A stretch of DNA of 64,000 nucleotides, taken from Candidatus Thorarchaeota archaeon (GTDB taxonomy: Archaea > Asgardarchaeota > Thorarchaeia > Thorarchaeales > Thorarchaeaceae). How positions within the stretch are numbered: the first letter of the stretch is position 1; each line of letters begins with the position of its first letter. The notes under the pieces were generated by a model. The model was not told the DNA's origin, made no database searches, and worked only from the letters and a program-made list of their open reading frames with translations. Shown here piece after piece: positions 1 through 64,000 of the stretch. Both the position numbers and the translations under genes were made by a program. The DNA lies in assembly GCA_048882325.1 (NCBI GenBank), contig JBHLRS010000010.1, positions 39,745-103,744 on the forward strand, read 5' to 3'.

Positions 1-1
1 T

Positions 2-1369
2 GATGGCGGGGCGACGTTCTATGACAAGAATTTCCAGACACCAAGTATCATTGCTGAGGATCCCTTCCGTCAGGGATACTATTCTTTTGATTTACTATTC
101 AGCAACTCAAGTGAGGTTTGGTTGGGTACATGGGGTGGAGGAATGTTCAAGTCTTATGATGCAATGGATCATAATGTCCATGCTGATGGAATTGGAAATA
201 CAATGCTGGGTAAACATGTCTACCAGATTAAAGTAAATCCGAGTCCACCTTTCACGGTCTATGCAGCCACGGAAGAGGGGGTTTTTCTGACAGAGGATTC
301 TGGAGCAACATGGATTAACTTCAGCATGGGTCTTGACTCATTGCAGGTTCGCTCCTTTGAAATCACGTCGAGTGGAAAATTGTTATGTGGAACTCTAGGT
401 TATGGCATTTATGAATATAATAGCACACTGAATCAATGGGTTCAGCAACCACCATTTTCTAATCTTGGGAATGTTTGGCCCATCTGGAGTGATCGACCAT
501 CATATCAATACTCAACCCTATTGTTCCATCCCGTGAACCCTGATATCATATACATAGGGGTATTTCCAGCTGGTATATTCATGAGCACCGATGGTGGGAA
601 CAGCTGGGTTGAAAGTAACACAGGTTGGACAAATGATGGAGTGTTTGCTTTGGAAACTCATCCACAAGACCCTGATATAATCTACGCGGGGACATACAAT
701 GGAATCTCTCGCTCTTTGGATGGTGGTCACACATGGGAGATGTGGGATGATGGCTTTCCTGCTGAGCAATGGACTTTCTCAATTGCATTCGACAATAGAG
801 ACCCAAGTGTAATGTATGCATGCTCGAAAAACGGTGAGAATGAAGGGAACGGCAGAAAAGACTTTGGTGGCACCGTAATGAAGAGCATCAATGGTGGAGA
901 ACATTGGTATGAAATCACAGATGGTTTGAACATCACCCAAGAGTTCTACAAGATTATTGTAGACAAATTCAATCCTGATGTTCTCTATCTCGCCACTGAA
1001 TTCGAAGGTGTATTCATTTCATACAATGGCGGCGATCTCTGGGAGCCTTGGACTGATGGACTCACAAATCTGCGTGCTGGCTCGAGCGGGAACAATATCG
1101 CCAATCCACTGGCACTGTCCGCAGATGGACGCTACCTATACTTTGGTACTTTCGGGACTGGAGTATTTAGGCGGGCCACACTCGGTCCTCCTGTCACAAC
1201 AACAACTTTACCAACTGGTACACAGCCTACTTCAACGATTTCGTCAACAACGCCAACAACAGGTCCTGGAATTCCCTTGCCAATTGAGATTCTGGCTATT
1301 ACTGCTGGAGCAGCTTTGGTAGCCATCATTGCAATCTTGGTAATAATACGAAAGAAGGGTAAATCATGA
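2..1369 (+). CDS. BNR/Asp-box beta-propeller (VPS10/sialidase-like) surface protein with Thr-rich linker and C-terminal membrane anchor; 5'-partial
   Basis: Frame is open from base 2 (DGGATFYDK...). Repeated Asp-box motifs TEDSGATW, STDGGNSW, SLDGGHTW, SINGGEHW, SYNGGDLW; then a T/P-rich stretch, a hydrophobic helix and RKKGKS. Confidence 0.8.
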   Translation, partial: DGGATFYDKNFQTPSIIAEDPFRQGYYSFDLLFSNSSEVWLGTWGGGMFKSYDAMDHNVHADGIGNTMLGKHVYQIKVNPSPPFTVYAATEEGVFLTEDSGATWINFSMGLDSLQVRSFEITSSGKLLCGTLGYGIYEYNSTLNQWVQQPPFSNLGNVWPIWSDRPSYQYSTLLFHPVNPDIIYIGVFPAGIFMSTDGGNSWVESNTGWTNDGVFALETHPQDPDIIYAGTYNGISRSLDGGHTWEMWDDGFPAEQWTFSIAFDNRDPSVMYACSKNGENEGNGRKDFGGTVMKSINGGEHWYEITDGLNITQEFYKIIVDKFNPDVLYLATEFEGVFISYNGGDLWEPWTDGLTNLRAGSSGNNIANPLALSADGRYLYFGTFGTGVFRRATLGPPVTTTTLPTGTQPTSTISSTTPTTGPGIPLPIEILAITAGAALVAIIAILVIIRKKGKS

Positions 1370-1624
1370 TGTGACATTGTCCTTCTCAATCTCAAAGAGA
1401 ACACGAATGTTTCCTACTAGATCTGGAGGCATAGAGTCGAGGTTCAGGTCTAACCATCTGTGTAGGTCTCTCCTAATAGCCTCCTTCTGCTCTAGTTCAG
1501 CAGGAAGTTCTGACCTGTCTTCAGAAACCAGATGGAAATGAGAACATCCACAACTACAAGCTCCTTCGAGGACCATATCAATGTCAACAGAAGTCTTTCC
1601 GCATGATCTACAAACGAACATCAT
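1364..1624 (-). CDS. Zn-ribbon protein, OapC/DUF2072-like
   Basis: N-terminal CxxC (CRSC) ... CxCGxxxF (CSCGCSHF) layout resembles archaeal DUF2072. Confidence 0.5.
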   Translation of the reverse strand: MMFVCRSCGKTSVDIDMVLEGACSCGCSHFHLVSEDRSELPAELEQKEAIRRDLHRWLDLNLDSMPPDLVGNIRVLFEIEKDNVTS

Positions 1625-1750
1625 CTTGACCTAGCTCCAAACAAATGCATCAACAAGTATCTATGAGGATTGGTATGGCTTAGGTAATACAGCCCATTTC
1701 AGGACTAGACTTATTTGGTGCGTGTTAACGCATGTTTTGGGGCGATGCAG

Positions 1751-2008
1751 ATGGCGCGAACTTGTACACTTTGTCATGAAAAGTCTAAGATTCGCTGTGA
1801 CCGTTGTCGCAATGAGTTCTGTCAGGATCATGCAATTAAATGTCCTTCCTGTGGCACGATAACATGCATCCGTGACTTGAATCGAAAGGATGTCTGTATA
1901 GCATGCAATAAGCATCTGGAAATCTGTCCTGAGTGCCTCCTGAATGGCAGAATAGTTCGAACGATTTCTGGCTTCAAGCAATGTCCAGAATGTGGATGGA
2001 GTGGTTAA
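1751..2008 (+). CDS. Small multi-CxxC zinc-finger protein
   Basis: Six CxxC pairs plus CxxH in about 85 aa; start chosen at ATG 1751. Confidence 0.65.
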   Translation: MARTCTLCHEKSKIRCDRCRNEFCQDHAIKCPSCGTITCIRDLNRKDVCIACNKHLEICPECLLNGRIVRTISGFKQCPECGWSG

Positions 2009-2253
2009 AACCAAAACAGAGCTAATAGAAATAGGCTGACTGCAACAATAGCTGCTATCACCCATGTTCTTCTTCCATAGCCCCAGACGATTGGGATTGG
2101 ACCAAGTAGTATAATTCCCCTGCTTTCTCCTTGTTGTTCTCCTGATGCAAAATCCGAGCGCATCAAAACCGATGCTATCCCTGAAATGATGATGAACACA
2201 CCAGTGATGATCAAAGCACAGGCTATCAGGTCAATGAAATCTCCAGCTTGCAA
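2005..2253 (-). CDS. DUF131/TIGR00304-family small membrane protein
   Basis: GIILLGPIPIVWG signature between two TM helices. Confidence 0.8.
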   Translation of the reverse strand: MQAGDFIDLIACALIITGVFIIISGIASVLMRSDFASGEQQGESRGIILLGPIPIVWGYGRRTWVIAAIVAVSLFLLALFWF

Positions 2254-2258
2254 TCAAT

Positions 2259-2822
2259 TCACCTCGCATCGAATACAGTGCTTGTCAAATCGAACTCCAT
2301 CCTCTCGTATCCACCAACCTCATCACCCTCTTGGGCCCAGAGAGTAACAAGGTCGTTATAGATTTCAAAGTCTAAGGTTGTTTCAATCTGTCTAATCTGA
2401 GTGCCTACGGGAAATCTCCAAATAATCTCAAAGTCATATGGAGCTTCCTCCTCCTCCAACCAAGTTTCAATCTTGTTCGAACCATTTTGAAACCTTCCAG
2501 CGAAGTCAATCAGATATATCACAGACACCACTTCTGTGGCTCCTTTTAGAAAAATATCGCAATAATCTACTCGGGATCGAACACGCTCACTATTGATTTC
2601 CACCCTCTCTTTATCAAGAAAGTATTGCATGTTATCCACTAGTTTTTCAACCTCTTTTCTCAATAGATGCTCATCACGGATTACTCTGCGATAGTATCTT
2701 TCAGGATCTAGATACTCATAGCTCAGACGTTCATGTATCTCGCCAGTTCTCGAAACAGAGAAGAACGAATCAGCATGCACTGGTTCAACCAGCTCTGATA
2801 GAGCTCTTTCCAAAATCATCAC
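2259..2822 (-). CDS. Hypothetical acidic protein
   Basis: 187-aa ORF abutting its neighbours in an operon. Confidence 0.7.
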   Translation of the reverse strand: MMILERALSELVEPVHADSFFSVSRTGEIHERLSYEYLDPERYYRRVIRDEHLLRKEVEKLVDNMQYFLDKERVEINSERVRSRVDYCDIFLKGATEVVSVIYLIDFAGRFQNGSNKIETWLEEEEAPYDFEIIWRFPVGTQIRQIETTLDFEIYNDLVTLWAQEGDEVGGYERMEFDLTSTVFDAR

Positions 2823-3824
2823 CTACTCGAGTGGTACGGCATTGATGCCGCTCTCTGAAAGATGTTTTGAAAGGATTCTCCCATTTTCAGTGAAGCAATA
2901 GGCTACTCTAGGATTCACCTCAGTGGCAAAGTCAATCAGACCATTGTAATCGGAGTGCGCACTCAATGGAAAGCCTCTTTCTCTGAATTTACCTACAGTC
3001 CATCCAGAGAGATTGAAGTATTCAAGTTTCGACTCATACTTTGTAAACTTGCTACCTATATTCCGTTTCATATTGTCGACTGTGTGACGAAATGATGAAG
3101 TGACAATGACTGCACCTTCCTCAAGCACTTCAGTCAGATTGTGACTGTACACAGCATGATGTTTCAAGTCGACTCCATGTCTCTTATAGACACTGCAAAT
3201 CTTGTCAATGCTTTTATTGCCAGATACAACCCTGAATCCTCCACTCTGCAGAAGAGCGATTGCTTCTTGGGATTTTCCTAAGGAATATGCATGGAAAAGA
3301 GGGATTTTTCCTTCATCCACCAGTTTTGCTGCTGCATCTAATATACTCTCATAGATTTTTTTCCGTTTTGGAAAGATCCATTGCGGTGCCCCGTATGTAG
3401 CCTCAGTTATCAATACATCCGCTTGAACTGGTTCAGCTGCTTTGTGAACCAGACTGTCGACATTGTTGAAATCCCCAGTATACAGAACAGTGAGATCATC
3501 ATTAAACTCCAGTAAAAACATCGTAGACCCAAGCACATGTCCTGCATCCAAGGCAGTTATGTTGACTCCTATCTGCCCAAACATATCTCCATATTTGATG
3601 ATGGTCTTATTCTCGAACTGGATTGACCTTCTTGCTTGCCATGTTTCTATGGTTCCCTTTGTGGCTATGATGTGCTCTGCCTTCATAAGTCCCCCAATGT
3701 GGTCCGAATGAGAGTGCGTTAGAAGTGTAGTTTCACCTTTAACCCCAGTATCCAAAGCTAGTTTCACGTCACCATACTCCAGCAGAAAACCAGTACCACT
3801 TTTTTTCAGGCTGATAGTAGACAT
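2823..3824 (-). CDS. Metallo-beta-lactamase/beta-CASP nuclease
   Basis: THSHSDHIG, AGHVLGS, YTGDF, EATYG, GKSQE and LSAHSD motifs; ATG at 3824 follows GGAAGG. Confidence 0.9.
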   Translation of the reverse strand: MSTISLKKSGTGFLLEYGDVKLALDTGVKGETTLLTHSHSDHIGGLMKAEHIIATKGTIETWQARRSIQFENKTIIKYGDMFGQIGVNITALDAGHVLGSTMFLLEFNDDLTVLYTGDFNNVDSLVHKAAEPVQADVLITEATYGAPQWIFPKRKKIYESILDAAAKLVDEGKIPLFHAYSLGKSQEAIALLQSGGFRVVSGNKSIDKICSVYKRHGVDLKHHAVYSHNLTEVLEEGAVIVTSSFRHTVDNMKRNIGSKFTKYESKLEYFNLSGWTVGKFRERGFPLSAHSDYNGLIDFATEVNPRVAYCFTENGRILSKHLSESGINAVPLE

Positions 3825-3883
3825 ATGATGACCTTCCTGAGAGAGACTTGTGTCGAACAAAAGGGTTTCCAAGCACCTACACC

Positions 3884-4771
3884 TTAGAGTGGTTTCCTTA
3901 ACAGTGATAACTTCCTACATGAGGATTGGTTGCTTTTGTTCTCAAGGGCCTGAGCGAGGTTTCCCTGTCCCTCACCGACCAATGGTAACTCTATTTTTGT
4001 CATACCACTTTCCAAAGCCATTGCTATTAGAGCATCAGCGAGTCTTTCCCAACTTAGTCTTTCAGGGTCTGAAACCACCGGATAAATACAGAACCTGTCC
4101 GATAGTTTCCAGAATCCAACAACAGCCTCTGTTTTTCCGTTTCTTTCTATCGTAACTAGACAATTCATTTCCACAGAAAAATCTCGCGCCAACCATACAA
4201 GCGAGTTAGTGAGTCCCATAGGTTTACTCTGGTCCCATATTAGCTCCCTCACTTCATCAGAATTGACCTCCTCTGTCCAAGCGAGAGGGGTCTTGTCGAT
4301 ACTTTTATCCAATGTGAACGACCAGTGTTCAAGATTCGCTATTTTTAAGAAACCAATCCGCTTAAGAATCTCAGTTGCCCAAGGGTCTAATTCCAGACTT
4401 AGTGGAAAGCTCAGAGGATTTGTACTTCCATCCCGTGATACTAGTGCATCGACATCTCGGATTGCTACAGTCTTGAAGAAGGGTAAGGATGATTTGATAA
4501 TCTGGAACGCAGCTGAGTCTCTGAACTCCTTTTCAACTGCGACAGATGCAAGCACCATAGCAAGTCTTGTCTTGTCTCTGTAGATTGAAGTTCCGCCAAT
4601 GATCTTGTTCTCCAATGATGAAACGAATGTGATACTCTCTGGCAGGAGTAAGAACGATTTAGCAAGATTATGGTTCTTGTAGCTGGTTTCACTTGTTTCT
4701 CTCAGGATTTTCAACCATACCTCGACCTGATCTTTGCTCAATCTGCCATTGAACATGACTGGTTTATCCAT
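3884..4771 (-). CDS. Hypothetical protein, probable tandem GNAT-fold acetyltransferase
   Basis: SVAVEKEFR and LKRIGF resemble GNAT motifs A and B. Confidence 0.5.
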   Translation of the reverse strand: MDKPVMFNGRLSKDQVEVWLKILRETSETSYKNHNLAKSFLLLPESITFVSSLENKIIGGTSIYRDKTRLAMVLASVAVEKEFRDSAAFQIIKSSLPFFKTVAIRDVDALVSRDGSTNPLSFPLSLELDPWATEILKRIGFLKIANLEHWSFTLDKSIDKTPLAWTEEVNSDEVRELIWDQSKPMGLTNSLVWLARDFSVEMNCLVTIERNGKTEAVVGFWKLSDRFCIYPVVSDPERLSWERLADALIAMALESGMTKIELPLVGEGQGNLAQALENKSNQSSCRKLSLLRKPL

Positions 4772-4888
4772 CAGGTTCCCTCGAATATTCCTGTACTTCC
4801 TATTCTAATGGTTGGTTGATGTGCGACTCATAAGTCATATGCAGCTCTCATCGAAGGGTTTATTCACTGTCAGGGAACATCTTGGAAG

Positions 4889-5884
4889 TTGAAAATGCAG
4901 TCGCTTGTATTAACTGCAGATGGTCTTCAACTTGCAGACACGCCAATACCGCCCCTCATGCCTGGCGATGTAAGAATTGAGATTCGTTCTGTAGGTATCT
5001 GTGGAACTGATTTAGCAATATGGAAAGGTGATTATGAAGCACCTCTTCCAATCGTATTGGGCCATGAAATTGCAGGGGCAGTACACGAAAGCTCAGTTCC
5101 TGATATAGTACCCGGAACCATTGTTACAACAGAATTGGATATAGCATGCGGACGTTGTTGGTATTGCAGAACAGGGAATCGTCATCATTGTGCAGATAAA
5201 GAGGTTCTAGGTATAACCCGAGATGGAGGTCTATCGGAGTATATCAGTGTTCCAGCTGAGTTGATCCACCCGTTGCCAGCTGGCGTCGATGTTGTGTCTG
5301 GCACATTTGTTGAGCCACTTGCTTCTGCCATAAAAACTGCGTTAGTGAGCCCTGCTGAAGAAGGCGAAGCAGTACTCATCATTGGTAGCGGGAAGATTGC
5401 TTTGCTGCAGGCTCAAGTCTATGATGCGAGTGGTGCGGATGTCTATATCGTTGGAAGAAATAGATGGCAATTGGGTCTCGCTCGACAACTAGGACTAATG
5501 AGTACATTGGACGTAAGTAACGAGAACTGGAAGAATAAGATTCTTGAAGTCACGCATGGAGTCGGACCTCGAATTGTAGTTGAGGCCACTGGTAATACTG
5601 ATGGGATTGGTATGGCATTTGACATTGTTAGGAATGGAGGAACCATCAATCTCAAGAGTATGCATGGTTGTGATTTCCAAATAGATCCTTCAAGTATTGT
5701 GTCAAAAGAATTGACAATCAACGGAGCCAGTAGTGGACCATATGACAAGGCCATAGAGATGCTTCAATTGGGGAGAATTGAGGTGAAGCGTCTAGTATCT
5801 AAGTCATTCAGTCTAGAAGAAGGACCAAAGGCCTTCGAGCATGCAGCTCAACCGTCTGTGACAAAAGTAGTAATCAACATCTGA
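4889..5884 (+). CDS. Zn-dependent medium-chain alcohol dehydrogenase (threonine dehydrogenase-like)
   Basis: GICGTD, GHE, CxxCxxCx7C structural Zn site, GSGKIA nucleotide loop. Confidence 0.92.
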   Translation: MKMQSLVLTADGLQLADTPIPPLMPGDVRIEIRSVGICGTDLAIWKGDYEAPLPIVLGHEIAGAVHESSVPDIVPGTIVTTELDIACGRCWYCRTGNRHHCADKEVLGITRDGGLSEYISVPAELIHPLPAGVDVVSGTFVEPLASAIKTALVSPAEEGEAVLIIGSGKIALLQAQVYDASGADVYIVGRNRWQLGLARQLGLMSTLDVSNENWKNKILEVTHGVGPRIVVEATGNTDGIGMAFDIVRNGGTINLKSMHGCDFQIDPSSIVSKELTINGASSGPYDKAIEMLQLGRIEVKRLVSKSFSLEEGPKAFEHAAQPSVTKVVINI

Positions 5885-5895
5885 GGGATTTATGA

Positions 5896-7170
5896 ATGCC
5901 TCAGTTCGATACTGACCTTCATATACACTCCTCTCATTCGATTGGTGTCAGTAAGGTCATGACTATTCCGATGCTTGCACAAGGTGCTAAGGAAAAGGGA
6001 CTACAAATCATAGGGTCGGGTGACGCAACTCAACCTGATTGGCTTCAACATCTGGAAAAGCACCTCTCACTCAAGGATGGTATTCTGAAACATAATTCAA
6101 TTGCATTCATTCCGACTGTAGAGATTGAAGACATCGAATCTATTCATCATATCGCTATACTCCCAGATTTTGAGTCCGTCGATAAATTGCGAACCTCACT
6201 CAAACCTCATTCTCCTAACATTGATGATGAATGGGGCGGACGACCTCGAGCTCGAATAGATGGAGAAACACTCGCAGGATTCGTTCGGGAAGCAGGTGGC
6301 ATGTTAGGACCTGCGCATGCTTTCACACCATTCAGGTCAATCTTTCGAGAGAACAAACATTCGAGTCTTGAATCATGCTATGGTCATGAAACACCTCACA
6401 TTCATTTTCTAGAGTTAGGTCTCTCCGCAGATTCTACTACAGCGGATTTTATTCCCGATCTTAGGCGACTGACATACATAACATCAAGTGATGCACACTC
6501 TCCATCACCTAACAAACTTGGACGTGAGTTTGTTCGATTTGAAATGAAAGAACCAACTTATGACGAGTTGAAGCTCGCGATCATGAGGAAAAGTGGACGA
6601 AAACCCCTGTTGAATGTTGGACTCGATCCAAGACTTGGAAAATACTTTCTCTCATTCTGTTCCAGTTGCAGACGGACGTTGATTGTCCAGGATGGAAACG
6701 CCTCACCGAGCTTTGATAACCTGAATATCTACATTAGCTGCGAAAATAAAACAGAACGGAAACGTCTGTTAGACGACATTCACGGACGAAAGGTGATATG
6801 CCCAGCAGATGGCAAGAAGCTGAGACTCGGTGTCAATGACCGCGCTGCTGCAATTGGGGATGGGGAGGTGAAAACGCCATCTCATCGTCCGCCTTATATG
6901 CGCATTGCACCACTCCTCGATATTATTGCTCTGTCTCTTGATGTGAAATCCGCCTCCTCAAAACGTGCGAGGTCTTTATACGACCAGATGCGTGAAAGAT
7001 TCGGTCCCGAAACACTCATCGTTACAGAAGCTCCCATAGAGGAAATACAGGAACTCAATAAACGAGTTGCCCAGTTGATCGAAGCATACCGGAACAAGTC
7101 GATTGGATACATAGTGGGTGGTGGAGGTCGATATGGAACACTCATACCCCCGTGGGAGAGTAATCGGTGA
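5896..7170 (+). CDS. endoQ: Endonuclease Q / TIGR00375 PHP-domain protein
   Basis: DLHIHS, GPAHAFTP, ELGLSAD, SDAHS, GRE, GKY and GGGGRYG motifs. Confidence 0.85.
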   Translation: MPQFDTDLHIHSSHSIGVSKVMTIPMLAQGAKEKGLQIIGSGDATQPDWLQHLEKHLSLKDGILKHNSIAFIPTVEIEDIESIHHIAILPDFESVDKLRTSLKPHSPNIDDEWGGRPRARIDGETLAGFVREAGGMLGPAHAFTPFRSIFRENKHSSLESCYGHETPHIHFLELGLSADSTTADFIPDLRRLTYITSSDAHSPSPNKLGREFVRFEMKEPTYDELKLAIMRKSGRKPLLNVGLDPRLGKYFLSFCSSCRRTLIVQDGNASPSFDNLNIYISCENKTERKRLLDDIHGRKVICPADGKKLRLGVNDRAAAIGDGEVKTPSHRPPYMRIAPLLDIIALSLDVKSASSKRARSLYDQMRERFGPETLIVTEAPIEEIQELNKRVAQLIEAYRNKSIGYIVGGGGRYGTLIPPWESNR

Positions 7171-7475
7171 TGACTGTAGTACGTGGCATAATTCGAGAGA
7201 TTGGTAAAAGCAGGACAACTCGGGTTGCTGCCCGTCGTTGGTATGGAACTACTGATTTAGTGATTCAGCATGAAGAAACTGGTCAGACCTACAGTGTACG
7301 CTTATCTGCAAATGTCATGGATCGATGCAGGTTTCTACCACGTGTTGGCATGAAAGTCATTCTTCATGGGTATGTTGAGGAAGCTGAGTATGGACTCTCC
7401 GACTTTGTGGTTTCCAGGGTGACTGACATCAAACGAGAAGGAGCAGGCGTAAAAAAAGTTCACAAACTGGACTGA
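7167..7475 (+). CDS. Small OB-fold-like protein
   Basis: Beta-strand pattern VRGII ... PRVGMKVILHG; overlaps the endoQ stop. Confidence 0.5.
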   Translation: MMTVVRGIIREIGKSRTTRVAARRWYGTTDLVIQHEETGQTYSVRLSANVMDRCRFLPRVGMKVILHGYVEEAEYGLSDFVVSRVTDIKREGAGVKKVHKLD

Positions 7476-7478
7476 ATC

Positions 7479-7778
7479 CTACCTCTTTTGTCGAATTATA
7501 AAAGCTGGTGCTAGAATCCATTGAGATTTACATTTGGGGCACTTTCCTGGTGCTCTTGCTGACTTTCCTACTTTAAATGTAAATTGACATTTGCCACAGA
7601 CTGCGGGACGGATAAGGAGTTCTTTGTTCTCTCTCTTCACTGATTTTGAGATATGGTCTATGTCCTCATATACAATGGACCGTTTCTTAATGTCCAACCT
7701 TTCGCAGATTTCCTCCGCTGTCATTGGATGTTCAATCGTTTCCAAGAGAGCCGCGATTGTTTCCCTTCTTGTTGGCAT
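7479..7778 (-). CDS. HTH plus Zn-ribbon transcription regulator (COG3357-like)
   Basis: TRRETI...VYEDIDHI HTH; CGKC and CPKCKS pairs; start at ATG 7778. Confidence 0.85.
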   Translation of the reverse strand: MPTRRETIAALLETIEHPMTAEEICERLDIKKRSIVYEDIDHISKSVKRENKELLIRPAVCGKCQFTFKVGKSARAPGKCPKCKSQWILAPAFIIRQKR

Positions 7779-7896
7779 TACAATCAGACTATGAAGGTCT
7801 GAAGAAATATACTTTGGGCTGTACAGTGTTTTGAACAGTCTGTACAAAACGTAGAGTCATATTCTTTCTAATCGAGGTATTTTATGTGATGTAAAA

Positions 7897-8595
7897 ATGA
7901 AAGATTACAACACTGGTGTATCAAGTAAGGTAATGGCCTCAGTCTTAGCCGCCGTGGTTTTGACAGCCGGTGTAGTTGCCGTCGCCATTTATTTCCCTAG
8001 TATTAATGAACCAGAACCTCCGGTTCCTACAAGCCTTGGAGCCAGGACTGCAGACTTCCTTAACTCGATGCGAAACAATGTACAGCATTATTTCATTGCT
8101 AACTGTAGCTTGGTGAATGAAGATCTCACCAGTTTCTATGCTCAATCAGAACCTACTGCGTTTGTAGATGGTGTCATGATGAACCGAACAGAAACTGGCG
8201 GGACTATCGATGTACTCTTCTCACCATGGAGTGCGGGAGTAATCGGTAGCGGTGCATTATCCACTTCACAATGGGACAGTTTGAGTGGTCTCATAGTGGA
8301 TGATGGAATTGGACAGATGAATGAATCCGAAACACCCGGTGGAGAATCTATGTATCCACTGGATCTTTACTTTGCAATGTTCTTTGATGACTTGACTTGC
8401 TTCTTTTTGCAATACTCAAGTATTGAAGGCCTTGTCATAATTCAGAACGGAACCTGGACAGGTGAGTACTGGGATGGGAATCCAATTGTGGCTTCATTTG
8501 GCGAAATCTACTGGCTTGTTGAGGATGGACATCTCGCTACTGCGATTGACGCACTCTATACTACAATAACTTCAACTGTAAGCTACCCAGAGTGA
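7897..8595 (+). CDS. N-terminally anchored extracellular hypothetical protein
   Basis: N-terminal hydrophobic helix, acidic body with NxS/T sequons. Confidence 0.7.
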   Translation: MKDYNTGVSSKVMASVLAAVVLTAGVVAVAIYFPSINEPEPPVPTSLGARTADFLNSMRNNVQHYFIANCSLVNEDLTSFYAQSEPTAFVDGVMMNRTETGGTIDVLFSPWSAGVIGSGALSTSQWDSLSGLIVDDGIGQMNESETPGGESMYPLDLYFAMFFDDLTCFFLQYSSIEGLVIIQNGTWTGEYWDGNPIVASFGEIYWLVEDGHLATAIDALYTTITSTVSYPE

Positions 8596-8627
8596 TGGGC
8601 TTTGCGCCCATCCTCTCAATTTTATTT
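8594..8627 (+). terminator. Stem-loop plus pyrimidine tract
   Basis: GATGGGC-TTTGC-GCCCATC followed by CTCTCAATTTTATTT. Confidence 0.5.
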
Positions 8628-8655
8628 GATGAATGCAATAATCCTCTGTGGTTAA

Positions 8656-9102
8656 ATGAATAGAGAAGATGACAAGGATTTAGTCGACAAGCTCCTCAAG
8701 GGCCGGACAATGAGTGTTTACGCTTTGCTACTCGCCAATGGTGAAATGGGTGTGAGAGATGTCCAGAGAGCCTTGAGCTTCTCTAGTCCAAGCCTTGCCC
8801 TTCATCACCTGACAAAACTATCAGAGCTTAATCTAGTCACTAAGGATGTTGATGGAGTCTACAGTGTTACACGAACTGTCAGAGTTGGATCACTATCCTT
8901 ATTCATCAAGTTTGGCACACGACTTCTTCCGAGATTTCTTTTCCTTGGAACACTGTTCAGTGCAATGTTGGTGATATACCTCATTATCTTCTCATCATGG
9001 CCCTTGACTGGAGGAGATATAATGTTCATTGCCATGAGTTTGATTGCCATTCTGCTCTCCTTTTATGAAACACGCAGAATTTGGCTTTTAAAGCCATTTT
9101 GA
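8656..9102 (+). CDS. Membrane-tethered winged-helix transcription regulator
   Basis: GVRDVQRALSFSSPSLALHHLTKL wHTH followed by two TM helices. Confidence 0.8.
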   Translation: MNREDDKDLVDKLLKGRTMSVYALLLANGEMGVRDVQRALSFSSPSLALHHLTKLSELNLVTKDVDGVYSVTRTVRVGSLSLFIKFGTRLLPRFLFLGTLFSAMLVIYLIIFSSWPLTGGDIMFIAMSLIAILLSFYETRRIWLLKPF

Positions 9103-9181
9103 TATCTCGGTAACTTTGAGAGGAAGATATAGGTCTAAATGTGTTGAAACACTACTTACTTGTGTTGAGTAGAAACTAGGG

Positions 9182-10456
9182 ATGACATTAGCTTTGGAAC
9201 AGATGAAACTTGAACCCCAACCTGAGAAGGTACAGAGGCTGTCATATAATGATAGAGTGTGTGCTAGATGTATGGGGCATCGTCATCTCTGTGGAGTTAA
9301 ACCATGTCCAATTCTGATGAGAGCCAAAGCACAGGCTCGAATTGATGAAGCATTCACCGGAACTGATCTGACCGGAGCATCTCCTCCATCGGTTTTTGTT
9401 GGTGAAGCTGGATATCCCAAAGTTCTTGCAGGCCCTCTTGTCCCCCCTCTCCGTTCAGACGAAGCACGGTACATGGAGCGTCCAGACTACTGGCTTACTA
9501 AGAGTATCGATGAAATCTTAGCACTTAGATTCAGTCTTGTCCGCACGAAGAAGTACATTCCCGTTACAGCTGCTCAGGATCCTACAAGGGAGCTTGCTGA
9601 AACGCAGACTCTTGCATTATCAGAATCACCGCTTGTGTCGGAAGCGACTCTACTCAAGAGACCTCAATTCACAGCTGTACTATCTGATGTCACTCTCCCT
9701 CTTGGTCCCTCTGCTCCTCTTCGGACGTTCAAATTGGAGGACAATCCAAAGGTCCCTAAAGTGATTGATCGTGTGACATCCGATACCGACCTATTAGCTG
9801 TGAGTGGTGTCCGAGATCTCTTCGACAGTGGTATTAGACTTGAACATATCACAAGACTTCTCTCTGTGGGAACACTTGGTCAGAAGAAGACACGAAGACT
9901 CGTACCCACCAAATGGAGCATCACCGCGACAGATGACATAATAGGAAAACAACTCCATAAAGAAGTCTTACGGAATCCCTGGATCAATGATTATAGAGTC
10001 AGCATCGATAATGCATTAGGCAACACAGTTGCACTTCTCTTTCTACCAAGTGGATGGCAGTTTGAAGCGATGGAGTCCTGGCTTGGTGGGCTCAAACCAC
10101 CAATCATCACTGATCATGAATGGTTCAAGGGCAGAAAGGATTATGCCAGAAGAGTAGTTGGAGCATACTATGCAACCAAACTCCCAGTACTTGAGTATCT
10201 TGTCAACATTCGAAGACAAGCGGGAGTCATCGTATTCATGGAGATTGACCCGCAACACTGGGTACCCCTTGGTGTCTGGAGGTTCAGAGAGATTGCTAAG
10301 AGAGCATTGGAAACGAATGTGAGGAGTTTCGGTACTCTTGATGAAGCGTTACAGGAAATTTCAGGTCATCTTCGCATACCTATGCACCGCTGGCTTGAAT
10401 CTAGCAAGATATACCCAGAATTCAGAAACCAGACTAAACTTACTGACTTCTGGTAA
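9182..10456 (+). CDS. nreA: Nre family DNA repair protein with C-terminal PIP box
   Basis: N-terminal CxxC...LCG...CP, SPPSVFVG, LVPTKWSITATDD, GAYYA, PLGVW; ends QTKLTDFW. Confidence 0.92.
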   Translation: MTLALEQMKLEPQPEKVQRLSYNDRVCARCMGHRHLCGVKPCPILMRAKAQARIDEAFTGTDLTGASPPSVFVGEAGYPKVLAGPLVPPLRSDEARYMERPDYWLTKSIDEILALRFSLVRTKKYIPVTAAQDPTRELAETQTLALSESPLVSEATLLKRPQFTAVLSDVTLPLGPSAPLRTFKLEDNPKVPKVIDRVTSDTDLLAVSGVRDLFDSGIRLEHITRLLSVGTLGQKKTRRLVPTKWSITATDDIIGKQLHKEVLRNPWINDYRVSIDNALGNTVALLFLPSGWQFEAMESWLGGLKPPIITDHEWFKGRKDYARRVVGAYYATKLPVLEYLVNIRRQAGVIVFMEIDPQHWVPLGVWRFREIAKRALETNVRSFGTLDEALQEISGHLRIPMHRWLESSKIYPEFRNQTKLTDFW

Positions 10457-10528
10457 AACTCTCCAATGAATCTATCATACATTTGTCTTTTAATATATTC
10501 AACAATAAGAATAAGCGGAGAGTTTGAT

Positions 10529-11875
10529 ATGCGCGCTACGAAAAGTAAATTCATGACCCTGTGGGTCCTGATTCTTTTAGCAATACCATACATTCTAATT
10601 CCCAATGCCAGTGCTTGGACAGCTGGTGATGAGGCCGCTATTTTTGGTCACACCTTTGAAGAAGAGTACTGGACAAATGATTCGCTCTTTGTTGAAGGCG
10701 CGGAGGGGAATGGAAGTTTAACAACATCATTTGTGAATGTTGGTGATTTTGAAGCATTTTTGATTGCATTCAATGAGTTCAATCATACTAATGGTCAACA
10801 ACTGATTGTACCATATCAGCTGTTTGGAATGCACTTCATCACACCTGGAAATCAAGAGGTCTTTATTGGTGCAATCTTTGCATTCTTATTGGTGCATAAT
10901 GAAACCTATGGGGACAATCAGCTACCAGACATCGGTGCTACCAAGGATGACGCTTGGTATGTCGTGCCGATAGCTAATGCAACTACATGGCCTGAATATA
11001 CTCCGTCTGTTGAACCCATTCCTGCCACAAAGCTTGGTGATAATCATTACCGAATGGGAATGCACTACTATAACCTGACTTGTAGGATTGTATCTGCAAC
11101 GGGAGGTTTCTGGCTCTCTCTAGCTTTTCCGATTCTTGAGGTTGTCATCAGTGAACTCACTATCGAATATGACATCCTAATTGATGAGAGTGGAGAGGTA
11201 CATTCTGAAACTCTGTATACTATAGGTCAGGTCAAAGAACTCAACTTATTGGGCTTTGAACAGAATCCCAGTGATATCATCACTGATAATATGGAGGTTT
11301 CTGCAGTTCACTTCTTGTCCATCTTTGCAAGTGAATACTCAGTAGTTGGTACAACCAGTGGTAACACTATCGTATCCCCGACAGATACTACCCCAATGGA
11401 TGAAGATGTAACAATTGAAGTTGGTGCATCTGGTGAACGCGCCTTCGATATAGGATTTGGTCGTTCATATGATCTCATCAATGAAACGACCGATACTGTG
11501 GAAAGCAGTGGTCTGACTGCCATTAACACGCTGCTTGGTGTTAGGCTTAGTGACCTTATCCTTATCCTGTGGCAGGCACCGTTATCTGCATGGCTCTTTG
11601 CACACATGGCTTATGGTCTATCAGCCCAGCTACAGAATACGTATGCGACAGTAGGTGGTATGATCGCCAATGTCAATACAGCCTTCACCAACACAAACTG
11701 GTGGTATGGTGTCACATTCCCAACTTGGAACGGACTTCGAGTTGAACAGGATCCAGTATATGTTGCCTACACCAACTTAGGTACAGAACCAGCCACTGGT
11801 GGTGGTCTAGGTGCGATCATCTTGATTGTTGGTGTTGTCGCTGTCATCTATATACTAGTCCGACGACGACGCTGA
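10529..11875 (+). CDS. Secreted surface (S-layer-like) protein with C-terminal TM anchor
   Basis: Signal peptide, acidic body with sequons, QDP motif, then TM helix and RRRR. Confidence 0.75.
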   Translation: MRATKSKFMTLWVLILLAIPYILIPNASAWTAGDEAAIFGHTFEEEYWTNDSLFVEGAEGNGSLTTSFVNVGDFEAFLIAFNEFNHTNGQQLIVPYQLFGMHFITPGNQEVFIGAIFAFLLVHNETYGDNQLPDIGATKDDAWYVVPIANATTWPEYTPSVEPIPATKLGDNHYRMGMHYYNLTCRIVSATGGFWLSLAFPILEVVISELTIEYDILIDESGEVHSETLYTIGQVKELNLLGFEQNPSDIITDNMEVSAVHFLSIFASEYSVVGTTSGNTIVSPTDTTPMDEDVTIEVGASGERAFDIGFGRSYDLINETTDTVESSGLTAINTLLGVRLSDLILILWQAPLSAWLFAHMAYGLSAQLQNTYATVGGMIANVNTAFTNTNWWYGVTFPTWNGLRVEQDPVYVAYTNLGTEPATGGGLGAIILIVGVVAVIYILVRRRR

Positions 11876-11888
11876 TAATTCTGAATAA

Positions 11889-11934
11889 TCCCTGGGTTCC
11901 GAGTTGGAACTCCAGGGACCACTCTTTCTTTTTT
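11889..11934 (+). terminator. Hairpin plus T-tract terminator
   Basis: TCCCTGGGTTCC-GAGTT-GGAACTCCAGGGA, then TCTTTCTTTTTT. Confidence 0.7.
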
Positions 11935-11986
11935 AATATCGGGCAATTTAAGAGATGTTTGGAAGACATAGCTCTTAGAGGACCTG

Positions 11987-13504
11987 ATGGTGTTATATGA
12001 GAGAATCTGCAGATTCAGTGAACGAGTCGCAGGAGGTTCAAGCCGAAGGAGAGATGACAAGGAACTTCAACGTGCAGTGAAATTCCTCTCTCCACTCATG
12101 GAAATAACTGTCAAAGGCGTTGGTGCAGCTGCCAACCTTTTGTCAGTCCTTGTACTCCTTCTTCTGTTCTCTCTACTCTCATTCCTCCAGCTCAGTCTCC
12201 TCATCGTTGCTCCGCTCGCAGGAATGGCTGCTGTTGTGACATACTATATCATCGTGACATATCCTGTTTCAATGATGAACAGTTACAAGCTAGGTCTCTC
12301 AGAAGAAGCTGATCTAGTCTTCGAGCAGTTCATTCTCGTTTTCCAGTCTGGAGGTACGATCTTTGACGCAATTGAGATGGTGGCGCAGTCCGATCACCCC
12401 TATCTCTCAAGTGCATTCCAGCAGATGATTAGCCAGATAAACGAAGGTACACCCCCAGAGACCTGCTTGATGGAGTTCGCCAAAGACCAACCCTCCGATG
12501 ATCTTCGGAGGTATTTCACTGCAATAGTTTCATCGCTAGAAAAGAAGACTGACCTACTTGAAACACTCTCAGGAGAGTCATTTGAAGCAGACCTAGCTCT
12601 TCGACAGAAGAACTTGGAGTTAGAAAGTCGATTGTTGATTGTGGCTGCACTAGTTACCTATGTCCCAATCATGTTCACTTTAGCAATCTCACTTGCAGGT
12701 TTTGCCACGAGTTTCCTTGTGCTACTAGTCGCTCCTGTTTTCATATTGATGAACGCTTTGCTAAAGAGTCGTTTCTCTAGACAGTTTTCAGCTTATTTTG
12801 ACCGTCCAAGAGAGTCGTCAATTGTTGCCCCTACACAGAATCAAATCATCGCCGAGTATGATGCATTTCTCAACTTCCTTATCCTATTAGGTGAACGACT
12901 GAGGTCTGGGGATACTCTTGAAATTTCATTGGACTCAATACGGGATGACTTAGAGATTGAAGTCCAGAAACTTGTTGATATTGCAATAGATACTGTTTAC
13001 ATCGAGGATGCGAGTATTGAAGAGGGTATGGCTCGAGCTTCTGAAGCAGCATTAGGACAAAGAGTTTCCCAGATGTTCAATATGGTGGCAGTGATGTGCG
13101 AAACCTCTGCTCACTCCGCTGGTGACAGGATCTCAAAAATTGCTACACGCCTTGTTAAACGATCAGCAGTTGCAAAAGAACGGGACTCTATCATTGCGGC
13201 ACAGAGAATGAAGGTCTATCTGCTTACAATCACAAGTGCTGCAGTGCTAGGTATGCTTGCTTCGCTCTCACCATTCCTTTTCATTAGTTCTTTACTTTCC
13301 CAAGGTCCAACATGGACACCAGGAAGCATTACTACACTTGACATCCTGCCTTTGTTATTGACCCTAGGAGTCACAACGCTTTCAACCGGATATCAGAATA
13401 CGCGTATGGTAGGCGGGACTCGACCGGTAGTAATCGGGCTGGTCTGTGGTCTCTTGTTTTGGATATCATTTACACTATCATCGTTAATGATGGTTCTGGG
13501 ATGA
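11987..13504 (+). CDS. Type II secretion F / TadC / ArlJ-like membrane platform protein
   Basis: Two T2SSF-like soluble domains (QSGGTIFDAIEMVA; RSGDTLEISL) separated by TM bundles. Confidence 0.75.
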   Translation: MVLYERICRFSERVAGGSSRRRDDKELQRAVKFLSPLMEITVKGVGAAANLLSVLVLLLLFSLLSFLQLSLLIVAPLAGMAAVVTYYIIVTYPVSMMNSYKLGLSEEADLVFEQFILVFQSGGTIFDAIEMVAQSDHPYLSSAFQQMISQINEGTPPETCLMEFAKDQPSDDLRRYFTAIVSSLEKKTDLLETLSGESFEADLALRQKNLELESRLLIVAALVTYVPIMFTLAISLAGFATSFLVLLVAPVFILMNALLKSRFSRQFSAYFDRPRESSIVAPTQNQIIAEYDAFLNFLILLGERLRSGDTLEISLDSIRDDLEIEVQKLVDIAIDTVYIEDASIEEGMARASEAALGQRVSQMFNMVAVMCETSAHSAGDRISKIATRLVKRSAVAKERDSIIAAQRMKVYLLTITSAAVLGMLASLSPFLFISSLLSQGPTWTPGSITTLDILPLLLTLGVTTLSTGYQNTRMVGGTRPVVIGLVCGLLFWISFTLSSLMMVLG

Positions 13505-13565
13505 TGTAAGAATCATTTATTTACGCAGGTGCTTATTGCGGATGTAGTTAGGATGAGGTGTAACA

Positions 13566-14237
13566 ATGCTACAAATCCCATTTTTCGGTTGGACTTTAGC
13601 AGAGATCATGGCGTTCTTCATGGACGAATGGATTATCGCATGGGTGTTGATTCTCTCAGGCGGTCTTCTCGCAGTCTGGCTATTGGAAAACATCACTGAT
13701 CCAATCCCATTATTAGGCACAATATTCGACGGACTTGTCGCAGTTGGAACCTACATTGGCTTCTTTGTTGGAATCCTCGACATATTCGTTGGATATGTGG
13801 TTTGGACAACTCAGCCTGATGCAATTATTGTATCAGGAATGCTTGTCCTGATGGGATTCTGTCTGGTCATGAGGATATTATCGAAGTTCCCACTAGCCTT
13901 GGTGTTTGCCTTGGCTATTGCAGTTTTCGTTACAGCGACAATGTATGGCTTCGTACAACCATTGACAAACAATGCAACCTTAATGGCCATACCAGGTGTT
14001 GCTAATGCAGTCAATTTCCTGATCTCGGGAACAGGGCTCTTGGTATTTGGTTTCATTATATTCTGTGTTGCATATGTGATTGGCGGATTGATAATCAAAC
14101 TGATACAGCTAATAGGAAAGATATTCGCATCACGTCCAGTGAGTGTTCTCGTTGGTATCGCTGCGATAGGTGTAGGTGTGATTATAATCCTCAATCCGAC
14201 TCTGCTTGGACTCATAATTCCTTGGCCAGCTCCGTAA
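13566..14237 (+). CDS. Polytopic membrane protein of unknown function
   Basis: About six hydrophobic segments. Confidence 0.7.
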   Translation: MLQIPFFGWTLAEIMAFFMDEWIIAWVLILSGGLLAVWLLENITDPIPLLGTIFDGLVAVGTYIGFFVGILDIFVGYVVWTTQPDAIIVSGMLVLMGFCLVMRILSKFPLALVFALAIAVFVTATMYGFVQPLTNNATLMAIPGVANAVNFLISGTGLLVFGFIIFCVAYVIGGLIIKLIQLIGKIFASRPVSVLVGIAAIGVGVIIILNPTLLGLIIPWPAP

Positions 14238-14240
14238 TTT

Positions 14241-14274
14241 AGAGGGGTGCTTCACCCCTCTTTTTCTGTTTTTT
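14241..14274 (+). terminator. Hairpin plus T-tract terminator
   Basis: AGAGGGGTG-CTT-CACCCCTCT, then TTTTCTGTTTTTT. Confidence 0.75.
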
Positions 14275-14278
14275 CAGG

Positions 14279-14539
14279 TCACTTTGGTTTTCGTATCTCA
14301 CGGAAGTAGAGGAATTTGAGGTCCCTATCTTGGTAAAACTTTGCAGCGGCATCAATCGCTTTCTTTGCCGCAACTATACCATCGTGCCACTCTGAAACAT
14401 AGAATTTTTTGTCAGGGTCATGTTGAGCATCAGCTAGAGTAAAACCATCAGGAAGGTCAAACTCTTCAGGCGCAAGTAGTGCAACCCGAAATTTCGACAG
14501 ACCACCCTCAGACTCCAGCCAGAGTTCACAGTATGTCAT
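14279..14539 (-). CDS. Small hypothetical protein
   Basis: 86-aa ORF with natural composition, converging on the terminator. Confidence 0.6.
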   Translation of the reverse strand: MTYCELWLESEGGLSKFRVALLAPEEFDLPDGFTLADAQHDPDKKFYVSEWHDGIVAAKKAIDAAAKFYQDRDLKFLYFREIRKPK

Positions 14540-14725
14540 AGATAATCCAGTGGGTTCTGTATCTGATGCCGATTAAGGTTTCTAGTAGACATACACTGAA
14601 CCAAAGTTTGCCCAAAGAATTCAAATAGATGCTTGTATGCATATCATTTAGGTCTTCGTAGACCTGAATAGAATCTATGAGGATATGAAGACCTGAACGA
14701 GAGAAACTGCGGAGAAGAAGCGGGT

Positions 14726-15361
14726 ATGTCGTTGAGAATAGAAGAGTCGATTTTGCTAAAGGAGAAGGCTGAGTTAGAAGCAAAAGCTAGCCCTAGTCAG
14801 GCTGACAAAAAAAGACTCGAAGATATAAAGGAACTCCTCAAAAAGAAAATCATCAGTGTAACGATGAGTCAGTCATTAGTCAATAGAATAGATGATCTTG
14901 TCCAAGAACGTGTAGGTCGTTCTCGAGCCCAATTAATTGAGGATTCAGTCAGATGGTTCCTAGACTTCACTGTCCATAAGTGGAATGAACGTGGTGTTTA
15001 TGTTAACTCCTCAAGAGCAGTCTTCGAATCAGAATCTATGTCCTCCCTTTTCTTCTCAAAACTCACACCGACTGATCAGTATGAGCTGGGTGAAACCGCG
15101 GGTAGCCAGTCCCCAATTGCAGATGTCGTTCGGCTTTTCCATGGCGGTGACCCAACGGATGAAGACAGTCGTGACTTGGTTCTCGGGCTTCTTCAGGACA
15201 ATGGATGGGGCTCAATATCTTATGACAAGGGATTGATCGTTCTTGGCAGTCCATTCTATCCCGGTCCATTCATCCGTGGATATCTAGAATCCCTTCTCAA
15301 CGTGAAACTTGAAGTTGTTGAAACCACTTCTAAGGAAAATGTAGCTCTAAGAGTCAAATGA
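14726..15361 (+). CDS. Ribbon-helix-helix (CopG-type) regulator with C-terminal V4R-like domain
   Basis: ISVTMSQSLVNRIDDLV...SRAQLIEDSV RHH; YELGETAG, GWGSI and FIRGYLESLL resemble V4R. Confidence 0.7.
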   Translation: MSLRIEESILLKEKAELEAKASPSQADKKRLEDIKELLKKKIISVTMSQSLVNRIDDLVQERVGRSRAQLIEDSVRWFLDFTVHKWNERGVYVNSSRAVFESESMSSLFFSKLTPTDQYELGETAGSQSPIADVVRLFHGGDPTDEDSRDLVLGLLQDNGWGSISYDKGLIVLGSPFYPGPFIRGYLESLLNVKLEVVETTSKENVALRVK

Positions 15362-15410
15362 GTCTAGAAACATCTAACTGTATCAAAACTCGTTGAAGAG
15401 AGAAGATGTT

Positions 15411-15836
15411 CTACCATTCCTGACCGATTTCGAGTATCTCAAATTCGCTCTCGTAAAGTCCCGGGATACTTTCGATGGTGGATCTAATAGTTGCTTGTTT
15501 ATCCTTGATATTATCTGCTGAGAAATAAACTTCATAGATGCATCTGTTCTGTTCGAAACAGAACCCTGTAGTGAAAAGGACTTTGAGGTCATGTTGTTTG
15601 AATAGTTGAGTCATGGTTTGCATGAGCGCAGGATTAACCTTCTCGACCTCCAACCTAACTCGAGCTCCGCCCTCCTTCATCATCGGGATAAGGCGAATCT
15701 CCCCTGACCTCTCGAAGTAGATAACCATCGCAGCCTTCATGTCCTTCAACTCAGCGTTCTTGAAGAAATCATCTGGAAGGCTAATCTCCTTCTTCTTATG
15801 AACGTCAGCTATCATTCCCTTTGTAATACCGGCCAA
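15411..15836 (-). CDS. AbrB-like plus ACT-domain regulator
   Basis: VHKKKEISLPDDF N-terminus; C-terminal beta-alpha-beta ACT pattern; TTG start after GAGG. Confidence 0.55.
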   Translation of the reverse strand: MAGITKGMIADVHKKKEISLPDDFFKNAELKDMKAAMVIYFERSGEIRLIPMMKEGGARVRLEVEKVNPALMQTMTQLFKQHDLKVLFTTGFCFEQNRCIYEVYFSADNIKDKQATIRSTIESIPGLYESEFEILEIGQEW

Positions 15837-16007
15837 ACAAATCGCCTCTTACCTGTCCTTGTGGTTGAAGGTCATTACAGTATTTGAGTCTTTAGCGAAT
15901 GTCGCTAAAGAGCAATCTCGTAAAAGCGTACTATATATAAAATATCAAAAACTCATGGACTGCATTGGAGAACAGACTCCAAACCTAAAACTAGGAGGAA
16001 CTCATGA

Positions 16008-16130
16008 ATGGCAAAAGAAGGCGGAATCTATGTCTGTGATGTCTGTCAGCAAGTTATTGAAGTCAAGAAATCTGGAGTAGGTACTCTTGTTTGTTGTAAC
16101 CAACCAATGAGATTATACGAAGGAGATTGA
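16008..16130 (+). CDS. Desulforedoxin (stand-alone FeS4 Dx domain), 40 aa, not in the ORF track
   Basis: MAKEGGIYVCDVCQQVIEVKKSGVGTLVCCNQPMRLYEGD with CxxC...CC signature; GGAGGA SD at 15994. Confidence 0.88.
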   Translation: MAKEGGIYVCDVCQQVIEVKKSGVGTLVCCNQPMRLYEGD

Positions 16131-16208
16131 CCTTCCCAAATTTCACACTTGACAATGTTTATATCTACCCTAGCGGGGCGGAGCCAACACTTCTTGGGGT
16201 GTGTGAAC

Positions 16209-16766
16209 ATGATTGAAATACCCAGTGCTGTAATTCGAACTAGAGGTCTTCTTAACTTACGAGCATATTCTGTGAATGAAGTTCTGGAATATGACGATAG
16301 ATATGTGATGTATCCTACGAGGGACATCCTTGGTGAAATCAGCAAGTACGTTGTTTGGATACTCAAAGAACAGAAGGTTATCGGAGTTGCATATGTGAAG
16401 GATCTCGCTCGTGAGATCGAAGAAACAGAATCCCGAGGTGGAATGCTCGTTGGTGGAGAGCGTTTCACACCTGCAGCTAAGAAGATAGCAAAGATTTCAC
16501 GTGTTGAGCTTGTTGACGGTGGTTATGCATCATTCGACCTCTTTCAACATGAACTGGTTCCTACACACATCATCGCGGCTGAAGATGAGATTCAACTAGT
16601 TCTTGACCATTATGGGATTGAGAAAAGCAAACTGCCTCGAATTTTCAGGGATGATCCTGCTGTCAAAGTTTTAGGCGCACGACTTGGACAAGTTATCCGG
16701 ATCGAGCGTGATAGTCCAACAGCTGGAAAAACTTACTACTATCGGTTGGTTGTAGACTCAAACTAA
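16209..16766 (+). CDS. rpoH: RNA polymerase subunit Rpo5/Rpb5 with N-terminal jaw domain, copy 1
   Basis: HELVPTH, LPRI..DDP and SPTAG..YYYRLV assembly domain plus about 105-aa N-terminal domain. Confidence 0.9.
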   Translation: MIEIPSAVIRTRGLLNLRAYSVNEVLEYDDRYVMYPTRDILGEISKYVVWILKEQKVIGVAYVKDLAREIEETESRGGMLVGGERFTPAAKKIAKISRVELVDGGYASFDLFQHELVPTHIIAAEDEIQLVLDHYGIEKSKLPRIFRDDPAVKVLGARLGQVIRIERDSPTAGKTYYYRLVVDSN

Positions 16767-16840
16767 GCTAAAATTCCTTTTCAAAATCATTGATTTAACA
16801 ATGTTTATATCAATGGCTTTGAATCGAGTCGTTATCACGG

Positions 16841-17416
16841 GTGTTTTCTATCTTGTCAGAGCTACCTGAAATTCCAGCTATTGTACTTAAGACTCGGGCA
16901 TTACTTGCTCTTCGAGGATTTACTGTTGACGAACTTCTCGAGTATGATGATAGGTATGTCCTCCATCCTACCCGAGATTCTGAAAAAGGATTACTCAAAT
17001 ATGTTGTATGGATTCTGAAGGAGGAGAAGGTTGTGGGGGTAGCTGTAGTCAGAGAACTCGTAAAAGAGATGGAAGAAACAGAGTCTCAGCGAGGTATGCT
17101 CGTGGGTGGAGTTCGTTTCACTCCTGCATCGAGTAAATATGCGAGGGTATCTCGTGTTGAACTTGTAGAAGGTCATTACGCTTCCTTTGATCTGTTTGGT
17201 CATGAGATGGTCCCAACTCATGTAATAGCTGAGGAACCAGAGATTCAACTTGTTCTTGAGCACTATGGAATAAATAAGACACATCTTCCGCGAATCCAAA
17301 GCAGAGACCCTGCGGCACGTGTTCTTGGAGCTAGACCAGGTCAGGTAGTAAGAGTTGAACGTTCGAGCCCAACTGCAGGAATATCATACTATTATCGTCT
17401 AGTTGTCGACTCCTAG
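16841..17416 (+). CDS. rpoH: RNA polymerase subunit Rpo5/Rpb5 with N-terminal jaw domain, copy 2
   Basis: HEMVPTH, LPRIQSRDP, SPTAG..YYYRLV; clear paralog of the upstream gene. Start may be TTG 16853. Confidence 0.9.
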   Translation: MFSILSELPEIPAIVLKTRALLALRGFTVDELLEYDDRYVLHPTRDSEKGLLKYVVWILKEEKVVGVAVVRELVKEMEETESQRGMLVGGVRFTPASSKYARVSRVELVEGHYASFDLFGHEMVPTHVIAEEPEIQLVLEHYGINKTHLPRIQSRDPAARVLGARPGQVVRVERSSPTAGISYYYRLVVDS

Positions 17417-17418
17417 TC

Positions 17419-18195
17419 TTAGAGGACGAACAATCCCAGTCGCATTGCAGCCAGAAACATCACTGCACATGAAATCATTGGCAAGGTCACATTATCTGTT
17501 CCTTTCGGACTCACCAGTTCTACAATTGTTGCAGTTATCGCACCACTAAGTGCTAATACAATCATCTCAAACCATAGAATTCTTCCACTAGTCACAAACA
17601 CGGGATTCACCAGACTGAAGATACCAAACCACCAGAACGCAAGTAATGCACCTAGAAAACCGAATGTGAACACAGCTAGAGTTCCAGGTATACTTCTGTT
17701 CGAACCAAAAATCACGTGGGTTGAGTTCTTTCCATACTTCATTCCTATGGGAGCACCCATTCCATCACCGAACATCATCATGTGAATGGCTGCTGCTGCT
17801 ACAAAATAGATCTCGTAATACCCAGTGAATGTGAAAATTCCCGTCAGGATTGTTATGGACACTGCATACCAAAATGGCCCTCTCACACTATTATTCTCTA
17901 AGTCCTCAGGGCGAGCCATCGCAGCAAAGAAACCACTGAACCTGTCGGTGTTTGCAAGAGCAAGCATAATTACGAAGGTCAGAGCAACAAGTGTCGCAAC
18001 CCAGGGGTGAGGGTAAAATGGCACAGTCCATATTGCCGCTCCTGCAAACAGGTGCACAATTCGCCGTGTCACCTCTGGGCCCAAATTCCGTTTCTTCCTT
18101 GCAATGTCAGCAACCGTTAGTACAATCACTGCATAGACTACGGCGATGAAGTAGACAATAATGTCACCGAGTACAATTGAGAACTCCACTTGCAT
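17419..18195 (-). CDS. Dolichol/phytol kinase family (CTP-dependent) membrane protein
   Basis: TRRIVH, GDGMGAPIG, RSIPG, VELVSP..DN motifs. Confidence 0.88.
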   Translation of the reverse strand: MQVEFSIVLGDIIVYFIAVVYAVIVLTVADIARKKRNLGPEVTRRIVHLFAGAAIWTVPFYPHPWVATLVALTFVIMLALANTDRFSGFFAAMARPEDLENNSVRGPFWYAVSITILTGIFTFTGYYEIYFVAAAAIHMMMFGDGMGAPIGMKYGKNSTHVIFGSNRSIPGTLAVFTFGFLGALLAFWWFGIFSLVNPVFVTSGRILWFEMIVLALSGAITATIVELVSPKGTDNVTLPMISCAVMFLAAMRLGLFVL

Positions 18196-18257
18196 CCCTG
18201 TTCACTTGAGAGTGGTCGGATGTATACTGATGGATATATCTATCGGCGGAAATCAAG

Positions 18258-19076
18258 CTATTTTTCGACAGCCTTCGAACGAGTTCCTGTTGCTTTTTCA
18301 AGGTCGGAGATGGCATCTTCAACATCTTTCTTTATCCTTTCAGCGTCCAAACCTCTAGCTGAAACCCAGACCTTGATCCCCTTTGATGTGCCATAGGGTT
18401 TTGGTAGCGATTTTATGTATACGGTAGGGATCTTCTTCATTACCGAGTCGATAGCAGGTGCAAAAACTGACTCGTCTTTCATCTCGAATTCAACTATCTG
18501 TTCATAGAATTTCTGAACCACATTTTCTTTAATCCAAGGGACAACAGAGTCATTAAAAATAAATTTCAACTCAGATGGTACACCCGGCAGGCAGAATATT
18601 GTTGTCTTCCGGTCATTAATCCTAACGCCAGGTGCTCCACCCACACGATTGTCTAATGGAATCGCTCCTTCAGGTAATTGAGCCATCTTCTTTCTTGCAT
18701 CAGTGAGATCTGATGTTTTTACAATACCTTTCCCATGAAGGACTTTGTACTGTCGCTCGATAATCTTCAGAGCTTCTTCGTTCTCAACAAGGTTTCTTTT
18801 TAGGGCTACTGCAATTGCTTTCAAGGTCATGTCATCATGGGTTGGACCGAGTCCGCCTGATGTTATGATGATGTCACAATTCTCTCGCACAAACTCCAAT
18901 GCCTTTCCAATTTCCTCGATTTCATCGCGGACGGATACTAATCGTCGAATATCCACGCCTAATGGAACAAGGTTCGTTTCCATCCAATGGCAATTTGTTT
19001 CCAGAACAATCCCATCAAGGAGTTCATTTCCAATCGCAAGGAAACCCACAGTCAAGGATTTCTTATTTGTGACCAT
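18258..19076 (-). CDS. CinA N-terminal / molybdopterin-binding domain protein
   Basis: IGNELLDG, SGGLGPTHDDMT, GGAPG, LPGVPSE. Confidence 0.9.
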   Translation of the reverse strand: MVTNKKSLTVGFLAIGNELLDGIVLETNCHWMETNLVPLGVDIRRLVSVRDEIEEIGKALEFVRENCDIIITSGGLGPTHDDMTLKAIAVALKRNLVENEEALKIIERQYKVLHGKGIVKTSDLTDARKKMAQLPEGAIPLDNRVGGAPGVRINDRKTTIFCLPGVPSELKFIFNDSVVPWIKENVVQKFYEQIVEFEMKDESVFAPAIDSVMKKIPTVYIKSLPKPYGTSKGIKVWVSARGLDAERIKKDVEDAISDLEKATGTRSKAVEK

Positions 19077-19079
19077 GAT

Positions 19080-19745
19080 CTACACATCCTTATTCTCTGG
19101 TTGCAATTCTGCATCGAGGTGTTCGATTAGTGTCTTGAACGTATCAAGACGCTCTGCAGCTATTTTCTTTCCGCGCTTGGTCACCATGCATGCAACAATG
19201 TCAGTGGCTAGAGGGATGAACTCGTGAAGGCTTTCCACTATCTCGCTTATGCTTCTTCCAGGAAATAGCCGGATACCATTCAGTAACCCTTGAGTGAATC
19301 CAATCATTCCAAGCTTCAGCAGCTTGTCCGCTTCCCAAAGAATTTGCGCTTCTATTGGTTCGAGAGGTTCTTTAATTGTTAGACCAACGTGCTTCTCGAT
19401 GACATCAGCTACATGTTCAATCGTATTTTGATTCACCTTTTCAGCACTGAGTATCTCCTTTGCCATCTCTGCACTAGCAACACCATGATGTTCTGCAGGA
19501 ATGCCTCCAATCCCTGGTTTTGCTAAGTCATGCAACCACGCTGCAAGTGTTATAACCTTGAGGTCAGCCTCAGTTCCTGTCGCCAAGACTTTCGCAAGGT
19601 CTACCACCTCATCAATATGGTCCAATCGGTAGTTATAGAGTGGAACTAATTGCTTCTCAGCTGCAGTACTCCACTCTTCCTTAGCCGCTTTTCGTGTTGA
19701 TGTCTCGACAATCTCTCTGAGTTTCTTCTCGATATCAGTAGTCAT
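19080..19745 (-). CDS. HD-domain phosphohydrolase
   Basis: H...AAWLHD...EHHG...H...EADKL. Confidence 0.85.
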   Translation of the reverse strand: MTTDIEKKLREIVETSTRKAAKEEWSTAAEKQLVPLYNYRLDHIDEVVDLAKVLATGTEADLKVITLAAWLHDLAKPGIGGIPAEHHGVASAEMAKEILSAEKVNQNTIEHVADVIEKHVGLTIKEPLEPIEAQILWEADKLLKLGMIGFTQGLLNGIRLFPGRSISEIVESLHEFIPLATDIVACMVTKRGKKIAAERLDTFKTLIEHLDAELQPENKDV

Positions 19746-19790
19746 TTTTGGTCAGCATATGTTCACAGTATTGACCTACTTATCAAAGTA

Positions 19791-20546
19791 TCAATGGGTT
19801 CTGATTTTTGAATAGAGCCTCAATGTGTTCTCAAGAGTTATCTCACGAACCTCCTCTTCATCTCTTCTCAACAATCGGGAGATTTCTCGAACAACAAGGG
19901 GTAAATTAGAAGGCACATTTCGTTCGCCCCTTTCAGGCGCAAGAACTGGACTGTCTGTTTCAATGAGAAGACGTTCAATAGCTACTGCTTTCACAAGTTT
20001 CTGTTTTTGGGGGGACCTAACCACTGATGTTGGGATTGAGAAATAGTATCCGAGGTCTCTTGAGGCAACTCGTGCTAGACTGGCTTTCCCATCGAATGCA
20101 TGTAGATGTACATCTCGGGCGTTGTTTTCTTCTAGTATTTCAAGAGCTTTCTTACCAGCAGAACGTGAGTGGACCTGGATTGGAATTTTCATAAGGTCTG
20201 CAAGACCAACCAGTTTCTCAAAACAAGCCCTCTGCTTCTTTCGCTCTTCATGATCCCTTACAAGATAGTGATCAAGGCCAGTTTCTCCGATTGATATGAA
20301 TCTGTCACTATTAGACTCAATCCAATCAATCGCTTGAGGACATATATCATATTGAGTGGGATTAAGCCCAACTGATGCGTATACATTTTTGTACTTCTCA
20401 GCAATCTTACATGCTTTGTTCCAAGATGCCTTTTCAATACCAGATGTTATAATAGAGATATCTAGTTCACGAGCGGTTTCAATAATAGAATCCCGGTCTG
20501 AGTCAAATTCCTTCGTTTCAAGGTGACAGTGCGAATCAACATATCG
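19791..20546 (-). CDS. tatD: TatD family deoxyribonuclease
   Basis: DSHCH, IGETGLD, HSR and ETDSP motifs; exact start uncertain (ORF track gives 20558). Confidence 0.88.
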   Translation of the reverse strand, partial: RYVDSHCHLETKEFDSDRDSIIETARELDISIITSGIEKASWNKACKIAEKYKNVYASVGLNPTQYDICPQAIDWIESNSDRFISIGETGLDHYLVRDHEERKKQRACFEKLVGLADLMKIPIQVHSRSAGKKALEILEENNARDVHLHAFDGKASLARVASRDLGYYFSIPTSVVRSPQKQKLVKAVAIERLLIETDSPVLAPERGERNVPSNLPLVVREISRLLRRDEEEVREITLENTLRLYSKIRTH

Positions 20547-20570
20547 TGGTTCGGTCACACCATGTCATCT

Positions 20571-22421
20571 CTATGACTTAATGTCAAACCAGTCAGGATA
20601 CTCTGGAACACCTCTAGTCCCAAAGTCATAGTTCCAGAAGACCATCTTGTTCTCACCTTGCTTTCTCTCAAACTCAGCCTCAACGAATAACCGTTCGACT
20701 GCCTCATTTCGGTCAGTCTTAATATACTTCCCAACAAGAGTGCTAGCACCCTGTTTCTTAGCTTCATTCATCAAATAGGTAAGGAATGTCTTCTCAACAG
20801 TTTTTCCCATTGCTCGACATGAGAAAGTGAGGACCTCCATATTCCACTTGCTATCTTGTTTGCGGACTAGTGACACTCCGATCAGGCCATACTCTCCATA
20901 CTTATCGTCAAGATTGACAACATAGATCTTATAGTCATCAGACTTGTAGAAGTCAAGAATCTGTTCCTTTGTATAGCGGATTGCCGTTGCATTCAACTGG
21001 TTGGTCCTTAGGATCAACTCAGTCACTCTACCCAGATTCTCTGGTTTCGCTTCGCGCATCCAGAGTTGCATGTTACACGCTCGTAGGAATGATTCTTTGT
21101 CGAAAAACTGTCTCTCTACACTATCTCTCATTGCCTGCTGAGCGTACATCATGACTCTCTTCGAACTTTCCTCTGTTATCTTGCCAACAGGTTCAAACTC
21201 TACTCTATTCAGAGCATGAAGAATCTCCGTGTCTGGCAGAACAAGTACCTCTGGCAAGAATGTCTTGATCTGGTCTCTTTCATACGGATTGTCATCAAAG
21301 AAAGCAATAGAGTCAATACCAATATTGAGTTCTTTGGCAATCTCTGCAAGGTTTTGCGCTTTGTCATTCCAATTTATCTTCTTAATGGCAAAGAGCTTGG
21401 AACTATCACCCAATATCTCATCCACTAAAGGAACCAATGTGCTGTCATTCTTGCTCGAGATTGCTAGGATAATTCCTCGTTTAGTAAGTAGCTCGAGTGC
21501 CTTCAAACGATTAGGGTGAAGATTAATCCCTTCGACACCATCATCTCTGAGAATCCCATCCCAAAGCGTATTATCAAGGTCTATCACTGCGCATTTGATG
21601 CGTCTTCCGTGTCCTGTGATTACCTTGAGATGGTTAATCAGGTCATGCGCAACGGTGACAGCCCCTTCTTGAGTAAGATGCTCATAAATGCCATCCGCAT
21701 CACTCTCTCGGATTTGATGGCCCACACCAGCAGATAGGAATGCTTCATCTATTGAGAGGACATAGATATCCTCTTCATTCTTACTCATCTCTAAGTACAT
21801 GAGGTCAAGATGTATGAGAAATTCTCGGAGACTGTAGGCATTGCTAAGATGCTTGTAGTCAAATCTTCCATGTGCTGGTCGGATTGTCAGGGGATAATTC
21901 ATCACAATGTAAACAGCTGAGAGCTTATCCCGAGCGACTTTAATTCCTTCTAGGATTCTATCCCTTGCTTGCATCAATTGCTCTTTTTGCCTAGTAAAAT
22001 CAGTTGCACCATGCTGAATATCAAAGATGTAGTTTCTAATGTCTTGGACATCACTCACAACAACGACACTTGGCGCAAATGAATAAAGTCCTCCCTTCTC
22101 GTCATTAAATGCCAGAAATGGATTTGATGGTTCACTATGATCAAATGTGTGATAGCATTGAGCACCGTTCGCCTCTAGGTACTCTTTCATGAATGATAAT
22201 TCACATCCCCCCACAAAGCCAATCTTTTGAGTAGAAAGGAACTCTCTGTCCGCCTCAGTTGCTTCAGCAGACATAGGAGGTCTAGCAGCTCTTCGTGTTT
22301 CCTCTGTGAGTCTTCGAATGATGTAGTTCCTATATTTCCTATCTCGGACTAGTCTTCTGACAATGTTCAGCATTCTCTGGACCTGCACATTCTTCACCAT
22401 TGTCTTGTCTAGTTCCACCAA
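20571..22421 (-). CDS. FkbH-like HAD-IIIC phosphatase/glyceryl transferase with C-terminal GNAT domain
   Basis: DLDNTLW, SSKN, KINWNDK, FFDDNPYE, RTNQLN, DKYGEYG, SCR. Confidence 0.9.
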   Translation of the reverse strand: MVELDKTMVKNVQVQRMLNIVRRLVRDRKYRNYIIRRLTEETRRAARPPMSAEATEADREFLSTQKIGFVGGCELSFMKEYLEANGAQCYHTFDHSEPSNPFLAFNDEKGGLYSFAPSVVVVSDVQDIRNYIFDIQHGATDFTRQKEQLMQARDRILEGIKVARDKLSAVYIVMNYPLTIRPAHGRFDYKHLSNAYSLREFLIHLDLMYLEMSKNEEDIYVLSIDEAFLSAGVGHQIRESDADGIYEHLTQEGAVTVAHDLINHLKVITGHGRRIKCAVIDLDNTLWDGILRDDGVEGINLHPNRLKALELLTKRGIILAISSKNDSTLVPLVDEILGDSSKLFAIKKINWNDKAQNLAEIAKELNIGIDSIAFFDDNPYERDQIKTFLPEVLVLPDTEILHALNRVEFEPVGKITEESSKRVMMYAQQAMRDSVERQFFDKESFLRACNMQLWMREAKPENLGRVTELILRTNQLNATAIRYTKEQILDFYKSDDYKIYVVNLDDKYGEYGLIGVSLVRKQDSKWNMEVLTFSCRAMGKTVEKTFLTYLMNEAKKQGASTLVGKYIKTDRNEAVERLFVEAEFERKQGENKMVFWNYDFGTRGVPEYPDWFDIKS

Positions 22422-23296
22422 TCAGGATGTATCAGAACCTGCACAATCTGACCTGGTTTAGCTTCATATATTCTGTCAAAGAGGTAATTACTGCCCAGTC
22501 TGCTTAAACGCTTCCCTCCTGCATCACTGAGGTACATATCATATTTCATGTCATATGCAGATGAAACCTTCAGAGCTATTTTGTCCACACTATCCCAGAT
22601 AGTTCGATTTTTGTAGTGTTTTTGACCATGTGCAGCTACTGCACTTACCGGAGCAATCTCACGTAGTTTTTCAATATCCGACTTGAGGAGCTCGATTGCC
22701 TCCTGTTTGTTTCCCTTAGCAACACTTAGCGTTTCATAATGCAGACCAATTCGAAAACCACTTTCCGCCAGATGAGCTACTATAGGCCGAGCTTCTTCGA
22801 AGCTATATTTCTCTGCATGAAGTCTAAAGAAGTAGGTCGAATGGATTCCATATTTCTTCTCAATCTCAGACATCTTCACAGTTCTTGATAACGAGATGTC
22901 AACATCATGACGTAAGCATACATTTACTCTCTCTGGGTCAATGTGTCCTTCAACATAATCATCAAGTGAGATAATCGAGAATGCTTCGGACTTCAGACCC
23001 TCGAGCAACTCCTTGAATCTAGCAAATGAATAATCGGACCACCATATCATTGAGTAAGGTATCAAAGGCAGAATGATTAGGAACCCAATAAATCTGAGCC
23101 ACATCGCTACCAGGAATTCAAACCAATTCCAAGTAGCATAAACCGCGATAAGGTATGATGCAACAATTAGAAACGGGTATAACCGAACCATGTCGAATAT
23201 CTGTGTAGCATAGCGGTATTGTTTCACAAGCGAGAAGATTACAAATCCAAATATCGCAATTGACAATCCCAGCAACAATACCTCAACAGGTTCCAT
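22409..23296 (-). CDS. Membrane-anchored polysaccharide deacetylase-like protein
   Basis: Three N-terminal TM helices; LRHDVD, GLHY, AHG, YLSD and HPDWW motifs. Confidence 0.75.
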   Translation of the reverse strand: MEPVEVLLLGLSIAIFGFVIFSLVKQYRYATQIFDMVRLYPFLIVASYLIAVYATWNWFEFLVAMWLRFIGFLIILPLIPYSMIWWSDYSFARFKELLEGLKSEAFSIISLDDYVEGHIDPERVNVCLRHDVDISLSRTVKMSEIEKKYGIHSTYFFRLHAEKYSFEEARPIVAHLAESGFRIGLHYETLSVAKGNKQEAIELLKSDIEKLREIAPVSAVAAHGQKHYKNRTIWDSVDKIALKVSSAYDMKYDMYLSDAGGKRLSRLGSNYLFDRIYEAKPGQIVQVLIHPDWWN

Positions 23297-23357
23297 TGTC
23301 CTGATTCCTTCCTAGCTGCTCACAAGTTTGACTTGATATAATCATTATGTCAAGACA

Positions 23358-24245
23358 CTAGTTGTACTCGTACCCCTTTAAAAACTGGAACTCTTTTACA
23401 CGCTCGAGGGTCTTCTTGATGAGATCATCATTCCATTCAGAGGTATCTCTTGTCGTCTTAGGTCTGTCAAAAAGAATGTCTGCACAGGCTTGTAGGTAGT
23501 CATCAGGTGCTTCGATACCAAGGAAATTGCAAACACTCTTCATTATTGTCTTTGAATCGTTGATAAGATCCTCAAGTTTGAATTCCAAGAAGAGAGTTGA
23601 ATCTATTTCCTTCTTCAACTTCTCAACCGTTTCACAAAGCGAGAAGTAGAAATCGATTGCTGTTGGTAGGTCAAGATTCTGTCTTTTACTGATTGTACTA
23701 ATATTGTCGAATGGGTTTCTGACTACGTGAATGATATAGACTGGCATATCAACCTCTTGTTCCAGAGCGTCAAGGAGGTTTGGAGAATCTTGCAAGCGTT
23801 GTGTACTCATCCCCCCCTTCTTATCCCCAATTACTATGAGTTCATGGTCATAGGTACCCTGCCATTGCCCCTTCACATCATATGCATATCCCGTCCAGGA
23901 TCTCCCTGTCTTCGAGAATTCATGGGAATTCCTTTGCATCATGTAAAAGAGACGCTCTTTGCTATAACCCCATTCCACAAAACCCAAGGCATCTAATTCA
24001 TGCGCAATGATCGCCTTCGGGTGTGCATCAATGAGAGACCCAACCAGACTGTGTCCGCTTCGGGGGTATCCAACAAACATGCAATACTTCTTCACTTGCC
24101 GATAGAGTTTCCTGTGTCTGAATCCACCAATCCTTGTGATGAATGATAGAAGGAACCGTCTTGCAAAGGTATACTTCGCAAGTCTGTTCAAAATACGAAG
24201 TCCAGTTCCTCTGACTCGTCTAGGAAAGAGAATCTCGTTCAGCAT
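23358..24245 (-). CDS. PAPS-dependent sulfotransferase (Sulfotransfer_3, TPST-like)
   Basis: 5'-PSB loop GYPRSGHS...DAHP; 3'-PB motif VRNPFDNIST. Confidence 0.9.
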   Translation of the reverse strand: MLNEILFPRRVRGTGLRILNRLAKYTFARRFLLSFITRIGGFRHRKLYRQVKKYCMFVGYPRSGHSLVGSLIDAHPKAIIAHELDALGFVEWGYSKERLFYMMQRNSHEFSKTGRSWTGYAYDVKGQWQGTYDHELIVIGDKKGGMSTQRLQDSPNLLDALEQEVDMPVYIIHVVRNPFDNISTISKRQNLDLPTAIDFYFSLCETVEKLKKEIDSTLFLEFKLEDLINDSKTIMKSVCNFLGIEAPDDYLQACADILFDRPKTTRDTSEWNDDLIKKTLERVKEFQFLKGYEYN

Positions 24246-24291
24246 CTTGGAATCGGGTCCGCATGGAATTCATGCACTAGTTAAACCTTAC

Positions 24292-25278
24292 CTAATCCTT
24301 CTCATACTCAAGCTGAATCAGCTTGTGTCTAAGAAGGATTTCAGCTTCCTTCTGCCGCTCTGGAGAAAGTCTAGTCTTCCATTTTCCTATCGAATCCGTG
24401 TTGATTGGTCTATGAACCCCCTCATGGTGCAGACGACCAGTGTCACCGAGAAGGCTTGCGACAACTTCTGGTTTCATCATCTCGTCATTATATGGAACAC
24501 CTAGGAACTTGCAGATTGACTTGATTGTTGGCTCAGGATCCGAAACCAGTGCCTCATACCTCACTTCTATATAATGGCTTTTTTGAATCTTCTGAGCGAA
24601 ATTTCGCGCGAGGTCAATGCTTTCACTCCAACGCTGACATGCCTCACCTAAGTCGGAGTAGATCCCGGATTTCAGATAGGACGACACAACATCCCGCCCA
24701 TCTCGAATCATATGGATGTAAAATGCATTTGGGAACACTTTATGTATCTCACTAAGGTGATAGGTGTTCAATGGAGTTTTATCTCCCCATCGAGAACCGC
24801 CTCCAAGATTCTCATCCCCGTAGGTGTGGTAGATGAGTTCTATAAGTGAAGCCAAGTTCCTCCTTTCATTTCCCAATGTCAGGGCCTTCTGATATAGAGG
24901 TGCTACGTTGAATTCCCAGGTTGGAAACTCTGGATGTGAGGCAAATTTTGAAATCACAAGTCGAGAAAGAATCCTCCATGGAATGAAGTTCATAATTCGA
25001 TATTCCTTGATTAGTGCTCCCAATACATAAGATTCGGGAGGAATGACGATATCCCCTTGAGCTACAAGAATTGCACGCATCAAAGTATTTCCTGATCTTC
25101 CAGATCCTATGATGAAGATTGGCGAAGATTTCAAACCTTTCGCTGATCTCAAGGGATGTCCCCTGAAGTTCTTGCCAAAGAGTGAGATCTTGTGCAGTAA
25201 AATCTTCATTCGTGAGGTCACTCGATTTATGTCCCCCTTGAAAACATTGCTCGAAAGGTGAGCATCTGAGAGAGCCAT
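24292..25278 (-). CDS. PAPS-dependent sulfotransferase (Sulfotransfer_3, TPST-like)
   Basis: GSGRSGNTLMRAIL, DKTP, IRDGRDVVSS, RYEALVSDP, SIGKW. Confidence 0.92.
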   Translation of the reverse strand: MALSDAHLSSNVFKGDINRVTSRMKILLHKISLFGKNFRGHPLRSAKGLKSSPIFIIGSGRSGNTLMRAILVAQGDIVIPPESYVLGALIKEYRIMNFIPWRILSRLVISKFASHPEFPTWEFNVAPLYQKALTLGNERRNLASLIELIYHTYGDENLGGGSRWGDKTPLNTYHLSEIHKVFPNAFYIHMIRDGRDVVSSYLKSGIYSDLGEACQRWSESIDLARNFAQKIQKSHYIEVRYEALVSDPEPTIKSICKFLGVPYNDEMMKPEVVASLLGDTGRLHHEGVHRPINTDSIGKWKTRLSPERQKEAEILLRHKLIQLEYEKD

Positions 25279-25384
25279 ATGGATGTTTCTATTTGATTAG
25301 GAATTGGTACTTGCCTTCAACCTACATAGGGTTTAAAACCAGTCCAAATCAATTCGCATCAACTCGCATGGAGACCGACCAAAA

Positions 25385-26428
25385 TTGAGTATCGCCAAGT
25401 GGATGATGAAGCAGTATTGGCGAATCGGAACCATTAGAGTCTGGATGAGTTTGAGTATGGGTATGCTCTCACTTGGAAAACTCTATTATCAAGACATCCC
25501 GCCTCTTGCTGACTTGGGATTTTTCGGAGCTTTGATTCTGGGTTCTATCTTGATTCTGGTCTTTATGGGAGTTGGTTGGCTTTATGATGAAAAGGCCAAA
25601 CTGTGGAAAGCCAAGCAACAGGTCAACATCGACAGATTCCCGTACCGATGTGTTCCCAATATTAGGGCTTTTTCAATGGACTATCCAATTCTCTTCGCTT
25701 TTCTCACAAGTCTGTTTAGAATATTCGATAAGTTGGGACTTGACACGGAACCTCTGAATGATCTTTCAGAGTATCTGACGAAGAACTACAGCTTCAGAGC
25801 TGAGAAGAGTGACATGGATGAGTCAAAGGATCTCGGAGACCAGTTCATGGAAAATCGGCCCTTCAGAACTGGAGGTGATCCTCCAGGAGGTCCAGTGAGT
25901 CTTACAGCAAGAGTTGCGCTTGGTTTTGAAACCCAAAGTCTTAGATTTGTCTGGATTCAAGAATTGACAGGAATGGCTCAGGATGCTTTGGTCATAACAG
26001 GTGTCTATGTAATTTTCCTGTTCCCTAATGTTGTCGTAGATGGAGTAGTACCCCTGAGTTATATGCTACTAGGAATACTCATTGTCGCATTTCCAGTTAT
26101 GTTTCTTATAGTGGGACTTGGCTGGTTCTATGACAGAAAGCTGAAGATTTGGTCTGTTGACAGGATAGTAAGAGTTGAAAGAACACCTTATAGCTATCTA
26201 GCTGAGCCAAACATCTACACTATTTTCATGCCATATTATATGACCCTCTTCAGGATACTTGGAGATGTGCAAAAGAAAGAAGGACTAGATACAACTGAGG
26301 TAGATAAAATCCTGACATTCCTTGATGCTTATTTCAAGTTTGATGTGGCCAAAACCAAGGATATGGAAAGGGCACGTCAACTGAGACGAGATTATGGGAC
26401 ACTTTTCGCAACAAAGGAGGCAAAATAG
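25385..26428 (+). CDS. Membrane protein with two internal repeats
   Basis: Two copies of TM-TM-GWxYD..W....(D/E)RxPY. Confidence 0.75.
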   Translation: MSIAKWMMKQYWRIGTIRVWMSLSMGMLSLGKLYYQDIPPLADLGFFGALILGSILILVFMGVGWLYDEKAKLWKAKQQVNIDRFPYRCVPNIRAFSMDYPILFAFLTSLFRIFDKLGLDTEPLNDLSEYLTKNYSFRAEKSDMDESKDLGDQFMENRPFRTGGDPPGGPVSLTARVALGFETQSLRFVWIQELTGMAQDALVITGVYVIFLFPNVVVDGVVPLSYMLLGILIVAFPVMFLIVGLGWFYDRKLKIWSVDRIVRVERTPYSYLAEPNIYTIFMPYYMTLFRILGDVQKKEGLDTTEVDKILTFLDAYFKFDVAKTKDMERARQLRRDYGTLFATKEAK

Positions 26429-26429
26429 A

Positions 26430-26948
26430 ATGAGAATTAGAAAGTGGATAATGAAACAGCAATGGAGAGTTCTTCAGATTCGAGGTATCTGGGGACTATT
26501 CTATGGTGTGTTGGTTCTCGCAGGACTTTATGTTGAGTATGTTCCATATTTCAACACACTGGGCGCTCTTGGTCCTCTCGCATTCGCAGGATTAATCCTC
26601 CTCATCTTTCTCATTCTTGGTTATATCTATGATCGGGTTCTAGTTATGTGGGCTGCATCTCAAGAGGTAACCATGGAGCGAAATCCCTTCATGTATGTGC
26701 CCAGTCCAAAGGACCACATCTTCTGGTTTCCAATCTATTCTGCAATGCTTGATGCTTTGGATGAATTAGCTGCAAAATATGGCTTGGATGCAAGTGAGAT
26801 TAAAGATACAAAGGAATACTACTCTGTACTGCAGAAATATCGTCCTGAGAGAAATCAAGATATTGATGATGCAATTGAACTAAGAGATGCATACCTCAAG
26901 AAGCATCCATTCATTAAGGATCCAACGAAAGAGTTTGAAGTCACCTGA
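26430..26948 (+). CDS. Single-repeat paralog of the upstream membrane protein
   Basis: KWIMKQQWR and GYIYDR..W....ERNPF; GGAGG SD before ATG 26430. Confidence 0.75.
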   Translation: MRIRKWIMKQQWRVLQIRGIWGLFYGVLVLAGLYVEYVPYFNTLGALGPLAFAGLILLIFLILGYIYDRVLVMWAASQEVTMERNPFMYVPSPKDHIFWFPIYSAMLDALDELAAKYGLDASEIKDTKEYYSVLQKYRPERNQDIDDAIELRDAYLKKHPFIKDPTKEFEVT

Positions 26949-26962
26949 GGTTCAACAAAACA

Positions 26963-27802
26963 ATGAATCAAGTAGCAGACCGTGAACTTTCCACGCTGAA
27001 GGCAATTGTAGTTTCGGGGGGACTCATACTCAACTCATACCGAGGAAAAGTCATTAATCAACCAAAGGAGTCAGATCTTCCTCGTGAACAGGTACAAGAG
27101 AGTTCCACAGCCCACACAATAGTGGATGATCTTGTTCAGGACGTTGCATTACAGATTCTACATTCAACGTTTCCTGATATCGCGGTGAATGCAGAAGAGG
27201 ATACCCCACGGGTCAAGCTATTCTCCTCTGACAGAACGGGCTTCTGCTTTCATTTGGACCCATTGGATGGAACTCTGGCTTATACACGTAATCGAGATGA
27301 CTTTGCCATTGGAGCAGCATTTTCAGATAATTTGACATTTGTTTCCAGTGCGATCTATTTCCCGGCACAAGACCGACTCTATTCTGCAAAACGGGGATTT
27401 GGAACGAATGTCGAGGATGGACTTGGTAACCCCTTGGTCTTCCTATCTGACAGCGACCCTGAACCTTATTTCACACAGAAGAGATGCGAGCGACTTTTGC
27501 CAATAATTGAGAAAATGAACTTGACCAAACTTGACATCATGAGTGCTCATCAGAGTATGATAGCTCTCGCTGAGAAACGGACCAAAATTCTTATGTATAG
27601 AATGGCAAGTCCACATGACTTTGGGATACCTCAAGTGATTCTAGAGGAGGCTGGAGGTATTTGTTCAGATCAATACGGAAACGAAATTACCTACTCTCCG
27701 AAATTTAACAGAATTCCCTGGTTCTTTGGCTTCGCGAATGTTGAAGTGAAGAAGTATTTCTTTGAACTCTTGGATGAAACAGATATTACTCTTGAGGAAT
27801 GA
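26963..27802 (+). CDS. Inositol monophosphatase family, probable PAP 3'-phosphatase (CysQ-like)
   Basis: AEE, DPLDGT and HD...ILEEAGG motifs; lies near two sulfotransferases. Confidence 0.8.
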   Translation: MNQVADRELSTLKAIVVSGGLILNSYRGKVINQPKESDLPREQVQESSTAHTIVDDLVQDVALQILHSTFPDIAVNAEEDTPRVKLFSSDRTGFCFHLDPLDGTLAYTRNRDDFAIGAAFSDNLTFVSSAIYFPAQDRLYSAKRGFGTNVEDGLGNPLVFLSDSDPEPYFTQKRCERLLPIIEKMNLTKLDIMSAHQSMIALAEKRTKILMYRMASPHDFGIPQVILEEAGGICSDQYGNEITYSPKFNRIPWFFGFANVEVKKYFFELLDETDITLEE

Positions 27803-27860
27803 CATCTTGCAAGCCCGAAAGGATTTTAACATCACCGAGTCCGTTGACCGCTTGATCTCC

Positions 27861-28967
27861 ATGGCTGAGTCAGGCATGTCGAACTCGTTGAAAGGATACA
27901 TTCGGAGGTTCCTTGCCCATCTGAGAAAAAGACTTCCAATCTATTTCATCCTGATGATTATCGTATTTGGTGTCCTCTTCGTGTTCAGAGATGATATCTA
28001 TGACACGTTCATCCGGCGACATGAAGAGAAGACGTTCTACTTCGATGAGCACGGTCTCCCCATGACAGACTATGGCTGGACTCAGGGGGTATATGTTGGC
28101 CCTCAGTTCAATCCACTTGTCATCGCTAGAGGAGCTCAAGTGTATTATGATCAGATGCTAGATGGAAACACCACAGCGGCGGGCTTTTTGAACTACACAT
28201 TGAACTGGCTTGTGGAAAATCGGGTGACGCAGACAATAGACAATGAGAGTGGACTTGTGACTGTTTCTCACTGGCTTTACAATTTTTCAATATATGACCA
28301 ACCTGCTGGTTGGTACTCTGCCATGGCAGAAGCGGAGATTGCTCATACCCTCGCACAAGCATACGACTATTCTGGAAATCCAATATATCTCCAGATTCTC
28401 AATGAAACACTAAATGGATTTGAAGTTTCGCAGGAGATAGGAGGTTCAATGTTAATAATCGATGAAGTGGGTAACTGGTATCCAGAGGTCATTGTTCCAT
28501 CGACTGTGGATCCAACTTATCCAAAAAGAAGAATTCTCAATGGATTCCTACTAGGACTTGAAGACCTGTATCTAGCAAATGAATACCTCAACCAGACTCG
28601 CATCAAGCGATTGTTCGACAATGGAATCAATTCTGCTCTCCAGACTTTGCATCTTTATGAGGCTCCAGAGAACTGGACATTCTATCAACTGAACCCAGTA
28701 AAGTACGCATCAGTTGGCTATCACCATGTTCACATCAGTATCACTGGAATTTTGTATAATATCACAGGAATCACTGAGTTTCAGACATATCACGAACGAT
28801 GGAAATCCTGGACGGTTGTTCCACCGCAAGCAGATGTTGACCTGACTGAACGGCGCCTGAAGGAGATTAGTTATGGACTGCTTTTCATGTCGATTGCAGC
28901 TGGAATGATTCTTCTTATTGACTTCATGCAGATGCAAGTCCGCACTCGTGTTACAAGCAATTCCTAA
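27861..28967 (+). CDS. D-glucuronyl C5-epimerase family protein anchored by N- and C-terminal TM helices
   Basis: WYSAMA, WYPE, ILNGF and YHHVHI motifs match the GLCE C-terminal domain; eight NxS/T sequons. Confidence 0.85.
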   Translation: MAESGMSNSLKGYIRRFLAHLRKRLPIYFILMIIVFGVLFVFRDDIYDTFIRRHEEKTFYFDEHGLPMTDYGWTQGVYVGPQFNPLVIARGAQVYYDQMLDGNTTAAGFLNYTLNWLVENRVTQTIDNESGLVTVSHWLYNFSIYDQPAGWYSAMAEAEIAHTLAQAYDYSGNPIYLQILNETLNGFEVSQEIGGSMLIIDEVGNWYPEVIVPSTVDPTYPKRRILNGFLLGLEDLYLANEYLNQTRIKRLFDNGINSALQTLHLYEAPENWTFYQLNPVKYASVGYHHVHISITGILYNITGITEFQTYHERWKSWTVVPPQADVDLTERRLKEISYGLLFMSIAAGMILLIDFMQMQVRTRVTSNS

Positions 28968-29959
28968 GAGGGTCTTGCGTAGTCATAGATTCGGTGTATC
29001 TTAGGTGAGTTTGCTTCCCACACATAAGTGGTGCGAGCGTGGTTCATGATTTTTGGTCCTGGTACATCTGACAAAGAGTGCACCAACTCTGGTAGCTCGT
29101 CATAAGTCTTGAATGGATGAACATAGGGATTGTCTGTTAATGACTCACCCAGCGTGTATGTTATCAACACTTGTAGACCTGCGTTAAGATATTCATAGTT
29201 CTTGTTCGGGTCACAATACTTGTGAAATGGATGCGGAAGCCATGGTGTGAGACCAACTTTGTATTTGGTCAGAGTATTCATCATCTCTCTATGAGAGATT
29301 CCTGTTAGAATGTCAAAATTCAGTATGTCTTGGAGTCCTGTCATGTCTCGATGTAGCGAAAAACGTGTGTTCTGGAAATCACTACCAATGTATACTGCTC
29401 CGACTCTCCTTTCCGGACTTGTCAATCCCTCCACCTCCGAACAGAGTGGATAATTGTGTGTCACTTCAACATGTGAAGCAATTTCTCGATGTTCCTTAGC
29501 GATATTCTCACTAACGGTAAGCACCGGATAGCTCTCCAATATACTCCTTTCCCATTTGGGTGTCACGCTGATCAGAGGTTTACCAGCCATGCGACGTAAA
29601 AACGGTCTAGTTTCAAATCGGAAATCTTGTTTGCTCCAATATTCGTGGTCGTCATAGATAACTGGATAGTCGGTATCCAGCATCATTGCTGCTGCAATCA
29701 GATTGTGCGCGTGCACCACGTCTGGTTTGATTGCATCAATCTGTTTGAGCCATCGTTTCCTAATTCTCGAGTCGTATACAATACGAAGGTGACTCCCGAA
29801 TGAAACATGAAATGCTTCTGAGAATGCGCTATGTGCCTGCCCTCTAATTGGTCCTCCTCCAAGAAACAACTGTTCATGACCTTTTTTTTTCATAGAGAGT
29901 GCTGTCTTCTCTATTCTGGAGTCTGGTAGACCACCGTGAGAGGTATGCAGGATTCTCAA
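28964..29959 (-). CDS. Glycosyltransferase, GT-B/GT4-like
   Basis: DSRIEK, VVHAHN, YDDHE, PNKNYEYLNAG. Confidence 0.8.
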   Translation of the reverse strand: MRILHTSHGGLPDSRIEKTALSMKKKGHEQLFLGGGPIRGQAHSAFSEAFHVSFGSHLRIVYDSRIRKRWLKQIDAIKPDVVHAHNLIAAAMMLDTDYPVIYDDHEYWSKQDFRFETRPFLRRMAGKPLISVTPKWERSILESYPVLTVSENIAKEHREIASHVEVTHNYPLCSEVEGLTSPERRVGAVYIGSDFQNTRFSLHRDMTGLQDILNFDILTGISHREMMNTLTKYKVGLTPWLPHPFHKYCDPNKNYEYLNAGLQVLITYTLGESLTDNPYVHPFKTYDELPELVHSLSDVPGPKIMNHARTTYVWEANSPKIHRIYDYARPS

Positions 29960-29974
29960 GATTTAATCTCCTTC

Positions 29975-31078
29975 TCAGAGCATCACATTATTCTTAATCA
30001 CAATATCTCCGGAGGCTATGATTTTAGCAATCTTTTTTGATGCTTTGCCATCTCCATATACGGAGGGATCGTTATTCAGTTTCATGTCCCACATCTCCAT
30101 AGCTCGTCTATGAATGTCGTTGGCTTTAGGAGCGACCAATACATTAGCACCTGCTTCCAATGTTTCAATCCACTCGCTGTTATCTCTAATTGTAACACAA
30201 GGGGTATTGAGTAAATATGCTTCTTTCTGGAGACCTCCAGAATCTGTCAGCAAAAGAGATGATCTACTGACCAATGCCATCATCGTGGTGTAAGGAATTG
30301 GTTCAATAACTTTGACATTCGAGGGTAAGGCTAATCCTATGTCTTTAATCATTTTCTTTGTCCGTGGATGTATTGGAAAGACAATGTGGTGTTCAATCAT
30401 TCCAAGACCATCGATGATTCGTTTTAATCTCGCAGGAAAGTCTACGTTTTCCCTTCTGTGCATCGTGAGGACTCCAAATTTCTCCCCAGATATTCCTAGC
30501 TCATTCATAGCGTTCTCTTGGAAAGATGCATCATTGAATACCTCAAGACGTTTTTTCAGAATATCATACATCGTGTCGCCAGTATGGAAGACCATTCCTC
30601 GAACTTTCTCATCTTCAAGATTCTTAACAGCAAGAGTTGTAGGCGCGAATAGACCAGCAGCTCCATGGTCAATCAACCGTCGATTGATTTCTTCCTGCAT
30701 GAACATATCATAGCTTCTAAGTCCAGACTCAAGATGGCATGTAGGGATATCCATCTTGAATCCTGTAAGTGCCGCTCCCAAGGCTGAATTTGTATCACCT
30801 GGAACAATTAGATAGTCAGGTGTGTTCTTAGATAGAACTTCTTCAAGTTTGGAGATGACACCATATGTTTGGTATGAGCTTGTCCCACTTCCTACCTCCA
30901 AGTTTTGATCTGGCTTACGGATTGAAAACTCACTTACAAACTGGTCAGCTAGTTCATAATCATAATGTTGTCCAGTGTGTACGAACCTTACATCAAGATC
31001 CTCTTGTTCGAGTGCTTGAAGTACAGGAGCTGATTTGATAATCTGTGGACGAGTCCCCGTAACAACTGTAACTATCAT
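29975..31078 (-). CDS. wecB: Non-hydrolysing UDP-N-acetylglucosamine 2-epimerase (WecB/WbpI family)
   Basis: GTRPQIIK, TGQHYD, GDTNS, HLESGLRS, HRREN, DSGGLQKEA, YGDG. Confidence 0.92.
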   Translation of the reverse strand: MIVTVVTGTRPQIIKSAPVLQALEQEDLDVRFVHTGQHYDYELADQFVSEFSIRKPDQNLEVGSGTSSYQTYGVISKLEEVLSKNTPDYLIVPGDTNSALGAALTGFKMDIPTCHLESGLRSYDMFMQEEINRRLIDHGAAGLFAPTTLAVKNLEDEKVRGMVFHTGDTMYDILKKRLEVFNDASFQENAMNELGISGEKFGVLTMHRRENVDFPARLKRIIDGLGMIEHHIVFPIHPRTKKMIKDIGLALPSNVKVIEPIPYTTMMALVSRSSLLLTDSGGLQKEAYLLNTPCVTIRDNSEWIETLEAGANVLVAPKANDIHRRAMEMWDMKLNNDPSVYGDGKASKKIAKIIASGDIVIKNNVML

Positions 31079-31216
31079 TGTAGTCCATCCTCCTTAAAGC
31101 GAGTGGGAGTACTCATCAGTGTGCCCTTTGAGTATTCTATTGAAGGTTATGGTACAATGATTGTTTCAAGCAAGAATTAAAAATGTGACAACACCCGACT
31201 CAACCGGGTTTGGAAT

Positions 31217-32527
31217 ATGACGAAAGGCACTCTAGCTGTCGTAGGTCTTGGATATGTCGGGCTTCCCGTAGCTGCGAAATTTGCGGAAGCTGGATTCGAT
31301 GTCACAGGCATTGACATAGTAAAGGAAAAGGTCGATATGATCAATGCAGGACAGTGTCCTATCGCAGGTGATGAACCGAATCTTCCTGAGTTGATTGAGA
31401 AAGTCATCAAAGAGGGCAGTCTGAAAGCCACATTAAGTCATGAACCGATTAAGAGCGCGGACTACATCATCATCGTTGTCGAAACTCCCTTCGACCTTCC
31501 TAGCAGAGAACCCTACTACTCTGCTCTCCGTTCAGCATCAACTAGTGTTGGCCAAAATCTATCAAAGGGGTCTCTTGTGATTGTAGAGTCAACTGTTGCT
31601 CCAGGTACTGTCAACTCCATTGTAAAACCCATATTGGAAACTGAATCCGGCTTGAAGGCCGGTGATGACTTCATGTTAGCGACTGCTCCGGAACGTGTTA
31701 TGCCTGGAAAATTGCTGTACAACCTTACGAACCTGAACCGAACGATTGGTGGATTTGATAAGAAAAGTACTGAAACAGCACTCAAGTTCTACTCTGAGAT
31801 AGTAAAGGGAGAACTCTATCCAACTGACATACTGACCGCTGAAGTGGTGAAGACCACAGAAAATGCATATCGCGATGTTCAGATTGCCTTCGCAAACGAG
31901 ATTGCATTACTTTGTGAGAACATGGGTGTCGATGTCTATGAAGTACGCGAGTTGGTGAACAAGTCGCCATTCAGACAGATGCATCTACCTGGTGCTGGAG
32001 TTGGAGGTCATTGCTTGCCAAAGGACTCCTGGCTGTTGGCATTCGGAGCTCGCGGAGGATACACACCACGTCTACTGGCAACTGCAAGAGAAATCAATGA
32101 TGGGATGCCACGCCACTTGAGCCACTTGTGTGAGGATGCTTTGAAGGATGCAGGCCGTGGTGTCTATGGTTCTCGTATCACTGTACTTGGGATAGCTTAT
32201 CTCGAGAACTCTGATGACACGCGAAATTCTCCTTCATTCACACTCATCAAAGCGCTTGAGGTTCTTGGTGCTCACCCAGTCCCTCATGATCCCTATGTTC
32301 GTGCGGTAAAGGAGATTCATGGAATGAAACCGTTGGATGACCTCTACGGAGCTTTGAAGGACTCAGACTGCATGGTTTTGGTTACAGCACATGATGAGTA
32401 TTCAGATATTGATCTTGACAAGGCCAAGAGTCTCATGCGAACACCTGTCATTGTTGATGGAAGAAAGGTCTTCGATAAAGACAAATGCATGAAGAAGGGC
32501 TTTATTTTCAGAGCGATTGGTCGTTAG
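31217..32527 (+). CDS. UDP-N-acetylhexosamine dehydrogenase (WecC/WbpA family)
   Basis: GLGYVG, ESTVAPG, PERV.PG, ENAYRDV, GVGGHCLPKD, DTRNSP. Confidence 0.92.
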   Translation: MTKGTLAVVGLGYVGLPVAAKFAEAGFDVTGIDIVKEKVDMINAGQCPIAGDEPNLPELIEKVIKEGSLKATLSHEPIKSADYIIIVVETPFDLPSREPYYSALRSASTSVGQNLSKGSLVIVESTVAPGTVNSIVKPILETESGLKAGDDFMLATAPERVMPGKLLYNLTNLNRTIGGFDKKSTETALKFYSEIVKGELYPTDILTAEVVKTTENAYRDVQIAFANEIALLCENMGVDVYEVRELVNKSPFRQMHLPGAGVGGHCLPKDSWLLAFGARGGYTPRLLATAREINDGMPRHLSHLCEDALKDAGRGVYGSRITVLGIAYLENSDDTRNSPSFTLIKALEVLGAHPVPHDPYVRAVKEIHGMKPLDDLYGALKDSDCMVLVTAHDEYSDIDLDKAKSLMRTPVIVDGRKVFDKDKCMKKGFIFRAIGR

Positions 32528-32554
32528 ACTTGAAAGAATGGAGAGATCGGTCCT

Positions 32555-33610
32555 TTGAAGAAGAGAGTCCTTCTCATCGGTAATGAACCGAGAGACATGA
32601 TTCGTCTTCGACGTACTTATGGTAGTCTAAAAGAGATAGGTGTGGATGTGAAGGTCTTCAATCCTTACAGAAAACCAAGTGGCCGGCCAAGAATCATCAA
32701 GGGAGCAATCAGATATCTTGTAATAACGCTCCAAGTTCTTCTAACTAGGGCTGACATCTATCACTTCTTCAATGTCCCTGACATCATCGGACTTCCACTC
32801 ATAGCAAAGCGAGGTGTCGTGGTATACGATGTCCGTTCACCTTGGAGTGGCGCTATTAAGGAAACCTTCGGGATTGCACCGTTAGCTAAGATTGCAGGTC
32901 TTATGGAACGCCTCATGACACGAACAGCAGATTATGTTGTGGCTGTGAATCGACCTCTTGCAGAGCGCGCTCGATTGTTTGGAGGAAAACGGATCCTAAT
33001 CTCCCCAAATTATCCCCTCCCTGACTTTGGGCCATCTCGTAGCCGTAAAGAGATGAGAGAGATGCTTGGGTTGGGATCATCCCCGACAGTGCTTTACCTC
33101 GGAAAGATCACCAAGGTGGAGGGAGTGTCACTTCTGATGAACGTGATCCGGAAGACATGCAAAACACATCCAAGCGTGAAGTTTCTGATTGTCGGTGGCG
33201 GACCTCAAGTTGGTGTCTTCAAGAAGTTCGTTTCTGATGAAGAACTTGAGGCGAACATAGTGATGACAGGATGGGTTCCTCACTCTGAGGTGGCTGATTA
33301 CATCAATGCTGTTGACTTATGTCTTCTACCTAGGCAGTGGGACAGCTACTCCAACTACATTGGACCAGACTCAGTATGGAAAGCGGGAGAATACCTTGCT
33401 CTTGGAAAACCTGTGGTAGCTCCAAAGATGGGTGGATTTGCTACTGCCAAGTTCCCCGTCATACCTGCAGACCCATCAGAGATGGCTGACGCTGTAATTT
33501 CATTCATCTCTGAACCAACTAAGAAACCGGTTGGTGAGAGACCCTCCTGGAGGATTAGCCACGAACGATTGAAACGTCTCTACACTCTTCTGGGTGCTAC
33601 TGGGGGATAG
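32555..33610 (+). CDS. Glycosyltransferase family 4
   Basis: YLGKITKVEG, GGG, GWVPHSEV, KAGEYLALGKPVV. Confidence 0.88.
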   Translation: MKKRVLLIGNEPRDMIRLRRTYGSLKEIGVDVKVFNPYRKPSGRPRIIKGAIRYLVITLQVLLTRADIYHFFNVPDIIGLPLIAKRGVVVYDVRSPWSGAIKETFGIAPLAKIAGLMERLMTRTADYVVAVNRPLAERARLFGGKRILISPNYPLPDFGPSRSRKEMREMLGLGSSPTVLYLGKITKVEGVSLLMNVIRKTCKTHPSVKFLIVGGGPQVGVFKKFVSDEELEANIVMTGWVPHSEVADYINAVDLCLLPRQWDSYSNYIGPDSVWKAGEYLALGKPVVAPKMGGFATAKFPVIPADPSEMADAVISFISEPTKKPVGERPSWRISHERLKRLYTLLGATGG

Positions 33611-33670
33611 CATGCAATACTCTCACAACACATATATCGTATCACTATCCTAACTAGATTCGGTGGGATT

Positions 33671-35542
33671 ATGGGATCAAGACAAAGTTCCATTTTGATA
33701 TGTGTGATAATTCTCTCTGGGATTCTATACCCATTGATTACTCACTCAAATGGTCTAGTTCAAAGTGGAACGCATCAGGGTCTTAGTAATGGAGCAATAC
33801 ATGCTCAGAGCGGTATTACACATTCTTGGTTCCATGATGGATCTAACATGACTGGTTTTGGAAGTCCAATCGCGAGTATGCCATCAGTAGGCAGCATTTC
33901 ATCCAGTGGCTCATACCTTTATGCATCTGACGTTGGGTCTGGAAGTGGGTGGCATGGCCCAGTGATGTCCTATGCATTAGAAGAGTCGTTTAAGGTATCC
34001 CAATTGACATCTTTCGACATCGATGTCGGGTTTGACTGTTACTCTGATACCAGTAGACTTGGTGCTGTGGATGTGTTTCTCCACGACTCGAATGAGGATG
34101 TCATCTGCAGGTACGTCATTTCAGATGCATGGGCTGACGATCGTCAGCTGAAATTACCATTTACATGGTGGTTTGCTGATGAAACTGGTTACACCACTCC
34201 CTATAGTGAACCTGACTGGGTCACTTTCTCGCCTTATCATGAAACACTGACGCTCTCTGATACTATGACGGGTTTTCAGGTAGTTCAGCCTGATATTGGA
34301 ACATTCGAGTTTACTGTATCAGAGCAGGCAGATTTGGAAAGGATCGTATCATATGTAACAGTGGCATTCTATGGATATGAGAGCTGGACCTACTGCGAAG
34401 AGGTCTTTCTTCATTCGATTCTCCTTGAATGGACTGGGGATAGCGTTGTTGAGGAACCGATAACATCGGCCTGGCATCATGATTGTTCTAACACAACTGA
34501 TCTGACCTATAACAACACCTTCCCACTTCCGTGGCTGAATGGAGTTAACACATGGACCATAACGACTGGAGAGATGCTTTCATCGGGTGACTATCTCTAC
34601 TTTGAAAATATCCCTTCTGCATCATCAGGTTGGCATGGGCCACTGTGGGTCCATGAGTTCGAGGAACCATTCTCAGTTAGCCAGATTCATAACTTCACTG
34701 TTGACCTGTTCGTCGACAATTCATTAGCAGCTTATGGAGGGAAAATACAGGTCATATTACTTGGTGAAGAGTTCAGACCTGTTTTCAGGGCATATGTTGG
34801 GGATGCATGGGATAATGTAAATGAGGGTCATATCTTCGCAGAATACATGGAGTCTGATGGAACCTACCATCGACATGGGCTTACAGATGTAGGCTCTTTC
34901 ACCAGTTTTGATGGAGTAATGCAGTTTACTTATGATGAACTACTTGGTGTTTCAGCTTTTGTACACGGGTATGGAATAGAGTCTCTCTTCTCTCCGGAAG
35001 GATCTGAGCTTACTCGAAAGGTCACTCATGTAATGATCTTGACTGGTCGACTCTCTGGACTCACCTACATGCCATCCCAAGTTCATGATATCTATGTTGA
35101 TTGGGTGTCCGAAGGTGTGTCTCCACCTGAAGATGTCCTTACGATTGACCATCCATTGGATATTTTCTACTATGAAGGAGAAACAGGGAACAACATCACT
35201 TGGACTCCTACATCAATCTATCCGGGTGGTTACTTGCTTTATGTCAACGATGAAGGAGTCGAAGCAGATTCATGGTTAGGCGACCCAATTGTGGTTGATG
35301 TTGATGGTCTGGATCCCGGAGTCTATAACTACACAATTGTTGTGTTCAACACCAACCTTGAGTATGTTACTGACGAAGTAGTGGTCACGGTAGAAACCCC
35401 CGGTTCACCAACTGCTGAGGGAACTCTGATTATTATTGGCATCAGCATCGGTTCTATTGTTGTAATTGTTGTGATCATCGGAGCTGTCTGTCGAAGCAAA
35501 GGAGAAGGTGTTATCGAAAGCCCTAGTGGATATGAATGGTAA
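33671..35542 (+). CDS. Secreted surface protein with two lectin-like repeats, Ig-like domain and TM anchor
   Basis: Signal peptide; repeats WFHDGSN/WHHDCSN, SGWHGP x2, DAW x2; Ig-like GLDPGVYNYT; C-terminal TM. Confidence 0.75.
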   Translation: MGSRQSSILICVIILSGILYPLITHSNGLVQSGTHQGLSNGAIHAQSGITHSWFHDGSNMTGFGSPIASMPSVGSISSSGSYLYASDVGSGSGWHGPVMSYALEESFKVSQLTSFDIDVGFDCYSDTSRLGAVDVFLHDSNEDVICRYVISDAWADDRQLKLPFTWWFADETGYTTPYSEPDWVTFSPYHETLTLSDTMTGFQVVQPDIGTFEFTVSEQADLERIVSYVTVAFYGYESWTYCEEVFLHSILLEWTGDSVVEEPITSAWHHDCSNTTDLTYNNTFPLPWLNGVNTWTITTGEMLSSGDYLYFENIPSASSGWHGPLWVHEFEEPFSVSQIHNFTVDLFVDNSLAAYGGKIQVILLGEEFRPVFRAYVGDAWDNVNEGHIFAEYMESDGTYHRHGLTDVGSFTSFDGVMQFTYDELLGVSAFVHGYGIESLFSPEGSELTRKVTHVMILTGRLSGLTYMPSQVHDIYVDWVSEGVSPPEDVLTIDHPLDIFYYEGETGNNITWTPTSIYPGGYLLYVNDEGVEADSWLGDPIVVDVDGLDPGVYNYTIVVFNTNLEYVTDEVVVTVETPGSPTAEGTLIIIGISIGSIVVIVVIIGAVCRSKGEGVIESPSGYEW

Positions 35543-35563
35543 ATATAGTGGCTACTCCTGATT

Positions 35564-36010
35564 TCAGAGAGATTCAAGAACTTGATTCAAGTCGAATTGT
35601 TTGGGTTCGAATATCTTGAATTCTTTCTCACGAGCTTCCTCAATTGAGGATCTCAGGTCATCGATGCTTCTACACCAAACCAGATGTCCTCCTTTCTCCA
35701 TTTTGGTCACCAGCTCCCATTCATGACCCCCGATGATGTCAGGATTCTGAATCACAATCAGTCGGTGCCCCTTTGTGACATTCTCCATTATTGTGCCTGC
35801 GCCACAATTACTGATTACTATCTCAGCTCTCTCCAAGTATTCATCTAGTGTTCTCTTGAACCTGAAGTTCTTGATGTTTCTAGGAATATACTGACCTGCT
35901 CCTCTCTGGGCAATGACCTCATCTCTGATATCCCCTAAGCCAACCAGCTCATCCATTGCTTGAATCAATGCATCATGAGGAAGAGACGTTCCAACAGTCA
36001 CGAAAATCAG
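35564..36010 (-). CDS. Alg13/PssE-like glycosyltransferase subunit (GT28 C-terminal)
   Basis: IFVTVGT N-terminus, NCGAGTI, GHEWEL; probable CTG start at 36010 overlapping the upstream TGA. Confidence 0.85.
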   Translation of the reverse strand: MIFVTVGTSLPHDALIQAMDELVGLGDIRDEVIAQRGAGQYIPRNIKNFRFKRTLDEYLERAEIVISNCGAGTIMENVTKGHRLIVIQNPDIIGGHEWELVTKMEKGGHLVWCRSIDDLRSSIEEAREKEFKIFEPKQFDLNQVLESL

Positions 36011-36474
36011 AAGATCATCCCCCTGTACTCAACTTCTGGATACTTCTCAGCAAGCTCTGGCCAACTGCTCAACCAGAGGGAGGTCTTTCCCATCAGTAGT
36101 TTCCCTGCGATTGATGGATTATAGACACGGCTTGGACTCTCAATATAGATTGACTTGATCCCAAAGACACCTGCAATGAGAAAAGGAGGAAGGGTAAGGC
36201 CTGATCCTGTGCTGATGACGACATTGGGTCTTACGATGAGAAGGATGAAGATACTGTGAAGAAACAAGAACAGAGTTCTGAGTACACTCATGATTCGACT
36301 GTCTTTTGCTCTGAATCTCGGTGAGATGACACTGTAGTAGTTTTCCCTGACCTTCTTCTTCGTGACTTCCGACTCCCATGGAACGATGAAGTACTTCTCA
36401 TAAGACACCTGCTTGGCTAGAATGAGACCTCGAGCAGTGTGGCCTCCTGAACCAAGTACGAACAACAGTCTCAA
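36007..36474 (-). CDS. Alg14/PssD-like glycosyltransferase subunit
   Basis: GSGGHT, RPNVVISTGSG, YIESPSRV..PSIAGK, WPEL. Confidence 0.9.
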   Translation of the reverse strand: MRLLFVLGSGGHTARGLILAKQVSYEKYFIVPWESEVTKKKVRENYYSVISPRFRAKDSRIMSVLRTLFLFLHSIFILLIVRPNVVISTGSGLTLPPFLIAGVFGIKSIYIESPSRVYNPSIAGKLLMGKTSLWLSSWPELAEKYPEVEYRGMIF

Positions 36475-36771
36475 GTCACTTCATCCTCGTCTACTGAATT
36501 CGGAGAACATCACCAATATCATCCTTTTGCTTGGTTAACTCAGAAATGTCCTACAATCATTTGGCGCCAAAGAGAAGAGCCATTATCGTGATATACATGA
36601 TACGAGTTTCCTATCCATACCTCTGTGATACCCAGATATTACGTCCGTTGGAATCCCGCTATTTTCTGGGTTTTATGATTAGTTTATATGAAAGTGATGC
36701 ACTATTCCATTGGAAGTAAAGGTAGGCTAAATCACTGTCTTTACTAAATGAGATTCGCGAGTTGAGATGTC

Positions 36772-37671
36772 TTGAGCGCAAAGTCAACAAAAGCTGAGCC
36801 AATTGATACAGATGGGGCAAGCCTCTCGGTGAGATTATACCATCTGAATGACATGACGATGTCAGCACCAGAGTTAGTGAAGTTCATGAAGGCTAACAAG
36901 TTCACAGCTCTGAGTGAAACCAAAGAAATCAAAGTAAGGAACAAGCAAAAGGAATGGGAAACAAGAGAGGTAGAGATAGCGACACAGGGATTCACTCAAG
37001 TCCAAGAGAGTGGAAAGACAATATCTGCAACCTTCTTTGTAAGTTTCCCTCAATCTATCTATGCCTTTGATCGTGGCAGGCTCATTGTGGTAGAAACTTC
37101 TTTTGCAGCTAAGAGTGGTGAAGTGATCTTTAAACTTGGGCGTAAGTTTGTCGAGGTTCGAGGATCAGACAGAATAGGAAGTAGACTACGAACATTTCTC
37201 AGAAGAGAGGATGTCGCGAGAATAGCACCTGTTGCTGTTAGTGGCGATTCAGCAAAGAATGTCTTTAATGAACTCAAGCGGCTACCAAATGCCAACATTA
37301 CCTATACACTATTCACGGATATTCAATCTGTTGCGTTAACACGTGCTGAATTTAGAGGCGAGAGAATTCAGAATGCCAGCGAGATTAATCTGTATCCTGT
37401 TAGATACAAGGGGAACATCGCAAAATTCAGTGGAATAATCCCCTACCCATCTAGCAAGAAACTTCTGAAGACTAGTGTGAATTTTGCATCCGGCTCTCTT
37501 AATATATCACCCAAAGATATGACAGAGGAAACGACAATCTCTCCAAAAGCAGCGACGAGAACAAGAAAGGAAGAGAAGGACAAGAAACCCACACTCTCTC
37601 CAAAAGACCTACGCTGGCTCGTGACTATGCTTGAGGATAATGCTGATCCATATCCACCCCCTGAAAAATAA
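36772..37671 (+). CDS. Hypothetical basic protein
   Basis: 299-aa ORF followed by a hairpin terminator. Confidence 0.7.
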   Translation: MSAKSTKAEPIDTDGASLSVRLYHLNDMTMSAPELVKFMKANKFTALSETKEIKVRNKQKEWETREVEIATQGFTQVQESGKTISATFFVSFPQSIYAFDRGRLIVVETSFAAKSGEVIFKLGRKFVEVRGSDRIGSRLRTFLRREDVARIAPVAVSGDSAKNVFNELKRLPNANITYTLFTDIQSVALTRAEFRGERIQNASEINLYPVRYKGNIAKFSGIIPYPSSKKLLKTSVNFASGSLNISPKDMTEETTISPKAATRTRKEEKDKKPTLSPKDLRWLVTMLEDNADPYPPPEK

Positions 37672-37673
37672 GC

Positions 37674-37713
37674 GGAGTTTCTAAGGGGCAAGACCCCTTA
37701 CTCCATTTCTTTC
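37674..37713 (+). terminator. Hairpin plus pyrimidine tract
   Basis: TAAGGGG-CAAGA-CCCCTTA flanked by GGAG/CTCC, then ATTTCTTTC. Confidence 0.6.
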
Positions 37714-37800
37714 TACTATCAAGTGCTTGCTGACTTAAAAAACGCTAATGATTTACAGCAAAGACCTATATACATACAAGAGTAGCACGGGGGAACAATT

Positions 37801-37849
37801 TGCTTGCGAGAGGGAGAGCACGCAACTCGTTTCTTTTAGCTCGCAAGCA
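37801..37849 (+). promoter_or_regulatory. Long leader hairpin upstream of the 37865 gene
   Basis: TGCTTGCGAG (37801-37810) pairs perfectly with CTCGCAAGCA (37840-37849); TATA-like CTATATACA at 37766. Confidence 0.5.
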
Positions 37850-37864
37850 GGATGGAGTAAAAAA

Positions 37865-40450
37865 ATGAACAAAACTAAAGCCGTGAGTGCTTTCGTTATT
37901 GCTTTGTTTATTGGATCCTCAGTAGTTGTGGGGCTGGGGATGCAATCAGTACATGCACTCAATTCTCAGAATCAAAATGTGATAGCTTCTGCTGATGGCT
38001 CTGATAACAATCATCTTCCAAAGTCCATGCTCGTGTATACTGAATTTGCCGATCAAACACGCGAGTTGCCTAACACTTTGGATGTGGTTAGAGCTAACTT
38101 CCTGAATGACTATCAAATTACAAACTTGACAAGCTATGATCATCTTTCTTCAATGATTATGAACTATGATGTGTTTCTTATTCCAGAGCAAGAGCTTCTT
38201 TCCGATGAGAATATCACAACCATTGCGACAGCATGGAGTGGAATTCTCGACAGTTTCGTCACTAATGGCGGAAATGTCATTGTGATGCCCTGCTATGGTC
38301 CACTAGCTAGTGATCCGCATGCACCGATGATACAGGTTCTAAACATGACAGGTTTCATTACCTATACTGAAGCATATGCATATCCTGGATCACCACTCAA
38401 TGTTGTGGATGCAGATGATGCACTTGCAAGAGGTATTCCATTAACATTCGCTGCAACTGATGGTACTACTCGCATCAATGGTACTGGTGGAACCACCGTT
38501 GTGGATGATGGTGTCGGACCCGTCGTAATTCACATGACAATGGGAATGGGTCATATCGCTATTCTTGGATTTGACCTATGGAATACAGCCCCTGCTCAGG
38601 AAGCAATACTTGTCAACGCCATTCAGCTCACACGACTTGTGGTATTTGATCAGTCTCACGCTGCCTATGGGTCCATCAATGCTGCTCATCTGAACTACTC
38701 ACTTGACCTTGTCAGTCAAGGATTTGCTGTTTCTGCCATGTCTACCTGGGACCCTGCCATGATTCAGATGGCTGATGTTCTCATCTTGACTACAGGAACT
38801 ATGACTTACTCTTCAGCAGAAACTGATGTAATAGAGGACTTTGTTGCATCAGGAGGTGGACTAATTGTCTACACAGACTGGGGTACATATGGCGATGAAC
38901 TAGATCCTGTTACAGAACGATTTGGTTTCGTCAGAAATAAGACTGGATATGTGCAAGACCTGAATGATACTCTTCTTTCATATACTCCCTATGATGCAGA
39001 GAACTTCGGAGTCCATTCAATTATGGTGGGCGTCTTCTCAGTGGAGCTTGATAGAGGTGGGAGTCTTGTCGACTATCCAAACAATGGAATTGCTCTGATT
39101 ACTACAGATGATGATGGAACAGCATTCTATGATGACAATTCTCCAGCAGATGGCGTTGTTGTTGCCGCTGCTGCGGGTGTTGGTCTCGGAAGAGTTGCAG
39201 TAGTCACCGATCGCAACTTCCTTTCTATCCAAACTGATCCAGATAGTGATGGAACATATACCTACTACGATGCTGATAATGAGGAATTCCTACTGAACTC
39301 AGTTCTCTGGGCCTCTGGTGCAGGTGCCGAGGAGAAATTCATTGTCTTTGATGAGTCTCATGGCCGTAACTGGTGGTTAACTCTCTCATACTTCGGGTTT
39401 GGTCAATTCCTTACCGAGAATGGTTACACCATCAGATGGATAGACAATTGGACTACAGATGCATCACTCCTAGACAAAGCAGATGCAATTATCATTCAGG
39501 ATGGTGACACCAATTATACCGCCAGTGAAATAGCTGAGATTGTCGACTATGTATCTGAGGGCGGTGGTTTAGCTTTACTTGGAGGTCAAACAATCTATGG
39601 TTTGCAGGCTGACATGGTTGGTAATGAGTTTGGTTTGGACCTCAATAACTCCGGCTACATCACTGATACAGATGACTATCTTGATGCAAGCCACCAGAAC
39701 ATTGGATACGACCAAAGCAATTTTGGTATTCATCCTATCATGAATGGTGTTGAACGGTTGGAGCTTCAGTGGACATCCGCGTTCATTAGTATCGGCGCTG
39801 GAATAAGTCTTGTCAGAACCGATTCTGATGGAACTGCAACATGGGATGACGGTACACCTGCAGATGGACTCACACTCATGACTGCTCTCGAGTACAATAT
39901 GGGTCGTGTGTTCTTCTCGGCTGACTATATATTCCCACGCTACAACTTTGACTATGATCTTGATGGAATACCTATTCTCTATGATAGCGATAACGATGTT
40001 CTCTTGCAGAATGTATTCCGTTGGCTTACTGAAAACAGAGCTCCAAGCGTAGAGGTATCTGCCCCTAACGGTGGAGAGGTCCTGAGTGGATTGGTCCTGG
40101 TTAACTGGACCGCAGTCGACTTTGACAGTGATCCACTAACCTTTGATGTCTACTACAGTGACAACGCTGGATCTGACTGGAACTTGCTTCAGTCAGGTGT
40201 GACTGGTCTGCAGTACGAATGGAACACAACTCTGCTTGATGACGGTACAGGTTACATGATTCGTGTAGAAGTATCAGATGGTATACACGCTACAATGGAT
40301 GACTCCGATGCTACATTTGAACTCGATAACCGACTCGGACCACAGCCGCCCGGTCCACTGGACCCACTCCTACTGGTTATCATTGCTGGTGGAGTTGTTG
40401 TAGTTATCATCATCGTGATCGTCTTCTCTAAGAAAGGTCGCGGTAAATAG
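37865..40450 (+). CDS. Large secreted protein with repeated class-I GATase-like (DUF4350-type) domains, Ig-like domain and TM anchor
   Basis: Signal peptide; repeats VVFDQSH/IVFDESH and FVxxGGG; APSVEVSAPNGGE Ig domain; C-terminal TM and KKGRGK. Confidence 0.8.
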   Translation: MNKTKAVSAFVIALFIGSSVVVGLGMQSVHALNSQNQNVIASADGSDNNHLPKSMLVYTEFADQTRELPNTLDVVRANFLNDYQITNLTSYDHLSSMIMNYDVFLIPEQELLSDENITTIATAWSGILDSFVTNGGNVIVMPCYGPLASDPHAPMIQVLNMTGFITYTEAYAYPGSPLNVVDADDALARGIPLTFAATDGTTRINGTGGTTVVDDGVGPVVIHMTMGMGHIAILGFDLWNTAPAQEAILVNAIQLTRLVVFDQSHAAYGSINAAHLNYSLDLVSQGFAVSAMSTWDPAMIQMADVLILTTGTMTYSSAETDVIEDFVASGGGLIVYTDWGTYGDELDPVTERFGFVRNKTGYVQDLNDTLLSYTPYDAENFGVHSIMVGVFSVELDRGGSLVDYPNNGIALITTDDDGTAFYDDNSPADGVVVAAAAGVGLGRVAVVTDRNFLSIQTDPDSDGTYTYYDADNEEFLLNSVLWASGAGAEEKFIVFDESHGRNWWLTLSYFGFGQFLTENGYTIRWIDNWTTDASLLDKADAIIIQDGDTNYTASEIAEIVDYVSEGGGLALLGGQTIYGLQADMVGNEFGLDLNNSGYITDTDDYLDASHQNIGYDQSNFGIHPIMNGVERLELQWTSAFISIGAGISLVRTDSDGTATWDDGTPADGLTLMTALEYNMGRVFFSADYIFPRYNFDYDLDGIPILYDSDNDVLLQNVFRWLTENRAPSVEVSAPNGGEVLSGLVLVNWTAVDFDSDPLTFDVYYSDNAGSDWNLLQSGVTGLQYEWNTTLLDDGTGYMIRVEVSDGIHATMDDSDATFELDNRLGPQPPGPLDPLLLVIIAGGVVVVIIIVIVFSKKGRGK

Positions 40451-40461
40451 TAGGTTGAAAT

Positions 40462-40507
40462 GGATTTGAGAGGATTCACAGTCCTCTCAGGTCCTATACT
40501 CTTTTTT
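40462..40507 (+). terminator. Hairpin plus T-tract terminator
   Basis: GGATTTGAGAGGAT-TCACA-GTCCTCTCAGGTCC, then CTTTTTT. Confidence 0.65.
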
Positions 40508-40539
40508 GTACGATGGATTAAAAAGATTGAATCCAGAAC

Positions 40540-41292
40540 TTGAACCTGAGGGACATGCCTCTGGCAAAAAGTGACATTCTCCGACGCGATTTCCAACATG
40601 GCAAAGTTGCATACGGTTTTCAGTGGAATACTACGCACCACAAGAATCTTGGAAATAAGGAAGGCGATTTGGCATCACTCTGGGCTCACTTGAATTCAAT
40701 CCTTAGTGGTAAAGTCCCTGCAAATCCATTCTCAGACCCATTCTTTACAAGAGCCTCCCGGTTGCGCTTCGCTGAAATGTCAAAATCCGCAAAGGTAGGA
40801 TTTAGGAAGAAACTCATTAGATCAGGATCGCTTGCGTTTCATGTAGATTCAGATCTGGTGAATATGCTTCGAGATTTTCACCGATCCAGGAACGACCTGA
40901 GCTATAGTGCAGACCATAGCATATTGAAAGAGTTCATTTTGAAAGATCCTTATGCAATTGCTATAGAAGTACCTGTCTGGTCGGATCGATACAAGATGAC
41001 AGGTCATGTTGATCTCATTCGGTACATTGATGGAGTGATTCATGTTTGTGACTACAAGCCAGGTCCTCTTGAAAGAACAAAGAGTAGATTCATGGATTCT
41101 ATCCCCCAAGTTTCTGCCTATGGGGAAATGTTGACCCATCATCTAGCAAACACGCTTCGTTCTGCTTTTGAAGCTCCATTATTACCAAACCTAAGATGCT
41201 GTATCTTTGACACTCATTCATGCTGGAATTTTGGTGCTGAGATGTTTGTACAACTTGAAACAATGGGAATGATAACTGGCCTTCAGGCCTGA
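40540..41292 (+). CDS. PD-(D/E)XK (RecB-like) nuclease domain protein
   Basis: E...GHVDLI...CDYK...QVSAY motif series. Confidence 0.8.
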   Translation: MNLRDMPLAKSDILRRDFQHGKVAYGFQWNTTHHKNLGNKEGDLASLWAHLNSILSGKVPANPFSDPFFTRASRLRFAEMSKSAKVGFRKKLIRSGSLAFHVDSDLVNMLRDFHRSRNDLSYSADHSILKEFILKDPYAIAIEVPVWSDRYKMTGHVDLIRYIDGVIHVCDYKPGPLERTKSRFMDSIPQVSAYGEMLTHHLANTLRSAFEAPLLPNLRCCIFDTHSCWNFGAEMFVQLETMGMITGLQA

Positions 41293-42119
41293 CCATTCTT
41301 CAATATAGTCATTTTTACTTCCTCTTCAACTGAAGGAGCTTGTGAGGCTATTCCACTCCACTTCAGTTGCATTGTGGGTCTCTCTGAAACAATTCCCTCA
41401 CGAACCCTTGAGAAATAGTGTTCAGATAGAGTCCCGAAATTCCCTAACGCTGGATCAACAGGTATCCACCCATTCCTTTCGAGAAACATTTCACACCAAG
41501 CATGAGGTTCTGGTTCTGGACCACCCCTATAGTAGTGACCAACGATTCTCCTGGCTGGTATTCTCACAGCTCTTAGCAGCGCGATGAACAAGTCTGCATG
41601 TTCATCACAGTCGCCTTCCTTTTCTCGGATTGCACGTGCAGCTCCCTTTCGCTCCTCAAGATGCGTCTTGAGCTTCAGACTCTCGTGAACCATCTGATAT
41701 ACTAGCCGTGCATAAGACTCATCATCACCAGTTCGTTCAGCTGCTTGTTGAGACATCTCTTGAATCATAGGATCCTCAATCTCCCAATACTTCTGCATGG
41801 AGCAGTATACTCCTCTTGTTCTAGCAATATGCTCCTCAGTTGAGGTTCGAGATTCCATCAACCAGTCTCTCGTGATTGTGTCAATCCGAAGGACAACAGT
41901 GGGAGAAAAACTCTCACCAGGATATAGTTCTGGAACCTTTAGCACAGCAACCATGTTTTTCTCTGCTTTCTCAGTGACCCTCGCGGGTGGGAATACATCA
42001 ATCATCTCGACAAATTGGTTCTCTATGTCAGTAAACAGGTGCCATACCATCATTCCTCTTTTCAACTTCGATGAACTTCGATTGTGAACATTTGCTTGCA
42101 TCTCAATCTTAAGGCGCAT
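41283..42119 (-). CDS. Transglutaminase-like cysteine protease domain protein
   Basis: GDCDEHA, HAWCE and WIPVDP catalytic motifs. Confidence 0.88.
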   Translation of the reverse strand: MRLKIEMQANVHNRSSSKLKRGMMVWHLFTDIENQFVEMIDVFPPARVTEKAEKNMVAVLKVPELYPGESFSPTVVLRIDTITRDWLMESRTSTEEHIARTRGVYCSMQKYWEIEDPMIQEMSQQAAERTGDDESYARLVYQMVHESLKLKTHLEERKGAARAIREKEGDCDEHADLFIALLRAVRIPARRIVGHYYRGGPEPEPHAWCEMFLERNGWIPVDPALGNFGTLSEHYFSRVREGIVSERPTMQLKWSGIASQAPSVEEEVKMTILKNGQA

Positions 42120-42229
42120 GATGGTTTCACTGGCTCCTAGAGGATAAGGGCTTAACTCGAATAGATTTATGTATTGTCTGACTAACTAACCATCAGTCCT
42201 TTTGGATATGAGGAACACGAGGTTTTCGC

Positions 42230-43669
42230 ATGGCAAAAGATCCTGACAAAAAACCCTCTGGCGAAAAAGGCGTTGTAGATGATCTACTCACCGAACTTGG
42301 TGTAGATGATGAGATGAGGCAAGAACTCATAGATTCAGGCAGAATGACTAGTGATGTCATGAGAGTTGAATCTGCAGACCAGGTGCGCCGAAGAATGGAG
42401 ATTGACAAAAGCATAGAGCGGTTGCAGGACAGTATTGGTCTACTTGAACGAAACATCATGACTGTTGATGGAGCTATAGATCGAATTGAACGAGACCTTG
42501 TTCCAGTAGTTCTTTCATTCCTAGTTGGGTTGAAAGGCAATCTGGTTAGCATGAGGGGTGATATTGTTTCACGAAGCAAACGAGCAGCGAAGACAAATCT
42601 ACAGGTTACCTACATCGATAATGATGTGAAACCAATCGTTGATGAAGAGTTTTACCGAGTGGAAGAGTCATTGACATCAGGAATGTCGACACCTATCCTT
42701 GAGAAGCTTAGGGACCTTACAGAAGCATTGAAGGATTCGATGAAGATCACAGTGGAAGAACTGTCCACATTGAAATCAAACATTGATGATTTCACCCAAC
42801 GTTCCTCAACAGAAGTGGAATTCCTATCATCTGAGCTCGGCATGAAACCAAAAGTCGAAATTCCAAAAGACATTGCTGACAAGATGAAATTACTTGAGCG
42901 ACGAATAGAAGAGCTCACACAGGAACTAAGTATAACTCAACAGAAAGTTTCGACCAGAGAGTCTGAGATTGAGAATCTTCGCAAGGACAATGCATCACTG
43001 AAAGTAATCAATGAGGAGGTAGAGGAAGAACTTGCGAAGCTCAAGGCAGCACCTCAGACCGATGTTGAAGTATTATCGGAACTACGAGCCAATGTCAAGA
43101 CACTTGAATCAACACGTGAACTCCTTGAAGAGAAAGTGACTGAGCTTGAAACCAGAGCTGCCAGTGCTGAACAGAGGAGTAAGGAGTACTCTGGTGATAT
43201 TGCGAAGAAGGATCTTGAGATTGGCGATTTGAAAACAAAGATCCGCCAACTCGAGGATGAGAAAGCCAAGACTGCAGACCGTCTTACTGAGATGGAAGAG
43301 ATACGCGCTCGCCTTCGGTCATTTGAGTCTGGTGACAAAGCACGAGAACTTGAAAGACTCAAGACCGAACATGAGCGAGCAACAGCCAATCTTGAGAGGG
43401 CTCAAAATGACTTGACTGAAGTTCGAGCCAAACTTGAACACACTCAAGAAACGCTCGAGGGCTACCTAGACCTTATGGATAGCACCGAAAAGACCAAAGC
43501 TTTCTTGATGGTGGAGGAACATGGACAGATGTCCATACGTGAGATAGCTAGATCTTTAGGAGTGGCTCCCGCAATCGTTATGAAATGGGCAGACGAGTTC
43601 CAAACCCTTGGAATAGCATGGGTAGTTGATGGTCAAAATCTTGTTCATCGAGACTTTAAGAAGGAATAG
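42230..43669 (+). CDS. Long coiled-coil protein with C-terminal winged helix
   Basis: Extended heptad E/K/L-rich region; MSIREIARSLGV HTH at the end; no Walker motifs. Confidence 0.8.
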   Translation: MAKDPDKKPSGEKGVVDDLLTELGVDDEMRQELIDSGRMTSDVMRVESADQVRRRMEIDKSIERLQDSIGLLERNIMTVDGAIDRIERDLVPVVLSFLVGLKGNLVSMRGDIVSRSKRAAKTNLQVTYIDNDVKPIVDEEFYRVEESLTSGMSTPILEKLRDLTEALKDSMKITVEELSTLKSNIDDFTQRSSTEVEFLSSELGMKPKVEIPKDIADKMKLLERRIEELTQELSITQQKVSTRESEIENLRKDNASLKVINEEVEEELAKLKAAPQTDVEVLSELRANVKTLESTRELLEEKVTELETRAASAEQRSKEYSGDIAKKDLEIGDLKTKIRQLEDEKAKTADRLTEMEEIRARLRSFESGDKARELERLKTEHERATANLERAQNDLTEVRAKLEHTQETLEGYLDLMDSTEKTKAFLMVEEHGQMSIREIARSLGVAPAIVMKWADEFQTLGIAWVVDGQNLVHRDFKKE

Positions 43670-43677
43670 CTTCACCA

Positions 43678-44136
43678 CTAGACAACTGGTTTAACTTTCT
43701 TGAGAAATCTCACTACTTCAAGGAGGCCTTCAATTCGTAGGGCGTCATTGTACAAAGCTTCAATCTCAGTGATTTTGAGATCGTAGTTGTCTAGATATAC
43801 TTTGACTGCTGGACGAAGGACCTTATCCAGATACTTTGCTCTCAACTTCTTCAACGCACTGATAACTTGAGAATCAATCTGTCCTATTTCAACTGCTTTT
43901 CTCAAAGTTTCAAGATATTCTTCGCAGTCTTCACGAGTTGTAAAATCCGTGTTTACTTCTTTTAGTGTTTGTTTCGCAAGTTCAACTGTCAGACTTGTTG
44001 CTCGACTGTAGTTTCGAACGGCGAGGTACTTAGTTTCAGAACAGCGATTAAGAAATGACCTACTTTTGTCTGATGTAAGATTGAACAGTCCACCTAACCT
44101 CTCTAGTTCCTTTGGCCCTGGCATTTGCGAAACCAA
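43678..44136 (-). CDS. Hypothetical helical protein
   Basis: 152-aa ORF filling the gap between genes. Confidence 0.6.
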   Translation of the reverse strand: MVSQMPGPKELERLGGLFNLTSDKSRSFLNRCSETKYLAVRNYSRATSLTVELAKQTLKEVNTDFTTREDCEEYLETLRKAVEIGQIDSQVISALKKLRAKYLDKVLRPAVKVYLDNYDLKITEIEALYNDALRIEGLLEVVRFLKKVKPVV

Positions 44137-44165
44137 TCAGTAGTTTGTAACTTCTCCTTTTAACG

Positions 44166-45278
44166 ATGACTACTCCAAATCCCTTACTACACCGTAAAGG
44201 GGATAAGACCTCAATCTTTTTCCAAGATGAAATGAGAGAAGCTGCATTATATTCTACCTTGAAAAGTGGTATTCGATGCGACCTCTGCGCGAGACGTTGT
44301 GTTATACATGATGGTGAAACAGGTTTCTGCAGAGTGCGGACAGCTAAAGATGGAAAGCTATACTCAACTGTATATGGTCTAATTGATGGTATGGCACCCG
44401 ATCCAATTGAGAAAAAACCACTTTTTCATTTTGCACCAGGGAGTAGTGCATTCTCAATTAGTACATCGTCCTGTAATTTTAGGTGTGAGTTTTGTCTTAA
44501 CTATCACTCTTCACATAGAGAAACTCCAGTGGGAAATAGACTTGAACCAGAAGAGATTGTAGAACTTGCTAAGAGGTATGACTGCGCTGGAATTACCTAT
44601 ACATATACGGAACCAACAATATTCATGGAGCTAGCGCATGACACTGCAGCATTAGCGAATAATGAAGGAATGTTCAATACTTTTGTTACCAATGGGTATA
44701 TGACACAAGAAGCGATCGATTACATCGCCCCATATCTTGATGCAGCCTCGGTCAACTTCAAAGGAAGCGGGAACAAGAAATTCTACAAGGAATTGATGTC
44801 AGTTCCAAAGGTCGAACCTATCTTTAATGCAATGTTAGCCATGAAGGAGAAGGGAATCTTTATCGAGATCACGAATCTAATTATTCCTGAAGTTGGGGAC
44901 TCAATTGAGGACACAACAAACATGGCAAGTTGGGTTGTAGATAATCTGGGAGACTGTACTCCTTTTCACTTGACTGCATTCGCGCCTACATTCAAGATGA
45001 CTCACCTTCCCAGGACACCAGCGGCAACTCTTGAGAAACATATCAATGCTGCTAAAGATGCAGGACTAGTCTTTGTATATTCTGGGAATATCGCGGGACA
45101 TGATTATGAGAATACTTACTGCCCAGAGTGTGGTTTTAAAGCAGTGGAACGTTATTCTGTTTATCTCAACCGCAATAATCTGGATAAGGATGGACATTGT
45201 CCCAAATGTAAGGCTAATCTTAACATTGCAGGGGTTGAATGGATGGTTCAAGGCAAGGGGAAATTCAAGAGATTCTGA
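44166..45278 (+). CDS. amrS: AmmeMemoRadiSam system radical SAM enzyme
   Basis: CDLCARRC...GFCRVR, DPIEKKPLFHF, CNFRCEFC, YTYTEP, TNG, C-terminal CxxC pairs. Confidence 0.9.
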   Translation: MTTPNPLLHRKGDKTSIFFQDEMREAALYSTLKSGIRCDLCARRCVIHDGETGFCRVRTAKDGKLYSTVYGLIDGMAPDPIEKKPLFHFAPGSSAFSISTSSCNFRCEFCLNYHSSHRETPVGNRLEPEEIVELAKRYDCAGITYTYTEPTIFMELAHDTAALANNEGMFNTFVTNGYMTQEAIDYIAPYLDAASVNFKGSGNKKFYKELMSVPKVEPIFNAMLAMKEKGIFIEITNLIIPEVGDSIEDTTNMASWVVDNLGDCTPFHLTAFAPTFKMTHLPRTPAATLEKHINAAKDAGLVFVYSGNIAGHDYENTYCPECGFKAVERYSVYLNRNNLDKDGHCPKCKANLNIAGVEWMVQGKGKFKRF

Positions 45279-45285
45279 GGTCATC

Positions 45286-46182
45286 ATGGTGCAAATTGTA
45301 GACACAGCTTGGAGATCTCTAGAGGATGGAACCTATGAATCAGGACTTCGTATATGGAGAGATGGGATGGAAACTCTTGATTTCCTTCCCGTAGCTCCCG
45401 GTAAACATCTCAATTGGGCGTTCAGGGGTCCCAAACGTTGTGTTGGGAATATAGACCCTTCTGGAAAGTATGTCAAGTGTCCTGAGGACGCAATCATACT
45501 TCGTCAAGGGGCTCGATGTGGTCCTTGTTCTGCCATAGATTTCTATGATCCTTGCATTAGATGTGATGGTCGTACCTGTTTGGCATCAGAGGCTCGAAAG
45601 ACTCAGTGTGATGTTTCAGATTATGCAATCTATGTAGTCCTGTTCAATGATTCAACCATCAAGGTTGGTGTTTCATCAGCTGGACGGGTTCAGCTGAGGT
45701 GGATTGAACAAGGCGCTGACTATGGAGGCATTATCACACAGGTAACAGGCGGTAGAAAGGCTAGGCGCCTAGAAGATCGTATTGGAAAACGGGCTAATGT
45801 GACCAAGGTCGTTAGAGCTGAGAGGAAAATCAAGAGTCTTCAGGATTCACTAAATATCGAAGCCGCACAAACACTTGTTGATGATTTCATTGTTGGGATC
45901 GAACACTTGGAGCTGGGCACTGAGGTAAAACTAGAAGACTTGTCCAAATACTATTCACTTCCCATCTTAGAAACAAAACCCAAACCATGGAGAAAGAGGT
46001 CTGAACCTATTGACCAACGATCACTTGTTGGAGATGTGGTCGGAATGAAAGGATCACTCCTAGTAACCAGAATTGCGAGTTCTTGCACAGTGATTGATTT
46101 ACGTCAGGTAATTGGATATAGCTTAGAATCAGATGGGGATATTACCATGGTAACACAGAGTGGTCTAATGGATTACTTCTAA
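45286..46182 (+). CDS. DUF2797-like Cys-rich protein with C-terminal PIP-like motif
   Basis: RCVG...CP...CxxC...CxxC, IKVGVS...RWIEQGA; ends QSGLMDYF; start at ATG 45286 after GAGG. Confidence 0.75.
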   Translation: MVQIVDTAWRSLEDGTYESGLRIWRDGMETLDFLPVAPGKHLNWAFRGPKRCVGNIDPSGKYVKCPEDAIILRQGARCGPCSAIDFYDPCIRCDGRTCLASEARKTQCDVSDYAIYVVLFNDSTIKVGVSSAGRVQLRWIEQGADYGGIITQVTGGRKARRLEDRIGKRANVTKVVRAERKIKSLQDSLNIEAAQTLVDDFIVGIEHLELGTEVKLEDLSKYYSLPILETKPKPWRKRSEPIDQRSLVGDVVGMKGSLLVTRIASSCTVIDLRQVIGYSLESDGDITMVTQSGLMDYF

Positions 46183-46217
46183 CAAGGTTATTTAGGGCAT
46201 CAGCTAGTCGGATAGAT

Positions 46218-47087
46218 GTGAACGAAACCACTGAGGAAAAGGCAGAAGTCCGCTATCTCTCTCTTGTTCGAAAAGAAGGGGGCGAACCCATTATTGGCAT
46301 TCCATATAGAGCAATGTCAGTGGACCCTGACCTTGTTGCTAGTTTCGTTCTAGCAGTTATCATCTTCGAGAATCGGCAGCTGAAGACCTTCGTAAAGGAA
46401 GGGTATGTTGTGGTGATCGAAGAAGGCGAGCATGTGGTTGGTCTGCTTATTGTGGACAAAGTGGAGGACGATAAACCCTACAGGAACAACCTGATTAATA
46501 TTGTAGAGAAATTTGAAACCACATATCAGCAGCAACTTGTGGCATGGAAAGGTGACATCCGACCATTCAGAGAATATGCATTAGAGATTCTACAAGTGTA
46601 TCCCTATCGGACATTTGACTACAAGCTGATACCACGTTTAGTGTCGAAGTCTGAGGCAACTCCTGATCATCAGGCCACCATTCCATGGAGTGTTGGTGAA
46701 ACTGATGAAAAACTCCAAGTTGTCTTAGGCTACATTAACGGTAAACGAACCATAGAGGAAATCATGAAACAGTCTGAATTCGAGGACTCCGAGATATTGG
46801 CAATCCTATCTATGCTAGACAAGTACAAATGGATAACTCTGACAAGGCGTCTAGAGGATAGTTCGATCTTAACTAAAATCATGGACCCGCCGATGTTCTT
46901 ACTCGGTGTTTATGGCGACCAATTGACCAAACTTGTGGAGCAAATTGATGGCAAGAAAACTCTCTCGAGAATTTGTGAGCTTCTTCCATTCAACATGGAG
47001 GCTGTGAAAACAGTAGCAAATAGACTCATTGATGCTGGTGTATTGGGCTATGTTGATACACCTGCAAGCAATATGGAGGTCAAGTGA
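46218..47087 (+). CDS. Longin-like domain plus two winged helices (NPRL2/NPRL3-like), paralog A
   Basis: DPDLVASFVLAV helix followed by a beta-meander; wHTH repeats INGKRTIEEI and IDGKKTLSRI. Confidence 0.7.
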   Translation: MNETTEEKAEVRYLSLVRKEGGEPIIGIPYRAMSVDPDLVASFVLAVIIFENRQLKTFVKEGYVVVIEEGEHVVGLLIVDKVEDDKPYRNNLINIVEKFETTYQQQLVAWKGDIRPFREYALEILQVYPYRTFDYKLIPRLVSKSEATPDHQATIPWSVGETDEKLQVVLGYINGKRTIEEIMKQSEFEDSEILAILSMLDKYKWITLTRRLEDSSILTKIMDPPMFLLGVYGDQLTKLVEQIDGKKTLSRICELLPFNMEAVKTVANRLIDAGVLGYVDTPASNMEVK

Positions 47088-47909
47088 ATGGCATTGGATG
47101 TATCAAAGGTGCGATATATCTCTCTAATCCGAATGGAGGGTGGAGAATCCGTACTGAATATACCATATGCTGAGCTCACAGTCGATCCAGATCTGATTGC
47201 AGGTTTCGTCACCGCGGTCATTATTTTTGCGAAGACTCCCATTAGGACTATCCGAAAAGCTGCATACGACATCCTTATCGAAGTCGGAGAAAGTGTGCTT
47301 GTCTTACTTGTTGTGGACCCTGTCCCTGATGAAACACCTTACAGAGAGAAACTCAAACGTATTCTCACGCAAGTTGAGTCTGAACACGGAGAAAAACTGA
47401 AACACTTTGAGGGGGACATTCGAAGATTCCGAGAATTTGCACTTGCCATTGTGAAGGAATTTCCCTTCTCATCAGTCGATTTGGACCTCGTGCCAACTAG
47501 GAAAGAAAATGGTGTGCGAATCCCTTTCAGAGTCGGGGCTGTTGATCATGACCTCGAACAGATAGAGTCTTTCATTAACAATAAACGCACCGTGGCTGAA
47601 ATAATGGACCTCATTGGATTCTCAGATGAGAAAGTCATGGCACTCATCTCCATTCTTGATAGATACCAATGGATTGAATTCAAGACACGACTCACTGAAG
47701 AAGACACGTTAGTAAGAGCTGACTGTCCAGAGATGAAACTTGAAATGTTGAAATCTCAATACGGTAAACCCCTCGAAGACATCTTGGAGAAATTTGACGG
47801 AACGATGAAGATTAAAGAGGTGGCTGAGTCTCTTCCTTACGATCAGAGAGCTCTTTGGTTTCTGATTAACAAGATGGTTGAGGTTGGGTGTCTTAAAGTC
47901 AAGAAATGA
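47088..47909 (+). CDS. Longin-like domain plus two winged helices (NPRL2/NPRL3-like), paralog B
   Basis: DPDLIAGFVTAV; INNKRTVAEI and FDGTMKIKEV; abuts paralog A. Confidence 0.7.
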   Translation: MALDVSKVRYISLIRMEGGESVLNIPYAELTVDPDLIAGFVTAVIIFAKTPIRTIRKAAYDILIEVGESVLVLLVVDPVPDETPYREKLKRILTQVESEHGEKLKHFEGDIRRFREFALAIVKEFPFSSVDLDLVPTRKENGVRIPFRVGAVDHDLEQIESFINNKRTVAEIMDLIGFSDEKVMALISILDRYQWIEFKTRLTEEDTLVRADCPEMKLEMLKSQYGKPLEDILEKFDGTMKIKEVAESLPYDQRALWFLINKMVEVGCLKVKK

Positions 47910-47911
47910 CC

Positions 47912-48742
47912 TTAGAGGATAGTGTCGCATCCTGGCATACCTACAACATCACTTCTGCATTGTTTACAATGTGAGAATTGATCGATGTATAAGGAAGCCT
48001 GTCTACGAACATGCGCTAGTTCACTGTATGTAGGAGGTCTAATCGAATGAAGTTTGTCAGATGGAACGAGTGGGACGATGTTGTGCAAAGTGACTCCCAA
48101 GTCAGCAAGTTCCTGTGCTAGGGGAATAATGTCTTGCTCGTTGAAACCGGGGATAAGGATTGAGTTTACTTTAACATTGATTCCAGCCCTTGTAGCCTTT
48201 GCAATTCCTCTTAGTTGTGATTCAACAATTCTAGAACCCATCCTAATGCCTTTAATCAACTCATTGCCAAGGATTGCCCACTCGTAGATCTTAGAAGCAG
48301 TCGAACAGTCGGAGGTGCTCATGGAGACAGTTATGGTTTCTACATGTTTTTCCGACAACCATGCAACATAATTCTCAAGCAAGGTCCCGTTTGTGCTAAC
48401 ACAAATTGATGCATTTCGAAATTCTTCTCGCACCTTCTCAATAGTTTCGAATGTTTCAGGATTTGCAAGCGGCTCACCAGGACCTGATATTCCAATAATC
48501 CTGAGGTTAGGATTCTTTTCCATCTCACCCCTAGTTCGTGCCAAAGCTGTTCCCGGTTTCATTACTTGTGATGCGTATCCTGGTTTTGAAGTGTGACATG
48601 AGGAACCTCTGCTATGAGAACAGAATGCGCATTTTACATTACATATTGGAGCAACAGGCAAGTGAATTCTATGCCATAGTGAATCACGTACTTTGGAGAA
48701 ACAGGGATGGTGGATGAAAGGATATCCAGTAGCAGTTACCAT
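47912..48742 (-). CDS. NifB-like radical SAM protein
   Basis: HPCF, RIHLPVAPICNVKCAFC, GPGEPL, STNG, CKQCRSDVVG. Confidence 0.85.
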   Translation of the reverse strand: MVTATGYPFIHHPCFSKVRDSLWHRIHLPVAPICNVKCAFCSHSRGSSCHTSKPGYASQVMKPGTALARTRGEMEKNPNLRIIGISGPGEPLANPETFETIEKVREEFRNASICVSTNGTLLENYVAWLSEKHVETITVSMSTSDCSTASKIYEWAILGNELIKGIRMGSRIVESQLRGIAKATRAGINVKVNSILIPGFNEQDIIPLAQELADLGVTLHNIVPLVPSDKLHSIRPPTYSELAHVRRQASLYIDQFSHCKQCRSDVVGMPGCDTIL

Positions 48743-48747
48743 TTTCT

Positions 48748-49140
48748 TCAGAGTGCCTGATAGAGTACTTTTCGAGCCTCTCTAGCTGTTGCCTTTGCAT
48801 CGCTAAAGACGAGTCCAAGTTTTGCATTATCCGGTGCTGTAACAGTAAGAAGATAGTCTGCTGAAATTGAAATTACTAAGGTTGTTCCCATATCTCCTTG
48901 GATAATTATCGATTTGAGTTCCCCTTGACGTAGTTCTTTCACTGTTTGATCCCCGGCAGCATGAATTGCAGCGACAATAGCAGCGATTGAAGCTTCTTCG
49001 GTTCCGCCATGAAATCTACTCACAAATGGTAATCCCTCGATGGAAAATACAGCGGCTCCGAGTATTGGCGATTTGTTCATGAGATCTTTCAGTAGGTCAC
49101 TGAGACGTTCCTGAAGCTTCACAACCTTCTGGTCTTCCAA
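48748..49140 (-). CDS. Roadblock/LC7 (MglB/LAMTOR-like) domain protein
   Basis: GAAVFSIEGLP, IAAIVAA, ELKSIIIQGDMG, AKLGLVF. Confidence 0.88.
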   Translation of the reverse strand: MEDQKVVKLQERLSDLLKDLMNKSPILGAAVFSIEGLPFVSRFHGGTEEASIAAIVAAIHAAGDQTVKELRQGELKSIIIQGDMGTTLVISISADYLLTVTAPDNAKLGLVFSDAKATAREARKVLYQAL

Positions 49141-49257
49141 GATTTACGCTCCTTTTAATGGAATACAACCCTGTTCGCCACAGGGCGCAGTTGGGATTCA
49201 CGTAAGATATTGATAAAGCTTGGGAGCATTAGCGATTTTCACCGTTCCGTTTGATTT

Positions 49258-50259
49258 TCACTCAATCAGACGGACAGATGTTACTTTATCACTATGAAGG
49301 GATTCAGTTGGCAGCTTCATTACTCTTAGGACATGCTCTGCCGCATCCTCCAAACCAGCCTGCTTTAATAGATCTATGAACTCAAAGCCAGTTGTGATGA
49401 TTAGCCCCTTGACAGGTTTTCCTGCTTTCATAGATTCCAAGAGTTCATGTACTGTCCAGAGTCTGCATTTCATGTCAAGTCCTTTTTGCTTCTCCAGATG
49501 TGAGATCCCCTTCCTAGCAATTCCTCGATTCTCTTTCTGTTCATTTGTATAAGCTCTCCGTCTATAAATGCGTTTCAGTCTTGCAAGTCCTCTCTCTATA
49601 ACTTCCTTCGAGTGGATTGTCTTTTCATACAAGTCCTTGACACTCTTGGTTGAACTAGTAACTAGCCATGCAGTTCCATATGCGGCTTGATATCTCATAC
49701 CTTTCAATACTTCAGATTCGCTAAGGAGTGTAATGGACCTGTAACCTTTGTATTCTACGGAGATTAGCCAATCTGGATCTTGATGCTCAACCATGAGGTC
49801 TGGTGTTAGCCCCTCCCCTGTTGAGGGAACGCTAGTTGTTACATCAGGAAAGAGCTTCATAATTAATGCATGAAACGCTTCATGGAATAAATTGTGTCTT
49901 AGATTTCTTGCCTCTTGAGGGTGCCTCAAACCAGCATCCCGATAGAGAACAGGCATCTCCGCTTTTTGACCAGTCTTCGCCTTGACTTCGCTCTTGGTTG
50001 TTAATCTACCCTTCGCATGATTCTGTTTGACAAGGACAATTGCTGCTTCATGACCAATGAGGTCGAAAACGATTCTACCCAGATCTGACTCTTTGTCTTC
50101 TGGATTCTCATTGATACATCGTTTTGCTTCTGTATATGCCCAATCGATGACATTTTGAGCATCGTCACCAAGAAGTGTAGTGATTGAGTTTAGCTTGTCA
50201 CTTAACGTGTATCTTCTTACATGTTTCTTCAAGGCTGGTCCAATAGTTACTCCGGACAA
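49258..50259 (-). CDS. Putative PD-(D/E)XK restriction-like endonuclease
   Basis: TPDLMV...VEYKG motif; basic C-terminal half. Confidence 0.6.
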   Translation of the reverse strand: MSGVTIGPALKKHVRRYTLSDKLNSITTLLGDDAQNVIDWAYTEAKRCINENPEDKESDLGRIVFDLIGHEAAIVLVKQNHAKGRLTTKSEVKAKTGQKAEMPVLYRDAGLRHPQEARNLRHNLFHEAFHALIMKLFPDVTTSVPSTGEGLTPDLMVEHQDPDWLISVEYKGYRSITLLSESEVLKGMRYQAAYGTAWLVTSSTKSVKDLYEKTIHSKEVIERGLARLKRIYRRRAYTNEQKENRGIARKGISHLEKQKGLDMKCRLWTVHELLESMKAGKPVKGLIITTGFEFIDLLKQAGLEDAAEHVLRVMKLPTESLHSDKVTSVRLIE

Positions 50260-50274
50260 ACGGTATCTCTCTCA

Positions 50275-50904
50275 TTATGATCTTCTTAGAATGTCTTTTG
50301 TGAGCTCTACTTCTTGGGTGTCTTCGTCATATGACACAAGATCTGCTGCCACTAGGTCATGAACAGATTTGAGAACCGCTGCTGGTTGGATTCCAGTGCT
50401 TGAAACTATGTTCTTTCTGGTGATAGCTGTCTTCACATCGTGCAGAGTGTAGAGTATTCTTGCATGAGGCTTACCATAGAAGACAGTTTCTATCAGCGTG
50501 ATGTAGATGGCTAGAAGATCACTTACATCAACCTTTTCTTGAAGAGCTTCTTTCTCAGCTGACGCCTCTCGGTATAGCTCAGAAACTCGACCGAGCTGTT
50601 CATTGATCTCATCCATCTCTCTTCTTAATTCATCACGTTCTCTCTGAAGCGCTTCTTGTGCTTCGCTCTTACCTGCTTCAGCTTCAGCAGCTTTCTCAGA
50701 TAGGGCGGATATCTCCTCCTTAGTTGTTGCTAAATCAGACTCAGCCTTTTCCTTCGCGGCTTTTGCGCGTTCTAGCTCAGTTCTGAGTTCTTCCGCTTCA
50801 CTGTTGAGACTTTCTCGTTCATCCATTAATTTCACAATCGAGTTCTGGAACTCGTCTAGTAATTCAAGCATCTTCTCTCTGTCGGTCATTGAAACACTCC
50901 TCAC
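50275..50904 (-). CDS. Coiled-coil protein with C-terminal winged helix
   Basis: Heptad region followed by ARILYTL...ITRKNIVSSTGIQPAAV...LVSYD wHTH. Confidence 0.75.
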   Translation of the reverse strand: MRSVSMTDREKMLELLDEFQNSIVKLMDERESLNSEAEELRTELERAKAAKEKAESDLATTKEEISALSEKAAEAEAGKSEAQEALQRERDELRREMDEINEQLGRVSELYREASAEKEALQEKVDVSDLLAIYITLIETVFYGKPHARILYTLHDVKTAITRKNIVSSTGIQPAAVLKSVHDLVAADLVSYDEDTQEVELTKDILRRS

Positions 50905-50925
50905 TGTGGGTGATTGTAAGTTGCT

Positions 50926-52071
50926 TTATATGAGTTTCACGTCGAAATCATTTGCCTTTGATTTCATATATTTGACATATAGTTCTCTCAACTCAGAAAG
51001 AGGATAGCCGAATGCTTTGAAAGCCTCAAGCTCTCCTTTGCGTTTCTTCTTCAACATATATTCGTTCTGTGTTTTCAGAATTGGATCTTGACATATCGCG
51101 GGGATATTTCTATTCTGCTGGGCACACTTCACGTCTGACTTTGTCATTGTTTCTAGAGAGTGTTCGATCGTTTTTAGCATCCCCCTCTTTCCCCAGAAGT
51201 CTTCGGGCGTTAGACCAACTAACTTGGCTTGTGGAGTTGCCAATCCCTGAATGTTCGAGAGTTCGATTGAGTTACTCTTGATTGTTGAGAATATCCTTAA
51301 AGACCACGGACTCATGTCCACTAGGACCAAGACTGGAACCTCATTGTCCGCTAATCGTCGTATCCATGCTCTCATGTTTCTACCTGGTTGGCCAAAGAGC
51401 GCACCTACGCCAATCCTCAGACTCTCGGGTAGACCTAACTCGATGAGGTTTCTAGCCATGGCTTCCTTTTCCACGAATAAGGCGGCATCAATATTGATGT
51501 CGTGAATAGCCACATCAAATGGTCTTGAGGAAATGAACCATCCATACTCTCCAGATGAGTTGCAATTCAACCGTTTCCCTGAAAGATCGGACAACGTAAC
51601 ATCTCCATAGAATGTGCCTTTAGGAGAACTCACCACACCAAACTCTTCTCTTGGGATTGAAGCTCCATGATGTCTGATAATCCTTTCACACAGGTTGATC
51701 AACCGATTTGTTTCAGTCTGGTTGTGAATCTTCATGACTTTTTGTACATGCTTCACCTTGTGAAGATAATAGAAGTCTCTCAAGCTCATCGAAAGTCCTT
51801 GTTCGAGATGTTCCTTAAACTGAGTGAGGCCATAAACAAGTCCTGCAATTGTCTTCGCACTTTCTACCTTTCTTCCGTCTATGAATGATGCCTTGTCGTC
51901 AACAGGTATGTATCCACTCATTTCATTGTAAAGCACATTCTTCTTTGATGAACCATAATAACCAATCTCTGGAAATTCTCCGTCTTCTAATGTGTCAGCA
52001 ATCTTTTCCAAAACTGAATCAATGAGTTTCAGAACCTCGGTAGTAGCTGAGTACTGCGAGAGATTATTCAA
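50926..52071 (-). CDS. top6A: DNA topoisomerase VI subunit A / Spo11 family (divergent)
   Basis: LRDFYY catalytic Tyr motif, VEKEA, GQP; Toprim DxD reads DMS. Confidence 0.85.
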   Translation of the reverse strand: MNNLSQYSATTEVLKLIDSVLEKIADTLEDGEFPEIGYYGSSKKNVLYNEMSGYIPVDDKASFIDGRKVESAKTIAGLVYGLTQFKEHLEQGLSMSLRDFYYLHKVKHVQKVMKIHNQTETNRLINLCERIIRHHGASIPREEFGVVSSPKGTFYGDVTLSDLSGKRLNCNSSGEYGWFISSRPFDVAIHDINIDAALFVEKEAMARNLIELGLPESLRIGVGALFGQPGRNMRAWIRRLADNEVPVLVLVDMSPWSLRIFSTIKSNSIELSNIQGLATPQAKLVGLTPEDFWGKRGMLKTIEHSLETMTKSDVKCAQQNRNIPAICQDPILKTQNEYMLKKKRKGELEAFKAFGYPLSELRELYVKYMKSKANDFDVKLI

Positions 52072-53606
52072 TCAAACTTCCCTCCACTGGATTCGAATAA
52101 CCCCTGACTCGACACAGGTTTCTTCAAGGTAGATGTGAGGATTTCAGCCATGAACATATAGTACTCTGTCAATCTATTCTCTCTTTTTCGTTGTTTCTGC
52201 ACTCTAATTTGCTTTCTTACCTTTTCACCAATCTCTCTGAGACAGTCCTTGAATCCAAGCTCAATCTCTCGCCTTACTATGTCAACATCTCCAATGTATT
52301 CCTTTCCAACTGTTTTGTATGGTATCTTGGTAGAGCAGATGTGCATGACAAACACAAGCGGGTCTTCTTGACGAAGTCCGTAATTTCTGAGGTTGAGGTC
52401 CCTCACAACCCGATAGGTTACATCTGACCGTTCATCATAAAGTAGAGGAATTCGGTTTGCAAATCTATAGACTTCGATACCTGAAGATAGACTGCCTCCG
52501 TATGCAACTCCTGTTTCAACAATAAATGGATGACCTTCATATACACTGGGAGCTCTTTGCTTAAAAACAGTAAATGCTGGCGACAACCGCTGAACTCCTG
52601 CGACCAGTACATCAGTGGTTGCGGGGGATAGTGACTTGGGAGAAGGAGGGAGAAACTTATTGTACTGTGCTAAACCAGTCATCAAAGTCACAAGATTGTG
52701 ATGTCCAAGAGTTGCTGGATCTCTCTCAGGATCGAGTCCAAAGCGACAGAGGAAATCTTCCGCGATGGTTACTCCGACCCGTTGGAACGAGTTTTTCATG
52801 AATGACTTCAAGGTTCTTGCTTTAGAAGCGCTAATCATCTTCTTGAGAAGTTCTACATCAACTCCTCGTGGATGGGGCTTCATCTCTCTTGGAGCTACAG
52901 GGAGTGAGTCAATCAAACTCTCATACTGCAAAACCTCTCCGTCTGGGGTCTCAAATAGGAGAGAGGCATATGGTACAATGATCGCAGTCTTCGCAAAGTA
53001 ATCTATGATTCTCTTCTTGCTGCGAATCCAGTCTCCTTGAAGTTTGTAGGATACCATAGTGCCGCTTTCATTCTGAGCTTTCTCAATGGTTTCCTCTACA
53101 AGGATTAGGGGCTGATTTGTTTCAATATCAAGACGCATAACAACTCGGTATCCGAGGTCATCACCCTGTCGTCCAGTCACTACTTCAATTGGCTCCTGAG
53201 TTGTAACTTGTCCATAGAGAAGAGCTAAACTTCCCCCTAGACCGAATGTGCCTCTTGTCTGTTTCAAGGTGAATTTCGTTCCAGTTAGCATTCTTCCTAT
53301 CAGAATAGGGATGTCATCCTTTCTCATTCCCTTTCCATTATCTTTCACGACTAGTTCATAGGTTTGAGGTCCAGAGCTCAGTAATTCTTGTGAATCATCT
53401 ACTCTACTTTCCTGTGTAAGAAAAACACTTACTACTGGTAGAACACGTTCCTCCTCGCACGCGTCCAGACTATTCTCCACTAACTCCCGAATGGAAACAT
53501 ACAATGATCGAGCTGGATTATCAAATCCTGCGATTGTTCGGTTTCGATAGAACCATGCAGATACCGATAGTTCAGTTATGTCGGGACTGTATCTATTACT
53601 GAGCAA
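52068..53606 (-). CDS. top6B: DNA topoisomerase VI subunit B
   Basis: ELVENSLDAC, DNGKG, RGTFGLG, KPHPRG, RFANRIPLLYD, STKIPYK..GKE. Confidence 0.95.
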   Translation of the reverse strand: MLSNRYSPDITELSVSAWFYRNRTIAGFDNPARSLYVSIRELVENSLDACEEERVLPVVSVFLTQESRVDDSQELLSSGPQTYELVVKDNGKGMRKDDIPILIGRMLTGTKFTLKQTRGTFGLGGSLALLYGQVTTQEPIEVVTGRQGDDLGYRVVMRLDIETNQPLILVEETIEKAQNESGTMVSYKLQGDWIRSKKRIIDYFAKTAIIVPYASLLFETPDGEVLQYESLIDSLPVAPREMKPHPRGVDVELLKKMISASKARTLKSFMKNSFQRVGVTIAEDFLCRFGLDPERDPATLGHHNLVTLMTGLAQYNKFLPPSPKSLSPATTDVLVAGVQRLSPAFTVFKQRAPSVYEGHPFIVETGVAYGGSLSSGIEVYRFANRIPLLYDERSDVTYRVVRDLNLRNYGLRQEDPLVFVMHICSTKIPYKTVGKEYIGDVDIVRREIELGFKDCLREIGEKVRKQIRVQKQRKRENRLTEYYMFMAEILTSTLKKPVSSQGLFESSGGKFD

Positions 53607-53680
53607 CAGGAGCGCCCCCGGATAAAGACAAGGGACTCATGTATTATCTCTCTATGAAGCGTCGTATTATACCCGCAACA

Positions 53681-54571
53681 CTATGAGGCGATACTATAGG
53701 CAATGATAGTTGGAAATGCAAAATAACCAAAGATCAGTAGAAAAAGTAGTCCTACCGTCAGAGCAACCCATACTCTATTGCTCCAGTATCTGACAGTTGC
53801 ACCATCGAATGGTTGGAGTGGGATCATATTGAAAAGGCCCAGAAACGCGTTCAGCTGAACCCCGTATCTGAGAAGGAAACCAAGTGCAAAGAGTGGGACT
53901 TTCAAGACTGCCAGTAGAATTGCTATAATGGTTAATAAGGCAGCTATTACGAAATTAGTAAGCGGTCCTGCTAGATTTGATTTTCCATTGTGTTCAACAT
54001 TGGTTGTGCCACTCGTGTAGACAACTCCAGTTCCAAAAATAGGTAGTGAGAAGAGGATGGCCATTGCTGAGAGGTAGTATCCCATTGTTGTCATTCTGAA
54101 CTCTGACCACATACCATAACTCTGTGCTACGAACTTGTGTGCTAATTCATGAGCCATGAAAGAGGCCAGAAAGATGCCTACGGTTCCTACAATGACCCAC
54201 CATAATCCTAGACTAATGAAAGTTTGCACAACTGATATCGCGTTGATGATACCAAGTGAGTTACCAAAGATGGAGATGCCCACAAGAACTACTAGGACTG
54301 AAGCAATTGCCATATGACGAATTTCTGTTGGCGAAAAACGACCCCTTTTAGATCGTCGTCGTTTCTTTACTCTTCGAGGAGTCTGAATAACATTCTCGTC
54401 ATCCTGTCCACCAAGCGAGTCTGAAACTCGCCTTTGGGCAACCTCTCGAACCTTATGCATTGCAGGACACCCATGACTCTCTGGCAGTCGATGATCTGAG
54501 CAATAGACAGTGTTGCAATATGGACATGTAAAGCCCAAATCATCAGCACCGCAAAGAGAACATCTTGTCAT
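53681..54571 (-). CDS. AN1 zinc finger fused to M50 (site-2) membrane metalloprotease
   Basis: CSLC...CPYC...CSDHRLPESHGC; HELAH, AGP, FNMIP..PFDG; start at ATG 54571. Confidence 0.88.
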   Translation of the reverse strand: MTRCSLCGADDLGFTCPYCNTVYCSDHRLPESHGCPAMHKVREVAQRRVSDSLGGQDDENVIQTPRRVKKRRRSKRGRFSPTEIRHMAIASVLVVLVGISIFGNSLGIINAISVVQTFISLGLWWVIVGTVGIFLASFMAHELAHKFVAQSYGMWSEFRMTTMGYYLSAMAILFSLPIFGTGVVYTSGTTNVEHNGKSNLAGPLTNFVIAALLTIIAILLAVLKVPLFALGFLLRYGVQLNAFLGLFNMIPLQPFDGATVRYWSNRVWVALTVGLLFLLIFGYFAFPTIIAYSIAS

Positions 54572-54715
54572 TTTTTCACACTCTGGACCTGTGAACTCAG
54601 AACTTAGCCAATATATCCGTATTCCTATTGACCTTATATTACTCGAAGACACAATGCTTAAGTGAAAGTAGGTGCGACCTGGCCACGAGCCGGGAGACAG
54701 AAGGAGCGGTACTAA

Positions 54716-56104
54716 TTGGACTATGACGTGGCTATTGTTGGTAGCGGCCCCGCTGGAATATTCTGCGCACTTGAATTGATTGAACATACGCCTGATTTTA
54801 AAATCGTGATTATTGAGAGAGGGAAGAGCATAGGAAGGCGACTTTGTCCAAACTCGACTGTTGCCGCTGGATGCAAAAAGTGCAACCCTTGCGACATCCT
54901 AGCTGGTTGGGGTGGTGCAGGTGCATTTTCAGATGGAAAACTCACCCATTCCACCCAGGTTGGAGGATGGTTGGATGAGCTCATTGGCGAAGAAAAACTC
55001 ACTGAGATGATAAAATACGTTGACTCCAAATATCTTAGCTATGGTGCACCTGAGAAGCTTTATGGTTGCAATGAGGAAGATATTGAAACCTATAGAAAAA
55101 AGGCATCACTGATTGGAATGCACCTCATACCACAGCGCGTCCGCCATATGGGTAGAGAAGGTTGCATCAATGTAATGGGTCGAATGTATGATGAGATATT
55201 GAAGCAAGCGGATGTCCGATTCAAGACCGAGGCTAAAGATATTCACGTTAATAGTAGTTCTGTGCAAGGATTGGAAACAAACGGGGGGGATAAGATCAAT
55301 GCTCGTTATGTTGTTGCAGCACCGGGTCGTGTTGGTAACGAATGGTTATCGCATCAAGCCAAACGACTTGAACTACATACAGACAACAACTACGTTGACA
55401 TCGGTGTGCGTGTAGAGATACCTGCTCCGGTGATGCAAGAGATTGCTGATACCCTGTATGAACCAAAATTAATCTATTACTCTCGCAGATTTGATGATAA
55501 GGTCAGATTGTTCTGTTTCAATCCCGGTGGAGTAGTGACAAGTGAATACTATGATGAAATTCTCACTGTTAATGGACAGTCCTTTGCCAATCGAAAGACA
55601 AACAACACAAATTTCGCAATCCTAGTTTCAACCAAGTTCACAGCACCATTCAAAGAACCAATCGCCTATGGTCAGCACATAGCACGTCTTGCAAACATGC
55701 TAGGTGATGGAGTAATAGTTCAACGCCTTGCTGATCTTAAACGTGGAAAGAGGAGCACAAAGGAAAGAATCGCAAGGAGTCCGGTTAAACCAACACTGCC
55801 GAGTGCTTGTCCCGGAGACCTCAGCTTTGCTTTACCCTATCGACACCTCAGCTCGATTCTTGAGATGCTAAGTGCCTTAGATGAACTCTGTCCCGGAGTG
55901 TCAAGTGCTGGAACACTTCTCTATGGCGTCGAAGTGAAATTCTACTCTTCACGGCTGATGCTCAGTCAACAACTTGAGACACAGATTGAGAACCTATATG
56001 CAGCTGGGGATGGTGCTGGAATAACTAGAGGTCTCATGCAAGCATCGGTATCAGGTGTGTTGGTTGCTCGGGATATTCTTAGAAAAGAAGGTTTCGTGCA
56101 TTAG
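54716..56104 (+). CDS. FAD-dependent oxidoreductase (COG2509-like)
   Basis: GSGPAG, GWGGAGAFSDGKL, GDGAGITRG. Confidence 0.9.
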   Translation: MDYDVAIVGSGPAGIFCALELIEHTPDFKIVIIERGKSIGRRLCPNSTVAAGCKKCNPCDILAGWGGAGAFSDGKLTHSTQVGGWLDELIGEEKLTEMIKYVDSKYLSYGAPEKLYGCNEEDIETYRKKASLIGMHLIPQRVRHMGREGCINVMGRMYDEILKQADVRFKTEAKDIHVNSSSVQGLETNGGDKINARYVVAAPGRVGNEWLSHQAKRLELHTDNNYVDIGVRVEIPAPVMQEIADTLYEPKLIYYSRRFDDKVRLFCFNPGGVVTSEYYDEILTVNGQSFANRKTNNTNFAILVSTKFTAPFKEPIAYGQHIARLANMLGDGVIVQRLADLKRGKRSTKERIARSPVKPTLPSACPGDLSFALPYRHLSSILEMLSALDELCPGVSSAGTLLYGVEVKFYSSRLMLSQQLETQIENLYAAGDGAGITRGLMQASVSGVLVARDILRKEGFVH

Positions 56105-56168
56105 TGAAGAGAAACAACTGTTACCACTTCCAAAGCCTTATATGCTAATATACCAAATGGTACATTAG

Positions 56169-56254
56169 GTACTGGCTGACAAGCCGTACAGAAAGGGAGC
56201 CCCACTGGTGACTCGGAGGGCGGCTGTGTCCGCCCGGGGCTTCGTAATGGAGGT
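56169..56254 (+). promoter_or_regulatory. GC-rich structured leader of the hsp20-cdc48 operon
   Basis: Three nested or adjacent stems between a TATA-like TTATAT (about 56138) and the GGAGGT SD. Confidence 0.6.
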
Positions 56255-56264
56255 AATTTTCCAG

Positions 56265-56687
56265 ATGATAGATGATGACTTTGAGTCAGTGTTCCGTAAA
56301 ATGATAGAGCAGTTTATGGAAGCCTTCGGTGGTGAAGGTAATTTTACCATAAGATCGTGGAATGACTCTTTAGTCAATGGACCACTCGAAACCAGAGTGA
56401 CTCCAAAGAGTGATGAACCACTAGTAGAGAAGATAGATCTTGGGAACAGTGTATTAATTGTTGTTGAATGGCAAGACGAAATAGAGGTGCCTGCTGTCAA
56501 AGTGTCTGGTTCAAGCATAAAGGTCCAGTACGGTACTGAAGCGAAGGAACTCATTATTGAAGTTGGTTTCAAGATTGATCTAAGCAAGTCGAATGTATCA
56601 CATCGCAACGGTGTGACTGAGATTACTGCTGTTAAGATTGAGAGTGAGAACTCAGGCAGCAGTGATGGGTATTTGAAGATTGAATAG
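56265..56687 (+). CDS. Small heat shock protein (Hsp20-like)
   Basis: EPLVEKID...VLIVVE and SHRNGVTEIT alpha-crystallin pattern; directly upstream of cdc48. Confidence 0.75.
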   Translation: MIDDDFESVFRKMIEQFMEAFGGEGNFTIRSWNDSLVNGPLETRVTPKSDEPLVEKIDLGNSVLIVVEWQDEIEVPAVKVSGSSIKVQYGTEAKELIIEVGFKIDLSKSNVSHRNGVTEITAVKIESENSGSSDGYLKIE

Positions 56688-56704
56688 AGGTAGTGTGAGA
56701 TAGA

Positions 56705-58891
56705 ATGAGTGAAGATTTTGTTCGACTAAAGGTAGCTGCAGCAATGCCAAAGGATCAAGGTCGCGGTATTGTAAGATTGAATTCAGATGTTCGTAACCAT
56801 CTTGAATTACGCTCAGGTGATTATGTTCTATTGAAGGGTTCAAGGGAAACAGTGGCTGTAGTTTGGCCCAGTCTAAAGGAAGATGAAGTTCTTGATATGG
56901 TTCGGATGGACGGATTAATCCGAACCAATGCAGGTGTACGACTCGGTGAAATGGTTGAGGTAAGTAAGACAACGGTTCCAGAGGCGCAAAGAGTAGTGCT
57001 CGCTCCAAACCAGCCTGTTCGTTTTCAGCAGGGTTTCGAGAACTATGTGAAACAACAGATTCTAAACAAACCACTCACGAGAGGTGACACAATTCTCATT
57101 TCTTCAATTGGTCAAGGCTTGCAATTCATGGTCACAAATTCATCACCAAGCAAGCATGTTCGCATTACTCCCTCAACTGAGGTCGAGGTGCTTACGAAAC
57201 CAGCAAAGCCTGAAGACATTTCCGTACCTGATGTGACCTATGAGGATATCGGTGGACTTACCAAGGAGCTTGCGAGGATTCGTGAGATGGTCGAGCTTCC
57301 AATGAAGTCTCCTGAGTTATTCAGAAGGCTGGGGATAGCTCCACCGAAAGGAGTTCTTCTTCATGGACCCCCTGGGACAGGTAAGACTCTGATTGCTAAA
57401 GCCGTTGCCAATGAATCAGGAGCAAGTTTCAAGGTGATCAATGGCCCTGAGATTATGTCTAAATTCTATGGTGAATCCGAACAGAAGCTCCGGGAAGCCT
57501 TTGAGGAGGCTGAGAAGAATGCTCCTAGCATTATCTTCATCGATGAGCTTGACAGTATTGCACCGAAACGAGCAGAAGTGACTGGTGAGGTGGAGCGAAG
57601 GGTTGTTGCACAGCTCCTTGCTCTTATGGATGGTCTTGCTGGGAGAGGTCAAGTCATAGTGATAGGAGCCACAAATCGAGTGGATGATGTGGATGAGGCA
57701 CTTCGAAGACCAGGTCGTTTTGATCGAGAGATTGAGATCGGAGTTCCTGATGTAGATGGACGATTAGAGATATTACATATTCACACAAGGGCAATGCCCC
57801 TCGAAGAAGGTGTCGACCTTGTCAGTCTTGCAGCAAAGACTCACGGCTTCGTAGGAGCAGACCTAGCTGCTCTAGCTAGAGAGTCTGCAATGCAAGCTCT
57901 ACGACGAGCTCTGCCATATGTTGACCCAGAAACTGGCGACATCCCCGCAGATGTTCTAAGCTCCCTATTTGTCACACAGGCAGATTTCGATCTGGCACTC
58001 AATGATGTATCCCCATCAGCTCTCAGAGAGGTCTTAGTGGAGCGTCCGAATGTTAGTTGGAATGACATTGGTGGATTATCTAAGGTAAAGATGCAGCTCC
58101 AAGAAGCTGTAGAGGTGCCAATCAAACGCCCTGAGGTCTTCAAAGAAATGGGAATCCGACCTCCAAAGGGAGTGCTTCTGTTTGGTCCTCCGGGCACAGG
58201 AAAGACACTACTTGCCAAAGCTGTAGCTACTGAAAGTGAAGCCAACTTCATCTCTGTTCGGGGTCCTGAGATATTCAACAAATACGTTGGTGAGTCTGAG
58301 AAAGCTGTTAGAGAGATTTTCAAGAAAGCTCGCCAGACAGCTCCTTGCGTTCTGTTCTTTGACGAGATAGATGCAATTCTAAGCACTAGGGGTCGAAGTG
58401 ATGACACAGGAGTGAGTCAGAGAATTGTGAACCAATTCTTGGCTGAGTTGGATGGAATGCAGACTTTGCAGAATGTGTTAGTAATCGGTGCGACCAACCG
58501 AGCTGACATTCTTGATCCAGCTGTTCTTAGACCTGGACGCTTCGATGTTGTAGTGTTTGTACCACCTCCTGATACTGATGCGCGATTAGAGATCCTCCAA
58601 GTGCATACTCGCGATATGCCACTTGCTTCAGATGTTGAACTTGAGAAACTTGCAGATCTGACTGAAGGATTCTCTGGAGCTGATATTGAAAATCTGGTAC
58701 GGGAGGCGGCCATGGCTGCTGTCCGAGCTGATTGGAAACCTAAGCCAGTCGAAATGAGACATTTTGAGGAGGCTTTCAAAGAGGTACGACCAAGTCTATC
58801 TCCTGATGATGTCAAGCGATTCCTTGCATTGGCTGAGTCAGTTAAGAAGCGACAACCTCGTAGTTCAGAAACTCCACCAGGTTACATCTAA
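56705..58891 (+). CDS. cdc48: CDC48/VAT (p97) AAA+ ATPase
   Basis: N-domain plus two AAA modules (GPPGTGKT x2, DELD/DEID, RPGRFD x2); C-terminal GYI. Confidence 0.97.
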
Positions 58892-58899
58892 TAGAAACC

Positions 58900-58940
58900 G
58901 GAAGCAGACACTTATGGTTCTGCTTCCTGATTCTTTTTCT
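58900..58940 (+). terminator. Hairpin plus T-tract terminator
   Basis: GGAAGCAGA...TCTGCTTCC, then TTCTTTTTCT. Confidence 0.7.
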
Positions 58941-59015
58941 CAATTACAGCCACAATCCCCTTTTAAGCGATATTTGGGTGATGGACTTCAGACTTGCAAT
59001 TACTGAGGTTACATC

Positions 59016-59885
59016 ATGAGTGACTTCTATCCTGTATCTCCACTGGTTGGAATTACAAATACAAGTTATGGCGCTCAAGTAGGTGTCATGGATGAGAAAT
59101 GGGCTGTCCGTGTAGTTCGAGGGAAGAAAATCATAGCTGAGAAGACGATGCTTGATCTTGCACTAGATAACATTGTAGGAGTAGCCTATGGACACATTCG
59201 TGTTGAGGGATTAAGTAGACATGCTGTAGCTCAGATGGCTGGTCGATTAATGCAGTTTGCTAGAAAGTATCAGACAGCTGGAGTTTGCCCAAACTATGAG
59301 ATTCCAGATTTGGCATATGATGATGGAACTACACTAGGTGAGATAGCCGCGACACAGAGAGGGGAGGTCGCTGTGGAGGAATCAGCTGTTGCAGCTGAGC
59401 TCCCTGATATGAAACTTGGTGAACTTCCACCTATCATTCGTACAACGGGTGACGCCGCTTGGTTGGTCAATCTCGAGGCTCATGCAGTAATGATGTGTGA
59501 AACAGCAGCCTATGCGGCTGAGATGCCCAAAGGTCATCTTGAGAATATGTTCAATCGAGTTGCGGACGCTCTTATTCATCGGTGGGCCATGTCAAATCCT
59601 TCCGAACCTCCAACTGCATTGATGAAGTTCACCTCATTGATACAAGCATGTTCTGATGAAAGTCAGTTACCTAAAACTGGACCTGGTACTGCTACAATCG
59701 AAACGGGAGCATGTAAATTGCTGCGCATTTGTAAAGAACTGGATCCAGATGCTTCCAGAATACCTGTTGGCTATCCGTGCACCTTTCATGAACTACTGGC
59801 AAAGAAATTGAGTGACCTCACAGGTGCTAAGATCAGTGTGAACACCTCGTCCACAGGATGCATTGTTGGAATATCCCTAGAATGA
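59016..59885 (+). CDS. Hypothetical protein with Cys-containing C-terminal V4R-like domain
   Basis: CKLLRIC...PCTFH...TGC pattern at the C-terminus. Confidence 0.55.
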   Translation: MSDFYPVSPLVGITNTSYGAQVGVMDEKWAVRVVRGKKIIAEKTMLDLALDNIVGVAYGHIRVEGLSRHAVAQMAGRLMQFARKYQTAGVCPNYEIPDLAYDDGTTLGEIAATQRGEVAVEESAVAAELPDMKLGELPPIIRTTGDAAWLVNLEAHAVMMCETAAYAAEMPKGHLENMFNRVADALIHRWAMSNPSEPPTALMKFTSLIQACSDESQLPKTGPGTATIETGACKLLRICKELDPDASRIPVGYPCTFHELLAKKLSDLTGAKISVNTSSTGCIVGISLE

Positions 59886-59981
59886 GTGTGTTAGTTACCC
59901 AATAATCTTAAATCGCTACAAACGCCTCATCTACCATCAGACGAGACTGCGTGGTAAGGTCTCGATTAGGAGCTTAGAAAA

Positions 59982-60266
59982 TTGAGCTACTTGACATGGC
60001 GAGAGTATACGCGTTCAGGACCTGTGTGTCTTGGTGCGCTCTTAGTGATTGGCGGTGCCATTGTTGCCTTGCTGGCTAATAGTAACCCAGCAGCTTATGA
60101 CTTCATCCCTGGCTACACCGTCATGATTGGTGCGATTGTGGCAATTGTTGGATTGCTGTTCATCATAATGGGCTTCGTCTTCACAAGGAGGAAGCGCGAC
60201 TCGGTACTCAGACCGGTCGATACAAAGGTTGATGATACGCCTCCACCCCCGCCGCCGCCGGACTGA
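59982..60266 (+). CDS. Two-TM membrane protein with polyproline tail
   Basis: Two hydrophobic helices, RRKR, then DDTPPPPPPPD; GGAG SD before TTG. Confidence 0.75.
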   Translation: MSYLTWREYTRSGPVCLGALLVIGGAIVALLANSNPAAYDFIPGYTVMIGAIVAIVGLLFIIMGFVFTRRKRDSVLRPVDTKVDDTPPPPPPPD

Positions 60267-60290
60267 TCTGTAGAATCGATGTTTTCGTTC

Positions 60291-60334
60291 GAGCCTTAGG
60301 ACCTCTCGGGTCCTCTGGCTCTAATTCTCTTTCT
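60291..60334 (+). terminator. Hairpin plus pyrimidine tract
   Basis: GAGCC-AGGACC...GGTCCT-GGCTC, then TTCTCTTTCT. Confidence 0.6.
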
Positions 60335-60423
60335 AATCTAAGGTTGGGTTTCATCCGCCAAATCCTAATATGTAACCAAGTGGGCTTTTCACCAGAACTA
60401 CTACTGGATGGTGTAATGTCCAG

Positions 60424-60717
60424 ATGAAGCATATCCTTGAATACAAGAATAGTCAATTTCACGAGTGTTCTGGGACACCGAGTACTCCCATTACTCTAAC
60501 AGTTGACGAATCCTCGAAGAAGCTCGTACTTGTGGTTCCCAGTGGGGCAAGCATGATTGAGCGAAGAGCTGCTGAACGAAATGCTCGTGGTATTGAGAAG
60601 GTTGGCTTTCAGACCGCATCTCAGGGCCGGATAGGCAGAGGCTATGAGCTAGTGATTGAAGGTCACGGTGGAGGACTTCCCGATCGCCTTAGGCATTCTC
60701 CACGAGAGGTTTACTAG
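60424..60717 (+). CDS. Small protein, possibly a single gelsolin-like domain
   Basis: Beta-beta-helix pattern ITLTVDESSKKLVLVVPSGASMIERRAAERNARGI. Confidence 0.5.
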   Translation: MKHILEYKNSQFHECSGTPSTPITLTVDESSKKLVLVVPSGASMIERRAAERNARGIEKVGFQTASQGRIGRGYELVIEGHGGGLPDRLRHSPREVY

Positions 60718-60822
60718 GATTTCGTCGAGACTGCAGACCGCTTGGGTCTAAGCTTGGACTCCGAAAAGGGAAAAAGCATAGACTCACAAGTGCCTACAGT
60801 TCGTGAGGAGAAGAAGTTCAAG

Positions 60823-62493
60823 ATGTCCGAAGAACGAGCTAAAAGATGGATTGCGGAATCGCAAAAAGACGCCATACGACAGTCTGCTGGCAGTCAGCAC
60901 CTCATGAGAGCTGCTGAAGCAGAGAAATCTGGTAATATGGCTGCGGCAGATCAAGAGTACGCCCTTGCAGCCGAAGCATTCCTAAAATCCGCAAGTGAAT
61001 ATCGTACTGGTAAGAGCTACAAGAAAGCTGCAATCAACATGTGTGCAGCTGGAGATGTTTTCTCTGAACTTGGTGAATCAGCCCGAGCTATTGAAACCTA
61101 CCAGGGTGCAGCTGAGGATCTTCTCAGTGCTTCAGCAGAACACCTCATGTGGGGTGAAGATGCAGAAACAAGCAAAGGAACAGCTCTAGCTATCACTGCG
61201 TGCATGATGTATATCATGATTGGAAAAGAGGCTGATGGTTTCTACAAGGCACGAGGATTTGCAGCTGAACATGCATCTAAGATAAGACTCCCTGCTATCG
61301 TTCGGCTCAGTCAGATTCCTCAGATGCTCGAGAGTGCAATTCAGTCTCTCAATCTTGAGTCATTTGCTTCAGCCGAGAATGCAGCTGTAACGGAGTTGAA
61401 GGCTGCACTTGCCAGTGCTAATAGTCAGGAATTTGCGAAATATATTGACAAAGGGCTCGATATGGTCCGTGAACTGCTACGCGGAAAACTCAGGGTTCCA
61501 AAACTGTCGTCACAACTTGTTCTTCCCAACGATGTGACATTTACTGAAGAGTTTCCTGTTCGTGTTATCTTCAAGAATAATGGCGACGGAGAAGCTCTTG
61601 GACTCACAATTGAGTGGCACCTTGACGAGGGTCTTACGCTCATATCTGGTGAAAGAACGAAGACAGTCGGTGTTTTACCTGCAGGAGAATCGCTTGATGT
61701 TTCTGTAGTTCTGAAATCTGCTCAACCAATGGTTGGTGAAAAAGAGTTTACCATTCTTGTCCGTGGTTCCTTTAGTGACAAGCTGAAGACTGAGTATAGC
61801 TTTCAGGCAGGACCCGGAACCTTAATGCTGAGAGATTACAAGGTAAGCAAACAACTAACTCGTGATGCTGACCTCACTGATGGTCGAATTGGATTACTAA
61901 AAGAAGCTATTGAGATGTCCGAACTAGAGGCTGATCCTCTCGTCCGTATTGTTGACAGTATGATTGCAACAGTGATGCAGAGTCGCTCCGACATTGAAGA
62001 GGGAGAATTGGATCTTGCCAAGGCAAGAATTCGTGTTGTTAATGACATGACTGATACGATTGACTCATTAGTTGGCGATGATGAGTTGATGAAACGACTT
62101 GTTGAGAAGCGAGAGGCTGCAATGAAAGAGTTTGCCCTCAAAAAGATCACACCCGCCTTCGATGAAGTAATCAGTTTCCTTGCTGGACAGGAGAGGAAGC
62201 TAGAATCAGAGGTTCAAATCGCTTTAGCAGATTGGGACACTGAAGCTGCGAAGAAGAAGAACCTGAGAGCAACCTTAATCCGTATCAAGGATATTGCTGG
62301 AACTCTAGAGTCCTCTGGAACTGATACTAGTGGCTTAGAGAATGAAGCTGACAAGGCATTGAATGATCCCCTCCTCATTGTGGGAGACCGTCCAGCCTCC
62401 CCTGAGAAAGTTGAGATGGCGTTTGTGATGACCCGTTCTATTCGCAACGAGATCACTCGCATCCTTGAGTCGAGAAAGAACGAATTGGTGTAA
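60823..62493 (+). CDS. Alpha-SNAP/TPR-like helical repeat, Ig-like (CARDB) domain and coiled-coil protein
   Basis: Ala-rich SNAP-type repeats; VIFKNNGDGEA...LPAGES Ig domain; C-terminal heptads; ATG 60823 after GAGGAG. Confidence 0.7.
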   Translation: MSEERAKRWIAESQKDAIRQSAGSQHLMRAAEAEKSGNMAAADQEYALAAEAFLKSASEYRTGKSYKKAAINMCAAGDVFSELGESARAIETYQGAAEDLLSASAEHLMWGEDAETSKGTALAITACMMYIMIGKEADGFYKARGFAAEHASKIRLPAIVRLSQIPQMLESAIQSLNLESFASAENAAVTELKAALASANSQEFAKYIDKGLDMVRELLRGKLRVPKLSSQLVLPNDVTFTEEFPVRVIFKNNGDGEALGLTIEWHLDEGLTLISGERTKTVGVLPAGESLDVSVVLKSAQPMVGEKEFTILVRGSFSDKLKTEYSFQAGPGTLMLRDYKVSKQLTRDADLTDGRIGLLKEAIEMSELEADPLVRIVDSMIATVMQSRSDIEEGELDLAKARIRVVNDMTDTIDSLVGDDELMKRLVEKREAAMKEFALKKITPAFDEVISFLAGQERKLESEVQIALADWDTEAAKKKNLRATLIRIKDIAGTLESSGTDTSGLENEADKALNDPLLIVGDRPASPEKVEMAFVMTRSIRNEITRILESRKNELV

Positions 62494-62509
62494 ATCAGAA
62501 CTAACCTGT

Positions 62510-62545
62510 ACCATGATGAACTATTTCGTCATGGTCTATCCTTTC
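62510..62545 (+). terminator. Hairpin terminator
   Basis: ACCATGATGAA-CTAT-TTCGTCATGGT, then CTATCCTTTC. Confidence 0.6.
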
Positions 62546-62635
62546 ATCTGTACTAGAATATCTTTCCATCAACACAGATAGGAATATTATCCAATCCTTA
62601 TGTGAAAAAAGAAGGAAGAGAATTCCGAACTGTGT

Positions 62636-63835
62636 CTAGTGCCTCGTCATGAATCCTTCTAGACGATTCATTGCTTCATCAATCATCTCAGGCGGTGGCA
62701 AGAACACACTTCGAAAGTGACTCGCACCATACTCGGCGCCAAAACCAATTCCCGGGACAAAGACGACCCCTGTTTCTGACAGAACATCCTTAACAAACTC
62801 ATAGTCATCCTTCCATCTTCCACGCAAATCTATCTTGGGCATTATGTAGAATGCGGCCTCAGGAAGTTTAGTGGTAATTGAATCAATCTCGTTGAGCCTT
62901 TTGTAGATGAGATCTCGTCTTATTCGAAGACGACTCATAACATCCTTCAGGTGACTTCCATCACTAGCAAAGGCTGCTGCAGCTGCAATTTGCGCAGTAG
63001 CATTCAGACATATTCGGATTCTTGCTTGCCGAATCATAGCATCGTAGAGAGGATCAAGCTCTCCGTTTGAGTCACAAAAGTATGCATATCCGACGCGCCA
63101 CCCTGGCGCAAGGTACACCTTGCTTACACCGTTGAATCCTATGACTGGAACATCTCCTGCAATTCGAGCCATGGGTGTCTGTTTCTCATCAAAGGTCAGT
63201 TGGTCGTATATCTCATCTGAGATGAGGGGAAGTCCGTACTCTCCTGCAATGTTGATGATTTCTCTCAACGTCCTTTCGTTGTATACAGATCCAGTCGGAT
63301 TGTTTGGGTTGATCACTAGGATTCCAACGGTCTTGTCATTGATCTTCTTTCTAAGGTCTTCAGTATCAGGGTTCCAATCATCTTCCTCGATAGTTCGGTA
63401 AGCGACAGGCTTTCCTCCAAAATACTTCACGTAACTGATGTAAGGGATGTAGGTGGGTCCTGGCATCAAAAGCTCGGAATTATCTCTTACCAATGCCCCA
63501 CACAGGAATTGGATTGCCTCTGATACACCAGATGTAATTATCATACGATCTGGATCGACATCAATCCCATTGACTCGTTTCTCCTTTTCAGCAGCAGATA
63601 TCCTTAGCTTTTCTTCGCCTTCAGAGGGTGAATATCCATTCCATCCATCATGGGCCGCCTTGCAGATAGCATCTACCATAAATTGAGGAGTCCTCCAGTC
63701 GTACTTTATGGGGTCCCCGATATTGAGATAGAGTGGTTTCTCCCCAGTTCTCTTCTCATACTGCTTTGCTTCAATTACAATGTCTCTAATTGCATATTGG
63801 AGATTTGCGGCGCGTGGAGTGATGTCTAGCTTCAT
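62636..63835 (-). CDS. PLP-dependent class I/II aminotransferase (alanine aminotransferase-like)
   Basis: LNIGDP, GVSEAI, NPNNPTG, DEIYD, SKVYLAPGWRVG. Confidence 0.93.
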   Translation of the reverse strand: MKLDITPRAANLQYAIRDIVIEAKQYEKRTGEKPLYLNIGDPIKYDWRTPQFMVDAICKAAHDGWNGYSPSEGEEKLRISAAEKEKRVNGIDVDPDRMIITSGVSEAIQFLCGALVRDNSELLMPGPTYIPYISYVKYFGGKPVAYRTIEEDDWNPDTEDLRKKINDKTVGILVINPNNPTGSVYNERTLREIINIAGEYGLPLISDEIYDQLTFDEKQTPMARIAGDVPVIGFNGVSKVYLAPGWRVGYAYFCDSNGELDPLYDAMIRQARIRICLNATAQIAAAAAFASDGSHLKDVMSRLRIRRDLIYKRLNEIDSITTKLPEAAFYIMPKIDLRGRWKDDYEFVKDVLSETGVVFVPGIGFGAEYGASHFRSVFLPPPEMIDEAMNRLEGFMTRH

Positions 63836-63937
63836 CTTTAGCCCTGACTGTGCTGCACATCAACCATCGTATATTGTTTTCCTTCTGATAGCTCTACCCT
63901 GAATTCTTCCGGATATCACTCTTCAATGTGCCTGAAT

Positions 63938-64000
63938 TTACTTGACTATCTCCATGCCGCACTTCTGGCAGTACTGAGCACCAGATTCAATCGCTGCCCC
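63938..64000 (-). CDS. 3' end of a zinc-ribbon domain protein (partial)
   Basis: Reads GAAIESGAQYCQKCGMEIVK-stop from the window edge. Confidence 0.6.
   Translation of the reverse strand, partial: GAAIESGAQYCQKCGMEIVK

Follow-up and report, generated by a model that had tools for sequence, protein, structure and literature searches.

We favor, with somewhat more than even confidence, an account in which this Thorarchaeota archaeon has only 2 genes for the RNA polymerase subunit Rpo5 (RpoH), each encoding a jaw made of a dead Mrr-type nuclease followed by the RpoH globe, and in which their tandem duplication most likely gives rise to 2 polymerase isoforms. The cell may, in other words, build 2 versions of its single polymerase.

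The genes were found in a window of 64 kb, the whole stretch of DNA that was analyzed, as 2 intact and adjacent open reading frames on the + strand, each encoding a long-form Rpo5/RpoH. The upstream paralogue, gene A, spans 16209..16766 and begins with ATG (185 amino acids). The downstream paralogue, gene B, spans 16841..17416 and encodes 191 amino acids if read from the GTG at 16841, or 187 if read from the TTG at 16853. The proteins align without gaps and are identical at 125 of 182 positions (69%), the N-domains being 64% identical and the C-domains 74%. The first-pass annotation had described 2 tandem Rpo5 genes at 16209-17416 that were intact yet diverged and were not followed by rpoB or rpoA. 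This description was borne out: both frames are complete at these positions, the copies are old and appear to be under purifying selection (see below), and the neighbors are unrelated genes. These are a desulforedoxin-like mini-ORF (16008-16130, 40 amino acids), a membrane protein gene that is convergent to the pair, and genes for CinA/MoCF, HD, and TatD proteins, none of which is transcription-related. The quoted motifs (LRGF, KVVGVAVVRELVKEM, and GMLVGG..FTPA) were also confirmed in the proteins.

Both proteins consist of an N-domain of ~107-114 amino acids with a PD-(D/E)XK fold, jaw-like and of an inactivated Mrr type, followed by the RpoH assembly domain. On the + strand, the N-domain is encoded by 16209..16529 in gene A and 16841..17182 in gene B, and the C-domain (Rpb5_C/RpoH assembly domain) by 16530..16763 and 17183..17413, respectively. 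The assembly domain that the annotation had reported in both proteins was recovered above cut-off by 2 families. PF01191 (Rpb5_C) scored 87.7 bits in each protein (cut-off 23.5; E 4.3e-25 for both), covering profile positions 1-73 and 2-73 of 73, and NF007129 (NCBIfam RpoH) scored 94.9 bits in A and 88.6 bits in B (cut-off 83) over the C-terminal ~75 amino acids. The C-domain of the AF2 model superposed on 8cro_H, 9bct_H, and 7ok0_H with an rmsd of 1.3-1.5 A and TMt of 0.86-0.88. The C-terminal 75 amino acids of the window proteins are an equivalog-level match (NF007129) to short archaeal RpoH/Rpo5 (8cro_H, 4qiw_H, and 7ok0_H; TMt 0.85-0.88). However, the classical protein has 77-84 amino acids and no N-domain, whereas the window proteins carry an N-domain of 107 amino acids. 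The classical gene usually heads an rpoH-B-A operon, whereas relatives of the window have it megabases from rpoB, and the window genome has 2 copies. Archaeal RpoH has been described as being without an N-terminal extension (PMC3906176).

The genome (3.6 Mb in 89 contigs, 93% complete) contains exactly 2 matches to Rpb5_C, and these are genes A and B. The rpoB gene is on another contig, where it starts 284 bp in, and neither an RpoH-like ORF nor a tRNA (ARAGORN) was found in the 283 bp preceding it. A third, short rpoH was found neither in the 93%-complete genome nor in the 283 bp ahead of rpoB. Relatives agree with the earlier claim that the genes are outside the rpo operon. The rpoB and rpo5 genes are at 0.28 Mb and 2.18 Mb in a one-contig relative, at 3 kb and 1.50 Mb in a second well-assembled relative, and on separate contigs in 3 further relatives. 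The separation in well-assembled relatives is 1.5-1.9 Mb, where the 2 genes are not on different contigs. Rpo5 is therefore detached from the rpo operon in the family of the window, with no short rpoH beside rpoB.

The first-pass annotation had also likened the N-domain to the jaw of eukaryotic Rpb5, and profile and fold comparisons agreed with it. A profile of the N-domain only was built from 21 Asgard proteins (the 2 of the window and 19 from 17 other Asgard families) and compared to all PDB sequences. The top 11 matches were eukaryotic Rpb5 exclusively, with E values of 1e-8 for human (38 bits), 2e-7 for Arabidopsis NRPB5A (profile positions 5-94), and 8e-4 for yeast; no nuclease was matched better than E 10 in this search. 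Likewise, a profile of the Thorarchaeota long Rpo5 aligned with human RPABC1 in one unbroken stretch (profile 42-181 to chain 67-209). We also observed that the alignment extends well into the eukaryotic N-module. When the AF2 model of the full-length gene B protein (pLDDT 89.6, pTM 0.74) was compared by Foldseek, the best 34 matches were full-length Rpb5 of Pol I, II, III, and IV (E ~1e-14, TMq 0.72-0.75, ~200-213 aligned columns), and short archaeal H subunits aligned to the C-domain of the model only. At the end of helix 1 both proteins carry the motif R-G/A-Y/F, as LRGF in gene B and LRAY in gene A. All Asgard sequences compared (21/21 and 35/35) have its Arg, the sole invariant Arg of the N-domain. 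In an hhalign comparison of the N-domain with P0144, a protein with a triple PF03871 repeat (91% probability), LRGF was aligned with DRGY; the Asgard motif corresponds by this alignment to the eukaryotic one, and the Asp of DRGY is not conserved in Asgard N-domains. DRGY, which closes helix alpha-1, is invariant in eukaryotic Rpb5, and R26E is lethal in yeast (PMC1802627). On the strength of these 4 lines (whole-protein profile, N-only profile, full-length model, and helix-1 motif), sequence and predicted structure together indicate homology between the N-domain and the jaw module of eukaryotic Rpb5.

The Pfam family of that module, RNA_pol_Rpb5_N (PF03871), matched neither protein at E<=1, and an HMM match, which the annotation had put forward as a check, was thus not obtained; Pfam assigns the N-domain to Mrr_cat (PF04471). 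Among the 21 Asgard N-domains, 2 reached E 0.026 only. A scan of 301 Asgard genomes gave no PF03871 match in the family of the window and, in a different family, one borderline match (27.1 bits) that lies at the Rpo5 locus. Given positive results from both the reverse profile search and the fold comparison, we set PF03871 aside as a decisive test of jaw-likeness.

Eukaryotic Rpb5 (RPABC1/POLR2E; 1dzf, 8uhd_E, 7vba_E, and 7eu0_E) and the window proteins both have a PD-(D/E)XK module directly ahead of the Rpb5_C globe. Beyond the whole-chain overlay and the sequence homology through the N-module, they have in common the motifs R-G-Y/F at the end of helix 1, V-G-V, and (F/M)TP(A/S)AK. They differ in length, the archaeal protein being ~20-25 amino acids shorter and without the post-helix-1 insertion; in the comparison with the PF03871 protein, 14 residues between helix alpha-1 and the beta-sheet of the eukaryotic module fall in a gap of the Asgard domain. 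The archaeal form is below the PF03871 threshold yet still matches Mrr_cat, it serves one polymerase rather than 3, and it is tandem-duplicated in the window. Rpo13 of Sulfolobales is a different archaeal solution for the lower-jaw position, and is an unrelated small helical protein that is separately encoded.

Each of the 2 genes has its own promoter. The 14-mer ACAATGTTTATATC, a BRE-like element with the TATA box TTTATAT, occurs exactly twice in the 64 kb window, at 16152 and 16798. Ahead of gene A (16152..16165, + strand) it ends 44 nt before the ATG, and it recurs ahead of gene B (16798..16811, + strand), where relatives have conserved it in front of their downstream copy as well. A TGACAATGTTTATAT element lies ~44 nt ahead of the start for every copy, in the window and in relatives. 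The TTG at 16149 was ruled out as an extended start of gene A because it is upstream of the TATA box, which leaves 16209 as the start. This ATG is preceded at 7 nt by a Shine-Dalgarno-like GGGGTG (16196..16201, + strand), and upstream copies have an ATG start after GGGGTG or GAGGTG, at the same spacing in orthologues. Gene B has a Shine-Dalgarno-like GGGTG (16839..16843, + strand) 9 nt before the TTG at 16853, overlapping the GTG at 16841. Downstream copies of all 5 genera start with TTG, or in a few cases GTG, after GGTGT and ~9-10 nt. Within the window's genus, downstream copies have GGGTGTTTTCTAxxTTG as a conserved pattern, and GGTGT with ~9-10 nt and TTG was seen in the 4 other genera. Given this comparative pattern, the TTG at 16853 seems a likelier start for gene B (187 amino acids) than the GTG at 16841. 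The upstream gene of one genome (G108) has a downstream-type 5' region, which looks like a sign of recombination or gene conversion between the copies.

Two copies were found in 5 genera of the window's family and in one unrelated genome, and tandem pairs in those 5 genera only. Both copies are present in 18 of the 25 genomes of the window's genus. Four sampled species that make up one subclade of this genus (G103, G120, G188, and G191) have the upstream type only, and their 2.4-2.5 kb loci contained no second copy. Since they carry one copy, the second is dispensable in that subclade. The upstream and downstream copies of the genus were sister groups in an ML tree (SH-aLRT 92 with 79 rows and 76.7 with 61 rows), and this pattern suggests a genus-level duplication. 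A tree in which all downstream copies of the 5 genera were united was not rejected (AU p 0.35). Because the 5'-region patterns are common to the 5 genera, one old duplication, followed by losses and a degree of gene conversion, appears more likely than 5 independent duplications. Synonymous sites between A and B are saturated, so the duplication cannot be dated from dS.

Both copies look to be under purifying selection, and neither has a relaxed appearance. Among orthologues in the genus, dN/dS was 0.09-0.15 for both copies and both domains (medians of 0.10 upstream and 0.09 downstream); the values are rough, as dS among orthologues was ~1.4-1.7, near saturation. With dN/dS ~0.1 for each copy, the relaxed selection on one copy that the annotation had named as counting against its claim was not seen. 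All 12 residues that are invariant in 35 Asgard long Rpo5 sequences are kept in A and B.

Every archaeal and eukaryotic polymerase contains one Rpo5, which docks by its C-terminal globe on the largest subunit. The globe of A and that of B would each dock in the same way, so that both proteins would be assembled into polymerase, and the N-domain would be the counterpart of the Rpb5 lower jaw, which adjoins downstream DNA, and would lie beside that DNA. The tandem duplication is envisaged as that of a ~646 bp unit; because the promoter would have been part of this unit, each copy would have a BRE/TATA element of its own to drive its transcription. Of the 2, the upstream copy has the ATG start and the downstream copy the TTG start, and for this reason the former is probably the more abundant, major form. 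With one Rpo5 per polymerase and both genes functional-looking, the most economical reading would be 2 polymerase isoforms with the lower jaw as their sole structural difference, and these may differ in function. We infer these 2 variants of the polymerase from the gene pair; the paralogue sequences do not suggest a consistent functional divergence.

A serious rival, although one that we consider rather unlikely, is that the copies are redundant or are split purely at the level of expression. They would then be interchangeable in the polymerase and kept for dosage or for a division of expression between the ATG and TTG starts. When functional divergence was sought, only 3 positions separated the 2 paralogue groups consistently, and comparison of the groups gave no consistent paralogue-specific difference in surface or net charge. 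Redundancy would fit this result. It would also fit the retention of every family-invariant residue in both copies, the signs of recombination or gene conversion (as in the upstream gene of G108), and the single copy in some congeners. However, identity between the copies is no more than 64% for the N-domain and 74% for the C-domain, with saturated synonymous sites, and both types have been kept in 18/25 genomes of the genus and in 4 other genera, which is long for pure redundancy. The reading of 2 isoforms has a parallel in the Rpb5 paralogues of plants (NRPB5/NRPD5 versus NRPE5; 7eu0_E and 8hyj_E), whose genomes likewise retain 2 or more Rpb5-type genes under selection, and plant chains are among both the sequence and the fold matches of the window proteins. 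Plants, however, assign the paralogues to several distinct polymerases, whereas the archaeon has a single one.

It is also conceivable, but in our judgment very unlikely, that one copy has a role away from the polymerase, such as that of a free regulator, a decoy, or an assembly factor that competes for the Rpo1 site or binds DNA. Paralogues of the archaeal transcription machinery can turn into regulators, as with Sulfolobus TFS4, which the title of PDB entry 7oqy presents as a polymerase-bound cellular negative regulator, and the weak TTG start of the downstream copy in all genera would suit such a role. On the other hand, Rpb5_C is complete and equally strong in both proteins (87.7 bits each), and both have the same invariant residues and a similar constraint on the C-domain.

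The origin of the N-domain is indicated by its resemblance to Mrr-type nucleases. Mrr_cat (PF04471; cut-off 21) scored 26.5 bits in A and 29.9 bits in B when whole proteins were scanned, and 31.5 bits with the B domain alone. It matched 21/21 Asgard N-domains above the gathering cut-off (best E 2.6e-12), and NA-iREase1 (PF22722), a family of inactive restriction endonucleases, also matched 21/21. Searched against 1.8 billion library representatives, the N-profile matched 1723 proteins, many of them true Mrr enzymes, and true Mrr enzymes scored 47-57 bits, higher than human Rpb5 (38 bits). The AF2 model of the gene B N-domain alone (pLDDT 90.9) was about as close to yeast Rpb5 (TMq 0.62-0.65) as to EndoMS, MspJI, and AF1548. 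Alignment of the N-domains with 13 true Mrr domains showed a collinear scaffold across the domain, including the blocks VGxxxVREL, G-hhh-T/G, FTxxA, and an IELIDG-like block. The catalytic residues are lost: DGGxD of Mrr is DDRYV(M) in the window proteins, and QxK (QCK) is WIL (VWIL). The Lys of QxK is missing in 21/21 Asgard sequences, and the Asp of DGGxD is lost in the proteins of the window. The domain also differs from Mrr_cat proteins in being joined to a polymerase subunit, whereas their fusion partners are DNA-recognition or NTPase domains. A fusion of RpoH with an active restriction nuclease of the Mrr type, such as one that would tether defense or DNA cleavage to the polymerase, is hardly credible in view of the lost catalytic Lys and Asp and the NA-iREase1 matches, even with Mrr_cat above the gathering cut-off in every Asgard N-domain and true Mrr enzymes among the 1723 library proteins, and we rejected it on the alignment of catalytic residues. 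The N-domain thus appears, from its sequence, to be a dead Mrr-type nuclease that is intermediate between Mrr and the eukaryotic jaw. The simplest reading is that such a nuclease was recruited to Rpo5 and that the eukaryotic jaw is its further-diverged descendant. In archaea, the Asgard N-domain would correspond to the Rpb5 lower jaw and is probably its ancestor.

Textbooks give the jaw domain of Rpb5 as found in eukaryotes only. The N-terminal module of Rpb5 has been called typically eukaryotic (PMC1802627), and PF03871 is listed for Eukaryota only, with the PD-(D/E)XK fold of eukaryotic Rpb5_N already known (PMC3424549). We found no description of a long Asgard Rpo5 or of the tandem pair in the literature, where an earlier account may exist, and a 2026 review with a model of Thorarchaeota Rpo5 makes no mention of the N-domain in its accessible part. 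Because Asgard Rpo5 carries the jaw domain, this part of the eukaryotic polymerases probably arose in archaea. With a homologous and still Mrr-like module in most of the sampled Asgard families, the jaw acquires a concrete origin, and the eukaryote-like features of Asgard archaea gain an item of the transcription machinery. The tandem pair, separately promoted and maintained by selection, makes it testable whether an organism with a single RNA polymerase diversifies it by swapping a peripheral subunit. A more speculative scenario, and in our view an unlikely one, is that the lower-jaw module was invented in Asgard archaea by joining a dead Mrr domain to Rpo5 and that the subunit was then duplicated in the Thorarchaeota lineage to give 2 polymerase forms for different gene sets or conditions. 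If true, it would be a prokaryotic precedent for the subunit-level specialization behind Pol I/II/III and the Rpb5 paralogues of plants and trypanosomes.

The long form is not peculiar to this locus. Rpb5_C was found in 282 of the 301 Asgard genomes sampled, and open frames of ~180-246 amino acids are the rule in most of the families. The short form (81-125 amino acids) was found in 4 families, one of which has 68 genomes; in this large short-form family, the window N-domain was found beside Rpb5_C in 0/68 genomes. A match to the window N-domain lies immediately upstream of Rpb5_C in 144 genomes from 20 of the 30 families sampled. The long form therefore seems, by these comparisons, to be the normal Rpo5 of most Asgard families sampled. 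Public records label these proteins as plain RpoH of Thorarchaeota or Heimdallarchaeota.

Several proteins matched by the Asgard N-domain profile in the library of representatives carry more than one copy of the jaw, the Mrr-type PD-(D/E)XK module that precedes the Rpb5_C globe. In the Rpo5-type proteins P0133 (481 aa), P0149 (436 aa) and P0161 (378 aa), two or three consecutive jaw (Mrr-like) domains precede a single Rpb5_C. Two Rpo5-type proteins named Heimdallarchaeota, P0140 (349 aa) and P0280 (498 aa), likewise have two or three such domains in tandem; no Rpb5_C domain was detected after those of P0140. Multi-jaw Rpo5 is therefore present in other Asgard lineages.

Another of the matched proteins, P0144 (456 aa), is encoded on a 12.9-kb ENA metagenome contig and has three bona fide repeats of Rpb5_N (PF03871; 166 bits) together with Rpb5_C. 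Since Mrr_cat (51 bits) and the Asgard N-domain profile (78.5 bits) match this same protein, P0144 bridges the families. Among the sampled Asgard genomes, an Rpo5 N-domain at the Pfam cut-off for Rpb5_N was found only in the lineage of loci L074 and L075 (27.1 bits with its neighbours), and this is possibly the most eukaryote-like version. These loci belong to G074 and G026, which are complete one-contig Asgard genomes of a family other than that of the window; the locus lies at approximately G026:C1:1464345-1464827. In the long Rpo5 protein P0157 (561 aa), part of a Cpn60/TCP-1 chaperonin (PF00118) lies between the jaw domain and the end of Rpb5_C; this arrangement may reflect a fusion or insertion, or may be an artefact of assembly.

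The tandem Rpo5 copies were also compared across genomes. At locus L021 (G108:C167), the two genes have almost the same 5' region, with the downstream-type TTG start context in the upstream gene too, while the coding sequence of the upstream gene clusters with upstream-type orthologues. This is evidence that the tandem copies have undergone recombination or gene conversion. Outside the family of the window, two Rpb5_C matches were found in only one of the sampled Asgard genomes (G300, of the family with the short form of Rpo5).

In the genome of the window, rpoB is on another contig (C58, locus L003) and starts 284 bp from the contig end. ARAGORN identified no tRNA in the sequence ahead of it (L003 1-283), the minus-strand translation of which gives a GFEPA-type string that recalls a tRNA T-arm. 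Within the window, a 40-aa ORF (16008-16130, + strand), shorter than the usual ORF length threshold, ends approximately 20 nt before the promoter of the upstream Rpo5 gene (BRE/TATA element, 16152-16165, + strand) and matches the desulfoferrodoxin N-terminal/desulforedoxin domain (PF06397, E = 1.3e-12).

Follow-up and report, generated by a model that had tools for sequence, protein, structure and literature searches.

A hypervariable gene island in a Thorarchaeota genome and the sulfated, acidic surface glycan that it probably produces

The window analysed here, a stretch of 64,000 nucleotides, comes from a Candidatus Thorarchaeota archaeon (contig JBHLRS010000010.1), which bears out a preliminary description made from the sequence that had assigned it to a probable Asgard archaeon. 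It carries a glycan gene island bounded on the left by a block of CinA/MoCF-like, HD-domain and TatD genes (18258..20558, minus strand, identified by Pfam) and on the right by an Alg13-like and Alg14-like split glycosyltransferase (35564..36474, minus strand; Alg14 5.9e-18, Glyco_tran_28_C 5e-11), which the PssE and PssD models match at 104 bits, slightly below their cut-offs. Both flanks are conserved. The left-hand block also borders islands with other contents in three relatives (L003, L035 and L036), while the Alg13/14-like pair is near-core, its Alg14-like member being found in 23 of the 28 congeners; in several relatives whose contigs extend far enough, it also marks the edge of the island. 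All the genes listed in the preliminary description were recovered as open reading frames and all its gene families by profile matches, except that the deacetylase call is upheld by a CE4 fold (AF2/Foldseek). Four genes were absent from that list and encode an FkbH-domain protein (20571-22421), two orphan membrane proteins (25385-26948) and a secreted membrane-anchored protein (33671-35542). Neither a flippase nor a polymerase was recognised within the island; AglB/STT3 is present in the same genome.

Two PAPS-type sulfotransferases, both predicted to have no transmembrane (TM) helix, are encoded on the minus strand; both score above the gathering threshold and carry 5'-PSB and 3'-PB motifs. 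The first, ST_A (24292..25278; Sulfotransfer_3 6e-36, 125 bits), has motifs GxxRSGxTL and RDGRDvvsS that align with TPST1, and its best PDB matches are TPST1/2 and the CurM sulfotransferase, so that the solved structures closest to it are those of protein-tyrosine and polyketide sulfotransferases, although acceptors are not readable from sequence. The second, ST_B (23358..24245), is more divergent (Sulfotransfer_3 1.9e-8, 35 bits against a cut-off of 27), and its PRSG and RNPxD..S motifs align with the sulfotransferase domain of a polyketide synthase (4GOX); an orthologue with 57% identity adjoins the epimerase in the congener G041. The preliminary description had proposed a search of the genome for PAPS synthesis by sat and cysC, and both genes were found outside the cluster, on contig C17 (305 and 204 bits respectively), where they form one operon with a third sulfotransferase. 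This enzyme, ST_A and ST_B are the only three sulfotransferases in the whole genome, and a sulfotransferase of ∼380 aa adjoins cysC in all eight genomes of the genus with a strong cysC match. A search of the genome found no sulfite reductase, and the PAPS therefore appears to serve sulfation.

An inositol-monophosphatase-family, CysQ-like phosphatase (26963..27802, plus strand; Inositol_P 2e-21) forms one operon with the epimerase, and the sulfotransferase operon runs divergently from it with 106 bp between the two. Its best NCBIfam subfamily is CysQ (TIGR01331), at only 50 bits against a cut-off of 228.8, which is short of equivalog level, and from this family placement we consider it a candidate phosphatase for PAP (3'-phosphoadenosine-5'-phosphate). 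It is an accessory second paralogue in its genome, and of the 28 congeners only G000 and G041 carry it, which are the two that hold both the cluster sulfotransferases and the epimerase.

The epimerase itself (27807..28967, plus strand; start uncertain, at 27762, 27807 or 27861) is a GLCE-family (PF06662) protein and putative uronyl C5-epimerase set between two TM helices, with a C5-epim_C match (Pfam 5.7e-36, 124 bits) above the gathering cut-off of 23.3. The top eight PDB matches retrieved by Foldseek with its AF2 model (pLDDT 90) are all GLCE (4PXQ and 6HZZ best; E 9e-12 to 7e-11). Using the catalytic residues of GLCE in human numbering (PMC13308652), we found four of the five to be kept, with E242, N260, Y308 and Y320 corresponding to E499, N510, Y560 and Y578. 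The fifth, Tyr500, is replaced by valine throughout the subclade (V243 in the window protein, and likewise in P0002-P0009), while the sister Thorarchaeota clade retains Tyr at this position. This valine, the missing N-terminal beta domains of GLCE, and second-tier fold matches to cellobiose and glucose 2-epimerases and GH76/GH88 enzymes could point to some other six-hairpin enzyme (a lyase, hydrolase or 2-epimerase) or to a glycan-binding protein. We regard this as very unlikely, however, given that the whole family conserves E242, N260, Y308, Y320, H321 and H324, that about a quarter of PF06662 representatives also have a residue other than Tyr at the 500 position (Y 108, V 20, F 10, C 8, I 5), which is thus not universally required in the alignment, and that the E-value of GLCE is six orders of magnitude better than that of any other structural match.

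The catalytic domain of the epimerase is predicted to lie outside the cell. The two TM helices that flank it are basic at their cytoplasmic ends, and the protein has 2.2 sequons per 100 aa, where the cluster's TM-less enzymes have 0-0.9; all topology calls given here derive solely from hydropathy scanning combined with the positive-inside rule. Signal peptides are found in many prokaryotic PF06662 homologues (Raedts et al., 2011). Against 6HZZ the protein scores 43 bits, while two bacterial-type homologues score higher to GLCE (65-83 bits), and this comparison of scores, in which those two homologues were checked, revealed no special link to eukaryotes. That the eukaryotic glycosaminoglycan-modifying machinery goes back, by descent or by transfer, to an Asgard toolkit of PAPS sulfotransferases, a PAP phosphatase and, on the lumen-equivalent side, a GLCE-type epimerase seems to us extremely improbable.

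Downstream of the epimerase lie genes for sugar nucleotides and glycosyltransferases, with WecB and WecC homologues adjacent to the C5-epimerase and a glycosyltransferase. WecB, a non-hydrolysing UDP-GlcNAc 2-epimerase (29975..31078, minus strand; TIGR00236, 295 bits against a cut-off of 210), is the only copy in the genome (a single PF02350 match). The WecC-like UDP-N-acetylhexosamine (ManNAc-type) 6-dehydrogenase (31217..32527, plus strand) matches the archaeal UDP-ManNAc dehydrogenase model at 387 bits and the AglM UDP-Glc dehydrogenase model at a lower 242 bits. The cluster's own sugar precursor, as predicted from these assignments, is UDP-ManNAcA, not UDP-GlcA. WecB adjoins PF06662 genes in 10 of 16 loci, including homologues of 29-37% identity with overlapping genes, and D-ManNAcA to L-GulNAcA would therefore be the likelier reaction of the epimerase, with GlcA to IdoA possible; in several relatives WecB occurs with no WecC nearby. 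A GT4-like glycosyltransferase (28964..29959, minus strand; Glyco_transf_4 N-domain 1e-7) is convergent with the epimerase and overlaps its 3' end, and homologues of this gene are the most constant epimerase neighbour (9 of 12 Asgard loci, the window counted). A second GT4 enzyme is encoded at 32555..33610 on the plus strand (Glyco_trans_1_4 1e-17, Glycos_transf_1 5e-16).

At the other end of the island is a membrane-anchored, CE4-fold deacetylase-like protein with three N-terminal TM helices (22409..23296, minus strand). It has no Pfam match, PF01522 included, but the top 23 Foldseek matches of its AF2 model (pLDDT 94) in the PDB are CE4 deacetylases (E about 5e-5). Seven residues are invariant (H130, D131, D133, R158, H186, H223 and H290), of which D131, D133, H186, H223 and H290 are compatible in residue identity, as distinct from geometry, with the CE4 Asp/His metal and catalytic set. 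Its catalytic domain is predicted to be cytoplasmic. The gene immediately follows that of ST_B, in the same orientation, and adjoins the one for the FkbH-domain (HAD-IIIC) protein (minus strand; TIGR01686 FkbH, 259 bits against a cut-off of 147).

The preliminary description had read these genes by the logic of animal heparan sulfate, in which a GlcA-HexNAc chain would be N-deacetylated by the CE4 enzyme, N- or O-sulfated, and epimerised from GlcA to IdoA. Every enzyme class lies within 11 kb, the CE4 gene stands next to that of ST_B, and a Ugd-type UDP-glucose dehydrogenase paralogue is encoded elsewhere in the genome (on C43); to our knowledge, moreover, all characterised PF06662 enzymes act on GlcA. 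We nevertheless find this path quite unlikely. The precursor genes of the cluster point to UDP-ManNAcA, and in place of a UDP-GlcA supply and a GlcA/GlcNAc co-polymerase the cluster has a WecC-type dehydrogenase and transferases of the GT4 and Alg13/14-like kinds only, with no match to the heparosan-type synthase families EXT, KfiA/C and PmHS. Nor is the deacetylase coupled to the sulfotransferases. It is missing from G041, which has the orthologous ST_B, phosphatase and epimerase, and is present in five congeners that have no sulfotransferase, its constant partner being FkbH, an 82%-identical copy of which stands beside a CE4-like gene in the metagenomic congener L005, which has no sulfotransferase. 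The sulfotransferases apparently act in the cytoplasm and the epimerase outside it, and the order of steps would thus differ from that of heparan sulfate. Of the sulfated, epimerised hexuronate surface glycan first proposed, the sulfated acidic glycan is supported and the heparan-sulfate logic is not.

Across relatives, the epimerase was found in 12 of 400 Asgard genomes, and together with the cluster sulfotransferases and the phosphatase in two of 28 congeneric species. The epimerase occurs without cluster sulfotransferases in G003, G020 and L005, and other sulfating congeners have no epimerase. Co-conservation, which the preliminary description had offered as a check, is thus partial: the phosphatase tracks the cluster sulfotransferases, but the CE4 gene does not, and within this variable island the modules occur independently of one another. 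This independent distribution, and the closeness of ST_A to TPST and CurM-type enzymes, would fit genes that are mere neighbours in a recombination hot spot, with the epimerase, GT4 and WecB serving one glycan and the sulfotransferases and phosphatase a different acceptor (protein tyrosine, a lipid, a small molecule and another glycan are candidates). We think this unlikely, since the phosphatase sits in the epimerase operon facing the sulfotransferase operon, the sulfotransferase-phosphatase-epimerase set recurs in G041 despite rearrangement, a distant locus (L031) unites WecB, GT4, epimerase, sulfotransferase and a Wzx-type flippase, and all the neighbours are glycan genes.

On balance we lean towards the reading of the island as a hypervariable surface-glycan region of this Thorarchaeota genus, with its content here as one species-specific filling. 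Such a filling, in a scheme that we hold somewhat more probable than otherwise, would make a sulfated, C5-epimerised uronate glycan from UDP-ManNAcA; we infer its acceptor, order of steps, topology and sugar identity as follows. WecB and the WecC-type dehydrogenase would supply UDP-ManNAcA, and the GT4 enzymes with Alg13/14 would assemble a lipid-linked oligosaccharide on the cytoplasmic face. The two soluble sulfotransferases would O-sulfate this oligosaccharide with PAPS from the sat-cysC operon on the other contig, the accessory IMPase-family phosphatase clearing the inhibitory product PAP. After export, the membrane-tethered, outward-facing GLCE-family enzyme would invert C5 of the incorporated uronic acid, and the finished glycan would appear at the surface, carried by proteins or in the form of a polymer. 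The probable product of the island is a sulfated, acidic glycan of the cell surface; it is most likely linked to dolichol and could be an N-glycan. Archaeal glycan tailoring is a plausible description of the island's role.

Several known systems resemble this scheme in part. Like animal GLCE, the thorarchaeal epimerase belongs to PF06662, has the C-terminal helical domain of GLCE as its best fold match (E about 1e-11), keeps four of the five catalytic residues, and is predicted to be membrane-tethered, its catalytic domain facing what corresponds to the Golgi lumen. Unlike GLCE, with which it shares ∼24% identity over ∼228 columns, it has no beta-hairpin or beta-sandwich domains, has Val for Y500 and two TM anchors, and lies in a neighbourhood that suggests ManNAcA rather than GlcA. 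The N-glycan of Halobacterium salinarum is dolichol-linked and sulfated, on the cytoplasmic side, and contains a C5-epimerised uronic acid. Its epimerase Agl32 is reported to be cellobiose-2-epimerase-like and to be missed by BLAST with GLCE, and its sulfotransferases VNG1056C and VNG1057C to be sulfatase-fold proteins, whereas the island uses GLCE-type and PAPS-type families; the resemblance is functional, not one of homology. [quoted passage not shown] VpsJ is described there as a new epimerase class, and is likened to the PF06662 island by description and not by sequence; VPS is bacterial, Wzx/Wzy-dependent, and carries glycine and acetyl groups but no sulfate. Putative archaeal PF06662 homologues of similar size (about 300-400 aa) have been listed in Methanocaldococcus, Thermococcus and Korarchaeum, with no Asgard member and no mention of sulfotransferases (Raedts et al., 2011).

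Animal matrices are characterised by uronate glycans that are sulfated and C5-epimerised. Among archaea we know of them from Halobacterium only, where they are made with unrelated enzymes. Should the scheme hold, the island would be the first archaeal case with the canonical families (a GLCE-type epimerase and PAPS sulfotransferases) and a dedicated PAP phosphatase, as well as the first Asgard case of such a glycan. It gives a concrete prediction for Asgard surface chemistry, and suggests ManNAcA as the substrate of uncharacterised prokaryotic PF06662 enzymes. The trait is accessory and patchy, and is not a forerunner of heparan sulfate; because it is accessory as well as patchy, it has no bearing on eukaryogenesis.

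The remaining island genes encode proteins for which family searches gave no match. One, on the plus strand (33671..35542), is a secreted protein with an internal duplication, a hydrophobic N-terminal leader (weak, 1.61 in the hydropathy scan), a C-terminal TM anchor and six sequons, and is a possible glycan acceptor. The orphan membrane pair, also on the plus strand, begins with a protein of 347 aa made of two copies of a 2-TM unit (25385..26428), for which 17 homologue clusters were found, the sole cluster with a source name being from Thorarchaeota. Its gene occurs in 10 of 28 congeners, also in islands that contain neither sulfotransferases nor the epimerase. The second protein (26394..26948) has one copy of the same unit, with 34% identity to the first unit of its partner, and in the congeners searched its gene always follows a homologue of the first.

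All the genes on which the preliminary description had built a heparan-sulfate-like pathway were recovered by ORF mapping and family scans in the surface-glycan region between a TatD-HD-CinA flank and an Alg13/Alg14-like pair. First in transcription order on the minus strand are two PAPS-type sulfotransferases, ST_A (24292-25278; Sulfotransfer_3, 6e-36) and ST_B (23358-24245; Sulfotransfer_3, 1.9e-8), followed by a 295-aa deacetylase-like membrane protein (22409-23296), an FkbH-domain protein (20571-22421; TIGR01686, 259 bits) and then the TatD, HD and CinA-like genes. Divergent from ST_A across 106 bp, the plus strand encodes a pair of orphan membrane proteins (25385-26948), a phosphatase of the Inositol_P family (26963-27802) and the C5-epim_C protein (ending at 28967), a GLCE-family (PF06662) C5-epimerase. 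A GT4-like gene convergent with the epimerase, together with WecB, occupies 28964-31078 (minus); beyond it come, on the plus strand (31217-35542), genes for a WecC-type dehydrogenase, a GT4 enzyme and a secreted 623-aa protein with a membrane anchor, and on the minus strand the Alg13/Alg14-like pair (35564-36474). The host's description as a probable Asgard archaeon is supported by the same-genus Thorarchaeota genome G041, which carries a syntenic locus, and by genes for Nre and topoisomerase VI in the window.

This region is a hypervariable island. The same flank and Alg13/14-like pair enclose quite different contents in relatives, such as nonulosonic-acid genes at one locus (L036) and GT2, PMT_2 and CapK-like genes at another (L035). 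An Alg14-like gene is found in 23 of the 28 congeners and a strong epimerase score in four (the window's own genome, G000, and G003, G020 and G041), while cluster-type sulfotransferases, phosphatase and epimerase co-occur only in G000 and G041. Co-conservation of the proposed pathway holds for these genes in two genomes only, and fails for the CE4-like (deacetylase-like) gene. The steadiest partner of the epimerase is the convergent GT4-like gene, present at 9 of 12 Asgard loci. At a metagenomic locus (L031; metagenome 3300033156, contig Ga0366836_1006518), a distant epimerase homologue (29% identical) is accompanied by WecB, GT4, a flippase of the Wzx type and a Sulfotransfer_1 gene; the combination of epimerase and sulfotransferase is therefore not unique to the genus.

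Sulfation calls for a source of PAPS, and its synthesis is indeed encoded on another contig of the genome, C17, leaving this part of the proposal standing. There, sat (305 bits) adjoins cysC (204 bits), with a 377-aa sulfotransferase directly after (operon at C17:2843-5689, locus L001); this enzyme, ST_A and ST_B are the only three sulfotransferases in the genome. PAPS in this lineage looks like an accessory trait serving sulfation, because a ∼380-aa sulfotransferase adjoins cysC in all eight of the 28 genus species with a strong cysC match, and the window's genome (93% complete) yielded no match to the sulfite reductase family NIR_SIR. Since neither ST_A nor ST_B has a TM segment or signal, both should act in the cytoplasm. 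The phosphatase scores below the CysQ equivalog cut-off and is a second, accessory paralogue in the genome, a status that fits a PAP-phosphatase role, for which it is a candidate only.

The AF2 model of the epimerase (pLDDT 90) best matches zebrafish and human GLCE (E ∼1e-11; 24% identity to GLCE over ∼228 columns), followed by six-hairpin 2-epimerases (∼1e-5), and the helical catalytic domain is the only GLCE domain present. The catalytic residues of GLCE are E499, Y500, N510, Y560 and Y578 (PMC13308652); the window protein keeps E242, N260, Y308 and Y320, and the Y500 position is Val throughout its subclade ('WYPEV'). The sister Thorarchaeota clade retains 'WYPEY', and Tyr is missing from this position in about a quarter of 159 PF06662 family representatives. 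Two hydrophobic helices flanking the domain, the basic character of both termini and a sequon density of 2.2 per 100 aa (vs 0-0.9 in cluster enzymes that lack TM segments) lead us to infer that the epimerase domain faces outward; many prokaryotic PF06662 homologues carry signal peptides (Raedts 2011, PMC3068255). Weak partial PF06662 matches (20-25 bits, profile positions 33-83 only) were also seen in ORFs of ∼335-386 aa, mostly 365, from G004, G010, G017, G018 and G021 (loci L009-L014), which may be a divergent family paralogous to the epimerase.

A particular affinity of the epimerase to eukaryotes was considered and rejected: its sequence scores 43 bits against human GLCE, lower than two bacterial-type representatives do against GLCE (65-83 bits), and nothing suggests vertical descent common to the eukaryotic and window enzymes. 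Of 400 Asgard species genomes, 12 gave a PF06662 match, and nine of these 12 belong to the family of the window organism. A full-library search returned 1183 clusters of epimerase homologues, just seven at E <= 1e-30, and a profile search of genome contigs with a narrower epimerase alignment recovered three Thorarchaeota loci only. A 631-aa Asgard homologue (in G110) is without GLCE-like architecture.

As to which uronic acid is epimerised, conversion of D-ManNAcA to L-GulNAcA is favoured over that of GlcA to IdoA, because WecB/WecC-type genes adjoin the epimerase across loci and Vibrio cholerae VPS offers a precedent. WecB, the sole copy in the genome, scores above its equivalog cut-off; the in-cluster dehydrogenase fits the archaeal model for UDP-ManNAc dehydrogenase (387 bits) better than that for UDP-Glc dehydrogenase (242 bits), and a clear Ugd-type paralogue is present on another contig. 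Usable flanks were available for 16 epimerase loci; ten of these have WecB next to the epimerase, including homologues only 29-37% identical in which both genes overlap, and three more have a WecC-like gene there. In VPS, ManNAcA is added by WecB- and WecC-type enzymes and a transferase, and L-GulNAcA is then made on the lipid-linked intermediate by a proposed C5-epimerase (PMC13463779).

The deacetylase-like protein had no match in the Pfam scan, and its predicted structure bears out a CE4 fold: in the model built with 31 homologues (pLDDT 94), the 23 best PDB matches are all CE4 deacetylases, and invariant His, Asp and Arg are compatible with a CE4 site. Seven of 28 congeners, G041 not among them, carry the gene, which is paired with FkbH and has homologues in Thor-, Hod-, Odin- and Heimdallarchaea. 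It is a separate module rather than a partner of the NDST kind, and N-deacetylation coupled to N-sulfation is rejected because of the distribution of CE4-like and sulfotransferase genes. The FkbH-domain and CE4-fold genes (20571-23296, minus) overlap by 13 nt. Scans of nearby ORFs revealed no gene for an acyl carrier protein. The two proteins could together N-deacetylate a lipid-linked sugar and then reacylate it.

The orphan proteins (25385-26948, plus) consist of a 2-TM unit repeated 2+1 over two adjacent genes, the sole named homologue being from Thorarchaeota; an ESM Atlas search gave no lead. A role as PAPS/PAP channel is rejected, because the pair, found in 10 of 28 congeners, also occurs in islands without sulfotransferases. 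It may instead have a general part in export or handling. In the inspected loci (L035, L036) it lies on the TatD side of the island regardless of sugar chemistry.

Archaeal precedents exist for the chemistry. The N-glycan of Halobacterium salinarum is sulfated and contains IdoA, but the epimerase (Agl32) and sulfotransferases behind it have folds unrelated to those of the island's enzymes (PMC12624080, PMC13308652, PMC11980604). Archaeal PF06662 homologues were catalogued in 2011 without functional data (PMC3068255), and our literature search on Asgard with sulfotransferase or glucuronyl C5-epimerase found no paper on such a system. The product is most likely a sulfated acidic glycan with a C5-epimerised hexosaminuronate; canonical enzyme families would produce it, as a trait that varies between species. 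Of the preliminary description, the gene inventory survives, and so does the sulfated acidic glycan as the probable product. The island does not encode a homologue of the heparan-sulfate pathway and provides no evidence on the origin of eukaryotic glycosaminoglycans; it plausibly represents a further form of glycan tailoring in archaea.

Several neighbouring genes merit mention. In both tandem genes at 16149-16766 and 16841-17416 (plus), an N-domain with an Mrr-like restriction-endonuclease fold is joined to an RNA polymerase Rpb5/RpoH C-domain, an arrangement that recalls the two-domain eukaryotic Rpb5, and the fusion is kept at the same position in L035 and L036. The 623-aa secreted protein (33671-35542, plus), unmatched in family scans, has a C-terminal TM anchor and an internal duplication (two SSG.YLY...SGWHGP...F.VSQ blocks); its gene stands where relatives have, beside Alg13/14, a GlcD-like FAD oxidase paired with a CCG-domain protein. 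Just outside the island, a 900-aa protein (37748-40450, plus) with N- and C-terminal TM segments, 13 sequons and DUF4350/GldG-like and ThuA-like regions is probably a large surface protein.
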